A stretch of 64,000 nucleotides of DNA from positions 1-64,000 of the IMG/VR virus record IMGVR_UViG_3300025150_000006; one strand, written 5' to 3'. The DNA comes from a virus. The notes below the pieces were generated by a model that saw only the letters and a program-made list of their open reading frames with translations, searched no databases and was not told the DNA's origin. A program made the translations under genes and the position numbers. Of this stretch, positions 1 to 64,000 are shown piece by piece. The stretch's first letter is position 1. Each line of letters begins with the position of its first letter.

Positions 1-1
1 G

Positions 2-112
2 GTCGCCAAGGTCAAAGGTGAGATCGTCACGGTCGAGTTCCCGGAACAAACCGTGCCCTGCCACCGAAGCAACCTGATTCTCTTCAATGAGAGACACCTA
101 GAACCTCGCTGA
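2..112 (+). CDS. 3' end of a hypothetical protein cut by the window edge
   Basis: Open frame VAKVKGEIVTVEFPEQTVPCHRSNL...EPR* with high-GC3 codons. Confidence 0.55.
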   Translation, partial: VAKVKGEIVTVEFPEQTVPCHRSNLILFNERHLEPR

Positions 113-133
113 TATAGTCGGCATCCCAAACCG

Positions 134-442
134 ATGGAGGTGGCCATGGGCATCCGCACCTGGTTCCTGTCCCGAGTCCAAAAGATCCCCCCTCAACCAC
201 TCGAACAACTGGACCCGGACCTTCTCACGTCTCCCGAACGGGCTCTGGTGGTCCGAGCACGCATTGAGGCCGGGCTGAAGCCCTGGCCCAGTCGAGACGA
301 CGACCACTACTTCAACACCATCATAGGTAAGTGCCGTGAGTGCGGTGCGGAGATCTACGGTGGGATTGCAAGTTCCGAGCGATGGCTTCCCGGTGGAGAA
401 CACTTCTCCCTGTGCGAGAAGCACATGAATCGCGTCCCCTAA
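134..442 (+). CDS. Hypothetical protein with CxxC...CxxH possible Zn site
   Basis: ORF with CRECG...LCEKH; GGAGG precedes the internal ATG, so the true start may be 146. Confidence 0.6.
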   Translation: MEVAMGIRTWFLSRVQKIPPQPLEQLDPDLLTSPERALVVRARIEAGLKPWPSRDDDHYFNTIIGKCRECGAEIYGGIASSERWLPGGEHFSLCEKHMNRVP

Positions 443-445
443 ACG

Positions 446-477
446 GGGGCTCAACTTGACGAAGCCATCCGTAGTAG
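446..477 (+). promoter_or_regulatory. Phage promoter-like motif, class I (GGGGCTCAA-N14-CCGTAGTAG)
   Basis: One of five exact copies with identical 14-nt spacing, all intergenic. Confidence 0.8.
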
Positions 478-502
478 GAATGTGACCAATTACCGGAGAC
501 GA

Positions 503-744
503 ATGATGACCGATGGAGATCAGAAGGTATTGGACGCCCTCCGTACCCTAGCTATGGCCCTGGGTGGATACCGCATCACCTTCCATCCCATCGCAACCAA
601 GTTTGCCCCCCGGAGCAGGCCAAAGACGTCCACACCGGGCACTGCTGCATCGCCCACGGGTGCAAGTACAACAACCCGGACTGTCCGGTGGAGACCGGGA
701 ACCTGCTGCAAGAGTTCCCGTGTGAGGAATGCACTGAAGCATGA
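503..744 (+). CDS. Small Cys/His-rich protein needing a -1 shift at the C6 run 606-611
   Basis: GGAG+ATG at 503 in one frame; the domain VHTGHCCIAHGCKYNNPDCPV...PCEEC lies in the -1 frame with no start codon and ends TGA 742-744 overlapping ATG 741. Confidence 0.55.
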
Positions 745-1649
745 TCCGGGTCAACCCCACCACCGCTCTGGAACTCCAGCAGCAACAACTTGAGTTCAGC
801 CAGTCACCCAATGGGTTGAAGTTCTGGGACAACTTCTACCACGATGCCCGCCAGATGAGCCAAGTGACCCGCTCGGCTGAGGTCTCGACACTCCGTACTG
901 CCCCAACCTACCTCGTCACGAAAGAGATGTATGACCTCGCCCTGTACGCTGCGAGGACGATGCCCAACACACCGCTCACGGCTTCTGATCTCCCGAGCAT
1001 CGCCGGATTCTGTCTCTACCAGGAACCCTCAGTAGCCCCTGACATCTCAGGGAAAGTCGTTTCCGACGCAGGCTTCTCCTGGCACCTCACCATCGTGGGA
1101 GACAAGCCCGGTGTCTTCTGGGTCAACTACAGTGACATCACGGACCCACGAGACGCTTTCTATGACCCGAACCTCCCGACTTGGGCTCCCCGCTTGCTTC
1201 CCATAGGGAGCTTCTTCGAGCCCTTCGGGGAGGGTGTCCCCTTCGATGACATCCTCATCAACCAGGAAACCACACAGGAGGCCCTGGATGAGAGCCTCCT
1301 CTATAGCCGGAAAGTCCCCCTCTGTCTCTTCGCTCTGATGCAGCAGACCATCGTCCAGACCGACACTGAGAAGCCCGAGCGGGCCACTCGCCGTCGGCTA
1401 CAGAAGGCCAACTCCCCCTTGCAGGGGAACCAGATCAAGGTGGTTCGACTCCGCCGTCTGGTTCGCCGGGACCCCAAGGACGGGGAATGCCGTCCTGTGG
1501 ACTGGACTCACCGCTGGGTCGTCAACGGCCACTGGCGAATGCAGCCCACCAAGGAGGGGGTGAAACGGATCTGGATCATGCCTTTCGTGAAGGGTGACCC
1601 AGATCTCCCCCTGCTCATCAAGCCGACGGTTCACCACCTCGTCCGCTAG
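741..1649 (+). CDS. Phage hypothetical protein with C-terminal HRWVVNGHWR...RIWIxPFVKG motif
   Basis: 302-aa ORF; GHWR motif is common in uncharacterised phage proteins. Confidence 0.75.
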   Translation: MIRVNPTTALELQQQQLEFSQSPNGLKFWDNFYHDARQMSQVTRSAEVSTLRTAPTYLVTKEMYDLALYAARTMPNTPLTASDLPSIAGFCLYQEPSVAPDISGKVVSDAGFSWHLTIVGDKPGVFWVNYSDITDPRDAFYDPNLPTWAPRLLPIGSFFEPFGEGVPFDDILINQETTQEALDESLLYSRKVPLCLFALMQQTIVQTDTEKPERATRRRLQKANSPLQGNQIKVVRLRRLVRRDPKDGECRPVDWTHRWVVNGHWRMQPTKEGVKRIWIMPFVKGDPDLPLLIKPTVHHLVR

Positions 1650-2422
1650 TCGAGGGGTGAAGGCCCCTTGACCGTGCCCGAGTCCTGGTAGTGTGACCCC
1701 TCGTCCTGACCGTAGAGGTCATCAACCTCTATGAGACGCCCAGGATCCACCTCTTCCTCTATTTGGCCCACATCGAACCCAAGATGATGAGGCCCGGTAG
1801 GAAGGAACCGAATGATCTCATTCTTAGCAATGGATCTGATGACGTGTGCCATCCCTTTGCCCCAGGCCGGGGTGAAGTAGATCTGGAACAGCCGGTCACC
1901 GGGTCGAACGAGCACAGGCTCCGTGGCCTCGATCTCCAGTGTCCACCTACCGTTGAACCCGTTGTCACCGACGCCTGCGGTCTTGTGAGCCTCGATGGAC
2001 AGGCGACCACAGGTGGAACGGCCGTCCAGATGAGGCACCACCCCACGGCAGTAGGTCGTCTCCAGCGTCTCCCCCAGGTAGAACTGGCCCGGCACGAGGA
2101 GCCAGTGGTCGTTGTACGGATACTTGGGCCGTCCTTGCCCGGTCGGACCGTAGCAAGAATACGGGTCCCCTGGAGGCCCCGGGCGGATGCCCCCCACCTT
2201 CAGGACATCCACCAACGGTGGGGGATTCTGGGGATCAATGGTCTGAAACCTCTTCCCTGAAACTGGATCATAGACGGTCACCCGACCCTCGGTGGGATGG
2301 TACATCTTGAGACTGTTCCCAAGCCGCAGGTCGATGCTGTTCGGCCCGATTTTCACCGGGTCGGGAGTCACCTTGATGAGCCCTGCTTCCATCAACAGCT
2401 TGATCGCCGGTCGTGTCAGCAT
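1646..2422 (-). CDS. dcd: dCTP deaminase
   Basis: IGPNSIDLRLG, GRSTCGRL, GVGDNGFNGRWTLEI, QIYF motifs. Confidence 0.9.
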   Translation of the reverse strand: MLTRPAIKLLMEAGLIKVTPDPVKIGPNSIDLRLGNSLKMYHPTEGRVTVYDPVSGKRFQTIDPQNPPPLVDVLKVGGIRPGPPGDPYSCYGPTGQGRPKYPYNDHWLLVPGQFYLGETLETTYCRGVVPHLDGRSTCGRLSIEAHKTAGVGDNGFNGRWTLEIEATEPVLVRPGDRLFQIYFTPAWGKGMAHVIRSIAKNEIIRFLPTGPHHLGFDVGQIEEEVDPGRLIEVDDLYGQDEGSHYQDSGTVKGPSPLD

Positions 2423-2601
2423 CCCTTCTGGTCCTTGTCTTCCAGGTCATCGCAGCAGGCTTCCAAGTATCGGATGGCCGCCGCAAGAAACGTCTCTGGA
2501 ATCATCTGAGGTGGCCGCCCCCGCTGGATGGTCTCGTGTGGGTCATAGGTCCGTTTGATAGAATCACACCAGTGCCTGATTCCTTTGGTGCTAACCGCCA
2601 T
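2416..2601 (-). CDS. Small hypothetical protein (MAVSTKG...)
   Basis: Fills the gap in the minus-strand operon with overlapping ends. Confidence 0.5.
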   Translation of the reverse strand: MAVSTKGIRHWCDSIKRTYDPHETIQRGRPPQMIPETFLAAAIRYLEACCDDLEDKDQKGC

Positions 2602-2860
2602 CAACCGTCCCCTTGTTCCAGACCGGTAGAGCCACAGTCTGGCCAGCCAGTGGGTGTGTGCAGTCTCCCAAGAACTGAATGTTGCCCTCACGAACAAAGG
2701 AGTGGCACACAGAATTGATCCCGTAGCGTACACGAATGGAGGGGGTCAAGGTCGGGTGCTCCAGGTCCCCATTCCACCCCCAAGGACTTGGATGGTGAGG
2801 TGTGACCTCGACATCCACGGCATGGGTCTCAGCACATCCGGGGCATCGAAACAAGAGCAT
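2591..2860 (-). CDS. DUF6527-like Zn-binding protein
   Basis: CPGC...WGWNGD...PTLTPSI...CHSFVREGNIQFLGDCTH. Confidence 0.75.
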   Translation of the reverse strand: MLLFRCPGCAETHAVDVEVTPHHPSPWGWNGDLEHPTLTPSIRVRYGINSVCHSFVREGNIQFLGDCTHPLAGQTVALPVWNKGTVDGG

Positions 2861-2892
2861 AGCCCCCTGTTTGGAACTTCGATCAGCCAACC

Positions 2893-3291
2893 TCAACCTC
2901 CCCACAACTGCCAGGCCAACCCGTTGAAGGCCAGGTGCATCAGATTGTCCGCGATGAACAGCAACCACAGGGTAAGCCACAGAGGCTTGTCCTTGTGGTA
3001 GCCAGTGGGCTGGCAGTCCTTCCACGGGAAACGCCAGCTCGAAGGGGCCAGTAGGTTCTTGGCCCACACCAGGTAGCGGGCCAACCGCCAGTGGTCGATG
3101 ACCAGGTGGGTTGCCCCAATCAGGATCAGGGGTTCCCACCTGGGCATCAACAGTGCGAACGGAAGGGTGTACAACGTCGCGTGTACAAGGGCTGGCCACC
3201 AGCGCTTCGTTTTCTCGTTGGCCATCCAGTCGCTCTGGGTGACATAGTCCCCGAGCACATGAAGCACCAGTAGCCAGTACCCTTCCATCAT
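2893..3291 (-). CDS. DUF3307-family membrane protein
   Basis: HVLGDYVTQSDWMA...H...THLVID...DNLMH and hydrophobic helices. Confidence 0.85.
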   Translation of the reverse strand: MMEGYWLLVLHVLGDYVTQSDWMANEKTKRWWPALVHATLYTLPFALLMPRWEPLILIGATHLVIDHWRLARYLVWAKNLLAPSSWRFPWKDCQPTGYHKDKPLWLTLWLLFIADNLMHLAFNGLAWQLWGG

Positions 3292-3298
3292 TGCTTCC

Positions 3299-5785
3299 TC
3301 AGTCCACGTCCAGCAGACCCTTGGCGACTTCGATCCCACGCTCGGTCGAGAAATGCTCGGCCTCCGTGAACACCCCCAGGAGCATACCCGTGCCGGGCAC
3401 CAGGTAGAACGTCCCCTCCTTCTCCGCCTTGGCGAGACTGATGGACGGGAACTTCTCGACGAGCTGGTCCGCCGTCAGGGCCTGCCCGAAGCTCTCCGGC
3501 ACGAGGCCGGTCGCCCCGACGTAGAACGCCAGCGGGGTGACGAACTTGGCGTACAGGTCGTCGATGGCCTTGTTCACAGCCTGGAGGGAGGACTTGAGCC
3601 AAGCCAGGGACTCGTCCTTGTCGTACCCGCCAGCCAGGAGGTCATCGATCTCCGGGGAGACGTAGGCCAGGGCCAGGGCCGCGTGCAGAGCACCTACGTC
3701 CCCGAGCCCAAGGAACCCGCTGTAGATCGGGAAGGTCAGGTCATCGACCGGGGTGAGCTTGGTACGGGCCGACAGGGCCTTGATCCCCCAGGTGTTCCCG
3801 TCCGCCCACCAGTCCTTGAGCGACGGCTTCTCCACCTCGGTGCCATCAGCCAGCTTCAGGGTGAACCGCCGCTGGAGGGCCGCATTGCCGCTGGCCAACT
3901 TGCCGAGGTTGGTGATCTCCGGGGTGCCGATCTTCACCTTGTAGGACAGGTAGGTATCCACCTCTCCCCGGTCCGTGGCCACCTTGAGGTCCGTGTAGGG
4001 CACGGTTGTCGGGGGGCTGAAGTACAGGGCCGGGGTGATGTAGCACTCCTTGAGTGCAGCCACCTGCTCAGAGGTCAGGGACTCGGACTCCCCCGCCGTC
4101 AGACCGGACAGGATCTTCTGGACGATGGTGAGCTGAGCCAGCTTCCAGAACAGATCCGCATCCAGATCGTCGAAAATCTGGTCGTAAGCCACCAGGGGCA
4201 TCGTGCTCAGGTCGATGTCGTACTGCTGCTCCGGGTTGAAATCTCCTGTTACGATGCCCATCTGCTTGAGGGCCGCGAAGCACCGCTTGTCACTCGTCTT
4301 GAGTGGCAAACTGGCGACGTTGACCTTGCCGTCTCCGACAAGGGTGTAGTTACGGAAGCTCTTGAGGTCGAGCTTGATCCCTGCGACCTCCTCGATCGAA
4401 CCGCCGGTCGTCAAATCGAGGAGCTTGCCATCCTCGACCAACCGGATGTTCGCCGTGGCGGTGTCCCGGTTGATGTCGATGCCCGAGACGGCCACAGCCG
4501 TGTTGTCCCGAGGAGTCTGGAGCTTGTGGGTCGGGGGGACGAGGTTGCCCGCATCATCACGAGAGCCAGCGATCTTCTTGAGACCACGACGGGTGTAGTT
4601 GGCACCCAGCTCCCTGGCGTTGACCCGCAGGCTGCTCTGGTACATCGAGAGCACCCGAAGCAACTCCAGCACGCTGGGGCCGGTCTCCCCGAGACCATAG
4701 CCGCCCTGGGTGACGATGAGGATCTTCTCGAACAGGTATTTCTCGATGTCAGCCGACATCGCAGCGACCTCGGAGGCCACCAGAGCCCGAGCGTGCCTCT
4801 TGATCAGAGGGGTGATCTGAGTGCTGACCATCGCGAACTTGGCGGCGTTCAGATTTCCCAGAGCGAGTTGAGCCCGGCAGAATGCCAGCAACGGTGTCAG
4901 GTCGGTGCTCTGGCCGTCGATGACCTCACCGCCCGCCAGGTTGTAGTTCGCCTCATCCACCTCCTGGTAGCGGTAGACGGTAGCATCATCGTCACCGGAG
5001 ATGCCACGGATGGTCAGGGACTCCGTCCCACCGAGCACCTTCTTGCCCTTCTGCGATACGAAGGTGATGAAGTCGAACTGACCGATGCCCGCTTCGATGA
5101 CCGGCGACATCTGGCCAGCGAGAAGGGTCTGCGTATCGTGCAGAGCCTTGTAGACCTCGCGGGCGTTGCTGGCCTGCATCGACTTGCCGCTCAGCCGGTT
5201 GGCGATGGCCGCGAGCAGGGCGAAGTCACAGTAGGACCGGTAGCCCACGGTGTTCACGAAGACGTTGGGGTGCTTCTCCAGCGCCTCGACCGCCTTCACG
5301 ATGTTCTGAGCCTCGGTGTAGGGACTCGGGTCGTTGGCGTAGCCATCGGTGTGGAGGGAGATGCAGGTGACCTCCTTGTCGTCGATGAGCTTCTCAGCCT
5401 GCACGAGCCCCTGGCTGATGCCCGTCATCCCACGAGTGCGGAGACCACGGATCTCGGAGAGATGGGGACTGTTCGGAGCCAGCACATCCTCGACGGTGAC
5501 GCGGCTGAAGTGGACGCGGCAGTCCCCGTTCGAGGCGTAGGTCAGGAAGCTGATCTTCATCGCGGGGTCGTTGAACTCCTCCGCTGTGAAAACCTTCTCG
5601 ATGATGTTCTTGACCGATTCGAGGTCACCCCACATCGAACCACTCACGTCGAGGATGGCGATGTGGTGGCTGGGGGAGACGACGGCCACCTTGGGGTCAG
5701 GCGTCACGTCCTCAGCTTCGACAGTGTAGAACCGGACAGGCTTGCCGGCATAGTTGTGCAGCGCGAACTTCATGTATCTCTCCAT
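3299..5785 (-). CDS. von Willebrand factor A domain protein (828 aa)
   Basis: MIDAS DVSGS...T...TDG in the N-terminal domain. Confidence 0.85.
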   Translation of the reverse strand: MERYMKFALHNYAGKPVRFYTVEAEDVTPDPKVAVVSPSHHIAILDVSGSMWGDLESVKNIIEKVFTAEEFNDPAMKISFLTYASNGDCRVHFSRVTVEDVLAPNSPHLSEIRGLRTRGMTGISQGLVQAEKLIDDKEVTCISLHTDGYANDPSPYTEAQNIVKAVEALEKHPNVFVNTVGYRSYCDFALLAAIANRLSGKSMQASNAREVYKALHDTQTLLAGQMSPVIEAGIGQFDFITFVSQKGKKVLGGTESLTIRGISGDDDATVYRYQEVDEANYNLAGGEVIDGQSTDLTPLLAFCRAQLALGNLNAAKFAMVSTQITPLIKRHARALVASEVAAMSADIEKYLFEKILIVTQGGYGLGETGPSVLELLRVLSMYQSSLRVNARELGANYTRRGLKKIAGSRDDAGNLVPPTHKLQTPRDNTAVAVSGIDINRDTATANIRLVEDGKLLDLTTGGSIEEVAGIKLDLKSFRNYTLVGDGKVNVASLPLKTSDKRCFAALKQMGIVTGDFNPEQQYDIDLSTMPLVAYDQIFDDLDADLFWKLAQLTIVQKILSGLTAGESESLTSEQVAALKECYITPALYFSPPTTVPYTDLKVATDRGEVDTYLSYKVKIGTPEITNLGKLASGNAALQRRFTLKLADGTEVEKPSLKDWWADGNTWGIKALSARTKLTPVDDLTFPIYSGFLGLGDVGALHAALALAYVSPEIDDLLAGGYDKDESLAWLKSSLQAVNKAIDDLYAKFVTPLAFYVGATGLVPESFGQALTADQLVEKFPSISLAKAEKEGTFYLVPGTGMLLGVFTEAEHFSTERGIEVAKGLLDVD

Positions 5786-5802
5786 GCAGAGGGTGCAGGA
5801 CT

Positions 5803-5832
5803 CTTACTCGGAAATGGGGGAAAAGAACCCCC
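5803..5832 (-). promoter_or_regulatory. Promoter-like motif, class III (GGGGGTTC-N13-CCGAGTAAG)
   Basis: Near-identical to the element at 6788-6819; sits just upstream of the vWA gene. Confidence 0.55.
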
Positions 5833-5834
5833 TT

Positions 5835-6206
5835 CTACTTCCCCTTCTTGGCGGCCCGACTCTCATCGTAGAGCTGTTCGAACCGCTTGATGCCTACGAG
5901 ATTCAGGCCGACGGCATTGGCGTAGTTCTGGAGCATGAGAGGACTCCACGCCCCACCACTGATCCTCAGCCGACGGGAATCCACCACTCTCCGCACCTTG
6001 GTCTGGCCTTCCAGTCTGAGGACGGGAGCACGGAAGATGAAGATCACCTGGTTGCCGGTCTTCGCCAGGAACAGGAACGCTTCCCCAGCCGCCAACTCAC
6101 CAGGGAAATGACTCGCCCGACGGAACAGCTCCAGGTTGGTGGCCTCACTTCGGGTGAAGGAACACTGGATGACTGCCTTGAGTCGGAGTTGGGTCAGGTC
6201 ACTCAC
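5835..6206 (-). CDS. Hypothetical protein
   Basis: GTG start overlaps the upstream TGA (GTGA); high-GC3 codons. Confidence 0.65.
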   Translation of the reverse strand: MSDLTQLRLKAVIQCSFTRSEATNLELFRRASHFPGELAAGEAFLFLAKTGNQVIFIFRAPVLRLEGQTKVRRVVDSRRLRISGGAWSPLMLQNYANAVGLNLVGIKRFEQLYDESRAAKKGK

Positions 6207-6766
6207 TGCACATCTCCGAGGTCGAACTGGTGATGAACCACCACCGTCAGTTTCCCATCGACGGTGAGGTTGATGGACTGGGCGTCGATGGACTCCATCC
6301 ACTGCTGGACGGCCCGCAGGTCGGCAGTGGTGCCGTTCGGGCCGTGGAGCGGGCTGATCACCAGATCTTCCGACTCCACGGGCTCCCTGTACATCTCCGG
6401 GGGCAGGGAGACCGGGATGATCTTGTCTGATGACTGCCCTTGCTCAGCCAACTTGGTCCGCACCGCTTGGAGGATGCTGTTGTCCACCCCGGAGCCATAC
6501 TTGGCTCGCAATGCCTTCTGGCACTGCATTCCGGTCTGTCCTAGACGGAGACAGGCTTCAATCAGCTTCATCTTCTCTTGAAGAGATCCGGGCCTCTTAC
6601 GGGGCTCTATACAGGTAGGCCCCTCCCCAAAGATAGTCTTGCGGAGTGCGGCCAAGGTCGCGGTTGAGACCGCAGAGCCGTACTCATCCCTAAGCGTCGC
6701 GAAGATCTGCTTGTTCGTCACACCCTGGCCAAGCAACTCAGTGACTCGTTCCATCTTTCCCAGCAT
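6203..6766 (-). CDS. Hypothetical protein with two HTH-like repeats
   Basis: Repeated unit ELLGQG..QIFATLRDEYGSAVS / CLRLG..CQKALRAKYGSGVD; GGAGG SD before ATG 6766. Confidence 0.65.
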   Translation of the reverse strand: MLGKMERVTELLGQGVTNKQIFATLRDEYGSAVSTATLAALRKTIFGEGPTCIEPRKRPGSLQEKMKLIEACLRLGQTGMQCQKALRAKYGSGVDNSILQAVRTKLAEQGQSSDKIIPVSLPPEMYREPVESEDLVISPLHGPNGTTADLRAVQQWMESIDAQSINLTVDGKLTVVVHHQFDLGDVQ

Positions 6767-6787
6767 AGGGAACCTCCGGTTGCCCCC

Positions 6788-6819
6788 CTTACTCGGAGGA
6801 AGCCAGGAGAGTACCCCCC
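6788..6819 (-). promoter_or_regulatory. Promoter-like motif, class III (GGGGGGTAC-N14-CCGAGTAAG)
   Basis: Second copy of the CCGAGTAAG element, upstream of a gene. Confidence 0.55.
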
Positions 6820-6846
6820 GAAAACCGGGATGTGTCAACTGAAAGC

Positions 6847-7119
6847 CTAGTCCTGCCTGATATTGGGTCGTTTCCCGGTCAGCAGCCATCGCATCAGGTG
6901 GTACTCACAGGGGACGTAACCCTGCTGGTCGTTCATGGCGAAAGCACGACGCGGGGCCGGGAACAGGAACGTGCAACGAACCCAAGGTCGGAGGAAGGGA
7001 TGTCCCAGGAACCATCCGACCTTGGGCCGCTCCCAGTCGATACCGAAGCGGATGCCACAACAGGTAGGGATGTCGTGCTTTCGTCCTTCTTCGGCCCAGT
7101 CGAGAACCCGACGGATCAG
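6847..7119 (-). CDS. Small Cys-containing hypothetical protein, start uncertain
   Basis: IPTCC...GYVPCEYH motif; no nearby canonical start. Confidence 0.4.
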   Translation of the reverse strand: MIRRVLDWAEEGRKHDIPTCCGIRFGIDWERPKVGWFLGHPFLRPWVRCTFLFPAPRRAFAMNDQQGYVPCEYHLMRWLLTGKRPNIRQD

Positions 7120-7328
7120 GTGAGGCCGAGGGCCTCCATCATCGGGATCGGAGCCGTGAGACCGAGCATCTCCCGCATCGTCCTCGGCTGGCGAGCTTTC
7201 TCCCACTTCTCCTCCAGGTACTCGGGGTCGTTCGCCATCAGACGCTTGTGGGTGAAAGCCGCAAGGCTCCCCACCACCATCGTGTGGACATCTTCGATCG
7301 CTACTGTGATGAACTGCTTCTGTGCCAT
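7116..7328 (-). CDS. Small hypothetical protein (MAQKQFIT...)
   Basis: GGAGG SD plus ATG; GC3-rich. Confidence 0.6.
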   Translation of the reverse strand: MAQKQFITVAIEDVHTMVVGSLAAFTHKRLMANDPEYLEEKWEKARQPRTMREMLGLTAPIPMMEALGLT

Positions 7329-7378
7329 GATGGACCTCCATCCCCTAATATACCCGAGTTTGCAGGAAAAACACAAAA

Positions 7379-7410
7379 GGGGCTCAACTCTGACCCCTCA
7401 CCCGTAGTAG
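7379..7410 (+). promoter_or_regulatory. Class I promoter-like motif
   Basis: GGGGCTCAA-N14-CCGTAGTAG. Confidence 0.8.
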
Positions 7411-7415
7411 GGTCA

Positions 7416-7860
7416 GAAGACAGAAGGTGCTCGGTAGCTGCCGAGCTAGTGAGGATGGCTCCTCATGAACAAGCGGAGTAGCGTTCGCACAACGGTAGGA
7501 AATCAACAGGCCACCCGTTAGGTAGCTGCTCAGTGGAGGACTTACCTGAGAAGCCCAGGGCTTCAGCCGGAGCCTTTGACGGGGGACAAAGTAAGGGGTG
7601 TCAGGTGGAGTCGATCGGGCTTCATCCCAGACTGTGAAGCCGGGCATCCTATCCCCCACCCATTGCTCTCTTTGGAGTCTCAACTGGGCGCTAGTGTTAA
7701 AGGCAACCGTCCACAAGGGCCGTGACTAAGCTCTAGGATAGAGTGCCCCACCCAACCGGAAGAGGTCTAGTCAACCAGAAGCCGGAAGGAGAAAACGCCC
7801 CCCTCACCCGGGGAAGTTCCAGGTGGAAGTCCTGGGCGTCCAGTTGAGCCCCCAAAGGGA
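7416..7860 (+). ncRNA. Putative structured ncRNA (~445 nt)
   Basis: No credible ORF; follows a class I motif; many hairpins plus long-range stem 7667-7691/7836-7860 whose G-U pairs work only on +. Confidence 0.55.
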
Positions 7861-7866
7861 CCCTTG

Positions 7867-8847
7867 CTACGAGAGCAATGAGGACAGCGAATGGGCATGG
7901 GAGAGCACCTCCGTAATGAGGGTACTCCCACCAATCACCGTTCCAAGAAAAACCAGGAAGTTTCTCGGGCTCAAGATGCCCTTACCAACTGCTGGGCCGA
8001 AGGCGCTGCGGATGCCGATGCCGTAGCGAGGCTGCTGCAAACCCCGGATGAATTTGACCGTCCGAGCTTTGGCTTCAGCCGCCTTGTCGAACTGACCCTC
8101 TGCATTGGACTTCAGCGACTCGTACTTGCTCGACTTGTCGATGCTCAGGCTCACGCCCCCAATCGAGTAGTCGAACTCCTCGTGGACCCAGTTGATGGCG
8201 AGAGCCATCAAGGCGTGGCTCATCGCCGCATAGTTGACGGCCATCGACCAGTCGGAGTTGCCTCTCAGCAAGCAGTTCAGATCACTGATGCCCGTGCGAG
8301 GTGGCATCATGTTCCACCAGCGCAACGCTTGATCCAGATAGACTTTCAACTCTTCATCGGTCCAGACGTAGCCGAAGATGCGGTTGTACTGCCCGATGTC
8401 ACACTCGTGCTCAGGTGGCCGGAAGTGGTAGTTCCGGTCTGGCGAATTATGTGAACAAATACAAGAGGTTGTGAGGATCAGGTTGTGGTTCCCTTCAACC
8501 GTCAGATCAAACATAAACTGACGGTCATCAATTTGAAGGACTGAAATCAAAGGGGTAACACGAACCTCACCCTCCCAAACCACAAGTACAGAGTCTCCGG
8601 GAACTAACGTTTCCGCATCCACAGCAAGATCAGGATTTGGGCTTCGGTATACTCGGTGCCCACCCGTAAAAACGGAAGAACCGAACTTTGTGGTTAGTTC
8701 CCAAATGGATTCCGGTCGAACATCCGCCCGGTGAACAGCCTGTACCTGCCGCCATTCCAATACACCCCCAGAAGATACGGACTGCACACGCAGTTCCCCT
8801 GCCCGGAATGCCTGACGCAATTGGTCTCGTTGAGCACTAGTGATCAT
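7867..8847 (-). CDS. Split-intein C-part (134 aa) fused to C-extein of a putative neck/head-completion protein
   Basis: Intein block B FTGGHRV, block F MFDLTVEGNHNL, block G CSHN|S; the extein resembles head-tail adaptor proteins (YSIGGVSLSID). Confidence 0.85.
   Translation of the reverse strand: MITSAQRDQLRQAFRAGELRVQSVSSGGVLEWRQVQAVHRADVRPESIWELTTKFGSSVFTGGHRVYRSPNPDLAVDAETLVPGDSVLVVWEGEVRVTPLISVLQIDDRQFMFDLTVEGNHNLILTTSCICSHNSPDRNYHFRPPEHECDIGQYNRIFGYVWTDEELKVYLDQALRWWNMMPPRTGISDLNCLLRGNSDWSMAVNYAAMSHALMALAINWVHEEFDYSIGGVSLSIDKSSKYESLKSNAEGQFDKAAEAKARTVKFIRGLQQPRYGIGIRSAFGPAVGKGILSPRNFLVFLGTVIGGSTLITEVLSHAHSLSSLLS
8446..8847 (-). mobile_element. IntC of an atypically split intein
   Basis: Begins with Met, no block A, ends HN followed by Ser+1. 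Confidence 0.85.
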
Positions 8848-9596
8848 AGCCCAAGATCCTCCTCAGTCCACACACAAAAGTGCCAGCCCCGTTGTTTAGC
8901 CTGATCTGCTGCAACCTTAAGACGTGTGATCTGCTTGTTGTTATTGCCGTAAGTGGGGTGATCCAGTACCCATTGTGGCTTGACTTCAATCAATTTCACC
9001 ACATTGTGGCTTAGAGTCACAACGAAGTCAGGGTAAATGCGTGCACCATCTTTCAAGACTAGTGGTGGCTCATACTGGTATGAAACCACAGAGGGGTCTG
9101 CATCTAGGAGGACCAAGGCCTGACGCTCATAGGTACTCCTAACCCGAAATTTCCCCTTCCGGTTGGAGCACTTCAGGGCAACTACCTCACACCAAATCCC
9201 TCGACCCCCACACTTCCCAAACTTGGATTTAGGGCTCTCTAAGAGAGAGTAAAATTTTCCACTTGCCCAATCCTCTCGAAGGCGTTTAGACAACCATGGC
9301 TTCTTTTCACCCGCTCTGGAGCGCCCCATCCGAGCTGCACTTTCCTGACGATTTTTCCGAGAAGCATCATTCCACATGGCCCCAGTGAGTCGCTGGATGG
9401 ATCCATTGGAAAGCCCTGTAATCTCGATCATCTCAGCCCAGGTACAACCAGATTCATGCAAGGTCGTCACGATAGCCGCCCGCTTATCCCTGACACCCAA
9501 TGGGGGTCGCCCCCTCTTTGAGAATGTATCCCAGTCGAGTTCCTGTGCCTTTAACAAGGGTGCCAATCGTGGGTGTGGTGTGCTCATGCCTAGCAA
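8844..9596 (-). CDS. Free-standing endonuclease: HTH plus TnsA-like PD-(D/E)xK domain
   Basis: RSTYE...YQYEP...YPDFVV...LIEVKP; lower GC; lies between the intein halves. Confidence 0.8.
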   Translation of the reverse strand: MLGMSTPHPRLAPLLKAQELDWDTFSKRGRPPLGVRDKRAAIVTTLHESGCTWAEMIEITGLSNGSIQRLTGAMWNDASRKNRQESAARMGRSRAGEKKPWLSKRLREDWASGKFYSLLESPKSKFGKCGGRGIWCEVVALKCSNRKGKFRVRSTYERQALVLLDADPSVVSYQYEPPLVLKDGARIYPDFVVTLSHNVVKLIEVKPQWVLDHPTYGNNNKQITRLKVAADQAKQRGWHFCVWTEEDLGL

Positions 9597-9634
9597 TACC
9601 TATAGGATAGATATTGTCTGGGAATAAGAGCATT

Positions 9635-10138
9635 CTACACTGGGCTCAAGTCGTGAAGGGTCTCCCAGAGATCATCCATGCGAACGACCATCCTTTCCCC
9701 ATCAACATCCAGTTCAACTGTTTCCTCAGCCCCCACGCAGTTGTCGCGGAGCATGACCCGCAACGTGCTGATCATCTCCAGCTCCTCTGCGGAGTAGATG
9801 CTGGAGATGGTAGACGCCGTGGACACCACCGCGAACTCTTGGACCACCTGCATCTGCGGGGTCCCAATCTGCTCACGGATGGTCCAACGGATGCGGTACG
9901 TCCCGATGGTGGCGTTCGCCGGCACCATCAGGGCAGCGTAGAACTCCCCCACCGCAGGGTTCACAGGCGTCCGGTCGGCTGACCCAATCAGCACTTCCAC
10001 TTCGGGTGGACCGGGATCCAGGAAATAGAGGCTGTAGGTGATCTCAGCCGGGTTGATGGGGACGTTGCTACTGTTCTTGAGGAAGATGTCCAGGTCCCCC
10101 CGAGCAACCTCCTGACCGGGATAGAAGGCGACGGCCAT
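9635..10138 (-). CDS. N-extein (133 aa) of putative neck protein fused to a 34-aa IntN
   Basis: ...LRDN|CVGAEETVELDVDGERMVVRMDDLWETLHDLSPV* matches intein block A, then a stop. Confidence 0.85.
   Translation of the reverse strand: MAVAFYPGQEVARGDLDIFLKNSSNVPINPAEITYSLYFLDPGPPEVEVLIGSADRTPVNPAVGEFYAALMVPANATIGTYRIRWTIREQIGTPQMQVVQEFAVVSTASTISSIYSAEELEMISTLRVMLRDNCVGAEETVELDVDGERMVVRMDDLWETLHDLSPV
9638..9739 (-). mobile_element. IntN of an atypically split intein (34 aa, acidic)
   Basis: Cys1, CxxxxTxV block A pattern, then xxDL helix. Confidence 0.8.
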
Positions 10139-10404
10139 CAGTTCACCTCGATGTCAGAGGCCCACAGGATGCCCTCATCCGGAGCTTCAAGCAACTCGCT
10201 CGACAGACGCTCCCTGATAGAGCGAAGGGTGTCCTGGTGCACCCGGAGACGGCCCACCAGCTCCGCGCTCTGCAAGGCAGGGGAGTAGTATAGGAAGTCG
10301 AGGAAGAACGTGGATCCTGCATCTGGAAGGATACGGAAGGCGTTGACCTCCCCGACCGCCTGGGGACCATCCTCTACAGGGCACTGGATTCTCCTATCCG
10401 CCAC
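10138..10404 (-). CDS. DUF3467-like protein, paralog of 20784-21050
   Basis: NAFRI...FFLDFLYYS...RLRV pattern shared with the 20784 ORF. Confidence 0.6.
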   Translation of the reverse strand: MADRRIQCPVEDGPQAVGEVNAFRILPDAGSTFFLDFLYYSPALQSAELVGRLRVHQDTLRSIRERLSSELLEAPDEGILWASDIEVN

Positions 10405-10436
10405 AGCCCCTTCCTTGTCAGGCCACCAGAGCATCA

Positions 10437-10808
10437 TCAACCCCCATCGACGAACTCGATGATGAGCCCCGTGGTGAACACCCCAGACCGGGTGGGTGCA
10501 ATGAGGACCACTTCATCGGTCTGCACCAGGTAGGTCAGAGCGGGCTCCTCAGCGTTGATCTCCGCGTAGAGCATGTCCCCGTCCGTGAACGTGTCAGGCA
10601 CGGTGTAGACGTAGGTAAATCTGCCCGCCTCTGCCGGTGTGGCAGGGTCCATCGCTGCTGCATCGACCAGGGTGTTCTTCGCCCCGGCGAGACTGTAGGA
10701 GAAGATGGTGATCGTCGGTCCCACGGTCGGGTCGAACGCGATGTTGGCCCCGTCCAAGAACCTGGCTTGGAACGTGAAAGGGTTGCCGATGACCGCCTGC
10801 TTTCCCAC
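10437..10808 (-). CDS. Putative virion Ig-like beta protein
   Basis: Beta-rich acidic 123 aa; resembles the N-extein at 9740-10138. Confidence 0.6.
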   Translation of the reverse strand: MGKQAVIGNPFTFQARFLDGANIAFDPTVGPTITIFSYSLAGAKNTLVDAAAMDPATPAEAGRFTYVYTVPDTFTDGDMLYAEINAEEPALTYLVQTDEVVLIAPTRSGVFTTGLIIEFVDGG

Positions 10809-10809
10809 T

Positions 10810-11058
10810 TCAGTCCTCCATGTGCGTCATGGTCTTCAGTGCCTTGATCTCGTCCGCGTAGGACAAGGCTGCCACCTTGGCTCGGCGGGTGAAGAACTGA
10901 GTCTTCAGGTCACGGATGTTGTCCGGCTTGGTGAACACAAACACCGTCCGGTCTCCGTCTCTCTCCGTCCCAAGGAACTCCACCGAGGCCGTCTTCAAGT
11001 AGGCGGCGTAGTAAAGGTCAGCGGTCTTGTACTTGCCATCTTCGGGCGTGTTGATCAT
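10810..11058 (-). CDS. DUF5659-like small protein
   Basis: YKTADLYYAAYL...VFVF motif; AGGAG SD. Confidence 0.7.
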   Translation of the reverse strand: MINTPEDGKYKTADLYYAAYLKTASVEFLGTERDGDRTVFVFTKPDNIRDLKTQFFTRRAKVAALSYADEIKALKTMTHMED

Positions 11059-11105
11059 GTCGGGACTCCTGCATTGACCATCTCGAAAGAGAGGTTGCTG
11101 TTGTT

Positions 11106-11133
11106 CTACCCTGGGGAACGTATAGGCGAACGA
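11106..11133 (-). promoter_or_regulatory. Class II (late-type) promoter-like motif
   Basis: TCGTTCGCCTAT-N12-GTAG. Confidence 0.7.
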
Positions 11134-11143
11134 ACGAAGCCCC

Positions 11144-11188
11144 AAAACACGAAAGCCCCCGTCCCGTGAAGGGCGAGGGCTTTCGTGT
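11144..11188 (-). terminator. Rho-independent terminator
   Basis: ACACGAAAGCCC/GGGCTTTCGTGT stem followed by a T run on -. Confidence 0.75.
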
Positions 11189-11202
11189 GGGAGACCTTCG
11201 GA

Positions 11203-12144
11203 TCAGAGAGGAACACCCAGGTGGTTGTAGACCCCGATGGCAGGGCCGATGCCAGTGGCCGCGATGGCGGTCACTCCATCCGCCGCCCATGCACGAGGAC
11301 GCCAGGCCGTGACGGCACCTGCGGAGTAGGCGAACTCCCGACGCAACAGTGTGATGTTGCCCTTGTACCCAGCGATGACGCCCGCTCCGTTCGAGATGTT
11401 GAACGCTCCCGTGGGGACCAGTGTCGGGCGGCTCCGGTATCCAGGCTCACCGGGCTCCAGGAACCCACCAGAGGCGTAGAACTGCCCCTGAGCGGCCACC
11501 ATTGCGGGGGTCTGTGCAGCCACGAGCGCCTGTCGCGCTGCCAGATCCAGGAACTGGTCTGCCGCGTTCCCGATGATCGTGTTGGCCGGAAGACGGTAGA
11601 TCTCCCCGGACAGGATTCGCAGGATGTCAGATACGGTGCCGAAAGACTTGTTCGTTCCCCCAGCCGTCAGCGAGTTGGATGTGAACGGAGGAACCTGATC
11701 CAACTCAATGTTGATCTGAGCTTCTGTCAGCGTCGCGCCCGCCATCACCCTCACGAGGAGGTTGGTGTTCATCCAGTTGCAGGATCCAAACGCAAACTGC
11801 GACCCGTTGGCATCCACATCCCCATTGTCATGGATGCGGTCCTTGAAGTACGCCGCCAACCCAAAGGTGGTCGTCGTGGTAGCCACACAGTCGTTGCCAC
11901 CACCGGTGGTGTCCGCTACAACAGCATCCGCCGTGAGGGTGGTGTTCAGTGAACCACTGATGTAGGAGATCCCGTTGACCACGGTGGTCCCGGCGGGATC
12001 CAGGGACTCTGCAACGTACACGTTCTGCGGTGTACCTTCGTAGATGCTGTTCCTCTGCCCGGCGTTGGGACGCAGGTCACCGAGGTTGAGCCCCACGCCG
12101 GCTAGGTCGTTCCGCAGGGGGATGATGAAGACTCGATCAGCCAT
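11203..12144 (-). CDS. Virion structural protein, paralog family A (1 of 3)
   Basis: Shared N-terminal LxxxDLxPNxxQxN, central GTxxxxLxxLxGxxY and C-terminal VYxxxG with neighbours. Confidence 0.75.
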   Translation of the reverse strand: MADRVFIIPLRNDLAGVGLNLGDLRPNAGQRNSIYEGTPQNVYVAESLDPAGTTVVNGISYISGSLNTTLTADAVVADTTGGGNDCVATTTTTFGLAAYFKDRIHDNGDVDANGSQFAFGSCNWMNTNLLVRVMAGATLTEAQINIELDQVPPFTSNSLTAGGTNKSFGTVSDILRILSGEIYRLPANTIIGNAADQFLDLAARQALVAAQTPAMVAAQGQFYASGGFLEPGEPGYRSRPTLVPTGAFNISNGAGVIAGYKGNITLLRREFAYSAGAVTAWRPRAWAADGVTAIAATGIGPAIGVYNHLGVPL

Positions 12145-12159
12145 TGTGAAACTCCTAAA

Positions 12160-13059
12160 TCAGATGACGTTGCCGAGGGCATCGTACACGGTGACAGCTC
12201 GGCCAGCGCCGCCTGCGAGGATGTTGCCCAACCCGATGGTCAAGGCCGTACCCGCTGCCCCATAGGTGAAAGCGGGGTTCTCAAACGCGAAGGTGGCCGC
12301 CTTGAGGTCAGCCAGGACACCATTCGTTGCCGACAGATGCAGGTCACCAGCATCGACGAGCTGCCGCACGTCGTTGAAGTTCGTGTCCTGGAGCCCAGTC
12401 TGCACGGGAGCCACCAGCGGGTCACCAGGGCGGAGGTAGGCCGGGGGAGCGTTGAATTTGCGCCCCCGCACTGCACCGTAGACACCCTCGACGCTCTGTG
12501 GCAGCTCCACGTTCGCACGGGCCACGAACGCCCCACGACGAGCACCGATGAAGTTCGGGACACCGTCCTCCAGAACTGCCGCCGCAGGCACACGGTAGCG
12601 CTCACCCGCCAGGATGCGGAGGATCTCCTCCACGGTGCCCGTCGAGTTGCCGGCCGTCAGGGACGAACCTGCACCGATACGAGCGGCGAGGATGGCGTTG
12701 ATCTCCACCGAGGTCAACGCCGTACCCGCTGCAACCGCAGCCTCGATGTCACCGGAAGCCAGGATCGCGTTGGCAGCCGTAGCTGCACGAGCGCCCACCT
12801 GGTTCTCGATGGTGTCGATGAGGTACGCCGACAGACCATAGGCATCCGCCGCCACCCCCGTGGTGATCGGGGGGCCTGCTGCCGTCGTGATGGGAAGGTT
12901 GACCCCATCGATCAGGTAGAAGGTCTGGTATCCCGTCTGACCCGAGTTCTGCCCGCTGAGGATAGGGTTGAGTTGGGACGTGTTTGGTTGCAGGTCCAGC
13001 ACCTGGAGCAGGCTGTCGTCCAGGTCATTCCGGGCGAGTACAATGTAAGCGCGGGCCAT
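12160..13059 (-). CDS. Virion structural protein, paralog family A (2 of 3)
   Basis: LQVLDLQPNTSQLN...GTVEEILRILAGERY...AVTVYDALG. Confidence 0.75.
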   Translation of the reverse strand: MARAYIVLARNDLDDSLLQVLDLQPNTSQLNPILSGQNSGQTGYQTFYLIDGVNLPITTAAGPPITTGVAADAYGLSAYLIDTIENQVGARAATAANAILASGDIEAAVAAGTALTSVEINAILAARIGAGSSLTAGNSTGTVEEILRILAGERYRVPAAAVLEDGVPNFIGARRGAFVARANVELPQSVEGVYGAVRGRKFNAPPAYLRPGDPLVAPVQTGLQDTNFNDVRQLVDAGDLHLSATNGVLADLKAATFAFENPAFTYGAAGTALTIGLGNILAGGAGRAVTVYDALGNVI

Positions 13060-13083
13060 CAGGGGTTCTCCTTGAGAGGACGA

Positions 13084-14376
13084 TCAGACGAGCAGAGTGC
13101 CGTCGTCGTCGTAGACGGTGACGGCCCGCTGGTTGAGCAACGTGGCCTGACGGGTCTGCTTCGACACCATCGTCGGAGCCAGATGAGCCTGCACATCAGC
13201 ATCGGGGAAAAGGGTGATGCCGGCGGCGAGGTTCGCGAGCTGGCCATTCAGGACCGACGCCGCGAAAGCCGTGCTGTGGAAGGTAGCCCGTGCAGCACCG
13301 ATCTCATTGTTCACGGTGTCACCACCGATGAACGTGGATTTGCTGTAGGCACCCCCCGTCTTGAGGGCCTTGGTGCCCGCTGTGGTGGCACCCCACTCAC
13401 CGGCCAGCATCCCCGTGTCGAACACGGTGTTGGCCTCAGTGAAAGAACCACGCAGCGTCGGAGACCAGGTAGTACCTGCGAACTTCACACTTCCTACGGG
13501 CACCGCATAGGTACGTCCCGCCAGGACAGAGAGCAGCTCGGCAAGTGTCCCTACGGACTGGGACAGGGAGACGGTAGCACCTGTCAGGTCCGCCTCGACG
13601 ACGGCCAGGGCCACATCAACAGCCACCAGCGTTGCTGCAAGGCCCGAGTCCACCAGATTCTGGATGGCAGCCGTGGCCAGACCCAGTGTCGTCACGTCCC
13701 ACAGAGCGTGGGTACGAACCGTGGACGACGCAGCCAGAGCCGCTGCGTCCAGCGCCACACGGGTCTGGTTCGACGTGGTGATGGTCAGCTCCGAAGTGGG
13801 TCCCGCCCAGGCGATAGCGAAGCTCTCGGCCGTGATCAGAACCACACTGCTGGGGGCACCAACATTCACACCAACAGGGTGAATGGTTGCCGGTGCAGGC
13901 ACGTCCGTGATGACCTGCACACCCGCGTCGTTCAACGCGAGGGTGAGGTTGGCCGCCGCCGCATCATCATCGGCACCCAGACCGACGAGAATGGGGTCAC
14001 CGACCGTACCTGCGTGGATGAGGTCGTTGGCACCTGCGGCGAACTCGAAGTAGACGCCCTTGAGGAGGATCTGGTCACCAGCCAGGGCACCCGTGAGGGT
14101 GACCGTGGCCGCAGCCTCCTCACCGGCACCTGGCTCGACCTTGTCCACCAGGTAGGCTCCCAGGCCCTCGAACACCATCTTGTTGGAGTGGGCGGCGGAT
14201 CCCACCACGACACCACTTGCATTCACCGTCGGAACATCCGTCCCAGGACGACGCAGGTAGCGTGTCTGGCCAGGAGGGTTCGTGGGGTTGTTGTCCTGGG
14301 ATACGTTGGGCCACAGATCAGTGATCTGGAGAACGCCATCAGGGACATTCGCGTTGGCCAAGCAGATGAACGGCAT
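13084..14376 (-). CDS. Virion structural protein, paralog family A (3 of 3), with inserted domain
   Basis: LQITDLWPNVSQDN...GTLAELLSVLAGRTY...AVTVYDDDG. Confidence 0.75.
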   Translation of the reverse strand: MPFICLANANVPDGVLQITDLWPNVSQDNNPTNPPGQTRYLRRPGTDVPTVNASGVVVGSAAHSNKMVFEGLGAYLVDKVEPGAGEEAAATVTLTGALAGDQILLKGVYFEFAAGANDLIHAGTVGDPILVGLGADDDAAAANLTLALNDAGVQVITDVPAPATIHPVGVNVGAPSSVVLITAESFAIAWAGPTSELTITTSNQTRVALDAAALAASSTVRTHALWDVTTLGLATAAIQNLVDSGLAATLVAVDVALAVVEADLTGATVSLSQSVGTLAELLSVLAGRTYAVPVGSVKFAGTTWSPTLRGSFTEANTVFDTGMLAGEWGATTAGTKALKTGGAYSKSTFIGGDTVNNEIGAARATFHSTAFAASVLNGQLANLAAGITLFPDADVQAHLAPTMVSKQTRQATLLNQRAVTVYDDDGTLLV

Positions 14377-14412
14377 CTTGTTCTCCGTGAGCTGATCAGG
14401 CTTGCGCCTCGT

Positions 14413-14440
14413 CTACTTGTGGAACGGTATAGAGGAACTA
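14413..14440 (-). promoter_or_regulatory. Class II promoter-like motif
   Basis: TAGTTCCTCTAT-N12-GTAG. Confidence 0.75.
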
Positions 14441-14441
14441 T

Positions 14442-15188
14442 TCAACCACGTCTCATCACACCATGAATCGAGTAAGGACACCCCCCAGCGTCAGGACACG
14501 CAAGGATGAGGCCCTTGGTTGTGCTGGCCAGCAACTTAGCCTCGGCTCCCGGAGGGATGGCCTGCATCAACTGAGCAGGGCCGAAGGAAACCAACAAAGT
14601 CTTGACGGCATCCGTGTTCTGCACCGTGAACTCCGAGAGAAGAAACGGGAACACCAAATACAGTGGTCGAGGTGCTACCGAGGTCAGATCCTCATCAAAA
14701 GGTGGAGCCTGACCGGCCGCAACACCGACCACAGCCGAAGGCGCGGTCCCCACAAGGGTGAATGTAGGCCGGGGCACCCCCATCGACTTCGCCGGGAGGA
14801 CACAGAACACTGCCCCAAGGGCAGAAATGAGTCCCACCCCAACGCGATTCTCCTGTACCTGAATGAAGGTCCACTGATGGTCCGGTGCACCAAAATCCTC
14901 GATATTGAGCACCGCATGGGTCGTCCCACGCCGGCTCTCCTCAATCAGATCCATCCCCCGACGTCGAATGGTAAGGGACCGGAAGGTCTGACCTCTTGCC
15001 ACCTCGAACAAAGGCACGGAACCGCCACCACCCACACCTGATCCCGCAGGGTTGCCGTAAGCATCGTTGGCAGACCCTGCTCCCCAGAACTGATAACCGA
15101 CCACCTGGGGGTCATTCCTCAAGTAGAGATGGATGAGATGCTTCGACCGCTCCAGCAACCCAGCGTAGGTATGAAAAGGACTTGCCAT
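14442..15188 (-). CDS. Putative structural protein, paralog family B
   Basis: Starts MASPFHTYAGLLERS, nearly identical to the upstream gene; TAATG overlap. Confidence 0.75.
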   Translation of the reverse strand: MASPFHTYAGLLERSKHLIHLYLRNDPQVVGYQFWGAGSANDAYGNPAGSGVGGGGSVPLFEVARGQTFRSLTIRRRGMDLIEESRRGTTHAVLNIEDFGAPDHQWTFIQVQENRVGVGLISALGAVFCVLPAKSMGVPRPTFTLVGTAPSAVVGVAAGQAPPFDEDLTSVAPRPLYLVFPFLLSEFTVQNTDAVKTLLVSFGPAQLMQAIPPGAEAKLLASTTKGLILACPDAGGCPYSIHGVMRRG

Positions 15189-15985
15189 TAGCGGTGCTCC
15201 CCCCCAACGACACCATGAAGTGAGAAAGCCGCCCCAGCCACCCCATCCGGGCAAGCCAGGAGCACTTCCTTGGTTGTGCCTGAGTACAAGGGCAGCTCAC
15301 CACCCGTTGGGATGTTCTGCATGGCCTGCTCCGGTCCGAATGACACCAGCAGATTCACCAAGGAAAGGTTGCGGATCGAGAGGGCCGTCAAAGGCTTGGG
15401 GAACACCAGGTACAACGCTCGGGGTGCCGCTGATGTCAGGTCCTCATTCAGGTCAGGGACTGACCCTGCGGCACTGTTCGTGCTCGAAGGTGCAATCCCC
15501 TGCAAACTGAAACTCGGCTGGTAGGTCCCGAAGAACTCCACCGGAGGGATGCAGTAGATGGGACCAAGCACCGGGTCTGCCGGAACCCCACCCAAGTCCA
15601 GTAGGCCAGCCGCTCGCTGCTCTTGCACCCGCAAAAACATCCAGCCGCCATCAGGAGCAATGGCTGCCCCGCCGACTGCTGGGACGATAAAGTCCTCCAC
15701 ATCGAAAAGAGCATGGGTCATCCCCCGCCTGCTCTCTTCAATGAGCCCCAGCTTCTTGCGCCGAAGGGTCGCCGAACGATAGCTCTGGCCACGGGGCACC
15801 TGGAACAACGCCAGTGGCCCCGCCCCACCCACACCGCTGTTCAACGGGTCGCCGTAGGCATCATCCACCGTGCGATGACCCCAGAACTGGTAAGCCTCCA
15901 CCAGGTTATCGTTGTGGAGATAGGTGTGGATAAGGTGGGTAGACCTCTCCAGCAAACCGGCGTAGGTGTGGAATGGCGAACTCAT
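15188..15985 (-). CDS. Putative structural protein, paralog family B
   Basis: Starts MSSPFHTYAGLLERS; collinear similarity to 14442-15188. Confidence 0.75.
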   Translation of the reverse strand: MSSPFHTYAGLLERSTHLIHTYLHNDNLVEAYQFWGHRTVDDAYGDPLNSGVGGAGPLALFQVPRGQSYRSATLRRKKLGLIEESRRGMTHALFDVEDFIVPAVGGAAIAPDGGWMFLRVQEQRAAGLLDLGGVPADPVLGPIYCIPPVEFFGTYQPSFSLQGIAPSSTNSAAGSVPDLNEDLTSAAPRALYLVFPKPLTALSIRNLSLVNLLVSFGPEQAMQNIPTGGELPLYSGTTKEVLLACPDGVAGAAFSLHGVVGGEHR

Positions 15986-16386
15986 GCCCGGTTACCCCGT
16001 GTCTTGGCTGCACGAGACCGCTTCTCGTACTCGGTGGTGTCCTTGCCTTTGCTGGCTGCGAGCTTCGCGGCATCGCCCCAGTTGTCCACCCGCTCACCCT
16101 CGACGTTGGGTGCCAGATTGAACTGGGGACCGTCCATCTTGAGCTGCGCCTCACGCTGTCCCACATGCTCTCGTCGTTGAGCCATCTGGCGCTTGATACG
16201 GATGTTCTTGCCCGGCCAGACATCCCCCCGCAGAACCCCACCCACACCGGTAGCGATCTGCATCTTGGCAGGCTCCCCGCACTCGGGGCACTCCTGTGGG
16301 GTGTTGCGGTTCGCGATGGCCAGGGTCGTGAAGAACCCCGTCCCACATTCCTCGTCACTGCATTTGAAACTGTACTCAGGCATCAC
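15982..16386 (-). CDS. FmdB-family zinc-ribbon protein
   Basis: MPEYSFKC...CG...CPECG. Confidence 0.8.
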   Translation of the reverse strand: MMPEYSFKCSDEECGTGFFTTLAIANRNTPQECPECGEPAKMQIATGVGGVLRGDVWPGKNIRIKRQMAQRREHVGQREAQLKMDGPQFNLAPNVEGERVDNWGDAAKLAASKGKDTTEYEKRSRAAKTRGNRA

Positions 16387-18842
16387 TGCACCTCCAATGA
16401 TGCAAGATACCGAGCTGCCAACTTTCGGCGATGCAATTCAAACTCAGGGAAATCTGCAACCATCTTACCAACACGCACGCTATCGGCTAGATAGCGTGCC
16501 TGACGTTGCTGAGCCTTGGGCACGGACCAACGATTGCTCGTGACATGATCCAGAACGGCAAGGACGTGTTTGCACGCCCGATGCTGACCATTGGGGTCCT
16601 TGATGTTGGGACGGGTGGCAGAACCTTGTGGGGACCCATACAGGTAGCCACCCGCCTTGGCCCAGTGCTCCGGCCCCTGCCACTGCCAGAAAGGACAAGA
16701 ACAGCTCACTTTGACGTGAGCCTTGCGGATGTCAGTGACGTTGCCTTTGCGTTGGGCCTTGAAACGTACACGGTAGGGATCCTTGGACCCCTGCACGTCG
16801 AACAACCAGACTCCGTTCTTCTCGCTCACCCGAGCGACCCGGAAGTCCAGCCCCTGTGCCCGAGACACCAAGTCACTGGCGCAACCCTCACGGATGTCCC
16901 GGATCAGAGCTGCCGTCCGGTAGGCCCTGCGAGCCACCTTCATATGGACGATCTGATCGAACATCTTGTGGAGGCCATCCTGGGTGAGGGTGTTCCACCC
17001 ATTGGCCTGAAGAAACTGGAGCACCTCACGATCCACAGCCCGGCCATTACGGTACTGCCTCCACAGGGGAGTCTTGATGAGCTGTGTGAGCGCCTCACGA
17101 CACTGTCGAGGAAGTGCTCGGTAGTTGAACTTGGCGGACTTCTCGACGTGGTCCTTGCCCGAAGGGTACACCCGACTCCCTGGATTGGAGTCGTGGACCT
17201 CGTCCTCGTAGGGGCCGTTCATGCCTGGTGTACCAGGCTTACGGTCACGACGTGACCGCTCATCGTGATCATTGGCTCGGTCGTAGACCTGATCGGGGTC
17301 CATATCCGGCGGACGCTGCTCCCGAAGGAAGTCGGCAATCACCTCAGAAGCCAGCCTGTGAGCAGCATCCTGATTGAACCAGGCATCGAACAAAGGGTCC
17401 TCCTCGTCATCCTCGTCCTCGTCGGAATCATCCTCGTCATCCGTGAGCAGATCATCGAGGTACAGGAACAACTCATCCTGGTACTCTTCCTCGACCACAG
17501 CCTCGGCGAAGAACGTCTCGATGTCCGTGGACTCCTGCTCCCCATCCCCCCACTCAATCAGGGCATCCCCCTCGGGAGTCACCTCCAGAAGTGTGCCCCA
17601 CTCATCGGTAGGGTAGTGGAAGAACGGGATGCCCTCGAAGGATGCCTTCTTGTCTTGCTTCTTCTTGCGGTCCATCTTGCTTCTCTGAGAGATAGTGCTG
17701 GGACCACCTCCGGGACGACGCTTGTGACGAGCTGGAAGCTCCTTCGCCTTCTCACGTCGAGACTGGAACCGGTTGTTGTTCTTGAGACGACGCCAGCGCC
17801 GAGTCACCTGACGCTTGATGCGTCCCTTGAGTCGCATGTACCGCTTGGCAAAGTACCGCTTCGCCCGGCCCTTCTGGACCTTCTCTCGCATGTTCCCAGG
17901 AGGATGGGGAGAGGTGAAACGAGGCTTGTACCCGGCTTCCACACCCCTCCCATCATCCCACTCTGCCCACACGTCAGAGAGGTCCCAATCCTGCTCAGCC
18001 GTCATTCCAGGGCGACGGCTCGGGGTGATGCCCGTGTTGTTGTACGGAGTGTCAGGATGCGTCTTGCCCCCGTCGTACTGGCCACCGGGCCGCCCCTTGG
18101 TGCGAGCCTTGTCCTTGTGGATGTTGCCATCCGAGCTGGACCCGGACTCACCAGGGACGTTCAGGACAGTGGGACCCTTGGTGGGCTTGCTGCGGCTCCA
18201 GGGCGGGGAGGGGAGACCCTGGGTTGGGTACTTGCCGTCCCCCTTCTCCTCATCACCCGTGTCGGATTTCTGCGGGGCAGGGTCCTTGACGAACGTGCGG
18301 TAACCACTCTGGTCCTGCGTCGTGATGGCGGCGTGGCGTGGATGCGTTCCGCACGTCTCTGGACGAGGATCCTTGAGTCCCACCCAGAACGTCGAGATGA
18401 TCACCGCTGTGCCACGCTCGTTGCGGAAAACCACCCGCAGATCACCGAGCTTCTTGTCGTTCCACTCGATGGGCTCACCACGCATGGTGTTGCGCTCGAA
18501 CTCTTCCCACTGCCACGACTTCTGTGACTTCCAGTCGTTGAGCTTCCGGCTGTAGTTCATCAACGCGACTCGAAGGTCACCTACCGTGATAGACCGCTGA
18601 TCCATCCGGTATTGGGCGTGGGGCGAGATCCGCATCGCCTTGAACAACCCGCCACCCTTGTCAGAGGTCATAGAGTAGACCTTGGCAGCCTCCGGGTTGC
18701 TCAGCTTGTCCCCGTGCTCGACCTTCTCGGCCAGGTCATCCCGCAGAACGGGGGACCTCACCTGATGTTCGATACGTTCCACCACCTTGCAAGGACCGCC
18801 CTGCCAACCAAGCGGGGGACTGAGATCGGCCTGACGTGCCAT
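16383..18842 (-). CDS. Multidomain putative internal head protein: DUF4258-like domain, basic tract, acidic tract, SWIM Zn finger
   Basis: ISPHAQYRMDQRSI; K/R-rich segment; CSCPFW...CKH; C-terminal RKLAARYLA. Confidence 0.75.
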   Translation of the reverse strand: MARQADLSPPLGWQGGPCKVVERIEHQVRSPVLRDDLAEKVEHGDKLSNPEAAKVYSMTSDKGGGLFKAMRISPHAQYRMDQRSITVGDLRVALMNYSRKLNDWKSQKSWQWEEFERNTMRGEPIEWNDKKLGDLRVVFRNERGTAVIISTFWVGLKDPRPETCGTHPRHAAITTQDQSGYRTFVKDPAPQKSDTGDEEKGDGKYPTQGLPSPPWSRSKPTKGPTVLNVPGESGSSSDGNIHKDKARTKGRPGGQYDGGKTHPDTPYNNTGITPSRRPGMTAEQDWDLSDVWAEWDDGRGVEAGYKPRFTSPHPPGNMREKVQKGRAKRYFAKRYMRLKGRIKRQVTRRWRRLKNNNRFQSRREKAKELPARHKRRPGGGPSTISQRSKMDRKKKQDKKASFEGIPFFHYPTDEWGTLLEVTPEGDALIEWGDGEQESTDIETFFAEAVVEEEYQDELFLYLDDLLTDDEDDSDEDEDDEEDPLFDAWFNQDAAHRLASEVIADFLREQRPPDMDPDQVYDRANDHDERSRRDRKPGTPGMNGPYEDEVHDSNPGSRVYPSGKDHVEKSAKFNYRALPRQCREALTQLIKTPLWRQYRNGRAVDREVLQFLQANGWNTLTQDGLHKMFDQIVHMKVARRAYRTAALIRDIREGCASDLVSRAQGLDFRVARVSEKNGVWLFDVQGSKDPYRVRFKAQRKGNVTDIRKAHVKVSCSCPFWQWQGPEHWAKAGGYLYGSPQGSATRPNIKDPNGQHRACKHVLAVLDHVTSNRWSVPKAQQRQARYLADSVRVGKMVADFPEFELHRRKLAARYLASLEVQ

Positions 18843-18843
18843 G

Positions 18844-19254
18844 TCAGCCTCCCCGCAACTGAGCCAGCAAGAACCTCACTGCCACACGGTCGATGACCAA
18901 AGCCTCCGTGGAAGCGTACCGATGCCCACCCCCACCAAATGCAGGCAGGACGGCTTCATCAACCATCTGCTTGTCGTGCAGTGGGAGCCGTGCTTCAAGG
19001 AACTTCTCGCCCATCTTGGATAGGGCCAACGACGTGCGGTCGAGATCCAGTTCTAACCGCTCCAGGCGACGGGGAGCCCCTTGGATGAGGTCCCCGGCAA
19101 CCTGGTGCAGGTGTTCCTTGTGATCGGACTGCTCCACCAACTTCATCGCCCGATTGATCAGGTGCTTGAGTCGGTGAGCTTCCACCCGAGCCGAGGAGAC
19201 GCCCTCCGTGACGAGAGCCCATGCTGCCTGGCTGCTTGCGATTCGATTGGGCAC
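18844..19254 (-). CDS. Putative internal head protein
   Basis: GTG start after GGAGG; C-terminal IDRVAVRFLLA motif. Confidence 0.65.
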   Translation of the reverse strand: MPNRIASSQAAWALVTEGVSSARVEAHRLKHLINRAMKLVEQSDHKEHLHQVAGDLIQGAPRRLERLELDLDRTSLALSKMGEKFLEARLPLHDKQMVDEAVLPAFGGGGHRYASTEALVIDRVAVRFLLAQLRGG

Positions 19255-19261
19255 GAGGGTC

Positions 19262-19315
19262 CTCCAGGGTAGGCCTGTCACCAGCACCTACCCTGGAGCC
19301 CCCATAGGGGGAGTA
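19262..19315 (-). promoter_or_regulatory. Class II promoter-like motif overlapping an SD-sequestering hairpin
   Basis: TACTCCCCCTAT-N12-GTAG (19288-19315); 12-bp stem CTCCAGGGTAGG/CCTACCCTGGAG covers GGAG. Confidence 0.65.
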
Positions 19316-19328
19316 CCGAAGAACAGCC

Positions 19329-20708
19329 CTAGCCCTTCTTGGCTGTAGCCTCAATCCGAGCCAGATGGCTACGGATCTGCTCGGCGACCTTCGGGGACTC
19401 CTTCGCACAGATCGCATCGAGAGCCTCGGGCCAGTCACCGTAGAAATCCACGGCCTCCTCAACCCGCTTCTGCCAGTTCCGCTTCGTGTTCCACCCCTCG
19501 ACGATCAGGGCGATCTCCTCGTCCTCTGTCTTCTCCGGGGGCAGGGCTACCTTCTTACGGGTGGCACCAGCCACCGCAGCATCGGGCAGCAGATCGGCCA
19601 GGTCGTCCCCGTACATGGCCTCGTCCACATCCCCCGTGGCCCCACTCTCACGAACATCGTCGATGCCGACGTTGCCCTTGCGAGAGATCTGGGTCGTCTG
19701 CCGGGCACGGAGCGCTTGGGGCTCGTGCGTGTGGGCGGGGTCCGCGATGACCTGAGCCCCCGTCTCCCGACCAGTGGGAGTTGAGGCCACTGCCCGACCA
19801 ACCTGCACCGGATGGGAACTCGCCGACTTGAGGACGTTGACTGACTTGACTTCACCGGCCTCAACTACGCCCTCACCGACGGTGGCGCCAGCCGAGAACG
19901 CATACTTCCTCCCGACCGGCACACCACCAGCGTCATCCTCGATGACCTGGTACTTGCCCAGCTTGCCAGCCCGCCGGGTGCCCTGATTGGCCTCCGCTTG
20001 TCGATTCCCGCCCATCTCCTCACGAGACTTGCGGGGGTCCCGTGCCTCCAACTCCGCGTGACGAGCTGCGATCCGCTGCTGGTTGATGCGCTCAGCCCGT
20101 GCGACATCCGCACGATCCGAAGGGGAGATCTTGTCGTGACCACCACCCGAGGAGTGCACCGGGCGGGCCTGCATGTAGGTCCGCTGGGTGTGCTCCATCA
20201 GAGCAGCCTCGATGTCCGGGTCCACGTCAGCCGCGTTCTGCGGCGGTGGGGCATCCGGATTCGAGTCCACATCGAAAGCACTGATACCGATGTCCTGCTT
20301 GCGCTGCTGACGGGTCGAGCGCAACTGGGCCAGTCGGTCCGTGTTCCCGTTCTGGGCAGCCTGTCGGATCTGCTTCTGCTCATCCAGCGTGCTCACCAGG
20401 GCCTCATCCTCGGAAGCCTCACCCATCGAGAACTCGTCCCCTCGGTCACGGGCCTCTGGTGTGGCGTGACTGACCTTCACACCCGCCGCCTTGGACTTGT
20501 AGGTGGTGTGCTGATCGGACTCTGGCACGAACCAGTCACCTTCCAGGGCACGAAGTTGGGGCACCGAATACTCTGTACCGCCGTACCGAATGGTGTGCCC
20601 ATCGTACTGGAAGATGTCATCCATCAGGATGTCCATCTCGTACTTGCCAACGTGGATCTTGTTCGTGGCCCGGAAGGACCGGAACTCGCCTCGTGCGAAC
20701 GTACTCAT
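19329..20708 (-). CDS. Hypothetical protein (459 aa, largely disordered)
   Basis: Long GC3-biased ORF with GGAGG SD. Confidence 0.75.
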   Translation of the reverse strand: MSTFARGEFRSFRATNKIHVGKYEMDILMDDIFQYDGHTIRYGGTEYSVPQLRALEGDWFVPESDQHTTYKSKAAGVKVSHATPEARDRGDEFSMGEASEDEALVSTLDEQKQIRQAAQNGNTDRLAQLRSTRQQRKQDIGISAFDVDSNPDAPPPQNAADVDPDIEAALMEHTQRTYMQARPVHSSGGGHDKISPSDRADVARAERINQQRIAARHAELEARDPRKSREEMGGNRQAEANQGTRRAGKLGKYQVIEDDAGGVPVGRKYAFSAGATVGEGVVEAGEVKSVNVLKSASSHPVQVGRAVASTPTGRETGAQVIADPAHTHEPQALRARQTTQISRKGNVGIDDVRESGATGDVDEAMYGDDLADLLPDAAVAGATRKKVALPPEKTEDEEIALIVEGWNTKRNWQKRVEEAVDFYGDWPEALDAICAKESPKVAEQIRSHLARIEATAKKG

Positions 20709-20783
20709 CTATGTCCTCCATCAGGAGTGGGGTTCCCCTCACGGGGCATCAGGGCACCTTACCCGGCCAACTTGCGCGCCTGA

Positions 20784-21050
20784 TCAGGCCGCAGGTAGAT
20801 CTGTACCCGCCCCAAGTGCTAAACCATCCAGGCAGGCATCAAGACTGTCTCGAATCACAGGCAGAAACGAGTTGCGAACAGAGACCTTCAACGCCACCTG
20901 AGCCCGATTCTCATTCTCTGAGTATACCAGGAACTCCAACAGGCACCGCCCAGGGCCACCCTCGCACAGCCGAAAGGCGTTGCTGTAGACTCCCAGTGCT
21001 TTCCGTGGGTCCACATGGACCTCACACTCCACCCGGGCTTGTCTCGGCAT
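20784..21050 (-). CDS. DUF3467-like protein
   Basis: GVYSNAFRL...LLEFLVYS; paralog of the 10138 ORF. Confidence 0.6.
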   Translation of the reverse strand: MPRQARVECEVHVDPRKALGVYSNAFRLCEGGPGRCLLEFLVYSENENRAQVALKVSVRNSFLPVIRDSLDACLDGLALGAGTDLPAA

Positions 21051-21161
21051 CGTGGTCACCTTTTCGAGCAGGTAGACCTCTATACCCGTGAAACCAATCT
21101 GAGGGAGCGAGGTCCTGTGAACCCGCCCACCGGGTAGAGTAGCCATCAAAGGAGACTCCCC

Positions 21162-21587
21162 ATGAAACCACTCTACGTCGTTGGCTTCCTGTTCACCCAA
21201 GACGGCTCCCAGGTCGTCCTCATCCAGAAGAACCGTCCCGTGTGGCAAGCAGGGAAATTCAATGGCCTCGGGGGCAAGCTCGCTCCCTCCGAGAGCTGGG
21301 AGGACGCCATGAGCCGGGAGTTCAAGGAAGAGGCCGGGGTGCTGATCCCACCCGGGGACTGGCAACACATGGCCACGCTGTTCAACGATCACTTCGAGTG
21401 CAGGTTCTTCCGGGCCTTCTCGGATCTCGCGCTGAACGCCCAGACGATGGAGACCGAGAACGTGTCCATCGTCCCTGTGAAGAACGTCATCAACCTGCCG
21501 ATCGTCACCAACCTGCACTGGCTGATCCCGATGGCCCTGGATGAAGGACTACACTTCCCCGTCGCGCCCATCAAGGATGGCCCCTGA
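21162..21587 (+). CDS. NUDIX hydrolase (MutT-like)
   Basis: Nudix box GGKLAPSESWEDAMSREFKEEAG. Confidence 0.9.
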   Translation: MKPLYVVGFLFTQDGSQVVLIQKNRPVWQAGKFNGLGGKLAPSESWEDAMSREFKEEAGVLIPPGDWQHMATLFNDHFECRFFRAFSDLALNAQTMETENVSIVPVKNVINLPIVTNLHWLIPMALDEGLHFPVAPIKDGP

Positions 21588-21591
21588 ACGC

Positions 21592-21625
21592 AAAAAGGGC
21601 CGGTTCCCCGTGAGGAACCGGCCCT
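21592..21625 (-). terminator. Rho-independent terminator
   Basis: AGGGCCGGTTCC/GGAACCGGCCCT stem plus TTTTT on -. Confidence 0.8.
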
Positions 21626-22143
21626 GAGTGTTGACGGCCAGTGGGGGCGGGCCAACACCCTGAAACGACGAAACCCACCGTTTTCCGAGGAAAAGACGGT
21701 GGGTTCGTGTTCTGGCTTGGGCGACTTTGGTGTTTGAAGACCACTCTCGCCGGTTGCCCCCATCCTCCCGAAGGAGGTCACCGTTGCCGTGTAGCTCTCG
21801 CTAGGTTGGCTTTGGTGAGATGGGTCGTGATGAAGGTGATGGACCCTTCGTCCCCATCGCGGGTTTGGGCAGTATATTTCAACTGTCCTGGGATTGGGTA
21901 GTAGGCCCCTCTCCCATGACGCTTACCGCTAAGCGTCCCATCGTTGAGGCTGATTGCGAGTCAACCCCTACTGCCGTTTCCCAGTGACCAAGAGCTACTT
22001 GATATGGTTGAAACGGAGGCTCCGCCAGGTTTCCCCTTTGGAACGAGTTCAGGTGGCTGCCTGAACCTTCCGAGCGAGACAGTGTATAGGGGCCTCCCCT
22101 GTACCTGGTTCCCTTCGGGCCGAAGGCGTCTCCGCCAGCGACG
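21592..22143 (-). ncRNA. Putative large structured ncRNA (~550 nt)
   Basis: Bounded by a sigma70-like promoter and a terminator; GNRA/UUCG-capped hairpins and a T-loop-like UGAAA hairpin on -. Confidence 0.7.
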
Positions 22144-22149
22144 AAAAGG

Positions 22150-22178
22150 GTTCTAACCGAGGTGCCCCCGAGCGTCAA
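22150..22178 (-). promoter_or_regulatory. Sigma70-like promoter TTGACG-N17-TAGAAC
   Basis: Near-consensus -35, 17-nt spacer, A-rich upstream tract. Confidence 0.6.
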
Positions 22179-22206
22179 CACCTTTTTTCGTGAGGTGCGA
22201 TCTTTT

Positions 22207-23319
22207 CTAAGGAGCCTGCACGGGGACGGTGTAACTCGGTGTAATCAAGGTCCTACCGTCGTCACCGACGATTGGAACAACAAACTGTTCCAGTAGGTCC
22301 GGGTCCCAGGGGGACGGGATGTCCCACGCAGTGGACACGGTAGCCACGTACACCATGTCCCCGGGCGAGAACACGTCATAGTCGGCAGCAGTTAACCCAT
22401 CAGGGAGTCCAACAGTTGTATCGACGATGACCGACGGGGAGTAGAAAAACGTCTTCATCCATGCTCCAATCGACGGTGCGCTGTCATGGGGCGCATAGTA
22501 GAAAGCGATCATGTATCCCACCGGAGAGACGGCATCGCAGTTCGACTCATACCAGGAACCCGTGCATGGCGAGTATTTCTTCGGATCCTTATAGTAGTAG
22601 GGGGCTCCTCCGACCTCAAGATGGCCAAAGCTCCCGGTGCACCCAGCAGAAGGTTTCATCTCCCCAGGGAATTCCTCAAGATAGCAGTCCGCATCGGTGA
22701 ACAGCCAATCCTTTGGATCCTCACCATCGGGGACCAGACCAAGGTCCACTACGTGCATCTTGATCGCCCGCTTGGTCTCGGTGGTCACGGTCACGCCGGG
22801 AGCCACAAGGTGAATCTCAACGGAGAAGCCGTGAAGGGGGAGCGGGGTGGCCGTGTCCTCGGGCTCGGTGTCGGCAACCACTGTATCCGTCACCGTGTCC
22901 GCGACCACTGTATCCGTCACCGTGTCCGCGACCACTGTATCGCTACTGGTGTCGGTCAGCCCTGCCGTGTCGGTATCCGCAGTGTCCTCAGCAGTGTCGG
23001 CAGCGACCTGGGTGTCGGTATCCTCCGTGTCCTCGGCAATGATGTCGTTTCCGGCGTCATCCGTGTCCTCGGCAACCAGGGTGTCCGAATCGACCGTGTC
23101 ATCACCGGCCAGGGTGTCATCAGTGAGGAGGGTGTCATCAGTGAGGAAGGTGTCATCAGCGAGGAAGGTGTCCGTCTCCGTGTCCCCACCGTAGGCATCA
23201 CCACCGAGCACGTCAGGCTGATCGGTGTTAGTATCGTAGGGGCTCCACGCGCGATCCGCCTGGATGCACCCCATCATCAGGGGGGCCATCAACAGAGCTG
23301 TTAGGGTCGAGCGGAACAT
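22207..23319 (-). CDS. Lipoprotein with a D/T-rich repetitive linker
   Basis: Signal peptide with LMMG-C lipobox; (A/T)DDT(F/L)L and ADTVTDTVV repeats. Confidence 0.75.
   Translation of the reverse strand: MFRSTLTALLMAPLMMGCIQADRAWSPYDTNTDQPDVLGGDAYGGDTETDTFLADDTFLTDDTLLTDDTLAGDDTVDSDTLVAEDTDDAGNDIIAEDTEDTDTQVAADTAEDTADTDTAGLTDTSSDTVVADTVTDTVVADTVTDTVVADTEPEDTATPLPLHGFSVEIHLVAPGVTVTTETKRAIKMHVVDLGLVPDGEDPKDWLFTDADCYLEEFPGEMKPSAGCTGSFGHLEVGGAPYYYKDPKKYSPCTGSWYESNCDAVSPVGYMIAFYYAPHDSAPSIGAWMKTFFYSPSVIVDTTVGLPDGLTAADYDVFSPGDMVYVATVSTAWDIPSPWDPDLLEQFVVPIVGDDGRTLITPSYTVPVQAP
22850..23190. repeat. Intragenic tandem repeats (27-nt and 18-nt units)
   Basis: accactgtatccgtcaccgtgtccgcg about 2.5 copies; ggtgtcatcagtgagga(g/a) 3-4 copies. 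Confidence 0.8.
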
Positions 23320-23340
23320 GGGGTCCTCCTAGTTACAACC

Positions 23341-23372
23341 CTACTACGGACCACGTCCGCATCTTGAGCCCC
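23341..23372 (-). promoter_or_regulatory. Class I promoter-like motif upstream of the lipoprotein gene
   Basis: Reverse complement reads GGGGCTCAA-N14-CCGTAGTAG. Confidence 0.8.
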
Positions 23373-23391
23373 AAAAATGAAAGATCTTTTT

Positions 23392-23423
23392 GGGGCTCAA
23401 GTCAAACCACAGGTCCGTAGTAG
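23392..23423 (+). promoter_or_regulatory. Class I promoter-like motif, divergent partner
   Basis: Exact motif. Confidence 0.8.
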
Positions 23424-23500
23424 GGGTGTCGATGGAAACACCCCCACACAGGAGACCCTATGATGCGCTAACCCAATCCCCCATTATGAAACTTGTAGAG

Positions 23501-23531
23501 AAAGCCGTCGGGTTGCGCCCCGGCGGCTTTT
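23501..23531 (+). terminator. Rho-independent terminator
   Basis: AAAGCCGTCGGG/CCCGGCGGCTTT stem then a short T run. Confidence 0.7.
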
Positions 23532-23540
23532 CCCGTTTCG

Positions 23541-23572
23541 GGGGCTCAACTCTTTCCCCCCTCCCGTAGTAG
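23541..23572 (+). promoter_or_regulatory. Class I promoter-like motif
   Basis: Exact motif upstream of the 23612 ORF. Confidence 0.8.
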
Positions 23573-23611
23573 TCGCAGTCGCGCACAACCCGACAGGAGA
23601 ACACTGATCCC

Positions 23612-24100
23612 ATGAACGTTTCCGCACTTCTCAACGCCATCATCGCCCGTGCCAATGCCCTGGAGCATCTGGCCACGGAACAGCGCAACGAAGCCGAACA
23701 GCTCCGCAACCTCATCTTCGGTGCCCCCGAAGTCGAGGCGGAGCCCGACGCCGAACCGGAGCCCGCACCGGTTCCTGCCGAGGCCCCGAAGCCGAGGCCC
23801 CAGCCGGCCGCCGTCCTCCCGAAGGCCCCGTTCATCCCCAAGCAGCCCCCGCTCCAGGAGATCAAGGACCTGGCCGCTGAGGTCGGCGTGGACGTGAGTG
23901 ACCTGTTCCCGGCCGGCGGAACGAAGCCCACCAAGGCGACCAAGTCGGCCGCCATGGCCCGCATCTTCAAGGCGAAGAAGGACGCGGCCGAGATGGCGAG
24001 GCTGGTCGAGCAGGATGAGGCGGACAAGGCTGCCCTCCTCAACTCGGACATCGGCACGGACGAGGAAGAGGACATCGACCTGGGCGACCTGGGCGACTGA
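23612..24100 (+). CDS. Hypothetical protein (Pro/Ala-rich, acidic tail)
   Basis: AGGAG SD and very strong GC3 bias. Confidence 0.75.
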   Translation: MNVSALLNAIIARANALEHLATEQRNEAEQLRNLIFGAPEVEAEPDAEPEPAPVPAEAPKPRPQPAAVLPKAPFIPKQPPLQEIKDLAAEVGVDVSDLFPAGGTKPTKATKSAAMARIFKAKKDAAEMARLVEQDEADKAALLNSDIGTDEEEDIDLGDLGD

Positions 24101-24149
24101 CCCAAGCACGGGTCACCAGGGCTCAAAGCTCCTGGTGACCCGTAGGGCT

Positions 24150-24410
24150 AGGGCTTCACGAACAGATCGAACAACCCCCCATCGGCAGCCTGTGCTGCGA
24201 TGGCGGCACGGACCTGTAGGTCCGGTCCATAGGCTCGGGTGTAGTTCAGGGCACGACCGCGCCCTGGATGCAACTGATCCCAGTTGGCGGCCTTGTTCCC
24301 GATCCGAGGACTCCCATCACGTATTTCATCTCAGGGCCATCCAGTCCAGAGTTAAGAGGTATACCCCGTTTCCTCGGATGAGGAACCCCTGCTTCAATCA
24401 ACAAGCCCCA
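24150..24410 (+). ncRNA. Possible structured ncRNA (~260 nt)
   Basis: Follows a degenerate class I motif (24119-24145, N13); consecutive hairpins; possible GGGCTT/AAGCCC closing stem. Confidence 0.35.
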
Positions 24411-24521
24411 TACCGCAGTTGCGAAACACCCACCCACCACCGAGGTATCTAGTCTAGGGCCAAAGCCCAACTAACTGCCTGAAATGATTGAATCCAACTA
24501 ATTTCTCGCAACTGCGTTAAA

Positions 24522-26660
24522 CTACCGCCGTTGCCACACCAAGATCGGTTCACCCCCTGACCTCCGGTTCAGGTTCGACAGAGGCATCATCAATGTCTCA
24601 ACCTCGACCAACCCAGCCAACCGAAACTCCTCGCGTGCCGTCTCCACCAGAGGATGAACAACATCCTTGTCCTTCACATCTGCGATGTTCATCACCCAGT
24701 GGCCACCCGACACCAAGGCTTCTGCCCCACGATGAATCATCGGCTTCAAGAATCCATCCCGCCAACTCTCAAACGTCCCGTACTCCGACCATGACTGGTC
24801 ACCACCCACGTATTGCTCTTGCTGGAAGTACGGCGGTGACGTGAACACCATCTGCACAGGTGGGGGGCTGAACTCCTCCGCAGGACACAGATGGATCTCT
24901 GTCTCATCAGAGGCCCCTAACCATTCTGCAAGCCTCAGGTTGCCATCTACTGTGGCCTCCGCCACGTCCGTCGCGACGTAACGGACACCTGCGGCTACCG
25001 CACCAACCAGTCGGCCACCGAAGCCTGCACAGGGGTCCCAGACGCTATCTCCCGGCTTGCAGTAGCGCTTGTACAAGGCAGCGGCCACCGCGGGACGGAA
25101 GATGGTAGGGGTGCGGGCGTTAGCGCACACAGCCTTGAGAACCCGTGGCGGGGTCACCGGGTCACCAACCTTGAACTGCCACTTGATGGCACGCTTCATA
25201 GCCTTGGGGTCGTGCCACGCCTGTAACGCCGATGCATTCCCCTTATACTTGGCCTGGTAACGATTCGGGAAGAACGAGTAGCACAGGGACAGTCCCAAGG
25301 GGCTGTGATCCAGGACCGCCTCTTTCGCTCGAAGGCTCCGCATCTTCTTGTCACGGACAAGACTGGACACCTGCTCAGGGTAGGGGAATTTCACCTTCCC
25401 CAGGATGGCCTGAACATCCAGAATCCATGCTTCCTGTGTGGGGGAGTCTTGGGCCCTCCACAAGGAAGTGTCCGGGTATTTCACTTCCAACTGCACACCA
25501 CCATCCGGGAGGAAATCCTTCGACTTGGGACCCGTCTTGAGGGGTGGGTGACCCGCTTCTCGGATTCTTCGGTAAATGGTTGCCTTGTGCACCCCGTAGA
25601 CCTCTGCAACCTCTTGACCAGTGAGGCCACTCTTGATCAGAGTGTGCATCTTGTCCCCCTCATGCCCAAGCAACAAAGGGCGTGCTGTCACCAAGGGCTG
25701 GGGGCCCGTCAACCAAGGGGCAGATGTCTGGGGCCTACCTTTGGGGGGGTTGTAAGCAATCCCCATCTTTTGAAGTTTGCGACGCAGCGTGGAGCTACCT
25801 ACGCCTAACTCACGAGCCATCCGGTCTATCGGGACACCCTTGGCAACACCATCCAGAAGGTCTACCTCTGTCAGCCTCTTCCGAACCTGATAGTGGGGCC
25901 CCTGGAAACCAAACGTGAGTTTGTAAGCCATGCAGGCAGGGATATGGGGGGTGACAATCTCCAAGAACCGTTCTGCGGTGTCCTCTCGTTCCATGTGGAA
26001 CGTCCCCGTCTTCCCCTGCCGTGTCTGCCAACGCGGCTTCAGCCCAAACTTCTCGAAGATGGCCTGAGCCACCTGATGGCTGGCCTTGTCCGCCCCAAAA
26101 ATGATTCCAGGCCACCAACCAGCGGTCCCGTCATCCAGATACCAGATGGCCAGAGCAAAATCATCCACGAGGTCCACAACCTCAGGTAACAGTCGTTTCC
26201 ATCCCTTGTGGTGATCCGCGTAGAACAACTCCTGCCAAGAGTTCAAAGAACCATGGGCACAAGTGCGCATACAGAACTGAGGATAGCCCTCCTTACTGGG
26301 GACTGCATACACCGGGGGGTCAAACTTGACCCAGTCACCCCACTGCTCAGTCTTCCACTGTAGGTAAGGCACCTGCTCCTCACAATGCCCCTCAGTGTAG
26401 TAGGTGGCATTGACCTGACGAACAAGGCGACCGTCACCCAGCATAGAGCCCACCAACAGAGATTGGAGCCTCCCCTCAATGGGGAGGACCTGATTCCGCT
26501 CCCATTTCGGGATGGCTGTGATCTCGAAACGGTTCCTCCAGTTCTGCACACGTTTCTTGGTAGTGCCCAGATGCTCTGCGATCTGGAGGTCCGTGAGTTG
26601 TTCATCCTCGACCATGGCTCGAAGGGCTTCGGGAGACACGGGGCATGGGATTGCTTTCAT
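24522..26660 (-). CDS. HTH-LAGLIDADG endonuclease-HTH-DNA amino-methyltransferase fusion
   Basis: LVGSMLGDG and LAIWYLDDG; DPCAGFGG (motif I) and FTSPPYF (motif IV); TATAAT 7 nt before ATG 26660. Confidence 0.8.
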   Translation of the reverse strand: MKAIPCPVSPEALRAMVEDEQLTDLQIAEHLGTTKKRVQNWRNRFEITAIPKWERNQVLPIEGRLQSLLVGSMLGDGRLVRQVNATYYTEGHCEEQVPYLQWKTEQWGDWVKFDPPVYAVPSKEGYPQFCMRTCAHGSLNSWQELFYADHHKGWKRLLPEVVDLVDDFALAIWYLDDGTAGWWPGIIFGADKASHQVAQAIFEKFGLKPRWQTRQGKTGTFHMEREDTAERFLEIVTPHIPACMAYKLTFGFQGPHYQVRKRLTEVDLLDGVAKGVPIDRMARELGVGSSTLRRKLQKMGIAYNPPKGRPQTSAPWLTGPQPLVTARPLLLGHEGDKMHTLIKSGLTGQEVAEVYGVHKATIYRRIREAGHPPLKTGPKSKDFLPDGGVQLEVKYPDTSLWRAQDSPTQEAWILDVQAILGKVKFPYPEQVSSLVRDKKMRSLRAKEAVLDHSPLGLSLCYSFFPNRYQAKYKGNASALQAWHDPKAMKRAIKWQFKVGDPVTPPRVLKAVCANARTPTIFRPAVAAALYKRYCKPGDSVWDPCAGFGGRLVGAVAAGVRYVATDVAEATVDGNLRLAEWLGASDETEIHLCPAEEFSPPPVQMVFTSPPYFQQEQYVGGDQSWSEYGTFESWRDGFLKPMIHRGAEALVSGGHWVMNIADVKDKDVVHPLVETAREEFRLAGLVEVETLMMPLSNLNRRSGGEPILVWQRR

Positions 26661-26823
26661 GCAAAGGATTATACACAGGTAATCCTCCAAGGTGCAGCTG
26701 AAATGAGGATGAGAAGTTCGGAAGAATGCGTCCATTCTTAGTGTGTCGGTCAACCAATGCACGCAACATAACCTACAGCCCAAGCCCTGTTTGAATGGGT
26801 GTGGTGCTTTTAACTCCAAAAGC

Positions 26824-26859
26824 AAAACGCCCCCTCAACCGGAGTTGAGGGGGCGTTTT
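26824..26859. terminator. Bidirectional Rho-independent terminator after the capsid gene
   Basis: AAAACGCCCCCTCAAC-CGGA-GTTGAGGGGGCGTTTT perfect inverted repeat. Confidence 0.9.
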
Positions 26860-26904
26860 GGAAAGCGCGCTGGGGAAACCCGTTTAGTTCAACGGGTTTT
26901 CAGG

Positions 26905-27777
26905 TCAGCGGGTGACCGTCAGACGAGCCAACCCACGGGGGTTGTAGGCTCCGAGGCCCAAATTTTCAAAAATCGAGAAACCAATCATCCGGCGCTTCGG
27001 GTCGTCGGCCGAGAGGACGGTCAGCTCGGTACGGACGGGGATCCGACCGAACATCTCGGGCTCACAGCAGAGGTAGACCGTACCGTTGGGGACGAGACGG
27101 CTGGTGACGACGTTGGCACCGTAGATCACACCCTGGAGACCGGTCTTGAGCAGGGTTGCCTGGGACTCGATGTCGAGGATGTCGCGGCCGAACTTGCGGA
27201 TGTCCGCGTAGTCCCTGGCGTTCATGTAGATGCGGGCGACCCGGAGGTCATGCCGCTCGATGAGCGCGAAGGCATCCGCGAGGACCGCACCCGAGATGGG
27301 GGCGATGACCGGGATGTCGGCGTTGAGCTGACCGGGGAGGCTGTCGAAACCGGCAGTGGCCACGGAGTCGAGAACGGCGAACACTCGCTCGTCCTCAGCG
27401 GCCTGGATCTGCGCACGCCCGAGGTCCTGGGACCGCTCGATGAGATCGAAACGGCGCTCCTTGATCTGGGTGAGCGGGATCTCCGGGTTCGAGGCGATCT
27501 CGAACAGCGGGAAGATGACACGACGGGGCTTCGTGACGGCGAGGATATTCTGACCCTCTTCGCCGACCACGTATGCCGTGACGTCGGGGTCCTTGTCGTA
27601 GATCGGCAGCGCGCCGTCGGGGAGCTGCTCGACCAGGAAGGTCTTGCGGCCCACGGCGGCGTAGTCGCGACGAGTACGCAGGGGCTGTGTCATCGAGGCA
27701 GCGAGCTTCGCACGACCCTGGGGGGTCTTGATGTACTCGCCGATGATCTTCTGCTTGACAGCGTTGGTGACACTCAT
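26905..27777 (-). CDS. Major capsid protein (HK97-like fold)
   Basis: 290 aa, GAGGAGG SD, extreme codon bias, strong terminator; spine helix (DLIERSQ...IQAAEDERVF) and YGANVVTSRLVP. Confidence 0.85.
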   Translation of the reverse strand: MSVTNAVKQKIIGEYIKTPQGRAKLAASMTQPLRTRRDYAAVGRKTFLVEQLPDGALPIYDKDPDVTAYVVGEEGQNILAVTKPRRVIFPLFEIASNPEIPLTQIKERRFDLIERSQDLGRAQIQAAEDERVFAVLDSVATAGFDSLPGQLNADIPVIAPISGAVLADAFALIERHDLRVARIYMNARDYADIRKFGRDILDIESQATLLKTGLQGVIYGANVVTSRLVPNGTVYLCCEPEMFGRIPVRTELTVLSADDPKRRMIGFSIFENLGLGAYNPRGLARLTVTR

Positions 27778-27790
27778 GACGGTGACCTCC

Positions 27791-28429
27791 TCAGATCCGC
27801 TGGTCGTAGACCAGGTCGCCTTGGGTTGCATCGGGGGCCATCTTCACGATGCCGATGACAGTGGGCTGGAGGTTCTGCACCGTGGCAGCGTGGATGTCCC
27901 CCTGCTCCCAGAGCTGAGCATTGGAGTTGGCATCGTCGGCCGCGAGGGCGTTGGTGAGGTAGCCGTTCTTCGAGGCGAAGAGCTTCTGGCCGACGTTGTA
28001 CGCCGTCAGAGCCACACCGTCGGCGAGCGACTTGTCCTCAAACAGCGTGTTGCCGAACGTACCCTGACCCGAGACGTATGGGTTCTTGCCCGAGGCCGTA
28101 CCCGGCGTGTTCTCGAACGCATTGCCGTTCGCGCTGTTGATGAAGACACCGAGGATGCCGACGTTGCCTGTGCCAACGGCCGGAGGTCCACCGATGAAGT
28201 TGCTGCCGCCGCCTGCATCGCCGCGAGCAAAACAGACCGAGCCGCTCAGAACGCCCGAAAGCGTCTGATCGACCTGAGCCGTGATTGCCGTGGCCACCTG
28301 GGGTGGGTTCGTCTGAGTGAAGGCATCATCGGTCAGCACGCCTACTGAGTTCGCAATCCCGAGGTTCAGGATCCGCAGCGCGCTGCTCGACTCCGTCCAT
28401 CCACCGCTTGCCTGTCCGAGCAAAGGCAT
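27791..28429 (-). CDS. Putative capsid decoration/cement protein
   Basis: Between scaffold and MCP; G/T/N-rich beta protein. Confidence 0.6.
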   Translation of the reverse strand: MPLLGQASGGWTESSSALRILNLGIANSVGVLTDDAFTQTNPPQVATAITAQVDQTLSGVLSGSVCFARGDAGGGSNFIGGPPAVGTGNVGILGVFINSANGNAFENTPGTASGKNPYVSGQGTFGNTLFEDKSLADGVALTAYNVGQKLFASKNGYLTNALAADDANSNAQLWEQGDIHAATVQNLQPTVIGIVKMAPDATQGDLVYDQRI

Positions 28430-28543
28430 TTCGCCCTCCTTGCTCCCTGTTTACAGGGTGTGGTTTCTGGTGACCTTGCCCGGCTATGCGGATGGGGTCC
28501 GGTTCTGCCTCCCTCTGCGACATGCTGAGTTTGGCCTTTACGT

Positions 28544-28571
28544 CTATATGTGGAGGGCTATCGGCTAAATA
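28544..28571 (-). promoter_or_regulatory. Class II promoter-like motif for the decoration/MCP operon
   Basis: TATTTAGCCGAT-N12-ATAG. Confidence 0.55.
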
Positions 28572-28587
28572 GTGGGGATTCCTCAAA

Positions 28588-28645
28588 GAAACCCCCCGTT
28601 CCACCAACCTGCCTCCGATTATCGGAGGCAGGTTGGGGAGGGGTT
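28588..28645 (-). terminator. Hairpin/terminator after the scaffold gene
   Basis: CCAACCTGCCTCCGAT/ATCGGAGGCAGGTTGG inverted repeat with TTTCTTT downstream on -. Confidence 0.65.
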
Positions 28646-28655
28646 CAACACCCGA

Positions 28656-30269
28656 TCAGGAGAACGAGCCGCTCACGTCGGGGTCGGAGGCCCAGAGGTT
28701 CGACAACTCGTGGATGTCACCGTTGGCCGAGGCGGCCTTGGAGCGGACAGCACCGACGGTCTTGACGCCCTTGCTGGCCTTCTTGGGCTGGGGCTTGAGG
28801 ATGCTGGCCAGGCGAGCGCTGGCCTCCTTGTCGGAGTCCCCACCCTCGTCGTCGGCGTCCTCATCGTCCGACCCGAAGACCTCACGGAAGGCGGCCTCAT
28901 CGGCGGCAGTCAGGTTGGTCCCGTCTGCCAGACCCATCGGGTCGAACCCGGTGGCGAAGAAGTGAGCATCGGCCTCCTTGTCGGAGCCGTCCTCATCATC
29001 CTCGTCCTCGTCCTCGTCGTCCGAAGCCTTCTTCTTGCCGGCCTCGACACCCTCATCGTCGTCATCGTCGGCGTCGGGCTCGTCCTCAGCCTTCTTGGCG
29101 GCCTTCTTGGCCTGGGCGGCCTTCAGGACCATCAGGGCCTTCTTGGCGGCCTTCTTGGCGGCCTCGACCTCGGCATCCGCGTCGTCCTCGTCCTCATCGT
29201 CGTCGGCCTTCTTGGCCTTCTTGCCGGCGACCTCGACGTCATCCTCATCCTCGTCGTCCGAGGCCTGAACACGCATCGCGGCGAGCATCTCCATCTCGTC
29301 ATCGTCGAACTCGTCGCCCATCAGGTCGTCGCCGCAGGCTTCCTTGTCGGAGCCCTCGTCCTTCTTCTTCTCGCAGTTGTCACGAAGCGCCTCGGGGAGC
29401 TTCTCGCAGCCGGCGAGGACCTCGTGGCGAGCGATGATGCCGTCACGGTCGGTGTCCATCGAGGCGAACATGGCACGGGGGCCACCCCAGTCCTCGGCGG
29501 TCACGAAGCCGTCGCCATCGCTGTCGAAGGCATCGAACATCGCCATCACGGGGTTGGCGGCCTTGTCGTTGATGTTCGAGATGGCCTTCTCTTCCGCCTT
29601 CTCCTGCTCAGCCGTCTCGCCAGAAGCACCGATGGTCTGACCATTCGGGTCGTTCTGGCTGGCTGCGGCACGGAGTGCCTTCAGCTCGCTCTCCATCGCG
29701 GAGAGACGGGCCATCAGACCCTCCGTCCCGTCGTCGAGATCCATGTCCATCCCGTCGTCGAGACCCATGTCCATCCCGTCGTCGGGGAACATCCCCATCA
29801 GCTCGTCCTCCATCCCCATGAAGTCCCCACCGAGACGCCCGATGCTGGCGTCGAGAGCGGAGTCGTCCATGGACATGAACCCGAAGGCCTGGTCCTCGAT
29901 GGCATCCCAGGACGCCTTACGACCGTTGGACGTGAGGGTGGCCTTGGCGAGCACGAGGGCCTTCGCCGACTTGCGACGGACCATCTCCATGAGGCTGGCC
30001 TGGCGACCGACCTGACCCTGGTGGGCCGGGTGATCCTGGTCCTCGACCCCGTAGCCGGGAATCGCGGGCGGGCCGCTGTCCCCGTAAGGGCCGGGGTGGA
30101 CGTCCTCGGCGAACTCGGACGGGCCTCCGATCATGTACGGGGCCGAACCCGGGTCATCCTGATCATGAGCCGGGTGATCCTGGTCCTCAACTCCGTAGCC
30201 GGGAAGTGCGGGGGGTGCAGCCGCCTTGCGGTCAAGGGCTGCCCACGTCATGCGCTGACGAATGCTCAT
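28656..30269 (-). CDS. Putative scaffolding protein with an EF-hand pair
   Basis: Between protease and MCP; acidic low complexity; loops DSDGDGFVTAED and DTDRDGIIARHE. Confidence 0.7.
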   Translation of the reverse strand: MSIRQRMTWAALDRKAAAPPALPGYGVEDQDHPAHDQDDPGSAPYMIGGPSEFAEDVHPGPYGDSGPPAIPGYGVEDQDHPAHQGQVGRQASLMEMVRRKSAKALVLAKATLTSNGRKASWDAIEDQAFGFMSMDDSALDASIGRLGGDFMGMEDELMGMFPDDGMDMGLDDGMDMDLDDGTEGLMARLSAMESELKALRAAASQNDPNGQTIGASGETAEQEKAEEKAISNINDKAANPVMAMFDAFDSDGDGFVTAEDWGGPRAMFASMDTDRDGIIARHEVLAGCEKLPEALRDNCEKKKDEGSDKEACGDDLMGDEFDDDEMEMLAAMRVQASDDEDEDDVEVAGKKAKKADDDEDEDDADAEVEAAKKAAKKALMVLKAAQAKKAAKKAEDEPDADDDDDEGVEAGKKKASDDEDEDEDDEDGSDKEADAHFFATGFDPMGLADGTNLTAADEAAFREVFGSDDEDADDEGGDSDKEASARLASILKPQPKKASKGVKTVGAVRSKAASANGDIHELSNLWASDPDVSGSFS

Positions 30270-31774
30270 TGCATGTCTCCTTTGATGTGGCGACTGCCAG
30301 GTGAAACTTGAAACCCACTTCGAGCCTGGCCTCGCCGTGAGATGAGCTTGCCGAGCCTGATAAGAACTCTTGCTTCGGCGGTGGTGGGCTTACGGCCGAG
30401 AGCCGCCTGACAAGCCCGTGCAAACTGATTCAACGACTCGTAGCCCTGAACGGACCCCAGTCGAAGAGCAGTCCGGTACAGGGGCACGGGGATAGACACC
30501 CCGTACTCCTGGTTCAGCAGTGCAACCTTGTCGAGCAGAGCCACATCACTGGATGCGGTCCGGCAGAGGAAACCCAGGGTGGCCCCATACACGAGATTGT
30601 GCTCGCTGGGCACCAGGTCATCCATCTCTGCTTGCTTGACCAGATTGTCGTTGGGAGCCGTTGCGGCATCCTCGGGACCAAGGGCCTCATCAAGGTCCTT
30701 CTGGTCCATGTCCTTCTTGAGCTTCTTTCGCACCCGGTCTTTCAGGTGTGTCTCAAGCTCTTCCTCAACGTCCTCGAAAGGACCCTTCTTGGGCTCTTCC
30801 CTGGCAGGGGCTGCATCATCAGCCGGAGCATCTTCTTCGTCACCCCAACCAGCCATGAAAGAGTCACCATTGCCAAAGGCAATGGCTGCGGCCTTACGGC
30901 GCTGTCCCTTGGTCCACTGCTCGGGAGGGGTCTGGAGGATGACCGAAGCTGCTTTGCCCAGATCATCTCCCTTGTGGATGGCAAGAATGTTCCGAAGCAC
31001 TGCACCAGTGAACGCCGGGGTTCCTACCCACGATGCCTCGATGAACTGATTGCCACCGGTGGGGTCCAGGCTAGGATGCCCGCACAGCTCCGCGACCCGA
31101 TGCTGCCGACCCTGCTCGTCGAAGAAGGTGTTGCCCTTCTCGTATTTGATGTGGGGACACATCTCGGTCTCGTCCGCTGCCCAGTGCCCGCACTTGGTGC
31201 AGATGGTGCCATCGACAGTGCAGCCCATGGACAGGGTGCTCATCTTGCCGGACTCGATGGCCTCTACCAGGTCCTCGTGCTTCCGGTCCGTCGCGATGAG
31301 GATGTCCACATAGACCGTGTCACCGAGGTCTCGGGCCACTGCATCAATGATGCGTCCCTTGCTCAGCTCCTCGACCTGGACGTGCTCGACGAAATTGTGC
31401 CCACCGATGAAGGTCCGGTAGCTCTTGAGCAGAACATCCCGGTCCCAAGCATCGAGGTTGTTGTTGATGTACTTGTCAGCACCGAGCTTGACCCGGAAAT
31501 TGCCAAACTTCCGATTGACCCGGAACCCACCCTCCATCACCGACCCGAGCTTCGCATTGGGTGGGGCGTAGGTATCCACCGATGCAACGATGGTCACATG
31601 GGTGAGTAGGTAGTCCTTCGGGACGAAAAGCTTTCCAAAAATCTCGGATGCCCGGTCGATGAGGTTCTCACTGACCTCTGCCGATGCCTTGGCTGCTTTG
31701 CGGACCTTGGCCCAGCCGGACCCGTTGACGTTGGGCGTTTGGATGGAGCCCCTGGCGAACTTCAAAAAAGCCAT
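30266..31774 (-). CDS. Putative prohead maturation protease with a Zn finger
   Basis: NFVEH...KGRIIDA...TLSMGC, CTKCG...CPH, FIEASWV..PAF; canonical position. Confidence 0.7.
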   Translation of the reverse strand: MAFLKFARGSIQTPNVNGSGWAKVRKAAKASAEVSENLIDRASEIFGKLFVPKDYLLTHVTIVASVDTYAPPNAKLGSVMEGGFRVNRKFGNFRVKLGADKYINNNLDAWDRDVLLKSYRTFIGGHNFVEHVQVEELSKGRIIDAVARDLGDTVYVDILIATDRKHEDLVEAIESGKMSTLSMGCTVDGTICTKCGHWAADETEMCPHIKYEKGNTFFDEQGRQHRVAELCGHPSLDPTGGNQFIEASWVGTPAFTGAVLRNILAIHKGDDLGKAASVILQTPPEQWTKGQRRKAAAIAFGNGDSFMAGWGDEEDAPADDAAPAREEPKKGPFEDVEEELETHLKDRVRKKLKKDMDQKDLDEALGPEDAATAPNDNLVKQAEMDDLVPSEHNLVYGATLGFLCRTASSDVALLDKVALLNQEYGVSIPVPLYRTALRLGSVQGYESLNQFARACQAALGRKPTTAEARVLIRLGKLISRRGQARSGFQVSPGSRHIKGDMQ

Positions 31775-32640
31775 CAGCCCACCGCCTTCTTGTTACGGTT
31801 GGCCAGGAACTTCTTGCCCTTGGCAGTGAGCTTCATCTCAGCCTTGCCCACCATCTCGGCAATGCCGAACTTGGTGAACTTGGTGAGGTCCCTCTGCTCC
31901 ATATGAACTGTAGAGACCTTGCCCTTCTCAGCCATCGTCTCCAGAAATCCGATCTGGTGTTTGTCCAGACCAAGGTCCTGGATGCTGGCCTTCTTACCGG
32001 CCTCGATCGTCTCGTCCCAGTCATCTGAGAGACCATCCTCGGACCCGTCCGCGAAATCATCGAGGTAGTCGGGGTCACCGATGATGTCCTCACGCTTGAT
32101 CAGGAACAGGCAGGTCGGGCATCCCAGCAGTCTGTGGCTCTTGCCCTCGGACCGCTTGTAGTTGGCCGGGCGAAGGAAAATGGGATTCCCCTCCTCATCC
32201 GCTTTGCACTTGGGGCAAATGTACTTGCCGTCTTCGCACTCGACCTTGCTGCCCCGGTAGTGACGGTCCTTGCCGGCCCAGTAGAGGGCGGACTTCACGT
32301 AGGCCTGAGCCACTCGGTCGAGGACTTCAGCAGCCGTCTTGGCAGGCCCACCTGGAACACTCACCGTCCCGGCACCGCCGGGAACGGTTGTGTTCTCCAC
32401 ACTGGGTGGGATAGCGATCACATTGGTGACCCGCTGCAAGTCCTCGACCGAGTAGCGACCTGGTCCCCAGGGGAACTCCAGGTCCACTTGGCCGATGCCG
32501 GGCCAAACAGCAACCACACGCCCCGCCTGGGACTCATCCGTCGCGCCGCCGGCAAGCGGAAACGCGAGGTCACCAACAGAGAACTCGCGGGCTCTCTGTT
32601 GGTAGTCCAAGTAGGCGGTGGCTTGGTGCTGCTGTCCCAT
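31774..32640 (-). CDS. Putative head protein with a Zn ribbon
   Basis: CPKC...CPTC; KTA and LDRVAQAY motifs. Confidence 0.7.
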   Translation of the reverse strand: MGQQHQATAYLDYQQRAREFSVGDLAFPLAGGATDESQAGRVVAVWPGIGQVDLEFPWGPGRYSVEDLQRVTNVIAIPPSVENTTVPGGAGTVSVPGGPAKTAAEVLDRVAQAYVKSALYWAGKDRHYRGSKVECEDGKYICPKCKADEEGNPIFLRPANYKRSEGKSHRLLGCPTCLFLIKREDIIGDPDYLDDFADGSEDGLSDDWDETIEAGKKASIQDLGLDKHQIGFLETMAEKGKVSTVHMEQRDLTKFTKFGIAEMVGKAEMKLTAKGKKFLANRNKKAVG

Positions 32641-32666
32641 TATTGACCTTCTACCTTGGAGGCCGT

Positions 32667-33380
32667 TCAGACAGGCTTGGCGAGACCAGCGAGGATCTCA
32701 GTCATTCGAGCGAGCTTCCCGGCAGCGGCCGAGGGCACGTCATTCGCCAGGTGCGGCAGGACATGAGCCGCCGCCCGCGTCAGAGCCGCGAGACGATCCT
32801 CGTTCTCCGAACCCTCCAACAGGCGGGTCTGGAACTGGAGGACATCGAGACCGGTGGAAGCCAGCTTGGTGCCGAGTGCTTGAACACCCGCATCCTGGCT
32901 GGCAGCACAACGGCCTGCGGCCTTGTTGATGTCCAGGTACAGGGCTGCCATCTTGGTGCCCAACTCCAGGGCAGCCTGGATGCCAGGCTTCGCGGTCTGG
33001 CGCTCGGAGCCATCAGGCAGCTCGCCCCCTTCCTGCTTCTCCCGCAGCTCGCGGTTCTCCTGCTGGGTGAAGTGCCCGTTCATGTAGGACTCGTCACCCT
33101 CTTGCTCCTGGGGACCCGACTTCTCCTCGCCGATCTCATCGGGGTTTTCCCCCTGATGGGCCGCGTTGAGGTCGGGCTCACCCGTGAGCGCGAGCTTCGA
33201 GATGTCGATGCCGGCTCGCTTGGCGATGTGGTCGCTGAGCAGGTCGCACTGGTAGGCGAACTTCTTGGCGATCTCAGGCTTGATGCCGTAGATGGCAGCC
33301 TGAGCGGTGATGAGGTTTGCAGCCTTGTCCAAGACAACGCCCGCATCCTGTGCAGCCTGCTTGGTGAGCTTCATGGCCAT
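32667..33380 (-). CDS. Putative head/core protein
   Basis: GGAGG SD; GC3-biased helical protein. Confidence 0.7.
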   Translation of the reverse strand: MAMKLTKQAAQDAGVVLDKAANLITAQAAIYGIKPEIAKKFAYQCDLLSDHIAKRAGIDISKLALTGEPDLNAAHQGENPDEIGEEKSGPQEQEGDESYMNGHFTQQENRELREKQEGGELPDGSERQTAKPGIQAALELGTKMAALYLDINKAAGRCAASQDAGVQALGTKLASTGLDVLQFQTRLLEGSENEDRLAALTRAAAHVLPHLANDVPSAAAGKLARMTEILAGLAKPV

Positions 33381-33440
33381 ATGGTGATCCTCCGTGTCCG
33401 ATGCCGAGGTGGACAGCACAGGGCACACAGTGGCCCTTCG

Positions 33441-33468
33441 CTAATACCTCTGGCGTATAGGGGAACTA
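33441..33468 (-). promoter_or_regulatory. Class II promoter-like motif
   Basis: TAGTTCCCCTAT-N12-TTAG. Confidence 0.7.
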
Positions 33469-33492
33469 TGCAAAAAACTCGCAGATCCATTT

Positions 33493-36400
33493 TCAGGGAC
33501 CTTCCTCTCCTCCAGACCCCGCAAGAACCGCTTTCTCCATCTCCGAAAACTCTTCCGGGGTCATCTGCTCGATTCTTTTCCGCTCAGCCGGATCCGTGAC
33601 TCCTTCGAGAAAGTCCCTCTTGCGTTCCGCGAACGGGCGCTCGGGCCGAAGGGTCTTGTCCTCCGCCAGCTTAGGATCCGCTCCGGCTGCAATGGCCGTC
33701 ATCACTGCAACGGGGACGTCCTGCGGGTTGGGCTTCTCGTCCATCTCGGACAGAGCATCCACGATGCCCTGAGCCTGAGCCTGCTGGATCTTCTGAGAGC
33801 CGTCCTTCATGCAAACGGCAGCCTCTTCTCCGCTATCCAGGCACTTCTTCAAGAACTCGTCACAGGCTGCATTCATGTCTTCCCGGCTGGCATCTTCCAG
33901 ATCCTTGGCCACCTGGTCGTAGACCTCGGAGCTGTTGCTTGGATCCTTCTTCTGACGAGCGATGCTGGCCGCTACCCCCTGCACGGTCGTCATCGAGTTG
34001 ACACTCATGTCGAGGAGGAGAGACCTCAGGTATTTCTTCACGTCGTCGGACAGTTCACTGTTGCCCAGTGCATCTGCAAGGGACTGCCAGGGGGCATCCT
34101 TGGACATCGTGACCAGGTCCTCATCACTGAGCTTCCCCATAGCATCCCGCACAACTTCCCGGCCTTCCGCCTGGTACATCTGCGTGGGATCCTCCAGAAA
34201 CAGCATCTTGGCACTGTTCTGCTTGACCATTTGCTTGAACAGCACCTTGAGCTTGCTGTTCAGGGGCTCTCTCAGCAACTTCCCATTGGCCCACTTCACG
34301 TCGAAAGGCTCATCGTTGAGCACAGACGCAGCGTGCAGACCGTCGATGATGGAGTTCAACTCCTTGGCCTCTGGAGAGTCCGGAGTCATACCCTTGAGCT
34401 GCTGTACGGCGTTCTCAGCGATCTTGAGCCGGTGCTCCGGGGTCACCCTCCGGTAGAGCTTCATCGCCTGCTCTGCCCGAGACGCCAGAGCGTCACTGTC
34501 CATCGGTTCCGACGACAGAGGCTTCCCGCCCAAGTGACTGGGGTCGAGCAACAGGTGCTCCTGAGCCTTGGCCTGCACAAAGGCCCGTGCCACAGCTTCA
34601 GGACTTGATGTGTCCAGGTGCAGGAAAGGGTCCTTTCCCAGCTCCTGCATCATCTGAACCGTGACATTCTCATCCGCAAGCTCCTTGCGCAGGCCACGCA
34701 TCTCCACCTGGTAGGCCGCATAGAACTCAGGTGACTCCATCATCACCATCACCTGAAGGGCCATGTCCTCTGACAGGATGCCGTCCTTCTCAAGGGACGC
34801 TGCCAACGTCTCTGTCTCATTCTTAAACCGAGCCTTGTCCACCTTGGCCTGCTCGGCCTTCTGCTTCTTCTTGGCCTCCTCCGCCGCTGGGTCCGCCTTG
34901 CCATCCGCATCGGCAGTTCCCTTGGCGTAAGCTGTGGCCTGCTCCTTGGCCTTGTCATCCTCACCGAAAGTGTGGGTGACACCCTTAGGGTTCATTGCCA
35001 CCCAGACACCGGACTCTGCCTGCCAGACATCCCCCGCCTTGTGCTTGCCCTCTTCGGCAATCAGCCTACGCACCCATCGGGAACCCACCCGAGCCTCTTG
35101 TCCCTTCCACCAAGTCCCACGGGACTTGTCCCAGCCTCCCCGTGCTGTCTCGAAACTGAACTCCCGAATCGGGTACGTCACAGACTGGGCTGCAAAGTCC
35201 ATGTCCAACGAGACACGAGCGGCATGAGCGTGGGTGGTTGTCACCCCTCCGGCTGATTGGAACCACAAGGTCCCCTTCTTCCCGGTCTGGGGGTCCTTCA
35301 CCCGCCAACCCAAACCAATGTCGAGAACACGGTACTGGTGGCCCACCAAAGTCACCACAGCGTCAGACTTCTGAGCCCGCTTCTTATAGTTCTGGCTCAG
35401 GTCCTTGTCACCGTCCGCTCCGAAGCTCTCGATGTCAGGGTCATCCTCCCGCATCCTGTGTCGGCGGAGGTCATTCCGGGGAGGCTTCTTGCTTGGGTTC
35501 TTGTGATGCAGTTCCCGGACGTCCTCATCCTCTTTCTCGGCGTGGGTCTTCGTGCCCTCGACGAACCATCGGGCGGCAAGACGACGAGAAGGCTGAGTCA
35601 ATCCCTTGCAGTCCGGGCAGAGATTAGTCGTCTCAACCCGTGGACCCAAGCACCGACACTGGCTGACCGCCCCGCACTTGGGACAGATGTTCCGGTAGTG
35701 CTGCGGCTGTGACCCCTGCTTGTTGAGCCTCTCCTTGACGGTCCCGTCCCGCAGGAAGTTGTCCTCGATGCCAGGCACGAGATACTGGCTGCGCAGAGTG
35801 CTGGCCTCGTGGCCCACCTCAGCGGCGGCCTCGTCCAACGCCTGCTTGAACTCGGCCTTGAGTTTCTTCTGCCGTTCCTTCTTGTCGGTAGGAAGGGTGC
35901 CACCCTTGGAGCGGATGGCCTTGAGCTTGGTCTGCATCTCCCGGTTGGCGTGGAGCCCCCGGATGTCCTTGGCCGTGATGTCAAAGGACTTGAGGTACTC
36001 GTTGATGCCAGAGGCATCCGTCCCCTCGAACACTGAATCCGACCCCGACTTGCCCTCCAGCGCCTTCTCCAACCCGGCCACGAGTGCAGGGTCACTGGTG
36101 CTCTTGGTCTGCTTCACCCCGGACTTGCCCACGTAGGAGATGGTAGCCGTCGAGCCCTTGACGGTGACGTGCTTGGCCTGCCAACCGGTGACGCCGTAGT
36201 GACCGTCCTTGGCTGACGCCTCATTGCCAACGCGCTCGAAGGTGTCGTTCATCAAGCCGACGATCAATGCCTTGTGCCGGGTGGCCTCGTCTCCTGACTT
36301 GAGGTCCTTCTTGACCTGAGCCTGGAGCTTATGGAGCTTGCCACGGAGCTTCTCGATACGGTCAGCCTTGTCCCGGTGCCGGTTGGCGATCTGCTGATCA

Positions 36401-39400
36401 CTGTACTCGTAGACCGTCGTGGTGCCCTTGCCGTCAGCCTTGGGCACCTCCTTCTTGGACTTGAACTTCCCGGCTGCCAGCCTCCCTGAACCGGAGAGCA
36501 CGGGGAAAACCCGGTAGATCTCCTTGATGGCCTTCTTCCACTTGCCTGGTGCCTGTTCCCGCCAGACCTTCATTGGGACAAACACGTCCCCGTGAATCAC
36601 TGAGAGTAGGTAGGCCTTCTGCCTGCTCTCAGCGTCCTCACCCCGAAGATGCTTCTGGGCAGCCTGAATCATGTCCGTCAACTGCGGGTAGAACTCAACG
36701 TCATCCAGGAGATAGTTCTCGGCAAAAGTCTTGCTCTCATCGTAGAGCATCCGCTCTTGGCTGTGCCCCGGCGTCTGGATCCGTTGGGGAGGCAACCCAC
36801 CAGGGCTCCCGAGACTGGCCATGAGAGTCTGAGCAACGTGCTCCATCTCGTGACGGACTGTGTCCTCCAGTGCCTTCAAGGACTGCTTGAACTTGACCTT
36901 GATGTTGAGCGTCTTCGTCTTGGGGTCCCAACTGCCCAGGGAAGAGCCCGTTGCCCATCCCAGCACCACACGAAGGATCTTCCACTCCACGGGCAGCTTC
37001 TTGGGAAGTGCCGAGGCTGGTGACCAACCACTCAGGTCCATTGGGAACTTACGGACCAGAGGCCGTTTGCCTGCCAAGGGGGGTACACCAGGACGGAGAT
37101 AAGGCTTCAGCTCAGCCTCATCCCGTTTCGGGTATCCCATCAGGTCGGCGGCGACTGCGGCCTGCACCCATTCCGTGACGTCCGCCACCATGGCCGGGGG
37201 TGCCGTCCACAGCCCGGCGGTTTTCTGGGACGCATACCGAAGTGCCCGCACCCCTCCGTCGGAGTTGTGCTGGACTTGAGGCTTGTCCTCCCCGGCCTTC
37301 CAAGAGTACCACTGACGTCCCACACGGAACACGTAGCCTAGCACCCCACCACCGTAGTGGTCACCAGGGTCATCCTGAATCCCCTCGAACTCGGTCTGGC
37401 CCCAGGCGAACACAGCATAGGCCTCATCAGCCTTGCTGAACCACTTCTTCATCTGAGACGTGAATCGAGCGGTCTTGAGAAGTGAGACTGGGACCACGGT
37501 CTCGGTCTCCCCAGAGGCTGCCACGGCATCTGCAAACTGCTGGGTGAACAGCAGAGGCAGGGAGTTGACAGGCACGTTCTTCTCAATGCCATCCCCACCT
37601 GTGTCGAGCACGATCTTGTGCGTCACGGCCTGGATGTACCGATGAGCAACTCGGGTTGCCGCCTCCTTGTCCTGCTTGGCCTGAGCCTCATCGTAGCGGA
37701 CCTTGAACACTTGGACCTCTTTCTTGGCCCCCTGACCGGCATCGCCCTTGGGCTTCTTCCTCACGACGATGGTGGGGTCACCTTTCTCCGTCTCCCCGAA
37801 GCCTTCGATGCGACCAGGTGAATTGCGATATTTCCCGAGAAGGACTGGATCCCCAATATTGAGTTCAAACGTCTTTCCCGTCCGGGAAAAGATGCCCGTA
37901 CTCACGGAGTAGTTCTCTGGCCCAACGGATTTGATCTGAGACCCGTTGTCCACTGGGGTGATTCCGTCGCCAAAGTTCGAGGTTGTCGATCCGGTTGTCG
38001 ATCTTGTCCCCATTGATATGGTGGACGGTCTCCGTGCGCAGGAGTCTCCTACCGAGGAATTGCTCCATGACATAGCGATGTTCGAGGATTCTCCTGCCCT
38101 CGACATTGATGCTGCGGTATCCGTCTCGGTTGAGCCATCCCTCACCCTTGAGGGCTCGCTCTGCGGCCTCCGGGTCACCCTTTCGCTTCCAGAGATAGTA
38201 ATGGCGCTCGCAGTATCCCTTTGCATAGTGGTATTCGCCACAACCCTCGACGCCACACGTTCGATCGCGTCTGCGAATCCCCTCCAAGGAGCCCGTCCGC
38301 CTGAGCATGTTGTAGTGGGTGCGGCAGTAACTCCGAACTGCGGGCTTCTTTCCGCAACCATCAAAGGTGCAAGTGAGAGATGGAGGCAAGTCGCCCACCG
38401 GCTCTGGACGTTTCCCTTTTCGGTGTTGTTGGTAGTGCATTGTGCAGAAGCCCCTGGCTTCATGAGCCCGGCAGCATCCTGCCACTGAGCACTGGCGGTC
38501 GTGATGTCGTTCTGATCTTGGTCGTCCCATGACACCAATGTATCAGCACCCTGAATCTGCAACCTGTTCTTGTACTTGCCCATCAGGACCGGGTCCCCGA
38601 CGTTCAACTCGAAAATCTTGGCCGTCCTGCCTCCCTTGAGGTCATCACGGACTCGCTGGGTCAGCCGGCGGCCATCCGAGGCCAGAGCGGGATCATCCAA
38701 CAGGTGACGCCGTGCATAGTCCTGCACCTGCCGCACCGCTGCACCCTTGAGGTTGAACTCTGCCATCAGGGTCTTGGTGTCGAGCACCTTGCCCGGCTGG
38801 TTGAGCACCCGCACATACTGGTCAGAAGCAGCGTGAGACAGCCCTACCGTCACCTCACGCACACGAGCCATCTGATGAGCGTCGAGGAACGTGAGTCGCT
38901 TCCCACTCGGGAGACCCAGATCCATCAGGTCGAAAATGAAATCGACCTTCGCCTCACGATCCACCCAGTTCCCCAGGGAGTCACGGAACACCTTGTCCTT
39001 CTGAGCGATCTCCTTGATCACGTCGAGGAGCCCGAGCTTCTGCATCTCCAACAGAGCCCTCTTGCCCGTGGGCTCCTTCAAGAACGTGTTGATGAGCATC
39101 CCACTCAGATGAGCGGCAGGGATGTTGTGGAGCTTCGCCTTGTTCTTCTCGATGCTCTGCTTGACCTCGGGGGACAGCTTGAATCCGTACTTGATCAGGA
39201 ACTTGATGGCCCTGATCATCCGGCTCGGGTCGTCTGAGAACGTCTTATCCGGGCTGGACGGGCACCGCATCATCCCTTCTTGGAGGTCCTTCAGACCACA
39301 CCCAGAAAGGTCAAGAATCTCAGCCTTTTCCGGGCCTTCAGCCAGATCGTGCAGACGCCAGAGAAGGCAGTTGAACGTAAATTCACGACGACACACATCC

Positions 39401-39828
39401 TGCTCAATGGTCGCGGGTGTGACCTTGTCCGGGGTGTATCCCCCCTGGCCGTAACTCTCCGTCCGAGCATTCGCAATCTCGATGTCTTCACCACGCAGGT
39501 TGGCTTCCCCAAGCATCCAGTCACCGACGATGTGCATCAGAGCCACACCGTACTGGTTGGTCGTGATGTTCGTCTTCGCGGGGATCGCTCGGGCCACTTC
39601 CTTAGCGAACCACTCGGAGTCCTTGCCAGTAGCCACAGAGTCGATGACGACGTCGATGTCCTTCACAGGATACTTTTGCCCTGTAGGGTCCAGCACAAAG
39701 TTCCTTACTGCCCCTCCGACGACATAGACGTGCTTGCTCACACCCAGTCGCTTCGACAGGTCCGAGAGGAACTTCATCAGGGCCAGGCTGGCCTGATCGT
39801 CCATTGCAATGCGGGTTTGTTGAGCCAC
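33493..39828 (-). CDS. Giant putative polyprotein: CCA-adding/poly(A)-polymerase-type nucleotidyltransferase, SH3-like domain, HExxH domain, type IB topoisomerase, Zn finger, helical C-terminal region
   Basis: VVGGAVRN..DIDVV, ARTESY, DVCRREFTFNCL, DPSRMIRA; HEMEH; ERVGN..GKSG..KDIR..GH..SQYL; likely GTG start at 39828 after GGAG. Confidence 0.85.
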   Translation of the reverse strand: MAQQTRIAMDDQASLALMKFLSDLSKRLGVSKHVYVVGGAVRNFVLDPTGQKYPVKDIDVVIDSVATGKDSEWFAKEVARAIPAKTNITTNQYGVALMHIVGDWMLGEANLRGEDIEIANARTESYGQGGYTPDKVTPATIEQDVCRREFTFNCLLWRLHDLAEGPEKAEILDLSGCGLKDLQEGMMRCPSSPDKTFSDDPSRMIRAIKFLIKYGFKLSPEVKQSIEKNKAKLHNIPAAHLSGMLINTFLKEPTGKRALLEMQKLGLLDVIKEIAQKDKVFRDSLGNWVDREAKVDFIFDLMDLGLPSGKRLTFLDAHQMARVREVTVGLSHAASDQYVRVLNQPGKVLDTKTLMAEFNLKGAAVRQVQDYARRHLLDDPALASDGRRLTQRVRDDLKGGRTAKIFELNVGDPVLMGKYKNRLQIQGADTLVSWDDQDQNDITTASAQWQDAAGLMKPGASAQCTTNNTEKGNVQSRWATCLHLSLAPLMVAERSPQFGVTAAPTTTCSGGRAPWRGFADAIERVASRVVANTTMQRDTASAITISGSERVTRRPQSEPSRVRDGSTETDTAASMSRAGESSNIAMSWSNSSVGDSCARRPSTISMGTRSTTGSTTSNFGDGITPVDNGSQIKSVGPENYSVSTGIFSRTGKTFELNIGDPVLLGKYRNSPGRIEGFGETEKGDPTIVVRKKPKGDAGQGAKKEVQVFKVRYDEAQAKQDKEAATRVAHRYIQAVTHKIVLDTGGDGIEKNVPVNSLPLLFTQQFADAVAASGETETVVPVSLLKTARFTSQMKKWFSKADEAYAVFAWGQTEFEGIQDDPGDHYGGGVLGYVFRVGRQWYSWKAGEDKPQVQHNSDGGVRALRYASQKTAGLWTAPPAMVADVTEWVQAAVAADLMGYPKRDEAELKPYLRPGVPPLAGKRPLVRKFPMDLSGWSPASALPKKLPVEWKILRVVLGWATGSSLGSWDPKTKTLNIKVKFKQSLKALEDTVRHEMEHVAQTLMASLGSPGGLPPQRIQTPGHSQERMLYDESKTFAENYLLDDVEFYPQLTDMIQAAQKHLRGEDAESRQKAYLLSVIHGDVFVPMKVWREQAPGKWKKAIKEIYRVFPVLSGSGRLAAGKFKSKKEVPKADGKGTTTVYEYSDQQIANRHRDKADRIEKLRGKLHKLQAQVKKDLKSGDEATRHKALIVGLMNDTFERVGNEASAKDGHYGVTGWQAKHVTVKGSTATISYVGKSGVKQTKSTSDPALVAGLEKALEGKSGSDSVFEGTDASGINEYLKSFDITAKDIRGLHANREMQTKLKAIRSKGGTLPTDKKERQKKLKAEFKQALDEAAAEVGHEASTLRSQYLVPGIEDNFLRDGTVKERLNKQGSQPQHYRNICPKCGAVSQCRCLGPRVETTNLCPDCKGLTQPSRRLAARWFVEGTKTHAEKEDEDVRELHHKNPSKKPPRNDLRRHRMREDDPDIESFGADGDKDLSQNYKKRAQKSDAVVTLVGHQYRVLDIGLGWRVKDPQTGKKGTLWFQSAGGVTTTHAHAARVSLDMDFAAQSVTYPIREFSFETARGGWDKSRGTWWKGQEARVGSRWVRRLIAEEGKHKAGDVWQAESGVWVAMNPKGVTHTFGEDDKAKEQATAYAKGTADADGKADPAAEEAKKKQKAEQAKVDKARFKNETETLAASLEKDGILSEDMALQVMVMMESPEFYAAYQVEMRGLRKELADENVTVQMMQELGKDPFLHLDTSSPEAVARAFVQAKAQEHLLLDPSHLGGKPLSSEPMDSDALASRAEQAMKLYRRVTPEHRLKIAENAVQQLKGMTPDSPEAKELNSIIDGLHAASVLNDEPFDVKWANGKLLREPLNSKLKVLFKQMVKQNSAKMLFLEDPTQMYQAEGREVVRDAMGKLSDEDLVTMSKDAPWQSLADALGNSELSDDVKKYLRSLLLDMSVNSMTTVQGVAASIARQKKDPSNSSEVYDQVAKDLEDASREDMNAACDEFLKKCLDSGEEAAVCMKDGSQKIQQAQAQGIVDALSEMDEKPNPQDVPVAVMTAIAAGADPKLAEDKTLRPERPFAERKRDFLEGVTDPAERKRIEQMTPEEFSEMEKAVLAGSGGEEGP
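35740..36471 (-). other. Type IB (poxvirus/bacterial-like) topoisomerase catalytic domain inside the polyprotein
   Basis: Catalytic R, K, R, H, Y present in the expected contexts. Confidence 0.8.
37822..37884 (-). repeat. Recoded copy 2 of a 21-codon duplication
   Basis: RTGKTFELNIGDPVLLGKYRN versus copy 1 RTAKIFELNVGDPVLMGKYKN. Confidence 0.85.
37865..38530 (-). CDS. HNH homing endonuclease nested out of frame in the polyprotein gene
   Basis: Three CxxxGC...CxxHY repeats plus EHRYVME..VHHINGDKIDNRIDNLELW; TG-A-TACATT 6 nt upstream of ATG. Confidence 0.9.
   Translation of the reverse strand: MGRPRSERHHDRQCSVAGCCRAHEARGFCTMHYQQHRKGKRPEPVGDLPPSLTCTFDGCGKKPAVRSYCRTHYNMLRRTGSLEGIRRRDRTCGVEGCGEYHYAKGYCERHYYLWKRKGDPEAAERALKGEGWLNRDGYRSINVEGRRILEHRYVMEQFLGRRLLRTETVHHINGDKIDNRIDNLELWRRNHPSGQRVSDQIRWARELLREYGHLFPDGKDV
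38566..38628 (-). repeat. Copy 1 of the 21-codon duplication
   Basis: See 37822-37884. Confidence 0.85.
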
Positions 39829-39840
39829 AGGCCACTCCAA

Positions 39841-39881
39841 TGAGGTCCCCTTCTGTTCAAGGGGACCTCATAGGCGAACAA
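39841..39881 (-). promoter_or_regulatory. Partial class II motif overlapping a 12-bp hairpin upstream of the polyprotein gene
   Basis: TTGTTCGCCTAT; TGAGGTCCCCTT/AAGGGGACCTCA. Confidence 0.5.
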
Positions 39882-40699
39882 CCGCCTAGAACCTGAAAAG
39901 CACCCTCATCCTCCGAAACATCTTGCAGGCGGGATTCCGCCACACCCGTCCAGTGAGGATCACGGTCCACACCCCGGAAAGACATCCCCTCAAGAATTGC
40001 AGCTTCACCTGTAGTGCCAGACCCACAAAAAGGGTCTACGACCACCCCTCCAGGAGGGCACACCACCCGAACCAGTTGCCGCATCCAACCCACCGTTTTC
40101 TCGGCGGGATGGTCGTGCTTGTGTTTTGAGACTGGGAACCCCTCAAACAGGTGAGACAACCGAGGTTCCCCCACCTGCATGTACCCCACCCCCCATTGTT
40201 CGTGGTTAGCCTTCGAGGATTGCTGTGTCCCCGGCTTACGAGCCAGCACCCACAGTTCTGTTTCCTGTACAAGCTGGGTAGACAATCCACCATCGACCAA
40301 AGGGGATTTGGGCCTACGGCGATGCAGACGACGGATCAGGATGTCAATGGTAGGGAGACCTGCACGTTCCAGGCCCTCCATCAGCCAATGGAGGCTGGAC
40401 TGGAAACCCCAAAACACCCCATAGCCACCCGGCTTCAACACCCGGCTACATTGTTCAAGTACAGGATAAACCTGTTTCTCAAAACCAGGACGCATCGCCA
40501 AATGAGTCCGATGATGGGTTTGAAAATTGGCTCGTGTCCGGTTAGTGGGGGAATCCCAACCGAGGTAACGTGAATCCCCGCCCCCGAAAGGAACCATCAT
40601 ATTCCGACCAGAGGGCGGATCGGTAACAATGGCATCAGCACTGTTGTCTGGCCACGAACCCATCACATCAGCCGCATCCCCCAGACTCACATCATACAT
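39857..40699 (-). CDS. DNA N6-A/N4-C methyltransferase (beta class)
   Basis: IVTDPPS, HPAEKT, DPFCGSGTT. Confidence 0.85.
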   Translation of the reverse strand: MYDVSLGDAADVMGSWPDNSADAIVTDPPSGRNMMVPFGGGDSRYLGWDSPTNRTRANFQTHHRTHLAMRPGFEKQVYPVLEQCSRVLKPGGYGVFWGFQSSLHWLMEGLERAGLPTIDILIRRLHRRRPKSPLVDGGLSTQLVQETELWVLARKPGTQQSSKANHEQWGVGYMQVGEPRLSHLFEGFPVSKHKHDHPAEKTVGWMRQLVRVVCPPGGVVVDPFCGSGTTGEAAILEGMSFRGVDRDPHWTGVAESRLQDVSEDEGAFQVLGGCSPMRSP

Positions 40700-42393
40700 C
40701 AGAACCGACCCTCGCCCTCAACCTTGGGCTTCGTGTACTTGAGGCCCAGGTACTCAGCAATCTTCGCCGTGAAGTCCGTGTTCTCCGCGAGACCATCACC
40801 AACCCTGGTGTAGAGGCCTCGAAGGATCTCGTTGAACGTCGCGTCCTGGAACGTACCGAAGTCTCGTGCCAGCTTCTCGCGAATCGTGATGGGGTCGAGG
40901 TTGAGATGTTCGAGGATGGTGTCGATGTCGAGGGACCCCTTCTGGTAGAGGTTCATCAGAGCATCGAAGGTCTCGGTGTTGTCACGGAAGGAGAGCCTGG
41001 TGAACGAGAGGTGCGGGACGATGACCTGAAGGACACCATCCTCATCCTCCTCAACGAACCCCATCCGCAGACACATCGGCCGGAAGAACTGGTCCTCGAC
41101 CAGTTCTTGCAGAGTCTCCCGCATCAGCATAAACCTGGTGTTGATGACCTCCAGGTTGATGCGGTCTCCCGAGTAGCTGGACTCACCCGACAACAGACTC
41201 TCGGTCACGCCCAGGCCGGCATACATATGCCGGTCGGTCATGTCGAAGACCCAACTCCAGTCAGGCAGCCGCTGGTCCGCACCCATCTCCTCCCAGGTGA
41301 CCTGGAAGTTGGTGATGATCGAGAAGTCCGGGTCTTGCAGAGCAAGGTCAACCTGCTCTCGCAAGTCCTCCGTCTGCTCAGCGTTCATGTCCTCGGCGTA
41401 GATCAACCGGTAGGGCGTCATGTGCCGGGAAGCGATCGAAGTCAGTGATTGTCGGACCTTGTCGCGGAACACCAGTGTTCGGAGGCACCGTTCGAGGATG
41501 CTCTTGCCCCGTGGCTCGTACTGGGACTTCTTCCGGGCCATGTTGTAGTAGAAGGAACCGGCCTCGGGGTCCGTGTTGAGAGGGACGTTCATCCCCTCTG
41601 AGATAGCGGCCACCACATCTTGTGGCATCGAGTTCACGATGCGGATGGCGTTGGGGTCACCGGACTGGGCTCGATTGAAGATAGCCTTCGTCTTCGAGTC
41701 CGGGATCAGCTCGACCAGCTTCTCCTCGGTGAAGGGGAAGCTCTCGATGTGAATCTGCTCCGGGGGCAGGGTCCGCACCGCAGACCAACCCTTGTAGTTC
41801 TTCTTGAGCCAAGCGACGGCCCGCTCCTTGGCGTCCTCCCGAACGACCTTCCTCTCAACGACCTCGCCCTCCTTGGTGATCTCCCGAACGACCTCGTACT
41901 CGACCGTGTCGGGCATGTCGTCGGAGGTGTCCTCACAGAAGATATGGGCCTCACCAAGCAGGTTCCACTCGTGACTGATCTCCATCAGCCGGTGAAGGAG
42001 ACCCACCCGCTTCGCCCAGTTCTCACAGAACCGGAGAGCCGCAGCCGCCAACTTCTCGTTCTTCGCTGCGGGTTTACGAAGCCGTACCTTGGACAAGGGA
42101 AGCTCGTCGAGCAGGTCGATGGCCTGCCCCACGAAGGGGTCGTGGTCGTAGAAGAAGCGGAAATAGTTGCGCTTCTCGTCATCGGACTGGGGCAGCTCCA
42201 GGAAGTCCGTGGACAGCTCGGGGGAGTAGAAGTTGCCTCCGGCACCCATGGAGGTGTTGCCACCTCCGCCTGCCAGGGAAGCCGCCCGCATCGAAGAAGT
42301 GAGGATCTTGGTGGGCTTTCCCACGGTCACACCCGCACGCTCCGCAATCTTGCGGACCACAATGGTGCTGTCAGGGTCATTCGTCCTAGCCAT
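40699..42393 (-). CDS. Portal protein
   Basis: 564 aa between TerL and head genes; FYDHDPFVGQAID and RGKSILERC portal-like motifs. Confidence 0.8.
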   Translation of the reverse strand: MARTNDPDSTIVVRKIAERAGVTVGKPTKILTSSMRAASLAGGGGNTSMGAGGNFYSPELSTDFLELPQSDDEKRNYFRFFYDHDPFVGQAIDLLDELPLSKVRLRKPAAKNEKLAAAALRFCENWAKRVGLLHRLMEISHEWNLLGEAHIFCEDTSDDMPDTVEYEVVREITKEGEVVERKVVREDAKERAVAWLKKNYKGWSAVRTLPPEQIHIESFPFTEEKLVELIPDSKTKAIFNRAQSGDPNAIRIVNSMPQDVVAAISEGMNVPLNTDPEAGSFYYNMARKKSQYEPRGKSILERCLRTLVFRDKVRQSLTSIASRHMTPYRLIYAEDMNAEQTEDLREQVDLALQDPDFSIITNFQVTWEEMGADQRLPDWSWVFDMTDRHMYAGLGVTESLLSGESSYSGDRINLEVINTRFMLMRETLQELVEDQFFRPMCLRMGFVEEDEDGVLQVIVPHLSFTRLSFRDNTETFDALMNLYQKGSLDIDTILEHLNLDPITIREKLARDFGTFQDATFNEILRGLYTRVGDGLAENTDFTAKIAEYLGLKYTKPKVEGEGRF

Positions 42394-42940
42394 TCACCAC
42401 CCCACCCACTAGACGCCTGAAGATGGCAAGGACGTAGCCGTCGTTGCCCTCCTCGCCTTGCTGGCGAGCAATCTCCAAGGCTCGTTGCCACAACACGCCC
42501 TGAGTCGGCAGAGCTTCAGAATCCAGCTCGGGCTCTTCCTCCACAGATTCTGGCTCTTCCTCGGGGACTACGTCCTTCCCCTCCAAGAATCCAAGCACCC
42601 GGCGAAGACGGTCCTGATACTCTTGCCCACGACGAGAGGGCCTGGAAACTCCAGCGGAACGTTCTCTCCCCTCTAGCCAAGAACACAGGGCTCGGGCCTC
42701 CTGCTTGATGTCCACCTCCTCCGAGGTGCCTTCCAGGTGCCCTATGGCCCCAATCAGGCGCTCCGCCTTGGCCAGCCGAGCCAACTTATCCCGATAGGGC
42801 GCATCCTCAGAAGCCTGGGACCGGGATGCCTGAGCACACACTGCCAACGCTGCACGGACGGCCTGGTGGGCACGAGCCAGGTGCGTGTGCAGCTCACGGT
42901 CAGCAGATGACCGGGAAAGTGTGGCGCGAAGACGACCCAT
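42386..42940 (-). CDS. Hypothetical protein
   Basis: ORF packed in the operon. Confidence 0.65.
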   Translation of the reverse strand: MGRLRATLSRSSADRELHTHLARAHQAVRAALAVCAQASRSQASEDAPYRDKLARLAKAERLIGAIGHLEGTSEEVDIKQEARALCSWLEGRERSAGVSRPSRRGQEYQDRLRRVLGFLEGKDVVPEEEPESVEEEPELDSEALPTQGVLWQRALEIARQQGEEGNDGYVLAIFRRLVGGVVNG

Positions 42941-43195
42941 CTAGTCCCATTTCTCCTTCTTGGTCAGGTAGCCCTGCTTGAAAGCGACCTTGAGCACGGT
43001 CTTGAGCAGGTTGATGTCTTCCGCAGACCCGTCGAAAACCGACTTCCACGAACCACCAGCCTGAGAGAATACCCGTGAAACACGATCGAACTCACTGGGA
43101 ACCGGTGTGATTTTGCCGTTGAGGACCAGACTGGTCATCTTGAGCAAGAACCGATGGTCCGCACGAAGGGGCCACTGTGGGGTCAAACTTGCCAT
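42941..43195 (-). CDS. Hypothetical protein
   Basis: ORF packed in the operon. Confidence 0.65.
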   Translation of the reverse strand: MASLTPQWPLRADHRFLLKMTSLVLNGKITPVPSEFDRVSRVFSQAGGSWKSVFDGSAEDINLLKTVLKVAFKQGYLTKKEKWD

Positions 43196-43198
43196 GAA

Positions 43199-46100
43199 TC
43201 ATCGGCCTCCCCGACCACGAGACGTATTCCGACTGAGGGCCGAGCGCTGCCGATCTGGGCTAGAACCACCCAGCCGAGTCCGAGCTGATGCCTTGCGCAT
43301 CATCTTCGCCAGGTCCGTCGGGGTGGGGATGTTCCCACGGTGCCCCGGTCGGGTGTCTGTACCTGCAATATACTTTCGCTTACCGATGTGCTGGGTAGCC
43401 TCCCAGACCATTCGGACGAGGGCGTCTGAGTAGTCATCGTACTTGCCAGGTGCATTGGGGGCCTCGACCGTGATGATGTACTTCGAGTGCATCTCCGCCT
43501 GAAGTTCCATCATCTCCGCGATGTACTCTGCGTGCCACTCCCCACCCTCGGTCTCGACCTCGGGAGCGTCGAACAACAGCACCTTGCCCTCGTACATGAG
43601 GGTTTTGAAGTTGGCGAAGACCTGACTGGTGAGCTGCTTCGTGAAGAACACCGACTCACACTGGATCAAACCCTTGTTGTGCAGAGCCGTCTCGAACGGG
43701 ATACCGGCCCACTGATCAAACAAGCCCTTCTCGATATAGAACTTCCTCGACAACCCGTGGATCCACGCCGTGATGTCGTCGAACGACAAACGGGTCAGGT
43801 TCTTGTAGTTTCCTTCGCCCGCTCGGATGCGCTCAATGTGGTCGAGCACGATGTTGCTCTGGTAGTCGATATGGCCAATGGCAACCGCGCAGTAGTCACC
43901 ATCCACCAGACCCGCCGAGATGTCGATGCCCATGAAGTGGGGGGCTCGGGCCGGAGCCTTGAGTGCAGGGCTGTGACTGTCATCCACACAACGCAACAGA
44001 GCATTTGGCTCCAGCCAGCCCTTGGTACGGTTGGTGAAATCAGCCCCGAACTCGGTGAAGAAGCTGTCCTGGTCCGTCTCATACTCTTCTGCGAGGAACG
44101 AAGCCTCCACCGTTGGGTTGACTTCCCAGGTCGGTGCCTGGATACAGAGCATGTTCTGGGAAGCCAGGCCACCCATGAACCCCTGACGGTACTTCCGATA
44201 GAAGAACCCTTGCTTGCCCAGGGGGCTGGAGATGGACAGGATGCGGCCTTCGACCTTGCCTACTGCTCGACGACGGTTGTTCGGGTCCTTGGGGGAGAAA
44301 GCGGCCAGCGAGGGCTTGACAGCTCGGTAGATCTTGAGGGCGTCCGACTGCCCTGCATCGTTGAAGTGGGCAAGCTCGTCGAGGATGATGACGATGTTAC
44401 CAGCACCACGGAGACCCTTGGCGACACAGCTCTTGAAACTGACCTTGATGGTGGCCTTGGCCGTGGGGTCGTCGGAGTACCGACCGAATCGCTGAATGTC
44501 CTCTGGCGACTGGAACTTCGCGTAGGACATCGTGTTGTTGGCGGTGTAGGGCTTGTAGAAAGCACAGTTACCTGTGACAATGTTCCCCTCCAGGGTGAAC
44601 GTCCCATGCCCCTCCACCGTGGCACAAAACACCTCCTCCACCCGATCAGTCGCCTCAACCGACCGGACAGTCCAATACTTGTGGCGCTGCGCCTTCCCAC
44701 CCCCTGCGGAGAGGAAGTTCTCCCGGTGCTGCAGAATCACGAAAAAGGACTCATCCAGATGGCTCCGCTGGAGTGCAAGAGAAAACATCGTATGAGGCTG
44801 GCCCGTGAGGTTGGACACCCTATCTTCGCGGCGGATGGTGAACGTCCCAATCCCCAACACGGCGCACACGTCTCGGACAAACAGGAGGTTGGCCTCAACC
44901 GCACTGCTAATAATGACCTGACCACCCTTGGAGCAGGACCCGTCTGCGGCGAAGTAGCCCATCAGCCACCCCAACAGGTAGCTGTGGTTCTCCTCGATGG
45001 AGGGCAGTTCCCGGAAGAAGTTTGGCAAGGCTCCGAAGCGGGTGGCGTTGATGCCAGGCTGGTCCGTCGAGGGGCAAAGAGCAAAGTACGGCTGAAGGTG
45101 GGAGTCCTTCTCCCCCACCAAGTTCACCGACGTGGCGTGACGCTGACCCTTTGAGGTGCTGCCGTCTCCAAAGGTAAACCCATGGGCGACACCGAAGGGT
45201 GAACCCGTCACCTTGTTCTTGTAGCTCCGGCCGTACACCTGCTGAAGCCGGTGCTTGCCGGGCCGCAATTCCGTGGTCTTGAACTCCCTGTAGCCCTTGC
45301 CTCGGTGTGGCTTCCGCTGGTCCAACGTGAGCCAACGGTGATCCCCCGTGCAGTGAATGACCTTCTCGACTCCTTGCCGGGAAAGCACCAACCTGTAGAG
45401 GCGCTGCCTGCCGAAGGACCGCACCGGTGCTGCTACCCAGGCCCCCTTCCCCGTCAGTACCGTGGGGGTCGTACCCGCCAACTCACCAATGGGTTTGATG
45501 CCATCAGCGGTAATCACCTCGGTGTCCCGAGCGAAACAGTTCGAGAAGTGACCGCTGGCCTCGTTGTACAACAGCCCGGCCTGATCCTTGTCCGTTGCGA
45601 CCGAGATGAGCTGGATCACGTTCGTCTTGGGGATGCCGTAATAGAGCTGCGGGTTGTCCTTCAAGATGAGCTTGTAGACCTCGTAGGCCATCACGCAGGC
45701 ACAGATGAACGTATTGTGGCTAGTCATTCCATTGGCGACGAATGACTCCCCGTCGGGCACGTTCAGGTCAAACACCGGATTGACCCCTTCCTTGATGTCC
45801 TTCACGGGATCGAAGAAGTAGTCCAGATCCAACAGGTGCTCAAAGTGAGCGATGACCTCAGGGTCGGCCCCGAGCCCCCGAGCCACTGGCAGCACTTGCT
45901 CCAACCGGGGGTAGGTCATCTCGTCCAGGGCTGCCGGCTTGATCGTGTTGCCCAGTACCTCCCGTAGGGCCGACCGACTCCATGCTTTTTTCTGACCCGG
46001 ACGGGGATGCACAACGGGCACAGACTCTAAGAGACGCCGTGCCCAATCCCTCTGATGGGGGATTGACTCGGCATCCCCCCCTTCCTTCCCAGCGGCCTCC

Positions 46101-47545
46101 AAGGACTGGAGCAGGGGGTCCATTTTCTTCCTAGAATCAAACCCCACCCGCTCTGCGAAGCCCCTCCTGTGCCGAAGTCCACGGATGGTCAGAATCCAAT
46201 AGACATTGCCCTTGATGGTTTTGGGCTTGATCCGGCTAACGATGCCCAGATTGAGCAACAGCGTCTGAACTTCCCGAGCAAGACGCCCACTGGCAGTGCT
46301 GTAGGATACGATCTTGCCTCCAGACTCGACCCCGCCATCCGTCTCAAACAACCCACGCAAAAATGCCTGTACCACGGGACGAGGCGACTGAAGGATGGAC
46401 CAGGGCACCATCTTGGCATCCCGGTCCGTTCCCAACCTGAACCCCAAGTCGTGAAGGAACGCCCGCATCCCCACGCTGCCAAACTTGATGGCCCCGGTGT
46501 TTTCCGTGCGCTTGTCCATCACCACGGAGTAACCGCCCAACAAGCCGGTGTAGAGGGCTTTCAGGGTGTCCCACGTCTCGTCATGCTCGACGGTGACCTC
46601 GACTCGGCCCTTGTAGTTCCACAGACCATCCCCCACAAGGTAGCCCAGAAAGCGTCCCCAGTCCTCCGTCAACTTGTCTGGGAACTTCAACTCCCGGTAG
46701 CCCGCGGCATTGTGGAAAGGAGTGCAGTCAACGTACTCCGACGCCCACAGGTCAGTGTTCCGGTGGATGCACACCACGTCCCCGACTGCCAAATCCGCCA
46801 GATAACGCCAAGCCACCACACCTTGCTCAGTGAGCACCTTGATCCGGTGGTTGTCCGTCCCCCCTAGATGATAGCCACACCGGGTCGTCAGAGTTCGAGT
46901 TGCCTTCACCCCACCGTTGTAGAAATAGGCCGACCGGGACTTTTGAGCCCCCTCCTGAGCCACCCCCACTTCAAGGACTTGAACTTCAGGACCATCTGGG
47001 TCGCCCATTTCCTCGATGCGTCGGATGCCCCCATCCGTCAACACGAGACTGTCCCCGAGAATGCACTTGCCTGAACGACGACCGATGGAAAGCACCAGCT
47101 CTCGGCGCTCCTCCCCCGCGATGACCTCACTGATGTTGCTGCGACCCTCATTGAACAGGAACCGGAGATACTCAGCCTCCGTCATGTACCGAGGGTTCTC
47201 TCGCCGCCAGTCTGTGATCTTGACCCGGAACTTGTAGTACCCGGTCTCATCCTCCATCCCAGCCCCTTCAGCGACCACCTCTGCCTCGGAACCACCTTCA
47301 TCAGGGAGGAAAGCCTGCTCCTTGTAGGCCGGATGATCTGTGGGGATGGGCTTGTTGAGGTCGAACCCATAGGGGTTGTCGTCGAGAGGGATGCCGTAAT
47401 GGGCCTTCAAAATCACCCGCTGTACCGGGTACAACGGAATGTTGAGTCCCCAGGTGGACTCGACAAACGTGATGATGTCAACCGCCCGATAACCAGACTG
47501 CTGTTGCCTGCCGGCTTCGAGGGCGATGTCCGCCAGGCGACTCAT
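43199..47545 (-). CDS. terL: Terminase large subunit with two inteins (about 673 aa after splicing)
   Basis: Walker A GRRSGK|T, Walker B IILDE, ISSP, nuclease MGID...DDYSD. Confidence 0.92.
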   Translation of the reverse strand: MSRLADIALEAGRQQQSGYRAVDIITFVESTWGLNIPLYPVQRVILKAHYGIPLDDNPYGFDLNKPIPTDHPAYKEQAFLPDEGGSEAEVVAEGAGMEDETGYYKFRVKITDWRRENPRYMTEAEYLRFLFNEGRSNISEVIAGEERRELVLSIGRRSGKCILGDSLVLTDGGIRRIEEMGDPDGPEVQVLEVGVAQEGAQKSRSAYFYNGGVKATRTLTTRCGYHLGGTDNHRIKVLTEQGVVAWRYLADLAVGDVVCIHRNTDLWASEYVDCTPFHNAAGYRELKFPDKLTEDWGRFLGYLVGDGLWNYKGRVEVTVEHDETWDTLKALYTGLLGGYSVVMDKRTENTGAIKFGSVGMRAFLHDLGFRLGTDRDAKMVPWSILQSPRPVVQAFLRGLFETDGGVESGGKIVSYSTASGRLAREVQTLLLNLGIVSRIKPKTIKGNVYWILTIRGLRHRRGFAERVGFDSRKKMDPLLQSLEAAGKEGGDAESIPHQRDWARRLLESVPVVHPRPGQKKAWSRSALREVLGNTIKPAALDEMTYPRLEQVLPVARGLGADPEVIAHFEHLLDLDYFFDPVKDIKEGVNPVFDLNVPDGESFVANGMTSHNTFICACVMAYEVYKLILKDNPQLYYGIPKTNVIQLISVATDKDQAGLLYNEASGHFSNCFARDTEVITADGIKPIGELAGTTPTVLTGKGAWVAAPVRSFGRQRLYRLVLSRQGVEKVIHCTGDHRWLTLDQRKPHRGKGYREFKTTELRPGKHRLQQVYGRSYKNKVTGSPFGVAHGFTFGDGSTSKGQRHATSVNLVGEKDSHLQPYFALCPSTDQPGINATRFGALPNFFRELPSIEENHSYLLGWLMGYFAADGSCSKGGQVIISSAVEANLLFVRDVCAVLGIGTFTIRREDRVSNLTGQPHTMFSLALQRSHLDESFFVILQHRENFLSAGGGKAQRHKYWTVRSVEATDRVEEVFCATVEGHGTFTLEGNIVTGNCAFYKPYTANNTMSYAKFQSPEDIQRFGRYSDDPTAKATIKVSFKSCVAKGLRGAGNIVIILDELAHFNDAGQSDALKIYRAVKPSLAAFSPKDPNNRRRAVGKVEGRILSISSPLGKQGFFYRKYRQGFMGGLASQNMLCIQAPTWEVNPTVEASFLAEEYETDQDSFFTEFGADFTNRTKGWLEPNALLRCVDDSHSPALKAPARAPHFMGIDISAGLVDGDYCAVAIGHIDYQSNIVLDHIERIRAGEGNYKNLTRLSFDDITAWIHGLSRKFYIEKGLFDQWAGIPFETALHNKGLIQCESVFFTKQLTSQVFANFKTLMYEGKVLLFDAPEVETEGGEWHAEYIAEMMELQAEMHSKYIITVEAPNAPGKYDDYSDALVRMVWEATQHIGKRKYIAGTDTRPGHRGNIPTPTDLAKMMRKASARTRLGGSSPDRQRSALSRNTSRGRGGR
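44567..45538 (-). mobile_element. Intein 2 (324 aa) with LAGLIDADG endonuclease
   Basis: N|CFARDTEV...CTGDH...GFTFGDG...MGYFAADG...VTGN|C. Confidence 0.9.
45713..47065 (-). mobile_element. Intein 1 (451 aa) with LAGLIDADG endonuclease, in the P-loop
   Basis: K|CILGDSLV...GTDNH...LGYLVGDG...LRGLFETDG...SHN|T. Confidence 0.92.
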
Positions 47546-47558
47546 TAGGTGGACCCTC

Positions 47559-48239
47559 CTAGATCGACTTCTTCATCCGCGTCTTCGCTTCGTCCTTCCA
47601 GTCATCATCCACCATGTTGGAGAACCGGCTGAAGACCGTCTCGATCTGCTCGGGTCGGAGGTGGGCGAAGTTCATCGCCTCACGGAAAGTGTCCATGATC
47701 TGTCGGAACAGCACCGCAAATGCTGGGGACTCCATGTCGATATTCCGCGTGGTGAGCTGGTCCATACGCTTGAGCCACGTCTCTGCCGTGGCTCGAAGGG
47801 CCTGCACACGCTTCGAGGACAATCCTGATGTGTCCTTTCCCTCGCGAGCAGCCTCCAGGCGCTCGAACTTGAGGCTGGCAGCTTCCTCGCCGAGGCCCAT
47901 GATGATGGCCTGGAGCAAGTCCGCCGATTCAGGATTACGCCGCATCTGCTCAAGGATGTCGTCGGCGTTCATCACCGCATCCTTGCGCTTGAGGACCTCC
48001 GCCACAGTGGCGTTGGCAGGACCAACATCCACGACGTTCTTACGGCCTGGCTTCCCCTTCATAACGATGGGGTCGCCGAGCTTGTTCGTCTGAACTACGT
48101 CCGTGTCGGCAAGATCCGACACAGCCTTGTACTTCTGCTCACCCTTGGCCGTCAGCACCCGCACACGAGTTGCACTTGGGGGAATCTTGGCCAGGAGGTC
48201 AGCTCGGAGCTGCTTATCCTGGGCACTCTTACGGGGCAT
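47559..48239 (-). CDS. Putative terminase small subunit
   Basis: Helical 226 aa directly upstream of terL; position only. Confidence 0.45.
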   Translation of the reverse strand: MPRKSAQDKQLRADLLAKIPPSATRVRVLTAKGEQKYKAVSDLADTDVVQTNKLGDPIVMKGKPGRKNVVDVGPANATVAEVLKRKDAVMNADDILEQMRRNPESADLLQAIIMGLGEEAASLKFERLEAAREGKDTSGLSSKRVQALRATAETWLKRMDQLTTRNIDMESPAFAVLFRQIMDTFREAMNFAHLRPEQIETVFSRFSNMVDDDWKDEAKTRMKKSI

Positions 48240-48250
48240 GAGCGGGCCTC

Positions 48251-48793
48251 CTATGTGAACTCAGGCGGATAGGGTGACGGGTCGCCCTGGTCCATGAACC
48301 CTGGCTTGACCGTCGCCGCCAACACGAAAGCACTCGCGGCACCCCACTCTACCACCTCCATGCGATGCTCATCACCGTGGGCTACAGTCGTAGAGATCGT
48401 CACAGTGTCGATGCCATCCGAGACGGCCGTGAACCCAGGCAGAGCCAAGATAGCAGCCGCGAGGTTGGCGGCCAGAGCGATGTCGTTGGCCCCCACAGCG
48501 AAATCCACTCCGGGACGAAGCTCGAACGCGCCTACCCGGATGAGATGCTCGCCAGGCACACAGTTGGCCTGCACAACAGCAACATCAGCCGTGGCGGCTA
48601 CGACCCCTCCTGGAGCCCTCACCCGAGCAATCAGACCGTGACCCAAGCCACGCTTGACCCAGGAGAATGTCTCCGTCTGCCGAATAGGGGCAGGCTGCCC
48701 GAGGGCCTTGACCGTCTGGCTCGGATCCGTCCCAAACGGATGCACAGGGACATGAATCGTGAACGCCGGGCCACTGCGGAACTTGTCTGCCAT
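48251..48793 (-). CDS. Putative structural protein
   Basis: FAVGANDIALAANL resembles the inserted domain of the 13084 protein (GLGADDDAAAANL). Confidence 0.6.
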   Translation of the reverse strand: MADKFRSGPAFTIHVPVHPFGTDPSQTVKALGQPAPIRQTETFSWVKRGLGHGLIARVRAPGGVVAATADVAVVQANCVPGEHLIRVGAFELRPGVDFAVGANDIALAANLAAAILALPGFTAVSDGIDTVTISTTVAHGDEHRMEVVEWGAASAFVLAATVKPGFMDQGDPSPYPPEFT

Positions 48794-48802
48794 CGGATCC
48801 CC

Positions 48803-51064
48803 CTAGAAGTTCCAGCCATCACCGAACAGTACGTCCCCGATGTTTTCCGTGACCGAGGGGTCATCCAACTCGACGTTCATCGAGTCACCGAGGTTGAACT
48901 CTCCGGGGTTGAACAGTGACGCCGTGATCTCGTGATCTGAAGCGTTGGCCACCTGGAGCATCTTCCGCTTGAAATCCGCCGCATCCTTCGGGATCTGGTG
49001 GAGAAGCTCCTTGCCGTACTTCGTGCAGACACCATTGGCGTTGGCCAACGTGCACCCAGCACATCGGTCCATCGCCTTGACGAACCGAATCTGGTTTGCC
49101 CGGTGCAACGACGCGGACTTCTCGCAACCCGTGGACCCCGTCTTCGACGCATAGGCCTCGGCGTCAACGTAGAGGTGACCCGAAAGCCCCTCGTGCTCGT
49201 CACGAAGCATCGCGATGAGACCCTCACCCGCTGCCCGCAGGGGGCTAGCAAACCGGATGGTCATCAGAGCCGTGAGGTCATCCCCCGCCATCCCCTCGGA
49301 CATCTTCTGGCGGACCCAGCGGGCCATGCTCTGGAACTCGGCGACCCGGATTCCACTGGCAGCCGATGCCTGACGCATCGCCTCCTGATCGGCTGCCAGC
49401 TTCTTAGGCCTGGGACCCTGCTGGAGAGCCCGCTTGATGACGGGGCCACCGTACTCCTGAGCTGCCGCCGACCGCTTCATCGCGACCTTGCGAGTGCCCG
49501 AGGAGTTGGCGTAGGCCGTGGCCAGCTTGAGCATCTCCTCAGGAGTGCCCTGCTCTAGGGCCAGACGTGCCTCCTTCTCAGAAAGCTGCCCGGCATCTAG
49601 CATCGCTACAACGTGGGCACGAGCCTTGTTACCCTGAACCCTGGACAGCTCCGCCTGAGCGAACGCGGTCCACACTTTTCGAACGGCCTGCCGATGAGCG
49701 GTGACTCGGGTGCCATCCCCATCGTACTGGGCCACCTTGGGCATCTGGTTCGCCCGAGCCAGAGATTCGGCAGCCTTGCGGATGGCCTCCGGGCTCGCCT
49801 TGGAGTGGCTGAGCTTGAGCACGTCAGCCTGGGAGATGAGCCCAGCCGCTCCTGCCTTCTGTACGGTCACCAGGGCCGCCTTACGGGCCCTGGCCTGGTC
49901 ATCCCTGGCAACGACCTGCCGAACTTGGCGGGGGGCCTCAGCAGCCATCCTCCTGGCCTCTGAGAGGGTCACCCGGTCAGCCGGGCGGACATCCACCGGC
50001 TTCACCGAAGCAGTGTGCCCCACCTCACGAGGTCCAGTCAGGAACGCGAGCTGGAGGGTCTTCTTCGGGTCGCCACCGACGCTGGCCACCTTGTAGCCAG
50101 CCGCTGTCAAGTTCGCCGTGTAGATCTTGAGGGCCTTCTTCCAGGGCACCTCGGAGACCATCTCCATCCCGAGCTTGGCAGCAACCGCCGGATCCTCGGT
50201 GAGTACATAGCGAGCGGTACGAGCGACCTTCCGAAGCTCCTTGGCCCACTTGCCATTCCGCAGACCTGGAAAGGCACTGGCCCGAACAAACACGTTGCCC
50301 GCGACTCCGTGATCCGCTGCGATGATGCCTACTGCCTTGGATGCCATCTTCTTGTCGAGGTTGGCGTGCAGGTAGTTGGCGATCTCCCCCATCGTCCGAC
50401 CATAGTGGGACATCCGCACGGCCTTCTTGAGATGCCAGGAGGCATCCCCAGCATTCTTCCCTACACCAGGCGTCGCGGGACGACCGGACTCGATGGAGTC
50501 CTCGTAGTTCGCGATCTCCTTGTCCCGGTTCGGGACGAGAGCGAGACCATCCGTTCTCCGGTTCACACCCCAGGCCTCCTCCAGCTCGATGGAGGAGTTC
50601 AACGGGGGCTTGTCCGGGCGCAACTCCTTGGGGAGTCGGGCAGGGTCCTGCTCTTGAGTGGGGTCGAGCCAGCTCAGGTCCGCCAGACTGGCAGCGTGCT
50701 GCTCAGCAGCAGTCATGTGCAGGCCACCCTCGTTGGGGGACAGCATATCCCCCAGGTCGAAAACACCCTCGTCCTCGTCTACGAAGGACAGATCCCCAAA
50801 GTCATCGGCCTCCTTGGAGTCACCCTCGCCGCTCATGAGCCCATCGGGAAGAGCGGACATCCCCTTGGTCTGAGCAGGGGTGATGGGGCCTGACATACCA
50901 CCCAGGTCCCCGTGGTTCCGAAGTCCCTCACCCAAGGTCTGGTCGTGATGGAAACCATCAAGGCCATAGTTGGACCCTTCAGTCCAGGTGAAGTCATCCG
51001 ACGGAAGGTCTGACCCCGCCATGAACGCATCCTCCCAAGACGCCTGCTTCTTCTTGGTGCTCAT
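48803..51064 (-). CDS. Putative head protein (753 aa) with C-terminal Cys cluster
   Basis: KKQA, KEA, KVA sites; C...CAGC...C. Confidence 0.7.
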   Translation of the reverse strand: MSTKKKQASWEDAFMAGSDLPSDDFTWTEGSNYGLDGFHHDQTLGEGLRNHGDLGGMSGPITPAQTKGMSALPDGLMSGEGDSKEADDFGDLSFVDEDEGVFDLGDMLSPNEGGLHMTAAEQHAASLADLSWLDPTQEQDPARLPKELRPDKPPLNSSIELEEAWGVNRRTDGLALVPNRDKEIANYEDSIESGRPATPGVGKNAGDASWHLKKAVRMSHYGRTMGEIANYLHANLDKKMASKAVGIIAADHGVAGNVFVRASAFPGLRNGKWAKELRKVARTARYVLTEDPAVAAKLGMEMVSEVPWKKALKIYTANLTAAGYKVASVGGDPKKTLQLAFLTGPREVGHTASVKPVDVRPADRVTLSEARRMAAEAPRQVRQVVARDDQARARKAALVTVQKAGAAGLISQADVLKLSHSKASPEAIRKAAESLARANQMPKVAQYDGDGTRVTAHRQAVRKVWTAFAQAELSRVQGNKARAHVVAMLDAGQLSEKEARLALEQGTPEEMLKLATAYANSSGTRKVAMKRSAAAQEYGGPVIKRALQQGPRPKKLAADQEAMRQASAASGIRVAEFQSMARWVRQKMSEGMAGDDLTALMTIRFASPLRAAGEGLIAMLRDEHEGLSGHLYVDAEAYASKTGSTGCEKSASLHRANQIRFVKAMDRCAGCTLANANGVCTKYGKELLHQIPKDAADFKRKMLQVANASDHEITASLFNPGEFNLGDSMNVELDDPSVTENIGDVLFGDGWNF

Positions 51065-51648
51065 GAAGGGCCTCCCTCGTCCATTTCAGCTTCTTCACCC
51101 TCGGCCCAATCCTCGGGGTCTTCCTTGATCTCATCCACGTCATCCATGATCTGCTGGACCTCTGAACGGGCGCGGGGGTCTCCACCGGAGTCGTTCACGT
51201 CGGGATGCCAGTGGATGGCCTTGATCTCATCATCGAGTGTATCTGCAATGGAGGACAGAGCCTCATCACAGTTCGAGAGCTGCTTACGGATGTCCTTCAC
51301 GGGCATCACATAGCCCTTGCCCCCGAGATTCCCATCAGGAGAGATCCTCTGACTCTTGATCTTCGTGAACGTCGTGCGGGCGGTCTGGATGTGACCAAGC
51401 GCCATCAGCACACTGCGGAGGGTCCGAGCAAGGGGCTCAAGATTCTTGCCGTCGAACTTGTAGTCGGGGTCGATGTTCCGCTCGGAAGAACCAGGTGGGT
51501 TCCAGCCCCACTCGTGGTGGTCCCCGCCCCGATCCTTAATGAACCGGACCTCGCCAGCCGTCTTCGACCGTGTCGGCCGCAAGGCCGCCCGCACGAAACG
51601 TGCAGTGACTCGCTCAACGGCTTGTTTCATCTGGCGGTTATCGGACAC
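51061..51648 (-). CDS. Putative internal head protein
   Basis: VERVTARFVRA and SKTAG motifs. Confidence 0.7.
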   Translation of the reverse strand: MSDNRQMKQAVERVTARFVRAALRPTRSKTAGEVRFIKDRGGDHHEWGWNPPGSSERNIDPDYKFDGKNLEPLARTLRSVLMALGHIQTARTTFTKIKSQRISPDGNLGGKGYVMPVKDIRKQLSNCDEALSSIADTLDDEIKAIHWHPDVNDSGGDPRARSEVQQIMDDVDEIKEDPEDWAEGEEAEMDEGGPS

Positions 51649-51668
51649 GAGGGGTTCTCCTCCGGCTT

Positions 51669-51696
51669 CTACTGGTTCGCTGGTATAGGCTCACTA
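51669..51696 (-). promoter_or_regulatory. Class II promoter-like motif
   Basis: TAGTGAGCCTAT-N12-GTAG. Confidence 0.7.
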
Positions 51697-52551
51697 GCGC
51701 CCAACCATTGAGGGCTCCAGGTTGAAGTCCTTCTTCATCAGGTCCCAGTTAACCGAGAACCAACGTCCGGTCCATTCGATGTACCGATGCTGGAGCAGGT
51801 ACAACACACGAGCAGCGACCGCGATGGGCAGCAAGGTGAACGTCCCAAATCCGAAGATATTGAGCACCCCACCAAAGGCTGAACCCGGCAGAGAAGCCAG
51901 GAAATCAGGGAAAGACATAGCCCCCGTGACGGCATCGGTGAGACCCTTGAAATCCCACTCGAACTCCGTGACGTTCATCCACACCCAGATGTAGATGCCC
52001 ACCATCAACACCCCCATGATGTGAGGAGCGTGCTGACGTAGCATCTCACCGAAGGAACCCAAGTGGCTGATCCCGGCGTCCAGCACCTTCTTGAGCTTGG
52101 GGGACTTGGCCATCAGGCCACTGATCAGGTCATTGAACGACTTGAGTTTGCCCTTCTCCAGCGTGTAAATGCGCAGGGGCCACGAGTCGAACATCTTGTG
52201 GATGAGTCCTCGCAGAGCCTTCTTCGCCTTCGCGGCCAGGTCCTTGATCGCCCTCGGAATGTCCAGAAGGCTCTTGATGCCGATCAGGTGCTTGAACTTC
52301 TCCCAGAGTTGGGGTGCTTTCTTGAACACCTCTACGAGCTGCTTGAGCTTGCGAATGAGTCCACCGAAAGCCACCCGCCCCTGATACTGAGGCAAGTAGA
52401 AGTGCTCTGCAAAGGCAGCCACCACGTCAGGCGTCAATCCCGACGTGGCCAGGCGTGTGCTTGAGCCGGCACACGCGGCGGTGGCTGCCATACGGACCAG
52501 GTAGCGGTCCGCCAGCCGGTCAATTGCCTGGCGAGCCTGGCCCATCATCAC
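51694..52551 (-). CDS. Putative head/ejection protein with hydrophobic helices
   Basis: N-terminal IDRLADRYL; C-terminal TM-like segments. Confidence 0.65.
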   Translation of the reverse strand: MMMGQARQAIDRLADRYLVRMAATAACAGSSTRLATSGLTPDVVAAFAEHFYLPQYQGRVAFGGLIRKLKQLVEVFKKAPQLWEKFKHLIGIKSLLDIPRAIKDLAAKAKKALRGLIHKMFDSWPLRIYTLEKGKLKSFNDLISGLMAKSPKLKKVLDAGISHLGSFGEMLRQHAPHIMGVLMVGIYIWVWMNVTEFEWDFKGLTDAVTGAMSFPDFLASLPGSAFGGVLNIFGFGTFTLLPIAVAARVLYLLQHRYIEWTGRWFSVNWDLMKKDFNLEPSMVGR

Positions 52552-53186
52552 ACCTTTAGAGGATTCCCGTCCTCGGTAAACAGTCGCTCGATGACGAACT
52601 CGCCACCCTCCTCACGGAACGCCCACAGATCCTTGGTCGCCTTGTGCACCAGGTCATTCGAGCCAGTCTTGGACTGCTCGAACATCTCTGAGATGCTACT
52701 GAACTCGATGAAGCTCCTCCGTACCTGGTGAGCCTTCTTCGAGTTGCCAGCCACCCGGCGAAGGTGCTCAGGACTCACCGGCAAGAACTGCCCATCGTCC
52801 CAGGCCACCATCACCATCCCGTTATGCACCGTCACGTCATCACCGTTGGCGTGACGCACGGTGACGACCGTCCCCTTGTCCTCGGGGAGACTGGCGTAGG
52901 CCAGTACAGAACCCAAGTTATGGGCGAACGACACACGAGTCCCTGCCGTCACAGGGAGCTGGAGAGCATCCGCTGCCCTGGACCGATCGGTCAATGCCCG
53001 GAGAGCACTCGTCGAGGAGCCCTCCAGAGTTCGACCCTGGAGGACGTGGTCGATCATCCCAGTGTCACCCCAGTGGATGTCATCCCCGACCTCGTCACGT
53101 CCGGGCAAGAAACTAGCCGTGGCAGCCTGCTTCTGAACCTTGGGAGGTGCCTGCTCTGCGTCACCAATGAAATCAGTCAGGTCCAT
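52548..53186 (-). CDS. Hypothetical structural-region protein
   Basis: KQA/KKA sites; LVHKATKDLW motif. Confidence 0.65.
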   Translation of the reverse strand: MDLTDFIGDAEQAPPKVQKQAATASFLPGRDEVGDDIHWGDTGMIDHVLQGRTLEGSSTSALRALTDRSRAADALQLPVTAGTRVSFAHNLGSVLAYASLPEDKGTVVTVRHANGDDVTVHNGMVMVAWDDGQFLPVSPEHLRRVAGNSKKAHQVRRSFIEFSSISEMFEQSKTGSNDLVHKATKDLWAFREEGGEFVIERLFTEDGNPLKV

Positions 53187-53194
53187 GGGTCACC

Positions 53195-54454
53195 TCACGC
53201 GATCCGAGTTGCTTGCCACTCAACCGTCATGGTCTGGTTGGTGGCAAAATTGATGGTGAACCCAGTGGCCAACTTGCCCGTGATCCACGGGGTTTCATCA
53301 TTGGCAGGCTGCGAAGGAACTTCGAGATGCACCTGGTAGACCGCATCCGACATGGGAACATCGAACGACACCGCTACCGTGGTGGCAGCCCCGAAGACCG
53401 CAGACCCGGTCTGGGTGGGGAGGTCCAACACGGCACCGGCGGCAGGTGCCGTGATCGCTGCAATGGATGTGTTCCGGGCCGTGCAAGTCACGGTCTCGGT
53501 CACGAGCAACTCCGCCATCGAGCAGTTGTGGAACTGGAACGTCTGGTTACCCGACAAGGTCACGGCGGGGAGGACTGTGCCCTCAACGAACAAAGTTCCA
53601 GACCCGGCCAGATCCACTGCAAAAGGTGTAGCGAGACCAGTGTTCTCCGCGATCGCCCCGCAGTCGATGATCCGATAGGTGCCCTCCCCTGAAAAAGGAA
53701 CGTCGTTGGCCGTGTCGAACCGAAGGTCAATGGCCCCCACGCCCTGGACGTAGGACAAACGAAAAGTGCCCACTTCCTGGATGAGCAACAGACCCAGGTC
53801 TGCTGCTTCCCCCCACTGGCCCCCGGTGACGATCAGGTTCTCGACCGCCGTCGCCCAGATGTTCCGGGTGCCACCAGCCGAGTCGGCACTCAGGTCACAG
53901 TCCTTGATCACGATGCCCGAGGACCCCACCGTCGAGGCTGCAGCACCAATCACTCGGATGCACGCCTTGTTGGTGTGGACGTTCGTGATGGTGAACCCCT
54001 GGATGAGGATCGAGAGAGGGATGGTCCCAAACTGAGCCGAGATGATGACCGTGTGGTCAGCACCAGGGGCATCGGGAGTCGCTTCGAGAACGGACTCAAT
54101 AGTGGGGTGGCCCAAGCCAACCAGGCGAACGCCATCACGGACGATGTTGACCGTCTCGGTATAGACCCCTGGCAGCACCAGGATGAGGTAGGGATTCGCC
54201 GAGGAGGCCGATGTAGGCACCACGTCAAGGGCTGACTGGATGGTGGTGTACGCCGCCCCGGCTCCACTCTTGCCGACCACCAACACGTTGGTGATGGCGT
54301 TCAACCCAGCAAGCTGGGACAGAGTGAGGGGGCTTGTGATGATCGTGTCTTGGAACGCGAGCCCACCCGTGCCAGCGTCACGGCTGATACGTCGAGTCCC
54401 GGCGGAGCCGGGCTCAATGTCAATCTGGTCGATGAGGAATGGAGCTTGCGCCAT
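53195..54454 (-). CDS. Pectin-lyase-like beta-helix protein with a C-terminal lectin-like beta-sandwich
   Basis: YTTIQSALD...LPGVYTETV (pectinesterase-like start); C-terminal VSFDVPMSDAVY..TGFTI. Confidence 0.7.
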   Translation of the reverse strand: MAQAPFLIDQIDIEPGSAGTRRISRDAGTGGLAFQDTIITSPLTLSQLAGLNAITNVLVVGKSGAGAAYTTIQSALDVVPTSASSANPYLILVLPGVYTETVNIVRDGVRLVGLGHPTIESVLEATPDAPGADHTVIISAQFGTIPLSILIQGFTITNVHTNKACIRVIGAAASTVGSSGIVIKDCDLSADSAGGTRNIWATAVENLIVTGGQWGEAADLGLLLIQEVGTFRLSYVQGVGAIDLRFDTANDVPFSGEGTYRIIDCGAIAENTGLATPFAVDLAGSGTLFVEGTVLPAVTLSGNQTFQFHNCSMAELLVTETVTCTARNTSIAAITAPAAGAVLDLPTQTGSAVFGAATTVAVSFDVPMSDAVYQVHLEVPSQPANDETPWITGKLATGFTINFATNQTMTVEWQATRIA

Positions 54455-54457
54455 CGG

Positions 54458-55063
54458 TTACCTCACCTGACCTTGATACTTGTGGAGCGTGGTCCGCACG
54501 TACTGCCGGATGTCCTTGGCCATCTGGGCGTAAGGGCCATTTCCCCCGCCATCAAACTCTGTCTCTTCCACCAGGTCGTCCAGGATCTGGGCGGCCTCCA
54601 ACCCCTTGGAAGCATAACTCTCCAGAGCCTGCTTGAGCTTGGCCCTGTACTGTCCTGCCCCGGCGAGCCGAGTAGTGGCATACCTTCCCTTGCGAAGGAC
54701 ACCCTTGGCGGCAAGTTGACAGAACAGGCCAACCCGCATCCGGCGATTCATCAAAATCGGGCTCCCTGACCGACTCATCTTCAGGTAGGCATCCAACCCC
54801 TTCTCATCCGCTGTCACACCGCGAAGACGACTGGCTTCCTCTCCGAGAAGGGCTGACATCGTATCACGGTCGTAGCCCATCTTGCGTGCTTCCTCACGGA
54901 AGACGTTGATGCCCCAGTCGGAGAGTTCCCCCTGGTTATACCGATCGGGATCACGACCGAAATCCGCCAACATCATCTTGGCGGTCCCAATCAACCCCAG
55001 GGGGGATGCGAGCACTCGAAGGGCTAGTTTGTCTATCCGTGCTTCGTTCATCTTGTTCCTCAC
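54458..55063 (-). CDS. Putative internal head protein
   Basis: IDKLALRVLA and TRLAG motifs. Confidence 0.6.
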   Translation of the reverse strand: MRNKMNEARIDKLALRVLASPLGLIGTAKMMLADFGRDPDRYNQGELSDWGINVFREEARKMGYDRDTMSALLGEEASRLRGVTADEKGLDAYLKMSRSGSPILMNRRMRVGLFCQLAAKGVLRKGRYATTRLAGAGQYRAKLKQALESYASKGLEAAQILDDLVEETEFDGGGNGPYAQMAKDIRQYVRTTLHKYQGQVR

Positions 55064-55749
55064 ACGAACACATCGTAGCCAACCAGCACAGGTGAGCCAG
55101 CCGCTGGAACGTGCCCCAACGTGATGGTGAACCCCGTCTTGAGCTTGGTCACGGTCGGGACATAGGCGTCGAAGAACCCCTGAGGTGCCAACAGCACTCG
55201 GTAGTTCGTCGTGGACAGCGGAGTGGTGAACACCACTGCCTTGGACCCAGCATCGGTGTCTGCGATGGACACCGTACCTGACAGGTCACTGGTGCCCGAC
55301 GTCTTGACGAGCACCGAGTAGCCCACCGTCTTGGGAGCCGCCAGGGTGCCGTAGACCGTTGCAGCCTCAACCGTGAACCCAGTTGTGGTCCAGCCCGAAG
55401 TGATGAGCAACGTCGAGTCAGGGATGGTGAGCACCACCCGATAGTTCGTGTTGTTCAGCACCCCCGGCGGGATGACTACAGCCTGACTTGTCTGCCCCGT
55501 GAACACCACGTTACCCGACTCGACCTCTGTCTCCAGTTGAAGCAAGGTGACGAGTTCGGTGGCCGCCTTGATGTCGGCCATCACGGTCGCGGACATCGCG
55601 GTGTACGGGTCACAGATCCCGCCGGTCGGTGTGCGGATGTTCCGCACCGACACCACACCCTGTGCATCCACCACGACGTCGAAGTAGTAGGACTGCGACC
55701 CCGAGGTGGACTTGTAGGTGTGAACCGACTGTTGGCGGGTGAGGGCCAT
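55060..55749 (-). CDS. Structural protein with two lectin-like beta repeats
   Basis: Duplicated TNYRV...TGFT unit. Confidence 0.65.
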   Translation of the reverse strand: MALTRQQSVHTYKSTSGSQSYYFDVVVDAQGVVSVRNIRTPTGGICDPYTAMSATVMADIKAATELVTLLQLETEVESGNVVFTGQTSQAVVIPPGVLNNTNYRVVLTIPDSTLLITSGWTTTGFTVEAATVYGTLAAPKTVGYSVLVKTSGTSDLSGTVSIADTDAGSKAVVFTTPLSTTNYRVLLAPQGFFDAYVPTVTKLKTGFTITLGHVPAAGSPVLVGYDVFV

Positions 55750-55752
55750 CGA

Positions 55753-57723
55753 CTACAGCCCCAGGGCTGTGTTAATCGCCCTACGATCAAAAGAAGTCAC
55801 CCCGGACTCGAACTGCATTACCCGGCCATCATAGTAACCAAAGAGGATCTCCTTGCCTCGACTCTTCTTGGTCACATAGAGACGCCTGCCCTTCCATACC
55901 GAGGATGCCGTGAATCCAGCATCCTGAACAGCCTCCAGACCCTCCTGGAGAGAAAGAGAAGCAGCCGTCCGCTGAGCACGCAGCTCGGCGAGACGAGACG
56001 AAGTTGAAGCAATCCTCAGCTTCAGCACTGCCACGCCCATGCTGCCGTGAGCCAGTGAGACACCATAATCCCTCTTGAACAGGATCCACTTCGCCTGTCC
56101 CTGAAGGACCGGAGCACCATCCACGATGGGGAAGAGCTGCTTGCTGTACACGTTATACTTCTCGGAGTACGTCGTGCGTCCCACCATGAACTCTTGCTCA
56201 CCTGCCTCATAGGTAGACTTGTAGGTGATGAACAGACGCTTGCCCTTGGTCAGGCCGTCGTACTGACTGTCCGACATGAGTGTGGCCAGATGAGCATTGT
56301 TCTCCTCAGGAGAAGCGAACAGCCTCATCTTCGGGACCTCAGAGCCCTGATAGGCCATGACGAAGTAGGCATTGTACTTGTAGGCGGACCACTTGCCCGT
56401 GTCAGAAGTGAGCTTGGCTACCACCCCATGGTAGTTGAACTTGGCAAGGGCCTGGATGAGCACCTTGCGAGTCTTCGCGGCCACTTCCTTGGCTTGATCG
56501 TTGGTGGCACCCGGAGACAGAAGACCTTCGATGACGAAACCTTCTGCACGGTAAGGGACACCATCAGGTGTGATGGTGTTTTCCCTTTCATGTCCCCAGG
56601 CCTCAATCGGACCGGCACCAAGTCCTGACCTCTTCAGGGTGGCTGCCATCAACTTGTAGATGGCAGCCGCTGCCCCCGCAAAGTCCTTGTTTGCCGACCG
56701 ACGCTTGGCCTCCCGGTCCATGATTGGGGCCAAGATCCTATGAGCTGCCTGTGCTTGTGCCTGTGCTGCTCGAATCACTTCCTGAGTCGTCCCCTCAGTT
56801 TCAACTGAGAGCCACTTGGACCCAGTGGTTGCCTTCAGGAACTCCTCACTCCACTTGGGCTGGAGATAGTAGCTGTAGCTGGCCTTGAGCGAATCCTGGG
56901 AGGGACCCCACTGATGGATCTCAATCTGGATCTCGGTTGGCCCACCGCCGATGCTGGGGAGCGTTGGGACCTCAATCTCGGCCTTGCCTGAAAGCCCACC
57001 CGTATGATTGGGAGTCACCTTGAACTTGCTCACCCGACCACCGAGAGCTTTTGCAGCGGCGTCCGACCAGGCACGCAGTGCCGGAGTGACCTGGCTATCA
57101 TCACCGGCGGTCTTGCCCTTGAACTGATCCATCTCGGCCTGGACCTTGGCCATCCTGGCCAACAATGCTGTTCGGTTCACGGTTGCTTCCTTGTTCTTGT
57201 ACTTCGAGCGGTCCACCCCTCCGGGCCAACGCTGCTGAACATACTTCTTGTTGTACTCGCTCTTCTCATCCAGCTCACCAGCGAGCCTCTCATCACCACA
57301 GGCGCAGGTGGCGTGGCGCTGAAGGAGCGGGATGATGAACTGGCGGGACTCGGGAACCTCCGAGGCGACCCGTAGAAGGGCTTGCTTGATCGTGCCCGCT
57401 TGCTTGTGCTGTGCCCAAAACAAGTCGGACTCTTCTTTTGCCTTCGCTATGACCGCTTGGGCCTTTTGAGCACCAAGCGGCGTGAGCTGCATGTTGAGGG
57501 GGTAGTCCATGTCGATGACCACCCCGCCCCTACCTGCATTGATATAGCCCTTCTTCAAGAGGGCTATTGCTAGACGCGGTGGGATCCCCGAATCCCGGAT
57601 GGTCCATTCATTGTGGTCTCTCGGCGGGTCCACTTTGAACTTCTTGACGTCAGCCTTGTACAACCGAACAAGGGCTTCATCGATCGTTCGTACAGGACTG
57701 GCCGCTTGCTTGATCGTGCTCAT
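55753..57723 (-). CDS. Putative internal-head polyprotein
   Basis: TIKQA twice, LLRVASEVPESRQFIIPLL, and RLA/KTA/RIA/RTA junctions. Confidence 0.65.
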   Translation of the reverse strand: MSTIKQAASPVRTIDEALVRLYKADVKKFKVDPPRDHNEWTIRDSGIPPRLAIALLKKGYINAGRGGVVIDMDYPLNMQLTPLGAQKAQAVIAKAKEESDLFWAQHKQAGTIKQALLRVASEVPESRQFIIPLLQRHATCACGDERLAGELDEKSEYNKKYVQQRWPGGVDRSKYKNKEATVNRTALLARMAKVQAEMDQFKGKTAGDDSQVTPALRAWSDAAAKALGGRVSKFKVTPNHTGGLSGKAEIEVPTLPSIGGGPTEIQIEIHQWGPSQDSLKASYSYYLQPKWSEEFLKATTGSKWLSVETEGTTQEVIRAAQAQAQAAHRILAPIMDREAKRRSANKDFAGAAAAIYKLMAATLKRSGLGAGPIEAWGHERENTITPDGVPYRAEGFVIEGLLSPGATNDQAKEVAAKTRKVLIQALAKFNYHGVVAKLTSDTGKWSAYKYNAYFVMAYQGSEVPKMRLFASPEENNAHLATLMSDSQYDGLTKGKRLFITYKSTYEAGEQEFMVGRTTYSEKYNVYSKQLFPIVDGAPVLQGQAKWILFKRDYGVSLAHGSMGVAVLKLRIASTSSRLAELRAQRTAASLSLQEGLEAVQDAGFTASSVWKGRRLYVTKKSRGKEILFGYYDGRVMQFESGVTSFDRRAINTALGL

Positions 57724-57729
57724 TGGATC

Positions 57730-58038
57730 TCACCAGATTCCGGTCGTTTCGAAGCCACGCTTCTCAAACCACTGACCAAGGGCCATCAAGCCGTCGTGAT
57801 CCTTGGACCACAGCTCCAGGCCATCAAAACTGGAAGCGACACCGAGGTCCGCAACACGCGGAACACCCTTCATCGCGACCTTGCCGTCACGGAACGAGTA
57901 GAGCAGACTCGCCAAGTTACGGATTTCCTGTGCACCGTACAGCACACGAATCCGATACTCCGGGAACGAGACCTCACGGAGCCACCTTTCGGCGACCCGT
58001 TTCGTCATCAGCACCTGGTTTTTGGACTCATTCTTCAT
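57730..58038 (-). CDS. Putative internal head protein
   Basis: TKRVAERWL motif; first gene after a class II motif. Confidence 0.65.
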   Translation of the reverse strand: MKNESKNQVLMTKRVAERWLREVSFPEYRIRVLYGAQEIRNLASLLYSFRDGKVAMKGVPRVADLGVASSFDGLELWSKDHDGLMALGQWFEKRGFETTGIW

Positions 58039-58058
58039 GGGCGAAGCACCCCTATGCT

Positions 58059-58086
58059 CTACCTGGTCGGCGGCATAGGCGAACTA
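58059..58086 (-). promoter_or_regulatory. Class II promoter-like motif at the start of the morphogenesis region
   Basis: TAGTTCGCCTAT-N12-GTAG. Confidence 0.75.
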
Positions 58087-58090
58087 ACGC

Positions 58091-58693
58091 CTAGTCGATG
58101 ACGTGAGTCCAACGGCCATCCCATGCCGGACGCTGAACCTCACGGAGGATGTTCAGGTTCTCGGCAATGGTATCGAACATCGCCGCCAGATCCGTCAGAC
58201 CATTGTGGTCGCGCATCCTCTTAACCGCTCGAATGAACCGATGCCGCACTAGCCCCTGGGTGACACCAAGCCTCTTGGCGACCTCACTCTGACAGGTCGT
58301 CTCCCACATCAACACCATGATCTGGGCGTCGAGGGGGTCCGGCAAGAAACCGGTCATGGCTTCTTCAAGTTCGGGGCGGGTGATGCTGGGGAGCTGGAGG
58401 AGGAACTGGATGCGGGAGGTAGCACGTTTGAGACGGTAGCAGACCGTGGGTTGACTAACCCCGAAGATGATCGCGATGTCCGTCTGATTGATGTGCCGGA
58501 AGAAGTACAGGTCTACGAAGTCAGCTTCCCGAGGAGGAAGTTGATCGAGCATCCCCCGTACCCGGTCAATCTTGACCATGGACTCCTCAGATGGCTCGGT
58601 GAACACCGATTCCAGATGAGATATGGAGTCCTCGTTCGAGTACCGAGTCTCGATGTCCAGAGGGTCCGTCATGTGATGTCCTGACCAGCTCAT
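58091..58693 (-). CDS. Protein with tandem sigma70 region-4-like HTH domains
   Basis: LDQLPPRE...QTDIAIIFGVSQPTV and QSEVAKRLGVTQGLV; no region 2 recognised. Confidence 0.75.
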   Translation of the reverse strand: MSWSGHHMTDPLDIETRYSNEDSISHLESVFTEPSEESMVKIDRVRGMLDQLPPREADFVDLYFFRHINQTDIAIIFGVSQPTVCYRLKRATSRIQFLLQLPSITRPELEEAMTGFLPDPLDAQIMVLMWETTCQSEVAKRLGVTQGLVRHRFIRAVKRMRDHNGLTDLAAMFDTIAENLNILREVQRPAWDGRWTHVID

Positions 58694-58771
58694 CGCAGTC
58701 CACGTTGCTCGCGACTCAGATCAAGAAGCACCAAGACCACCCCCACTATACCAAAAACTATCGTTCGTCCA

Positions 58772-59320
58772 TCATCCTGCATCAACCTCCTCAAGAAACA
58801 CCCTGGGGATTGTGGCAACAACATCCAAGGATCTCAGGGTGATACGCACGAAACCGTTATCTTGGTCAAGACCTGCAATAAACCCCTCCAACCCCCTGTA
58901 GGGACCATCGAGGATACGCACCTGCGCCTTGAGTGGGATCTCAGCCGTGACCATCTCCCGCAGCTTGCGCTGCATGGCTCCCACCTGGGCATTTGAGATC
59001 ACAGACAGGTAACGCAACTTGTGCTTTCCCTGCCTGGTACTCATCACCTGGCTGACATAGGGGGTCTTCTCCAGAGCGAAGTACGCCACCTCGTCAAGTC
59101 CAGACCCCACGAAAGCGTAGCCCTCCATCAGGTGGACGGGGGTCATCTTTCCGTCGCGTGTGAACAACGCGACGGGTACGAACACCGGATGATCGTCCCC
59201 CACATGAAGATCCCGACGAAGGGCTCTTTCGAGGACCCCCTCAACCGCCTGTAGTTCGCCTGCGTGGGTTAGCTCAAGAGCTACCCAGGTGTGTTCGTCA
59301 CGGAGATCCCCCATCACCAC
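58772..59320 (-). CDS. NusG-family transcription factor (NGN plus KOW)
   Basis: WVALE...VFVP...LMEGYAFV; KOW VRILDGPYRGLEG. Confidence 0.8.
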   Translation of the reverse strand: MVMGDLRDEHTWVALELTHAGELQAVEGVLERALRRDLHVGDDHPVFVPVALFTRDGKMTPVHLMEGYAFVGSGLDEVAYFALEKTPYVSQVMSTRQGKHKLRYLSVISNAQVGAMQRKLREMVTAEIPLKAQVRILDGPYRGLEGFIAGLDQDNGFVRITLRSLDVVATIPRVFLEEVDAG

Positions 59321-60719
59321 TTTCCTGATCGAGGTCCAGGATGGTCTGGTGGAGCATCAGTGCGAAGTTCGCAGGTGTGATAACTGACGATGACTTGCTC
59401 CGGTTGCCAACCACGCTCAGATCCCGCTTGATGGAGGCCGGTCCGCGCTCGGCGGCCACCCAGGCGGCGTCCTGGTCAGGAACCATACCAAGGTCCGGCG
59501 AACTTCCCTGCATGTCTGGAACCGAAAAACGTGGTTCCTGTGGAACCGCACCCTGAACAGGGACTTGATCAAGGGTCTTCACTGGAAGTGCGGGTGTCGG
59601 CGCGGATACGGAAACACCCGTGGCCTGCACTTGAAGCACCGCCACGGGATCACGAACAGAACCTCCAACGTGATGCAAATGGGCGAGGTCCATCAGCAAC
59701 ATCGCAGCGGTTGGCCTACCCGGCCGGGCAGCAAAACGTGAAGCAAACCCCAAGAGCTTGGACCCCAGTGATCCACCCAAGGCCACCAACCGTTCCTTGC
59801 CCCAATGGGCTGGGACAGATTCCCCAAGAGATGCCTGAAAGGCCAACATCGACACTTCGGCCAACCTGTCATAACAGGTGGCCGGAGAAGCCCTCTCCAT
59901 GATCCTCCGGGCCGCCTCAAATGCCGCAGGGAGGTTGGTCCCGATCGCGTCAAGGAGATCCAGATAGGCGGTGTTCAGATCCAGGTGAAGGTACTTCTCG
60001 ACGTGCTCTCGGGTGACCCCTCCAAGCATAGAGACACCCTCGATAGCCTTGAGGGCATCGCGGATGTGGCACTCGGTGATCTCGGCCACCAGGGTGAGCA
60101 TCTCGGGCTCGAAAGAGATGTTCTCCTGCTCGCAGATGTGCTGGAGCCGGTCTGCAATGAGCTGTGGCTGCATTGGTTGAATCACGAAGGCTGGGGCACA
60201 ACGTGAAAGCACCGTGGCCCTCATCCGCTCGGGCTCGGTCGTGCAGAAGATGCAGGTGAGCTGCTTGTCCTCAGACCCCGGCATCGTGTCTTCAAGGGGC
60301 TTCAGCAGTGCATCCAGAGCATCCTTCGATAGCTGGTGAGCCTCGTCAAAGAGATAGATCCGACGTTTACCTGAGAAGGTGCTGTACTGGATCTCCTCCT
60401 TGATCTTGTTCACGTCTCCCTTGCCCGAGTGGGTTGCCGCATCCACCTCCATGAAATCCAAGGAGGTGCCGTGCTCTAGCAACCCTTTGCATGAATGGCA
60501 TTCATCACAGGGCTCCCCGTCCTGTGTGTTCTCACAGAGCAGAGCACGGGCCAAGATACGACCCAAGGTGGTCTTACCTCGGCCGCGTTCTCCGCAGAAC
60601 AGGTAGGATTGCCGGAACCCCCGCCCCTGTACAACGTACTGCTTCAGGATGGTGATGGTGGCGTCTTGCCCCAACACATCACTGTAGCGGTAGGGACGGT
60701 ACTTGATGTCGAGACTCAC
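59298..60719 (-). CDS. dnaX: DNA polymerase III gamma/tau clamp loader
   Basis: KYRP...DVLGQ, GERGRGKTT, Zn motif CDECHSC, DEAH, SRC. Confidence 0.92.
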   Translation of the reverse strand: MSLDIKYRPYRYSDVLGQDATITILKQYVVQGRGFRQSYLFCGERGRGKTTLGRILARALLCENTQDGEPCDECHSCKGLLEHGTSLDFMEVDAATHSGKGDVNKIKEEIQYSTFSGKRRIYLFDEAHQLSKDALDALLKPLEDTMPGSEDKQLTCIFCTTEPERMRATVLSRCAPAFVIQPMQPQLIADRLQHICEQENISFEPEMLTLVAEITECHIRDALKAIEGVSMLGGVTREHVEKYLHLDLNTAYLDLLDAIGTNLPAAFEAARRIMERASPATCYDRLAEVSMLAFQASLGESVPAHWGKERLVALGGSLGSKLLGFASRFAARPGRPTAAMLLMDLAHLHHVGGSVRDPVAVLQVQATGVSVSAPTPALPVKTLDQVPVQGAVPQEPRFSVPDMQGSSPDLGMVPDQDAAWVAAERGPASIKRDLSVVGNRSKSSSVITPANFALMLHQTILDLDQESGDGGSP

Positions 60720-60740
60720 AGCAGTCCTCCTCTACTCAGA

Positions 60741-61241
60741 TCAGGGCGTGTTCTTGCCCTTCTTCGCTGGGGCGGGGACAGCCTTCTCCCCAAAGAGAGA
60801 CAGGATGATGTCCGCCTCCGGCGTGGAACCACTGGTACGCCAGAACCCGTACTCCTCGACCTCCTCGCGGAAGAAGGACACGTCGGGCAGCTTGACGAAG
60901 AACCGCATCTTGTGAGTCTCGGGGTTCTCCTCGACACCACAGGCACAAAGGTGATGGAACAGCAGAGCTTCCCGCTCGCCATCACTCATCGTCTCCCACT
61001 GGTCGCCCGCGAGGGTGATGACGAACTTCCACTCCTTCTCCCCGTCCACGACGGACAGCAGAGGGGTCGCCTTGGAGGTCTTGCCTGCGATGATCACGTC
61101 ACCGCTCTTGCCCGCCTTCTCCTTGAAGACGATGAGGATCTCTTCATCGACAAGGGCGAGCCCGGAGAGGACCGCGTTCTTGGCGATCAGGGCCTGCATG
61201 GTCTTGTAGACCTCGTCACCAGCTTTCCACAGATCAGACAT
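60741..61241 (-). CDS. Putative phage metallopeptidase-like protein
   Basis: FVITL...W...REALLFHHLCAC..PDV..FREEVEEYG; HELxH motif degenerate. Confidence 0.6.
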   Translation of the reverse strand: MSDLWKAGDEVYKTMQALIAKNAVLSGLALVDEEILIVFKEKAGKSGDVIIAGKTSKATPLLSVVDGEKEWKFVITLAGDQWETMSDGEREALLFHHLCACGVEENPETHKMRFFVKLPDVSFFREEVEEYGFWRTSGSTPEADIILSLFGEKAVPAPAKKGKNTP

Positions 61242-61251
61242 CGTTGCTCTC

Positions 61252-61953
61252 CTATGGGAACGCCGCTCGCATCGCGGCAACGCCACCTTGGTTCCAGATC
61301 TCACCGGGGTCCTTACCCCGGTAGTTCACAGCTACTGCTCTCACCTTTACCCAATTGAGGTATTGCAGAGCCCCCCACCGCTTCCTTCCCTTCTCGTCGA
61401 TGAATCCGTGGACCCCGTGCTGCCCCGCCTCATCATTGTCGTAGACCATCTTGACCCAACCCCGGCAGAACCGGCGGAGGAACTCTATGTGTTTGTCGGT
61501 GAGCTTGGCTCGCAGGCTTGCCAGCACCACATCCCCTGACGGAACTGCCCATTCCATCGCGAACAAATCGAACAGACCCTCCACGATCCACACATCGGCC
61601 CCCGCCCAGATGCGCTGCATAGTCTGAGGCGTCAAGCCAAACCACAACGGATGCCACCCCGCATCAGGCAGAAGGTAGCGGGTGACCATCTTCTCCGGTA
61701 GCTTCCGACCCTCGAACCCAAGCACCTTGCCCTTGGGGCTGAACAAGGGCCAGATGGCCCAGTCCCCAAGCAGCTCCCCCTTGGTCCCGTACCTCTCACA
61801 GAAATCCAGCTCCGGGCAGTCTTCGAGCAAGGGTTGCCAGGTCTTGATCCCGAACTGACATATGGACTCTTCCGAAGCCCCACGGCCCAGGAAATAGCCC
61901 TCGTGAGCTTCAGTCAGTGACAGGTTCGGGAGGTGATTCAGCAGCCAGCTCAT
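61252..61953 (-). CDS. DNA primase (DnaG catalytic/Toprim core, no Zn-binding domain)
   Basis: GFEGR, IVEGLFD, YDNDEAG, KDPGE. Confidence 0.85.
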   Translation of the reverse strand: MSWLLNHLPNLSLTEAHEGYFLGRGASEESICQFGIKTWQPLLEDCPELDFCERYGTKGELLGDWAIWPLFSPKGKVLGFEGRKLPEKMVTRYLLPDAGWHPLWFGLTPQTMQRIWAGADVWIVEGLFDLFAMEWAVPSGDVVLASLRAKLTDKHIEFLRRFCRGWVKMVYDNDEAGQHGVHGFIDEKGRKRWGALQYLNWVKVRAVAVNYRGKDPGEIWNQGGVAAMRAAFP

Positions 61954-62599
61954 TGCGGGCGGGTCCTTGGGAGATGGCCATGCCCCGTGCAGCGTTGTGA
62001 ACCACCCCGGCGATCTTCTTTGCCGTCACCAGGCTGGCTACCCCCACGAATGCACGGTCCTTCGGGACTACGATGATCGTGCCATCCGGCACCCACGATG
62101 AGGGCCGGAACGGGAGACCGATCTCCTCGATGAGCGGTCGAAGCTCCGGGGGCATCAGGTCCACCAGCTCTACTCGCTTGCCATCTTCCTCGACCCCCTC
62201 CCCATCGTCCTGATCATCGAGCATTGCTACAGAACCCGTATGGCTTCGGGGGATGAGCAACTCCAATGCCCCCAACTCGTAGAACTCCAGATGGTCTACC
62301 GCCGCTCGGAGTCCTTCCATCGTCAACGGCTGAATGTTGCCCCACTCCTGTTGACGACCCATCGCGACCACGGCGTCCACGACCTCGGCGAAGAACTCAC
62401 CCAGAGTCGTTTCCCGTACAGCGGCCTTCACAACTGGCCCCGGGTGAGGCTGTGTGATCCACATCACGGATGAGGATGAAGACACCAGGTAGGGTGCCGT
62501 TTCCTCTGCCACCTGGAACTCCAGCATCAACGGGACGACGTTCTTCCGTTGCATCGCCCGAGACTGGAGCCTTGTTACAACGAGCAGGTGACTCATCAC
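61910..62599 (-). CDS. Hypothetical protein, weakly capsid-fold-like
   Basis: SSWVPDGTIIVV resembles MCP TSRLVPNGTVYL. Confidence 0.6.
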   Translation of the reverse strand: MMSHLLVVTRLQSRAMQRKNVVPLMLEFQVAEETAPYLVSSSSSVMWITQPHPGPVVKAAVRETTLGEFFAEVVDAVVAMGRQQEWGNIQPLTMEGLRAAVDHLEFYELGALELLIPRSHTGSVAMLDDQDDGEGVEEDGKRVELVDLMPPELRPLIEEIGLPFRPSSWVPDGTIIVVPKDRAFVGVASLVTAKKIAGVVHNAARGMAISQGPARNELAAESPPEPVTD

Positions 62600-63093
62600 C
62601 TACCTCCTAGCTTCTTGACGAGACCTGACAACCAGGTCACCGATTCAGGTTCCTCGTCATCATCACTCTCGCCCGCCTCCTGGATGGCTTCCTCGACCTC
62701 CCGAACGCTCGGGACCTCGTTGGGATCGTCGAGCACCCACATCAGAGCCGCGAGATCAGGGAACTCCGAAGCGATAAGGCCTCGATCACCGCTTTGGATG
62801 AGGGCGTGGAACTCTTCCTTCACCTCAGCCTTGGTCTTCAAGGGCTCCCAGAAGGGGCAGCTCCGAGCCATGTCCGAGCATCCTGGAATCCGGTCATCAC
62901 AGGGGATGTGTCGTGGCTTCCCCTTCATCCCCATGAACCCACAAAGGTGCACCGAACTGGTGTCATCCAGCGGAAACTCCACGTTGTGGGTGCAGGTGTC
63001 AGGGCGTTGCTTGAACAAGTCGCGCAACCGCTTCTTGAGATGACGGAAGGTCACCTGCTTGACCTGATGTCGGATCTGACCTTGTGACCGCAT
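62596..63093 (-). CDS. Cys-rich hypothetical protein
   Basis: C-x-HN...C...C...C...CPFW. Confidence 0.65.
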   Translation of the reverse strand: MRSQGQIRHQVKQVTFRHLKKRLRDLFKQRPDTCTHNVEFPLDDTSSVHLCGFMGMKGKPRHIPCDDRIPGCSDMARSCPFWEPLKTKAEVKEEFHALIQSGDRGLIASEFPDLAALMWVLDDPNEVPSVREVEEAIQEAGESDDDEEPESVTWLSGLVKKLGGR

Positions 63094-63128
63094 TCTATCT
63101 CCCCTGAAAGCCCCTCACCCTACCCGTC

Positions 63129-63671
63129 CTAGTCGTCCAGATAGTCCAGAACCGCCGCAACCTCTTCCGGCGTCACCTTGGCGACTCGCATCCCGATGAA
63201 TGCCAGAACCTCCTGACATTCAGCATCTGTCAGGGGCTTGATGGCCTGGCGGAGTTCCTTCTTCGGGTCATCGACCTTTTTGGGGACCCGCCCTTGACTC
63301 TGAATCTCCAAACGTCGGGTCACCCACTGACTCTGAGGAACCGAAGTCCAAACTACTGCCTTACATCCAGAACGAGTTACACGTTGTGTTCCTGAATCCG
63401 TGATTGCTCCCACCAACACTAAGTCTCGGCGACGGGCACTTGCTGTTTGATGACGAAGTCCAAGGGCCACCTCTATTTCATCATCAGTTGCCCCATTGGG
63501 ATGCTGGTCTACAATGTACTGTAAAACCTTAGCCTTCAGAATGGATACATGCGGTTTAATGCTCTGAGCAGCCTGCTCCGAAGTGTTGGATCCTCGCACA
63601 AAAGGTGGACCTCCCTCGGCCGAGGGGGAGTCCAGCAGAAAACCCAGGTCATCTTCGTCATCCCAGCTCAT
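63129..63671 (-). CDS. Winged-HTH protein
   Basis: TSEQAA...GATDDEIE...HQTASARRRDL...RVTRSG. Confidence 0.7.
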   Translation of the reverse strand: MSWDDEDDLGFLLDSPSAEGGPPFVRGSNTSEQAAQSIKPHVSILKAKVLQYIVDQHPNGATDDEIEVALGLRHQTASARRRDLVLVGAITDSGTQRVTRSGCKAVVWTSVPQSQWVTRRLEIQSQGRVPKKVDDPKKELRQAIKPLTDAECQEVLAFIGMRVAKVTPEEVAAVLDYLDD

Positions 63672-64000
63672 CTCAACCTCTCGAACTTCGCCCCACTCTT
63701 GGTCCGCACAATCCGGTAGGCCCGGTTTGCAGCATCCACGAGGGCGGGGTTGTGGGTCACCAACAGGATGTCGATCTCCAGGCGCTCACAGATCAACTGG
63801 AGGAACTCGCCCATGTTCTGGACGTAGTTGCCGTCGAACGCCGGCAGGCTCTCGTCGAGAAGGAGCAGGGGCCGAAGCCCCCGCCTCTTCATCACGATGA
63901 TGCGCAGCAACACCGACTGCACCGTGGCCACAGCCCCACCAAAGGCATCATTGGTGACGCCTCGGATCACCGTACCGTCGGGCCTCTCATGAACCGTGAG
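63668..64000 (-). CDS. C-terminus of an SbcC/Rad50-like ATPase, cut by the window edge
   Basis: FGG signature-like, LLLLDE Walker B, LVTH. Confidence 0.8.
   Translation of the reverse strand, partial: LTVHERPDGTVIRGVTNDAFGGAVATVQSVLLRIIVMKRRGLRPLLLLDESLPAFDGNYVQNMGEFLQLICERLEIDILLVTHNPALVDAANRAYRIVRTKSGAKFERLR

What the first reader, a model, noticed from the sequence alone, without database searches (positions are those of the whole stretch)
33493..39828. Putative virion-packaged enzyme polyprotein: tRNA-CCA-type nucleotidyltransferase plus topoisomerase IB, placed between portal and prohead protease
Seen: one ~2110-aa ORF in the head module. It strings together a class II nucleotidyltransferase (GGAVR, DID, RREFTFN, DPSRMIRA), an SH3-like domain, an HExxH domain, a Topo IB core with R/K/R/H/Y intact, a Zn finger and a helical domain. 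Domain boundaries repeatedly carry [KR]-x-A (TRIA, GRTA, DKEA, LKTA, QKTA, GRLA, RRLIA) and R-[VL]-A-x-R-[YFW] helices. Known: T4 and phiKZ prohead proteases cut many internal proteins at short motifs; CCA-adding enzymes restore tRNA 3' ends. Inference: the protein is packaged, cut into separate enzymes and injected, so tRNA repair (countering tRNA-attacking defences) and DNA relaxation are available before phage transcription.
Basis: partly seen in the sequence, partly recalled or inferred. Interest (0 to 1): 0.92.

Follow-up and report, generated by a model that had tools for sequence, protein, structure and literature searches.

The report
Tagged enzyme-cargo protein with hidden HNH
A huge groundwater phage encodes, among its head-building genes, one 2,115-residue chain of swappable enzymes (a tRNA-end nucleotidyltransferase, a zinc-motif domain, a topoisomerase IB) joined by a short recurring peptide tag, and a selfish HNH nuclease gene sits hidden in a shifted reading frame inside it.

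Summary
The ORF is real (33493-39840, minus strand).

They are the host-frame read-through of a complete out-of-frame HNH homing-endonuclease gene (37865-38530). It is flanked by a duplicated start of the SH3-like module. This is the 'ShiLan-type' element published in 2025.

The protein belongs to a large, unpublished metagenomic subfamily of polyvalent proteins. In relatives the gene keeps its place between portal and prohead protease while its enzyme modules change, many of them for RNA repair.

[KR]-x-A is not enriched (20 seen, 27 expected). The longer motif R-V-A-x-R-[YFW] is enriched 26-fold in homologues, sits at module starts and also tags other proteins of this genome.

Packaging, cleavage and injection remain inferences.

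This scan has already found both the family and hidden HNH genes on other DNA.

Verdict: a new variant of a known kind, of moderate to high interest.

The parts
33493..39840 (-). Whole ORF: polyvalent (multi-enzyme) protein. 2115 aa from TTG 39840, or 2111 aa from GTG 39828.
   Evidence: P0002 is the identical database cluster
38629..39840 (-). Class II (CCA-adding / poly(A) polymerase family) nucleotidyltransferase, res 1-404. Motifs GGAVRNF, DID, RREFTFN, DDPSRMIRA.
   Evidence: Pfam PolyA_pol 3.4e-13; phrog_2244 2.8e-27; PDB 3aql poly(A) polymerase 2.9e-16 and CCA enzymes about 1e-14 to 1e-10
38566..38613 (-). Copy 1: truncated start of the SH3-like module (FELNVGDPVLMGKYKN, res 410-425). 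GC3 of res 408-426 is 0.95. Left behind upstream of the insert.
37865..38530 (-). Hidden HNH homing-endonuclease gene: 221 aa, ATG to TGA. It is in the frame where (HNH start - host start) mod 3 = 2.
   Evidence: Pfam HNH_3 1.4e-8; phrog_20891 4.4e-23; frame relation
37876..38562 (-). Host-frame read-through of the insert (res 427-655). Polar and Ser/Thr/Gly/Arg-rich, poor in Lys/Glu, with no stop codon.
37693..37875 (-). SH3-like small module (res 656-716). Its first ~20 codons (copy 2, 37822-37869) are recoded and AT-richer (GC3 0.40 against 0.75 for the gene).
   Evidence: the SH3/KOW-like fold is only a lead
37204..37692 (-). Module of unknown function (res 717-879). It is introduced by the tag TRVAHRY (37636-37656). 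Homologous pieces sit at other positions in relatives.
36475..37203 (-). HExxH + Glu domain (res 880-1122; H997, E998, H1001, E1049). Probably a gluzincin-like metallopeptidase. No Pfam family.
   Evidence: 193 homologues, many stand-alone; invariant H-E-x-x-H...E; AF2 pLDDT 94; only weak Foldseek hits, nearly all to zincin / HExxH-type proteins; no Pfam
35731..36474 (-). Topoisomerase IB catalytic domain (res 1123-1370). Pentad R1203, K1239, R1294, H1344, Y1353. Preceded by the tag variant GRLAAGKF.
   Evidence: Pfam Topoisom_I 3.3e-25; PDB 2f4q Deinococcus TopIB 5e-13; residues invariant in alignment A1
35602..35691 (-). Cys-rich zinc-ribbon-like element (res 1384-1413).
   Evidence: sequence; shared with 5 homologues
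35566..35586 (-). Tag RRLAARW (res 1419-1425), ahead of the conserved basic module.
35371..35550 (-). Conserved basic/acidic module (res 1431-1490; KKPPR.DLRR.RM ... DLS.NYKK).
   Evidence: 66 of 97 homologues; invariant columns
35056..35370 (-). Lineage-specific module (res 1491-1595), conserved in the host frame in one homologue (P0052, 60%).
34906..35055 (-). Conserved HK(P/A)GDVW...NP.G..HTFG module (res 1596-1645).
33496..34905 (-). Conserved C-terminal all-helical domain (res 1646-2115). No known fold relative found.
   Evidence: 58 of 97 homologues match res 1761-2115 and 14 match res 1646-1760; AF2 pLDDT 87, pTM 0.77; Foldseek pdb and viral E > 0.1; VIA best Z 7.9
40699..42393 (-). Context: portal gene.
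   Evidence: phrog_16240 7e-30
30266..31774 (-). Context: head maturation protease.
   Evidence: phrog_18299 3.8e-13
26905..27831 (-). Context: major head protein.
   Evidence: phrog_2522 2e-48; 84% to uncultured 485-kb phage LR745208.1, 40% to Bacillus phage G

Best explanation
The gene encodes a tag-punctuated polyvalent protein of a phage-G-like huge phage from groundwater.

A conserved backbone carries interchangeable modules. The backbone is an N-terminal class II nucleotidyltransferase, a small SH3-like module, topoisomerase IB, a basic module and a helical C-terminal domain. In this phage the extra modules include a gluzincin-like HExxH+E domain and a zinc ribbon. Modules are introduced by a short motif, A-x-R-V-A-A-R-[YWF]. 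The same motif also sits near the ends of several separate proteins of this genome.

The gene holds a fixed place in the head-morphogenesis block. From this and from its membership of the polyvalent class, I infer that the protein is loaded into the capsid and delivered with the DNA. There it would supply tRNA 3'-end rebuilding or RNA tailing, and DNA relaxation, before phage genes are expressed. It may be cut into pieces, by its own zincin or by the prohead protease. These steps are not shown.

Shown separately: a ShiLan-type selfish element has invaded the start of the SH3-like module. A complete HNH endonuclease gene lies in a shifted frame. The host frame is kept free of stops across about 230 codons. 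Ribosomes therefore most likely read through it as a polar linker, while the HNH is made by internal initiation. The element brought a recoded copy of the first ~20 codons of the module and left the old, truncated copy upstream.
For: Domains and catalytic residues.

Family:
- 98 large homologues combine PolyA_pol and/or Topoisom_I with changing cargo.
- Relatives carry ART-PolyVal, Kinase-PolyVal, LPD1 and InPase, the signature domains of polyvalent proteins.
- Relatives also carry RNA-repair domains.
- Modules occupy different positions in different homologues.

Head-module synteny is kept in at least 8 related contigs, with MCP up to 97% identical, while the length of the homologous match ranges from about 5.2 to 9.5 kb.

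Tag:
- 163 observed against 6.3 expected in homologues.
- 10.3% of homology-block starts lie within 15 aa of a tag, against 1.4% for random positions.
- It precedes 38 unrelated downstream sequence clusters.
- It occurs 8 times against 1.0 expected in this 105-kb record, including at residues 12-13 of two small proteins.

Hidden HNH:
- Family hits.
- +1-frame stop density in this genome is 0.031 per codon, so P(no stop in 248 codons) is about 5e-4; 0 of 1320 windows were stop-free.
- Only 3 of 81 HNH-homologue loci have an open +1 frame, and all three are nested in host genes.
- The same layout sits at the SH3-like module in L004 and L112, with the same frame offset.
- No Rfam intron hit, and no room for a ribozyme.
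- No intein domain in the host frame.
- Copy 2 has GC3 0.40 against 0.75 for the gene.
- The same junctions appear in independent metagenome assemblies, including a 2025 hot-spring run.
- The layout was published for mycobacteriophage methylases (PMC11855218).
Against: No virion proteome, transcript or protein data exist for this phage or any close relative. Packaging rests on gene position and on the class prediction of Iyer et al. 2017.

The HExxH domain has no significant structural match (best Foldseek E 0.04; VIA uninformative).

The C-terminal domain that might anchor the protein in the head has no recognisable relative.

The tag could be a structural N-cap of modules rather than an address or cut site. 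Because it is conserved, alignments may also tend to start at it, which would inflate the border statistic.

The HNH start has only a weak Shine-Dalgarno-like GGTG.

Read-through of the insert is inferred from the absence of stops, not observed.
Confidence: 0.6

Rival explanations
1. The prohead protease cuts the chain at short [KR]-x-A sites into free enzymes, which are then injected.
For: GG[KR]xA closes the nucleotidyltransferase domain in 6 of 8 aligned relatives, and [KR]-x-A-A-[KR]-[FY] precedes topoisomerase IB in all 8. The protease gene is 1.7 kb downstream. R-V-A inside the tag fits [KR]-x-A.
Against: [KR]-x-A is, if anything, depleted in the protein (20 against 27.2 +/- 4.6). What is conserved is a longer motif. 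The characterised jumbo-phage and T4 head proteases cut after Glu in S/A/G-x-E or L/I-x-E (my own knowledge); that motif is at most marginally enriched here (39 against 30.6). The protein has its own HExxH+E domain.
Confidence: 0.2
2. The protein is not packaged. It is a late-expressed cytoplasmic multi-enzyme serving the infected cell, with DNA relaxation for replication or packaging and tRNA maintenance. Its position next to the portal gene reflects only co-expression.
For: CCA enzymes and type IB topoisomerases also occur as ordinary stand-alone genes in jumbo phages (PMC7824862; stand-alone tRNA nucleotidyltransferase genes in phage G, Myrna and others).
Against: The position between portal and protease is strictly kept while the content changes. 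ART-PolyVal, Kinase-PolyVal and LPD1 occur in relatives. A tag is shared with other proteins.
Confidence: 0.2
3. The insert is removed before the protein is finished, as a group I intron, an intein or a long translational bypass. In that case the mature protein has no junk linker.
For: Homing endonucleases usually ride in introns or inteins. This genome has a LAGLIDADG intein in TerL. Duplicated flanks recall take-off and landing sites.
Against: No Rfam match at E <= 1 in 37000-39200. Only about 35 nt lie between copy 1 and the HNH start, and the HNH stop overlaps copy 2. There is no Hint or intein domain in the host frame. An open host frame would not need to be maintained if the insert were spliced out as RNA, yet it is open in all five nested cases.
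Confidence: 0.05
4. The insertion split or crippled the gene. The nucleotidyltransferase part ends in junk, and the downstream part is expressed on its own or not at all.
For: Some homologues lack the nucleotidyltransferase and begin about 100-200 residues before the SH3-like module (P0011, P0013). A GTG lies a few codons before copy 2.
Against: The frame is open over 248 codons against odds of about 5e-4. The same holds in L004 and L112. The allele is found nearly unchanged in many samples.
Confidence: 0.08

Closest known systems
Polyvalent proteins of phages and conjugative elements (Iyer, Burroughs, Anand, de Souza, Aravind 2017; PMC5512222)
   Same: Many unrelated enzymatic domains in one polypeptide. 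Encoded next to virion genes. A zincin-like peptidase motif is among the domains. Relatives carry ART-PolyVal, Kinase-PolyVal, LPD1 and InPase.
   Different: That paper's text never mentions CCA, and mentions topoisomerase only in a reference title. The backbone here is different: class II nucleotidyltransferase + SH3-like + Topo IB + helical C-terminus. It has no MuF domain and carries a recurring R-V-A-x-R-[YFW] module tag.
ShiLan domain / Pacc40 gp60 insertion: hidden out-of-frame HNH endonucleases in mycobacteriophage DNA methylases (Arsenault, Gosselin, Gogarten 2025; PMC11855218)
   Same: A complete HNH gene in a shifted frame inside a host gene. The host frame has no stops. No intron or intein features. 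The start of the insertion repeats the peptide that follows the insertion site.
   Different: The host gene is a huge-phage polyvalent protein and the target is the start of an SH3-like module. The repeat is 16-19 residues, with 11 of 14 conserved residues recoded. The same HNH lineage (45-47% identity) sits at the same module in two other phages.
T4 capsid-targeting sequences on IPI-III and Alt, and the proteolysed inner-body proteins of phiKZ (my own knowledge)
   Same: Enzymes or internal proteins are loaded into the prohead through a short peptide and trimmed by the prohead protease. Alt is injected and acts before phage transcription.
   Different: There each protein is separate and carries one N-terminal signal that is cut after Glu. 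Here the tag is internal, repeated and of different sequence, and neither loading nor cutting has been shown.
Vaccinia topoisomerase IB, an encapsidated type IB enzyme (my own knowledge); bacterial TopIB of Deinococcus (PDB 2f4q)
   Same: Same catalytic domain and pentad. Vaccinia gives a precedent for a virion-carried type IB topoisomerase.
   Different: Here it is fused into a 2,115-residue chain in a bacteriophage.

Membership tests
Polyvalent proteins (Iyer et al. 2017) | Several unrelated catalytic or binding domains in one polypeptide of a phage or conjugative element | tested here: met
   Nucleotidyltransferase, HExxH+E domain, Topo IB, zinc ribbon and further modules in a virus record
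Polyvalent proteins (Iyer et al. 2017) | Signature domains of the class (ART-PolyVal, Kinase-PolyVal, LPD domains, zincin MPTase) | tested here: inconclusive
   Present in homologues. In this protein there is only an HExxH+E domain with no Pfam match. Its nearest named Atlas cluster is LPD23, at 0.89.
Polyvalent proteins (Iyer et al. 2017) | Encoded among virion / late genes | tested here: met
   Lies between portal and protease, and this synteny is conserved
Polyvalent proteins (Iyer et al. 2017) | Packaged and delivered with the DNA | not testable with these tools
   No proteome or RNA data; no RNA run listed
Class II nucleotidyltransferases (CCA-adding / poly(A) polymerase) | Head-domain motifs A (GGxVR, DxD), B (RR[DE]xTxN) and D ([ED]DxxR) | tested here: met
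   Residues 42-48, 61-63, 151-157 and 203-207. Pfam score is above the gathering cut-off.
Class II nucleotidyltransferases (CCA-adding / poly(A) polymerase) | CCA-adding rather than poly(A) or A-adding specificity | not testable with these tools
   The best solved match is E. coli poly(A) polymerase (2.9e-16), with CCA enzymes close behind. PolyA_pol_RNAbd is below its cut-off.
Topoisomerase IB | Catalytic core with the Arg-Lys-Arg-His-Tyr pentad | tested here: met
   Pfam 89 bits against a cut-off of 23.7. R1203, K1239, R1294, H1344 and Y1353 are invariant in 8 relatives. PDB 2f4q at 5e-13.
Hidden out-of-frame HNH insertion (ShiLan type) | Complete HNH ORF in another frame of the same strand inside a host gene | tested here: met
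   37865-38530; HNH_3 and phrog_20891
Hidden out-of-frame HNH insertion (ShiLan type) | Host frame free of stops across the insert beyond chance | tested here: met
   P about 5e-4; 0 of 1320 control windows; 78 of 81 HNH homologues have 1-26 stops in that frame
Hidden out-of-frame HNH insertion (ShiLan type) | No intron or intein machinery | tested here: met
   No Rfam hit, no space outside the ORF, no intein domain in the host frame
Hidden out-of-frame HNH insertion (ShiLan type) | Active homing (cleavage of the uninvaded allele) | not testable with these tools
   Only indirect signs: the insert is present in 1 of about 98 homologues, and the flank is recoded
Zincin (gluzincin) metallopeptidases | HExxH on a helix after a beta-sheet, with a third Glu ligand on a later helix | tested here: inconclusive
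   H, E, H and E are invariant in 37 sequences and the predicted topology fits. Fold matches are weak: anthrax lethal factor E 0.04, IrrE, selecase. VIA was not informative.
SH3-like / KOW-like small barrel | Five-stranded small beta-barrel fold | tested here: inconclusive
   No Pfam match. Atlas leads at <= 0.80 to R67 DHFR, SH3 and KOW clusters.
Group I intron | Ribozyme core detectable by a covariance model | tested here: not met
   No Rfam match at E <= 1 in 37000-39200
T4-type capsid-targeting sequence / protease-trimmed internal proteins | Short terminal peptide that directs a protein into the prohead and is removed by the head protease | not testable with these tools
   The tag lies at residues 12-13 of two small proteins and near the C-terminus of two others. 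This is suggestive only.

The most novel reading that the evidence does not exclude
R-V-A-x-R-[YFW] is a portable capsid address, possibly also a cut site. It would define an exchangeable enzyme-cargo system in phage-G-like huge phages: any module or separate protein that carries it is loaded into the head and injected. The hidden HNH element that homes to the start of the SH3-like module would be one of the engines that recombines and reshuffles these cargo chains between phages.
Probability: 0.3. Interest if true: 0.8.

Novelty: new variant of a known kind. Interest (0 to 1): 0.6.

Why it matters
If the inference holds, huge phages carry a customisable kit of enzymes in the capsid, with RNA end repair, DNA relaxation and protein modification. 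These would act before any phage gene is expressed. That would be a direct answer to tRNA-cutting and other early host defences.

A short peptide tag would give a testable rule for what gets packed. It could also be used to load foreign proteins into capsids.

The nested HNH gene shows that a modular protein can absorb a homing endonuclease with no splicing at all. This extends a lifestyle so far published only for mycobacteriophage methylases.

None of this is demonstrated yet. What is solid is the architecture, the tag statistics and the hidden gene.

Tried and rejected
- Group I intron: no Rfam match at E <= 1. Intein: no such domain in the host frame.
- [KR]-x-A enrichment: rejected. T4- or phiKZ-type [LI]-x-E is not enriched and [ASG]-x-E only marginally.
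- Isolated phages: no full-length relative. Only separate nucleotidyltransferase hits and one uncultured 485-kb phage for the Topo region.
- Pfam on the middle, zinc-ribbon, C-terminal and SH3-like pieces: nothing.
- C-terminal domain: Foldseek pdb and viral found no match with E <= 0.001. VIA wide gave best Z 7.9, which is generic for helical proteins.
- HExxH model: VIA wide was dominated by its helical tail and was not informative. A profile against PDB sequences found nothing significant.
- A global alignment of the middle region with full-length homologues (A3) misaligned because modules are shuffled, so I dropped it.
- Sequencing runs: no RNA holder was listed. Contigs of four DNA runs showed no joint that skips the insert. 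This is not evidence that insert-free alleles are absent.
- A nucleotide signature shared by endonuclease-linked SH3 starts (GGGGATCCAGT): seen in 2 linked copies and absent from 6 unlinked ones. That is too few to use.
- A sharp recombination break at the insert: segment identities are mosaic and give no clear answer.
I obtained context from the search for related loci instead.

Full report
**The ORF and its domains.** The window holds one open frame on the minus strand, 33493-39840. It is 2115 aa from a TTG.

The listed motifs are all there:
- GGAVRNF (res 42-48)
- KDIDVVID (60-67)
- RREFTFN (151-157)
- DDPSRMIRA (203-211)
- HEMEH (997-1001)
- a Cys-rich ribbon (1384-1413)

Pfam gives PolyA_pol (3.4e-13) and Topoisom_I (3.3e-25). 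PHROGs calls the N-terminus a tRNA nucleotidyltransferase. The Topo IB residues R1203, K1239, R1294, H1344 and Y1353 are invariant among eight relatives, and the domain matches Deinococcus TopIB.

The nucleotidyltransferase matches E. coli poly(A) polymerase slightly better than CCA-adding enzymes. The product, CCA or poly(A), therefore cannot be read from the sequence.

Residues 427-655 look like non-protein sequence. A complete 221-aa HNH endonuclease gene (37865-38530; HNH_3 1.4e-8, phrog_20891 4e-23) lies in another frame of the same strand inside this stretch.

It is flanked by two copies of the start of the SH3-like module, FELNVGDPVLMGKYKN and FELNIGDPVLLGKYRN. Of 14 shared residues, 11 use different codons. 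Copy 2 has GC3 0.40 against 0.75 for the rest of the gene.

Relatives have either nothing or other modules at this place. Only this protein has two copies.

Evidence against splicing:
- No Rfam intron match.
- Only about 35 nt lie between copy 1 and the HNH start, and the HNH stop overlaps copy 2.
- The host frame holds no intein domain.

**The open host frame is not chance.**
- In this genome the +1 frame of genes has 0.031 stops per codon. That gives about 5e-4 for 248 stop-free codons, and none of 1320 control windows was open.
- Among 81 loci with HNH homologues, 78 have 1-26 stops in that frame. The three without are all nested in host genes: this one, L004 and L077.
- L004 is a 481-aa SH3-module protein with the same duplication.
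- L077 is a DNA methylase with two nested HNH genes.
- L112 is another polyvalent protein with a 46%-identical HNH directly before its SH3-like module.
- All five nested genes have the same frame offset, and most have a Shine-Dalgarno-like sequence before their ATG.

This is the layout published in 2025 as the ShiLan domain (PMC11855218). Here it is in a new host gene.

The junctions are present in independent metagenome assemblies. These include a 2025 hot-spring run whose contig differs at 2 of 2401 positions.

**The family.** The word search returned 98 proteins of 1,173-3,429 aa. They combine PolyA_pol and/or Topoisom_I with changing domains. Pfam names I checked include:
- ART-PolyVal, Kinase-PolyVal, LPD1 and InPase
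- NUDIX and PAP2
- HAD_SAK_1, RNA_ligase, 2_5_RNA_ligase2, cREC_REC and tRNA_lig_CPD
- ChaC, DUF5661 and LAGLIDADG inteins

The first group are the signature domains of the polyvalent proteins of Iyer et al. 2017. That paper's text does not mention CCA enzymes or type IB topoisomerases. The same group's jumbo-phage review lists both only as separate functions.

Pieces of this protein sit at different positions in different homologues.

In related viral contigs the order TerL-g184-portal-[this gene]-g253-g288-protease-g537-g212-MCP is kept. MCP is up to 97% identical, while the length of the homologous match ranges from about 5.2 to 9.5 kb.

The record is 105 kb, estimated 24% complete. Its MCP is 84% identical to that of an uncultured 485-kb phage and 40% to that of Bacillus phage G.

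**The boundary motifs.** [KR]-x-A is not enriched (20 against 27.2 +/- 4.6). The longer motif is a different matter:
- [RK][VLIM]A.[RK][FYW] occurs 163 times in 97 homologues against 6.3 expected. Its consensus is A-x-R-V-A-A-R-Y-[LQ].
- 10.3% of a protein's homology-block starts lie within 15 residues of a motif, against 1.4% for random positions.
- It precedes 38 unrelated downstream sequence clusters, including the nucleotidyltransferase, SH3-like, Topo IB and basic modules.
- In this genome it occurs 8 times against 1.0 expected. It sits at residues 12-13 of two small proteins and close to the C-terminus of two others.

The motif is thus a real, portable module tag. Its role as address, cut site or structural cap is not shown.

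**Unknown modules.**
- The HExxH region has 193 homologues, many of them stand-alone proteins of 250-450 aa. H, E, H and a Glu 48 residues later are invariant.
- It folds with pLDDT 94 as a beta-sheet, then the HExxH helix, then a helical bundle.
- It has no Pfam family and only weak fold hits, nearly all to zincin / HExxH-type proteins. A gluzincin-like peptidase is likely but not proven. It offers a second candidate for any processing.
- The C-terminal 470 residues form a confident helical domain with no recognisable relative.
- The SH3-like assignment remains a lead.

**Conclusion.**
- Solid: the observation, apart from [KR]-x-A and the overlooked insert.
- Supported: the 'enzyme cargo with swappable domains' part of the interpretation.
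- Inferred only: packaging, cutting and injection.

This scan has met the same family and the same kind of hidden HNH on other genomes. I found no paper on the nucleotidyltransferase-Topo IB subfamily or on its tag.

Noticed in passing
window 43199-47545 (-): The large terminase ORF is 1448 aa because it carries a LAGLIDADG intein (Intein_splicing 1.6e-16 and LAGLIDADG_3 4.6e-24, residues about 168-611).
   Followed up: partly
window 24522-26825 (-): A 767-aa ORF combines a LAGLIDADG_2 endonuclease, several HTH motifs and the start of an N6_N4 DNA methylase. It is another selfish-nuclease locus just past the capsid gene.
   Followed up: no
window 39857-40699 (-): A 280-aa N6/N4 DNA methylase sits between portal and the polyvalent gene. 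Close relatives (L083, L096) have no gene there. L082 has a GIY-YIG-like endonuclease ORF at the same spot, identified by eye from its sequence and not run against Pfam. The junction looks like a hot spot for insertions.
   Followed up: partly
L077:2-2269 (+), nested ORFs 697-1188 and 1627-2046: A 755-aa DNA methylase frame stays open across two separate out-of-frame HNH genes. The first is flanked by a repeated peptide (DIIIAQKPL / PIIVAMKPL).
   Followed up: partly
L004:3804-5249 (+), nested ORF 4004-4495: In a 312-kb phage contig, a small 481-aa protein with the same SH3-like module carries a 45%-identical hidden HNH. It is flanked by RVAARYLKRAGYFNVGDY / RVAARFLRTSGFFNVGDY, so here the repeat includes the tag.
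   Followed up: partly
L112:8849-17269 (+), nested ORF 9874-10386: A 2806-aa polyvalent relative has a hidden HNH before its SH3-like module and, in addition, a LAGLIDADG intein inside its nucleotidyltransferase domain.
   Followed up: partly
window 51061-51648, 51694-52551, 16383-18842, 18844-19287 (all -); G000 86186-87613 and 100092-101504: Separate proteins carry the R-V-A-x-R-[YFW]-type tag near an end (VERVTARF at residue 13, DRLADRY at 12, RKLAARY at 807 of 819, DRVAVRF at 134 of 147). The last ORF repeats TRVAHRYIQA almost exactly as in the polyvalent protein.
   Followed up: partly
window 28656-30269 (-): The 537-aa protein between protease and capsid genes has an EF-hand calcium-binding motif (EF-hand_1 9e-9). 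This is unusual for a scaffold-position protein.
   Followed up: no
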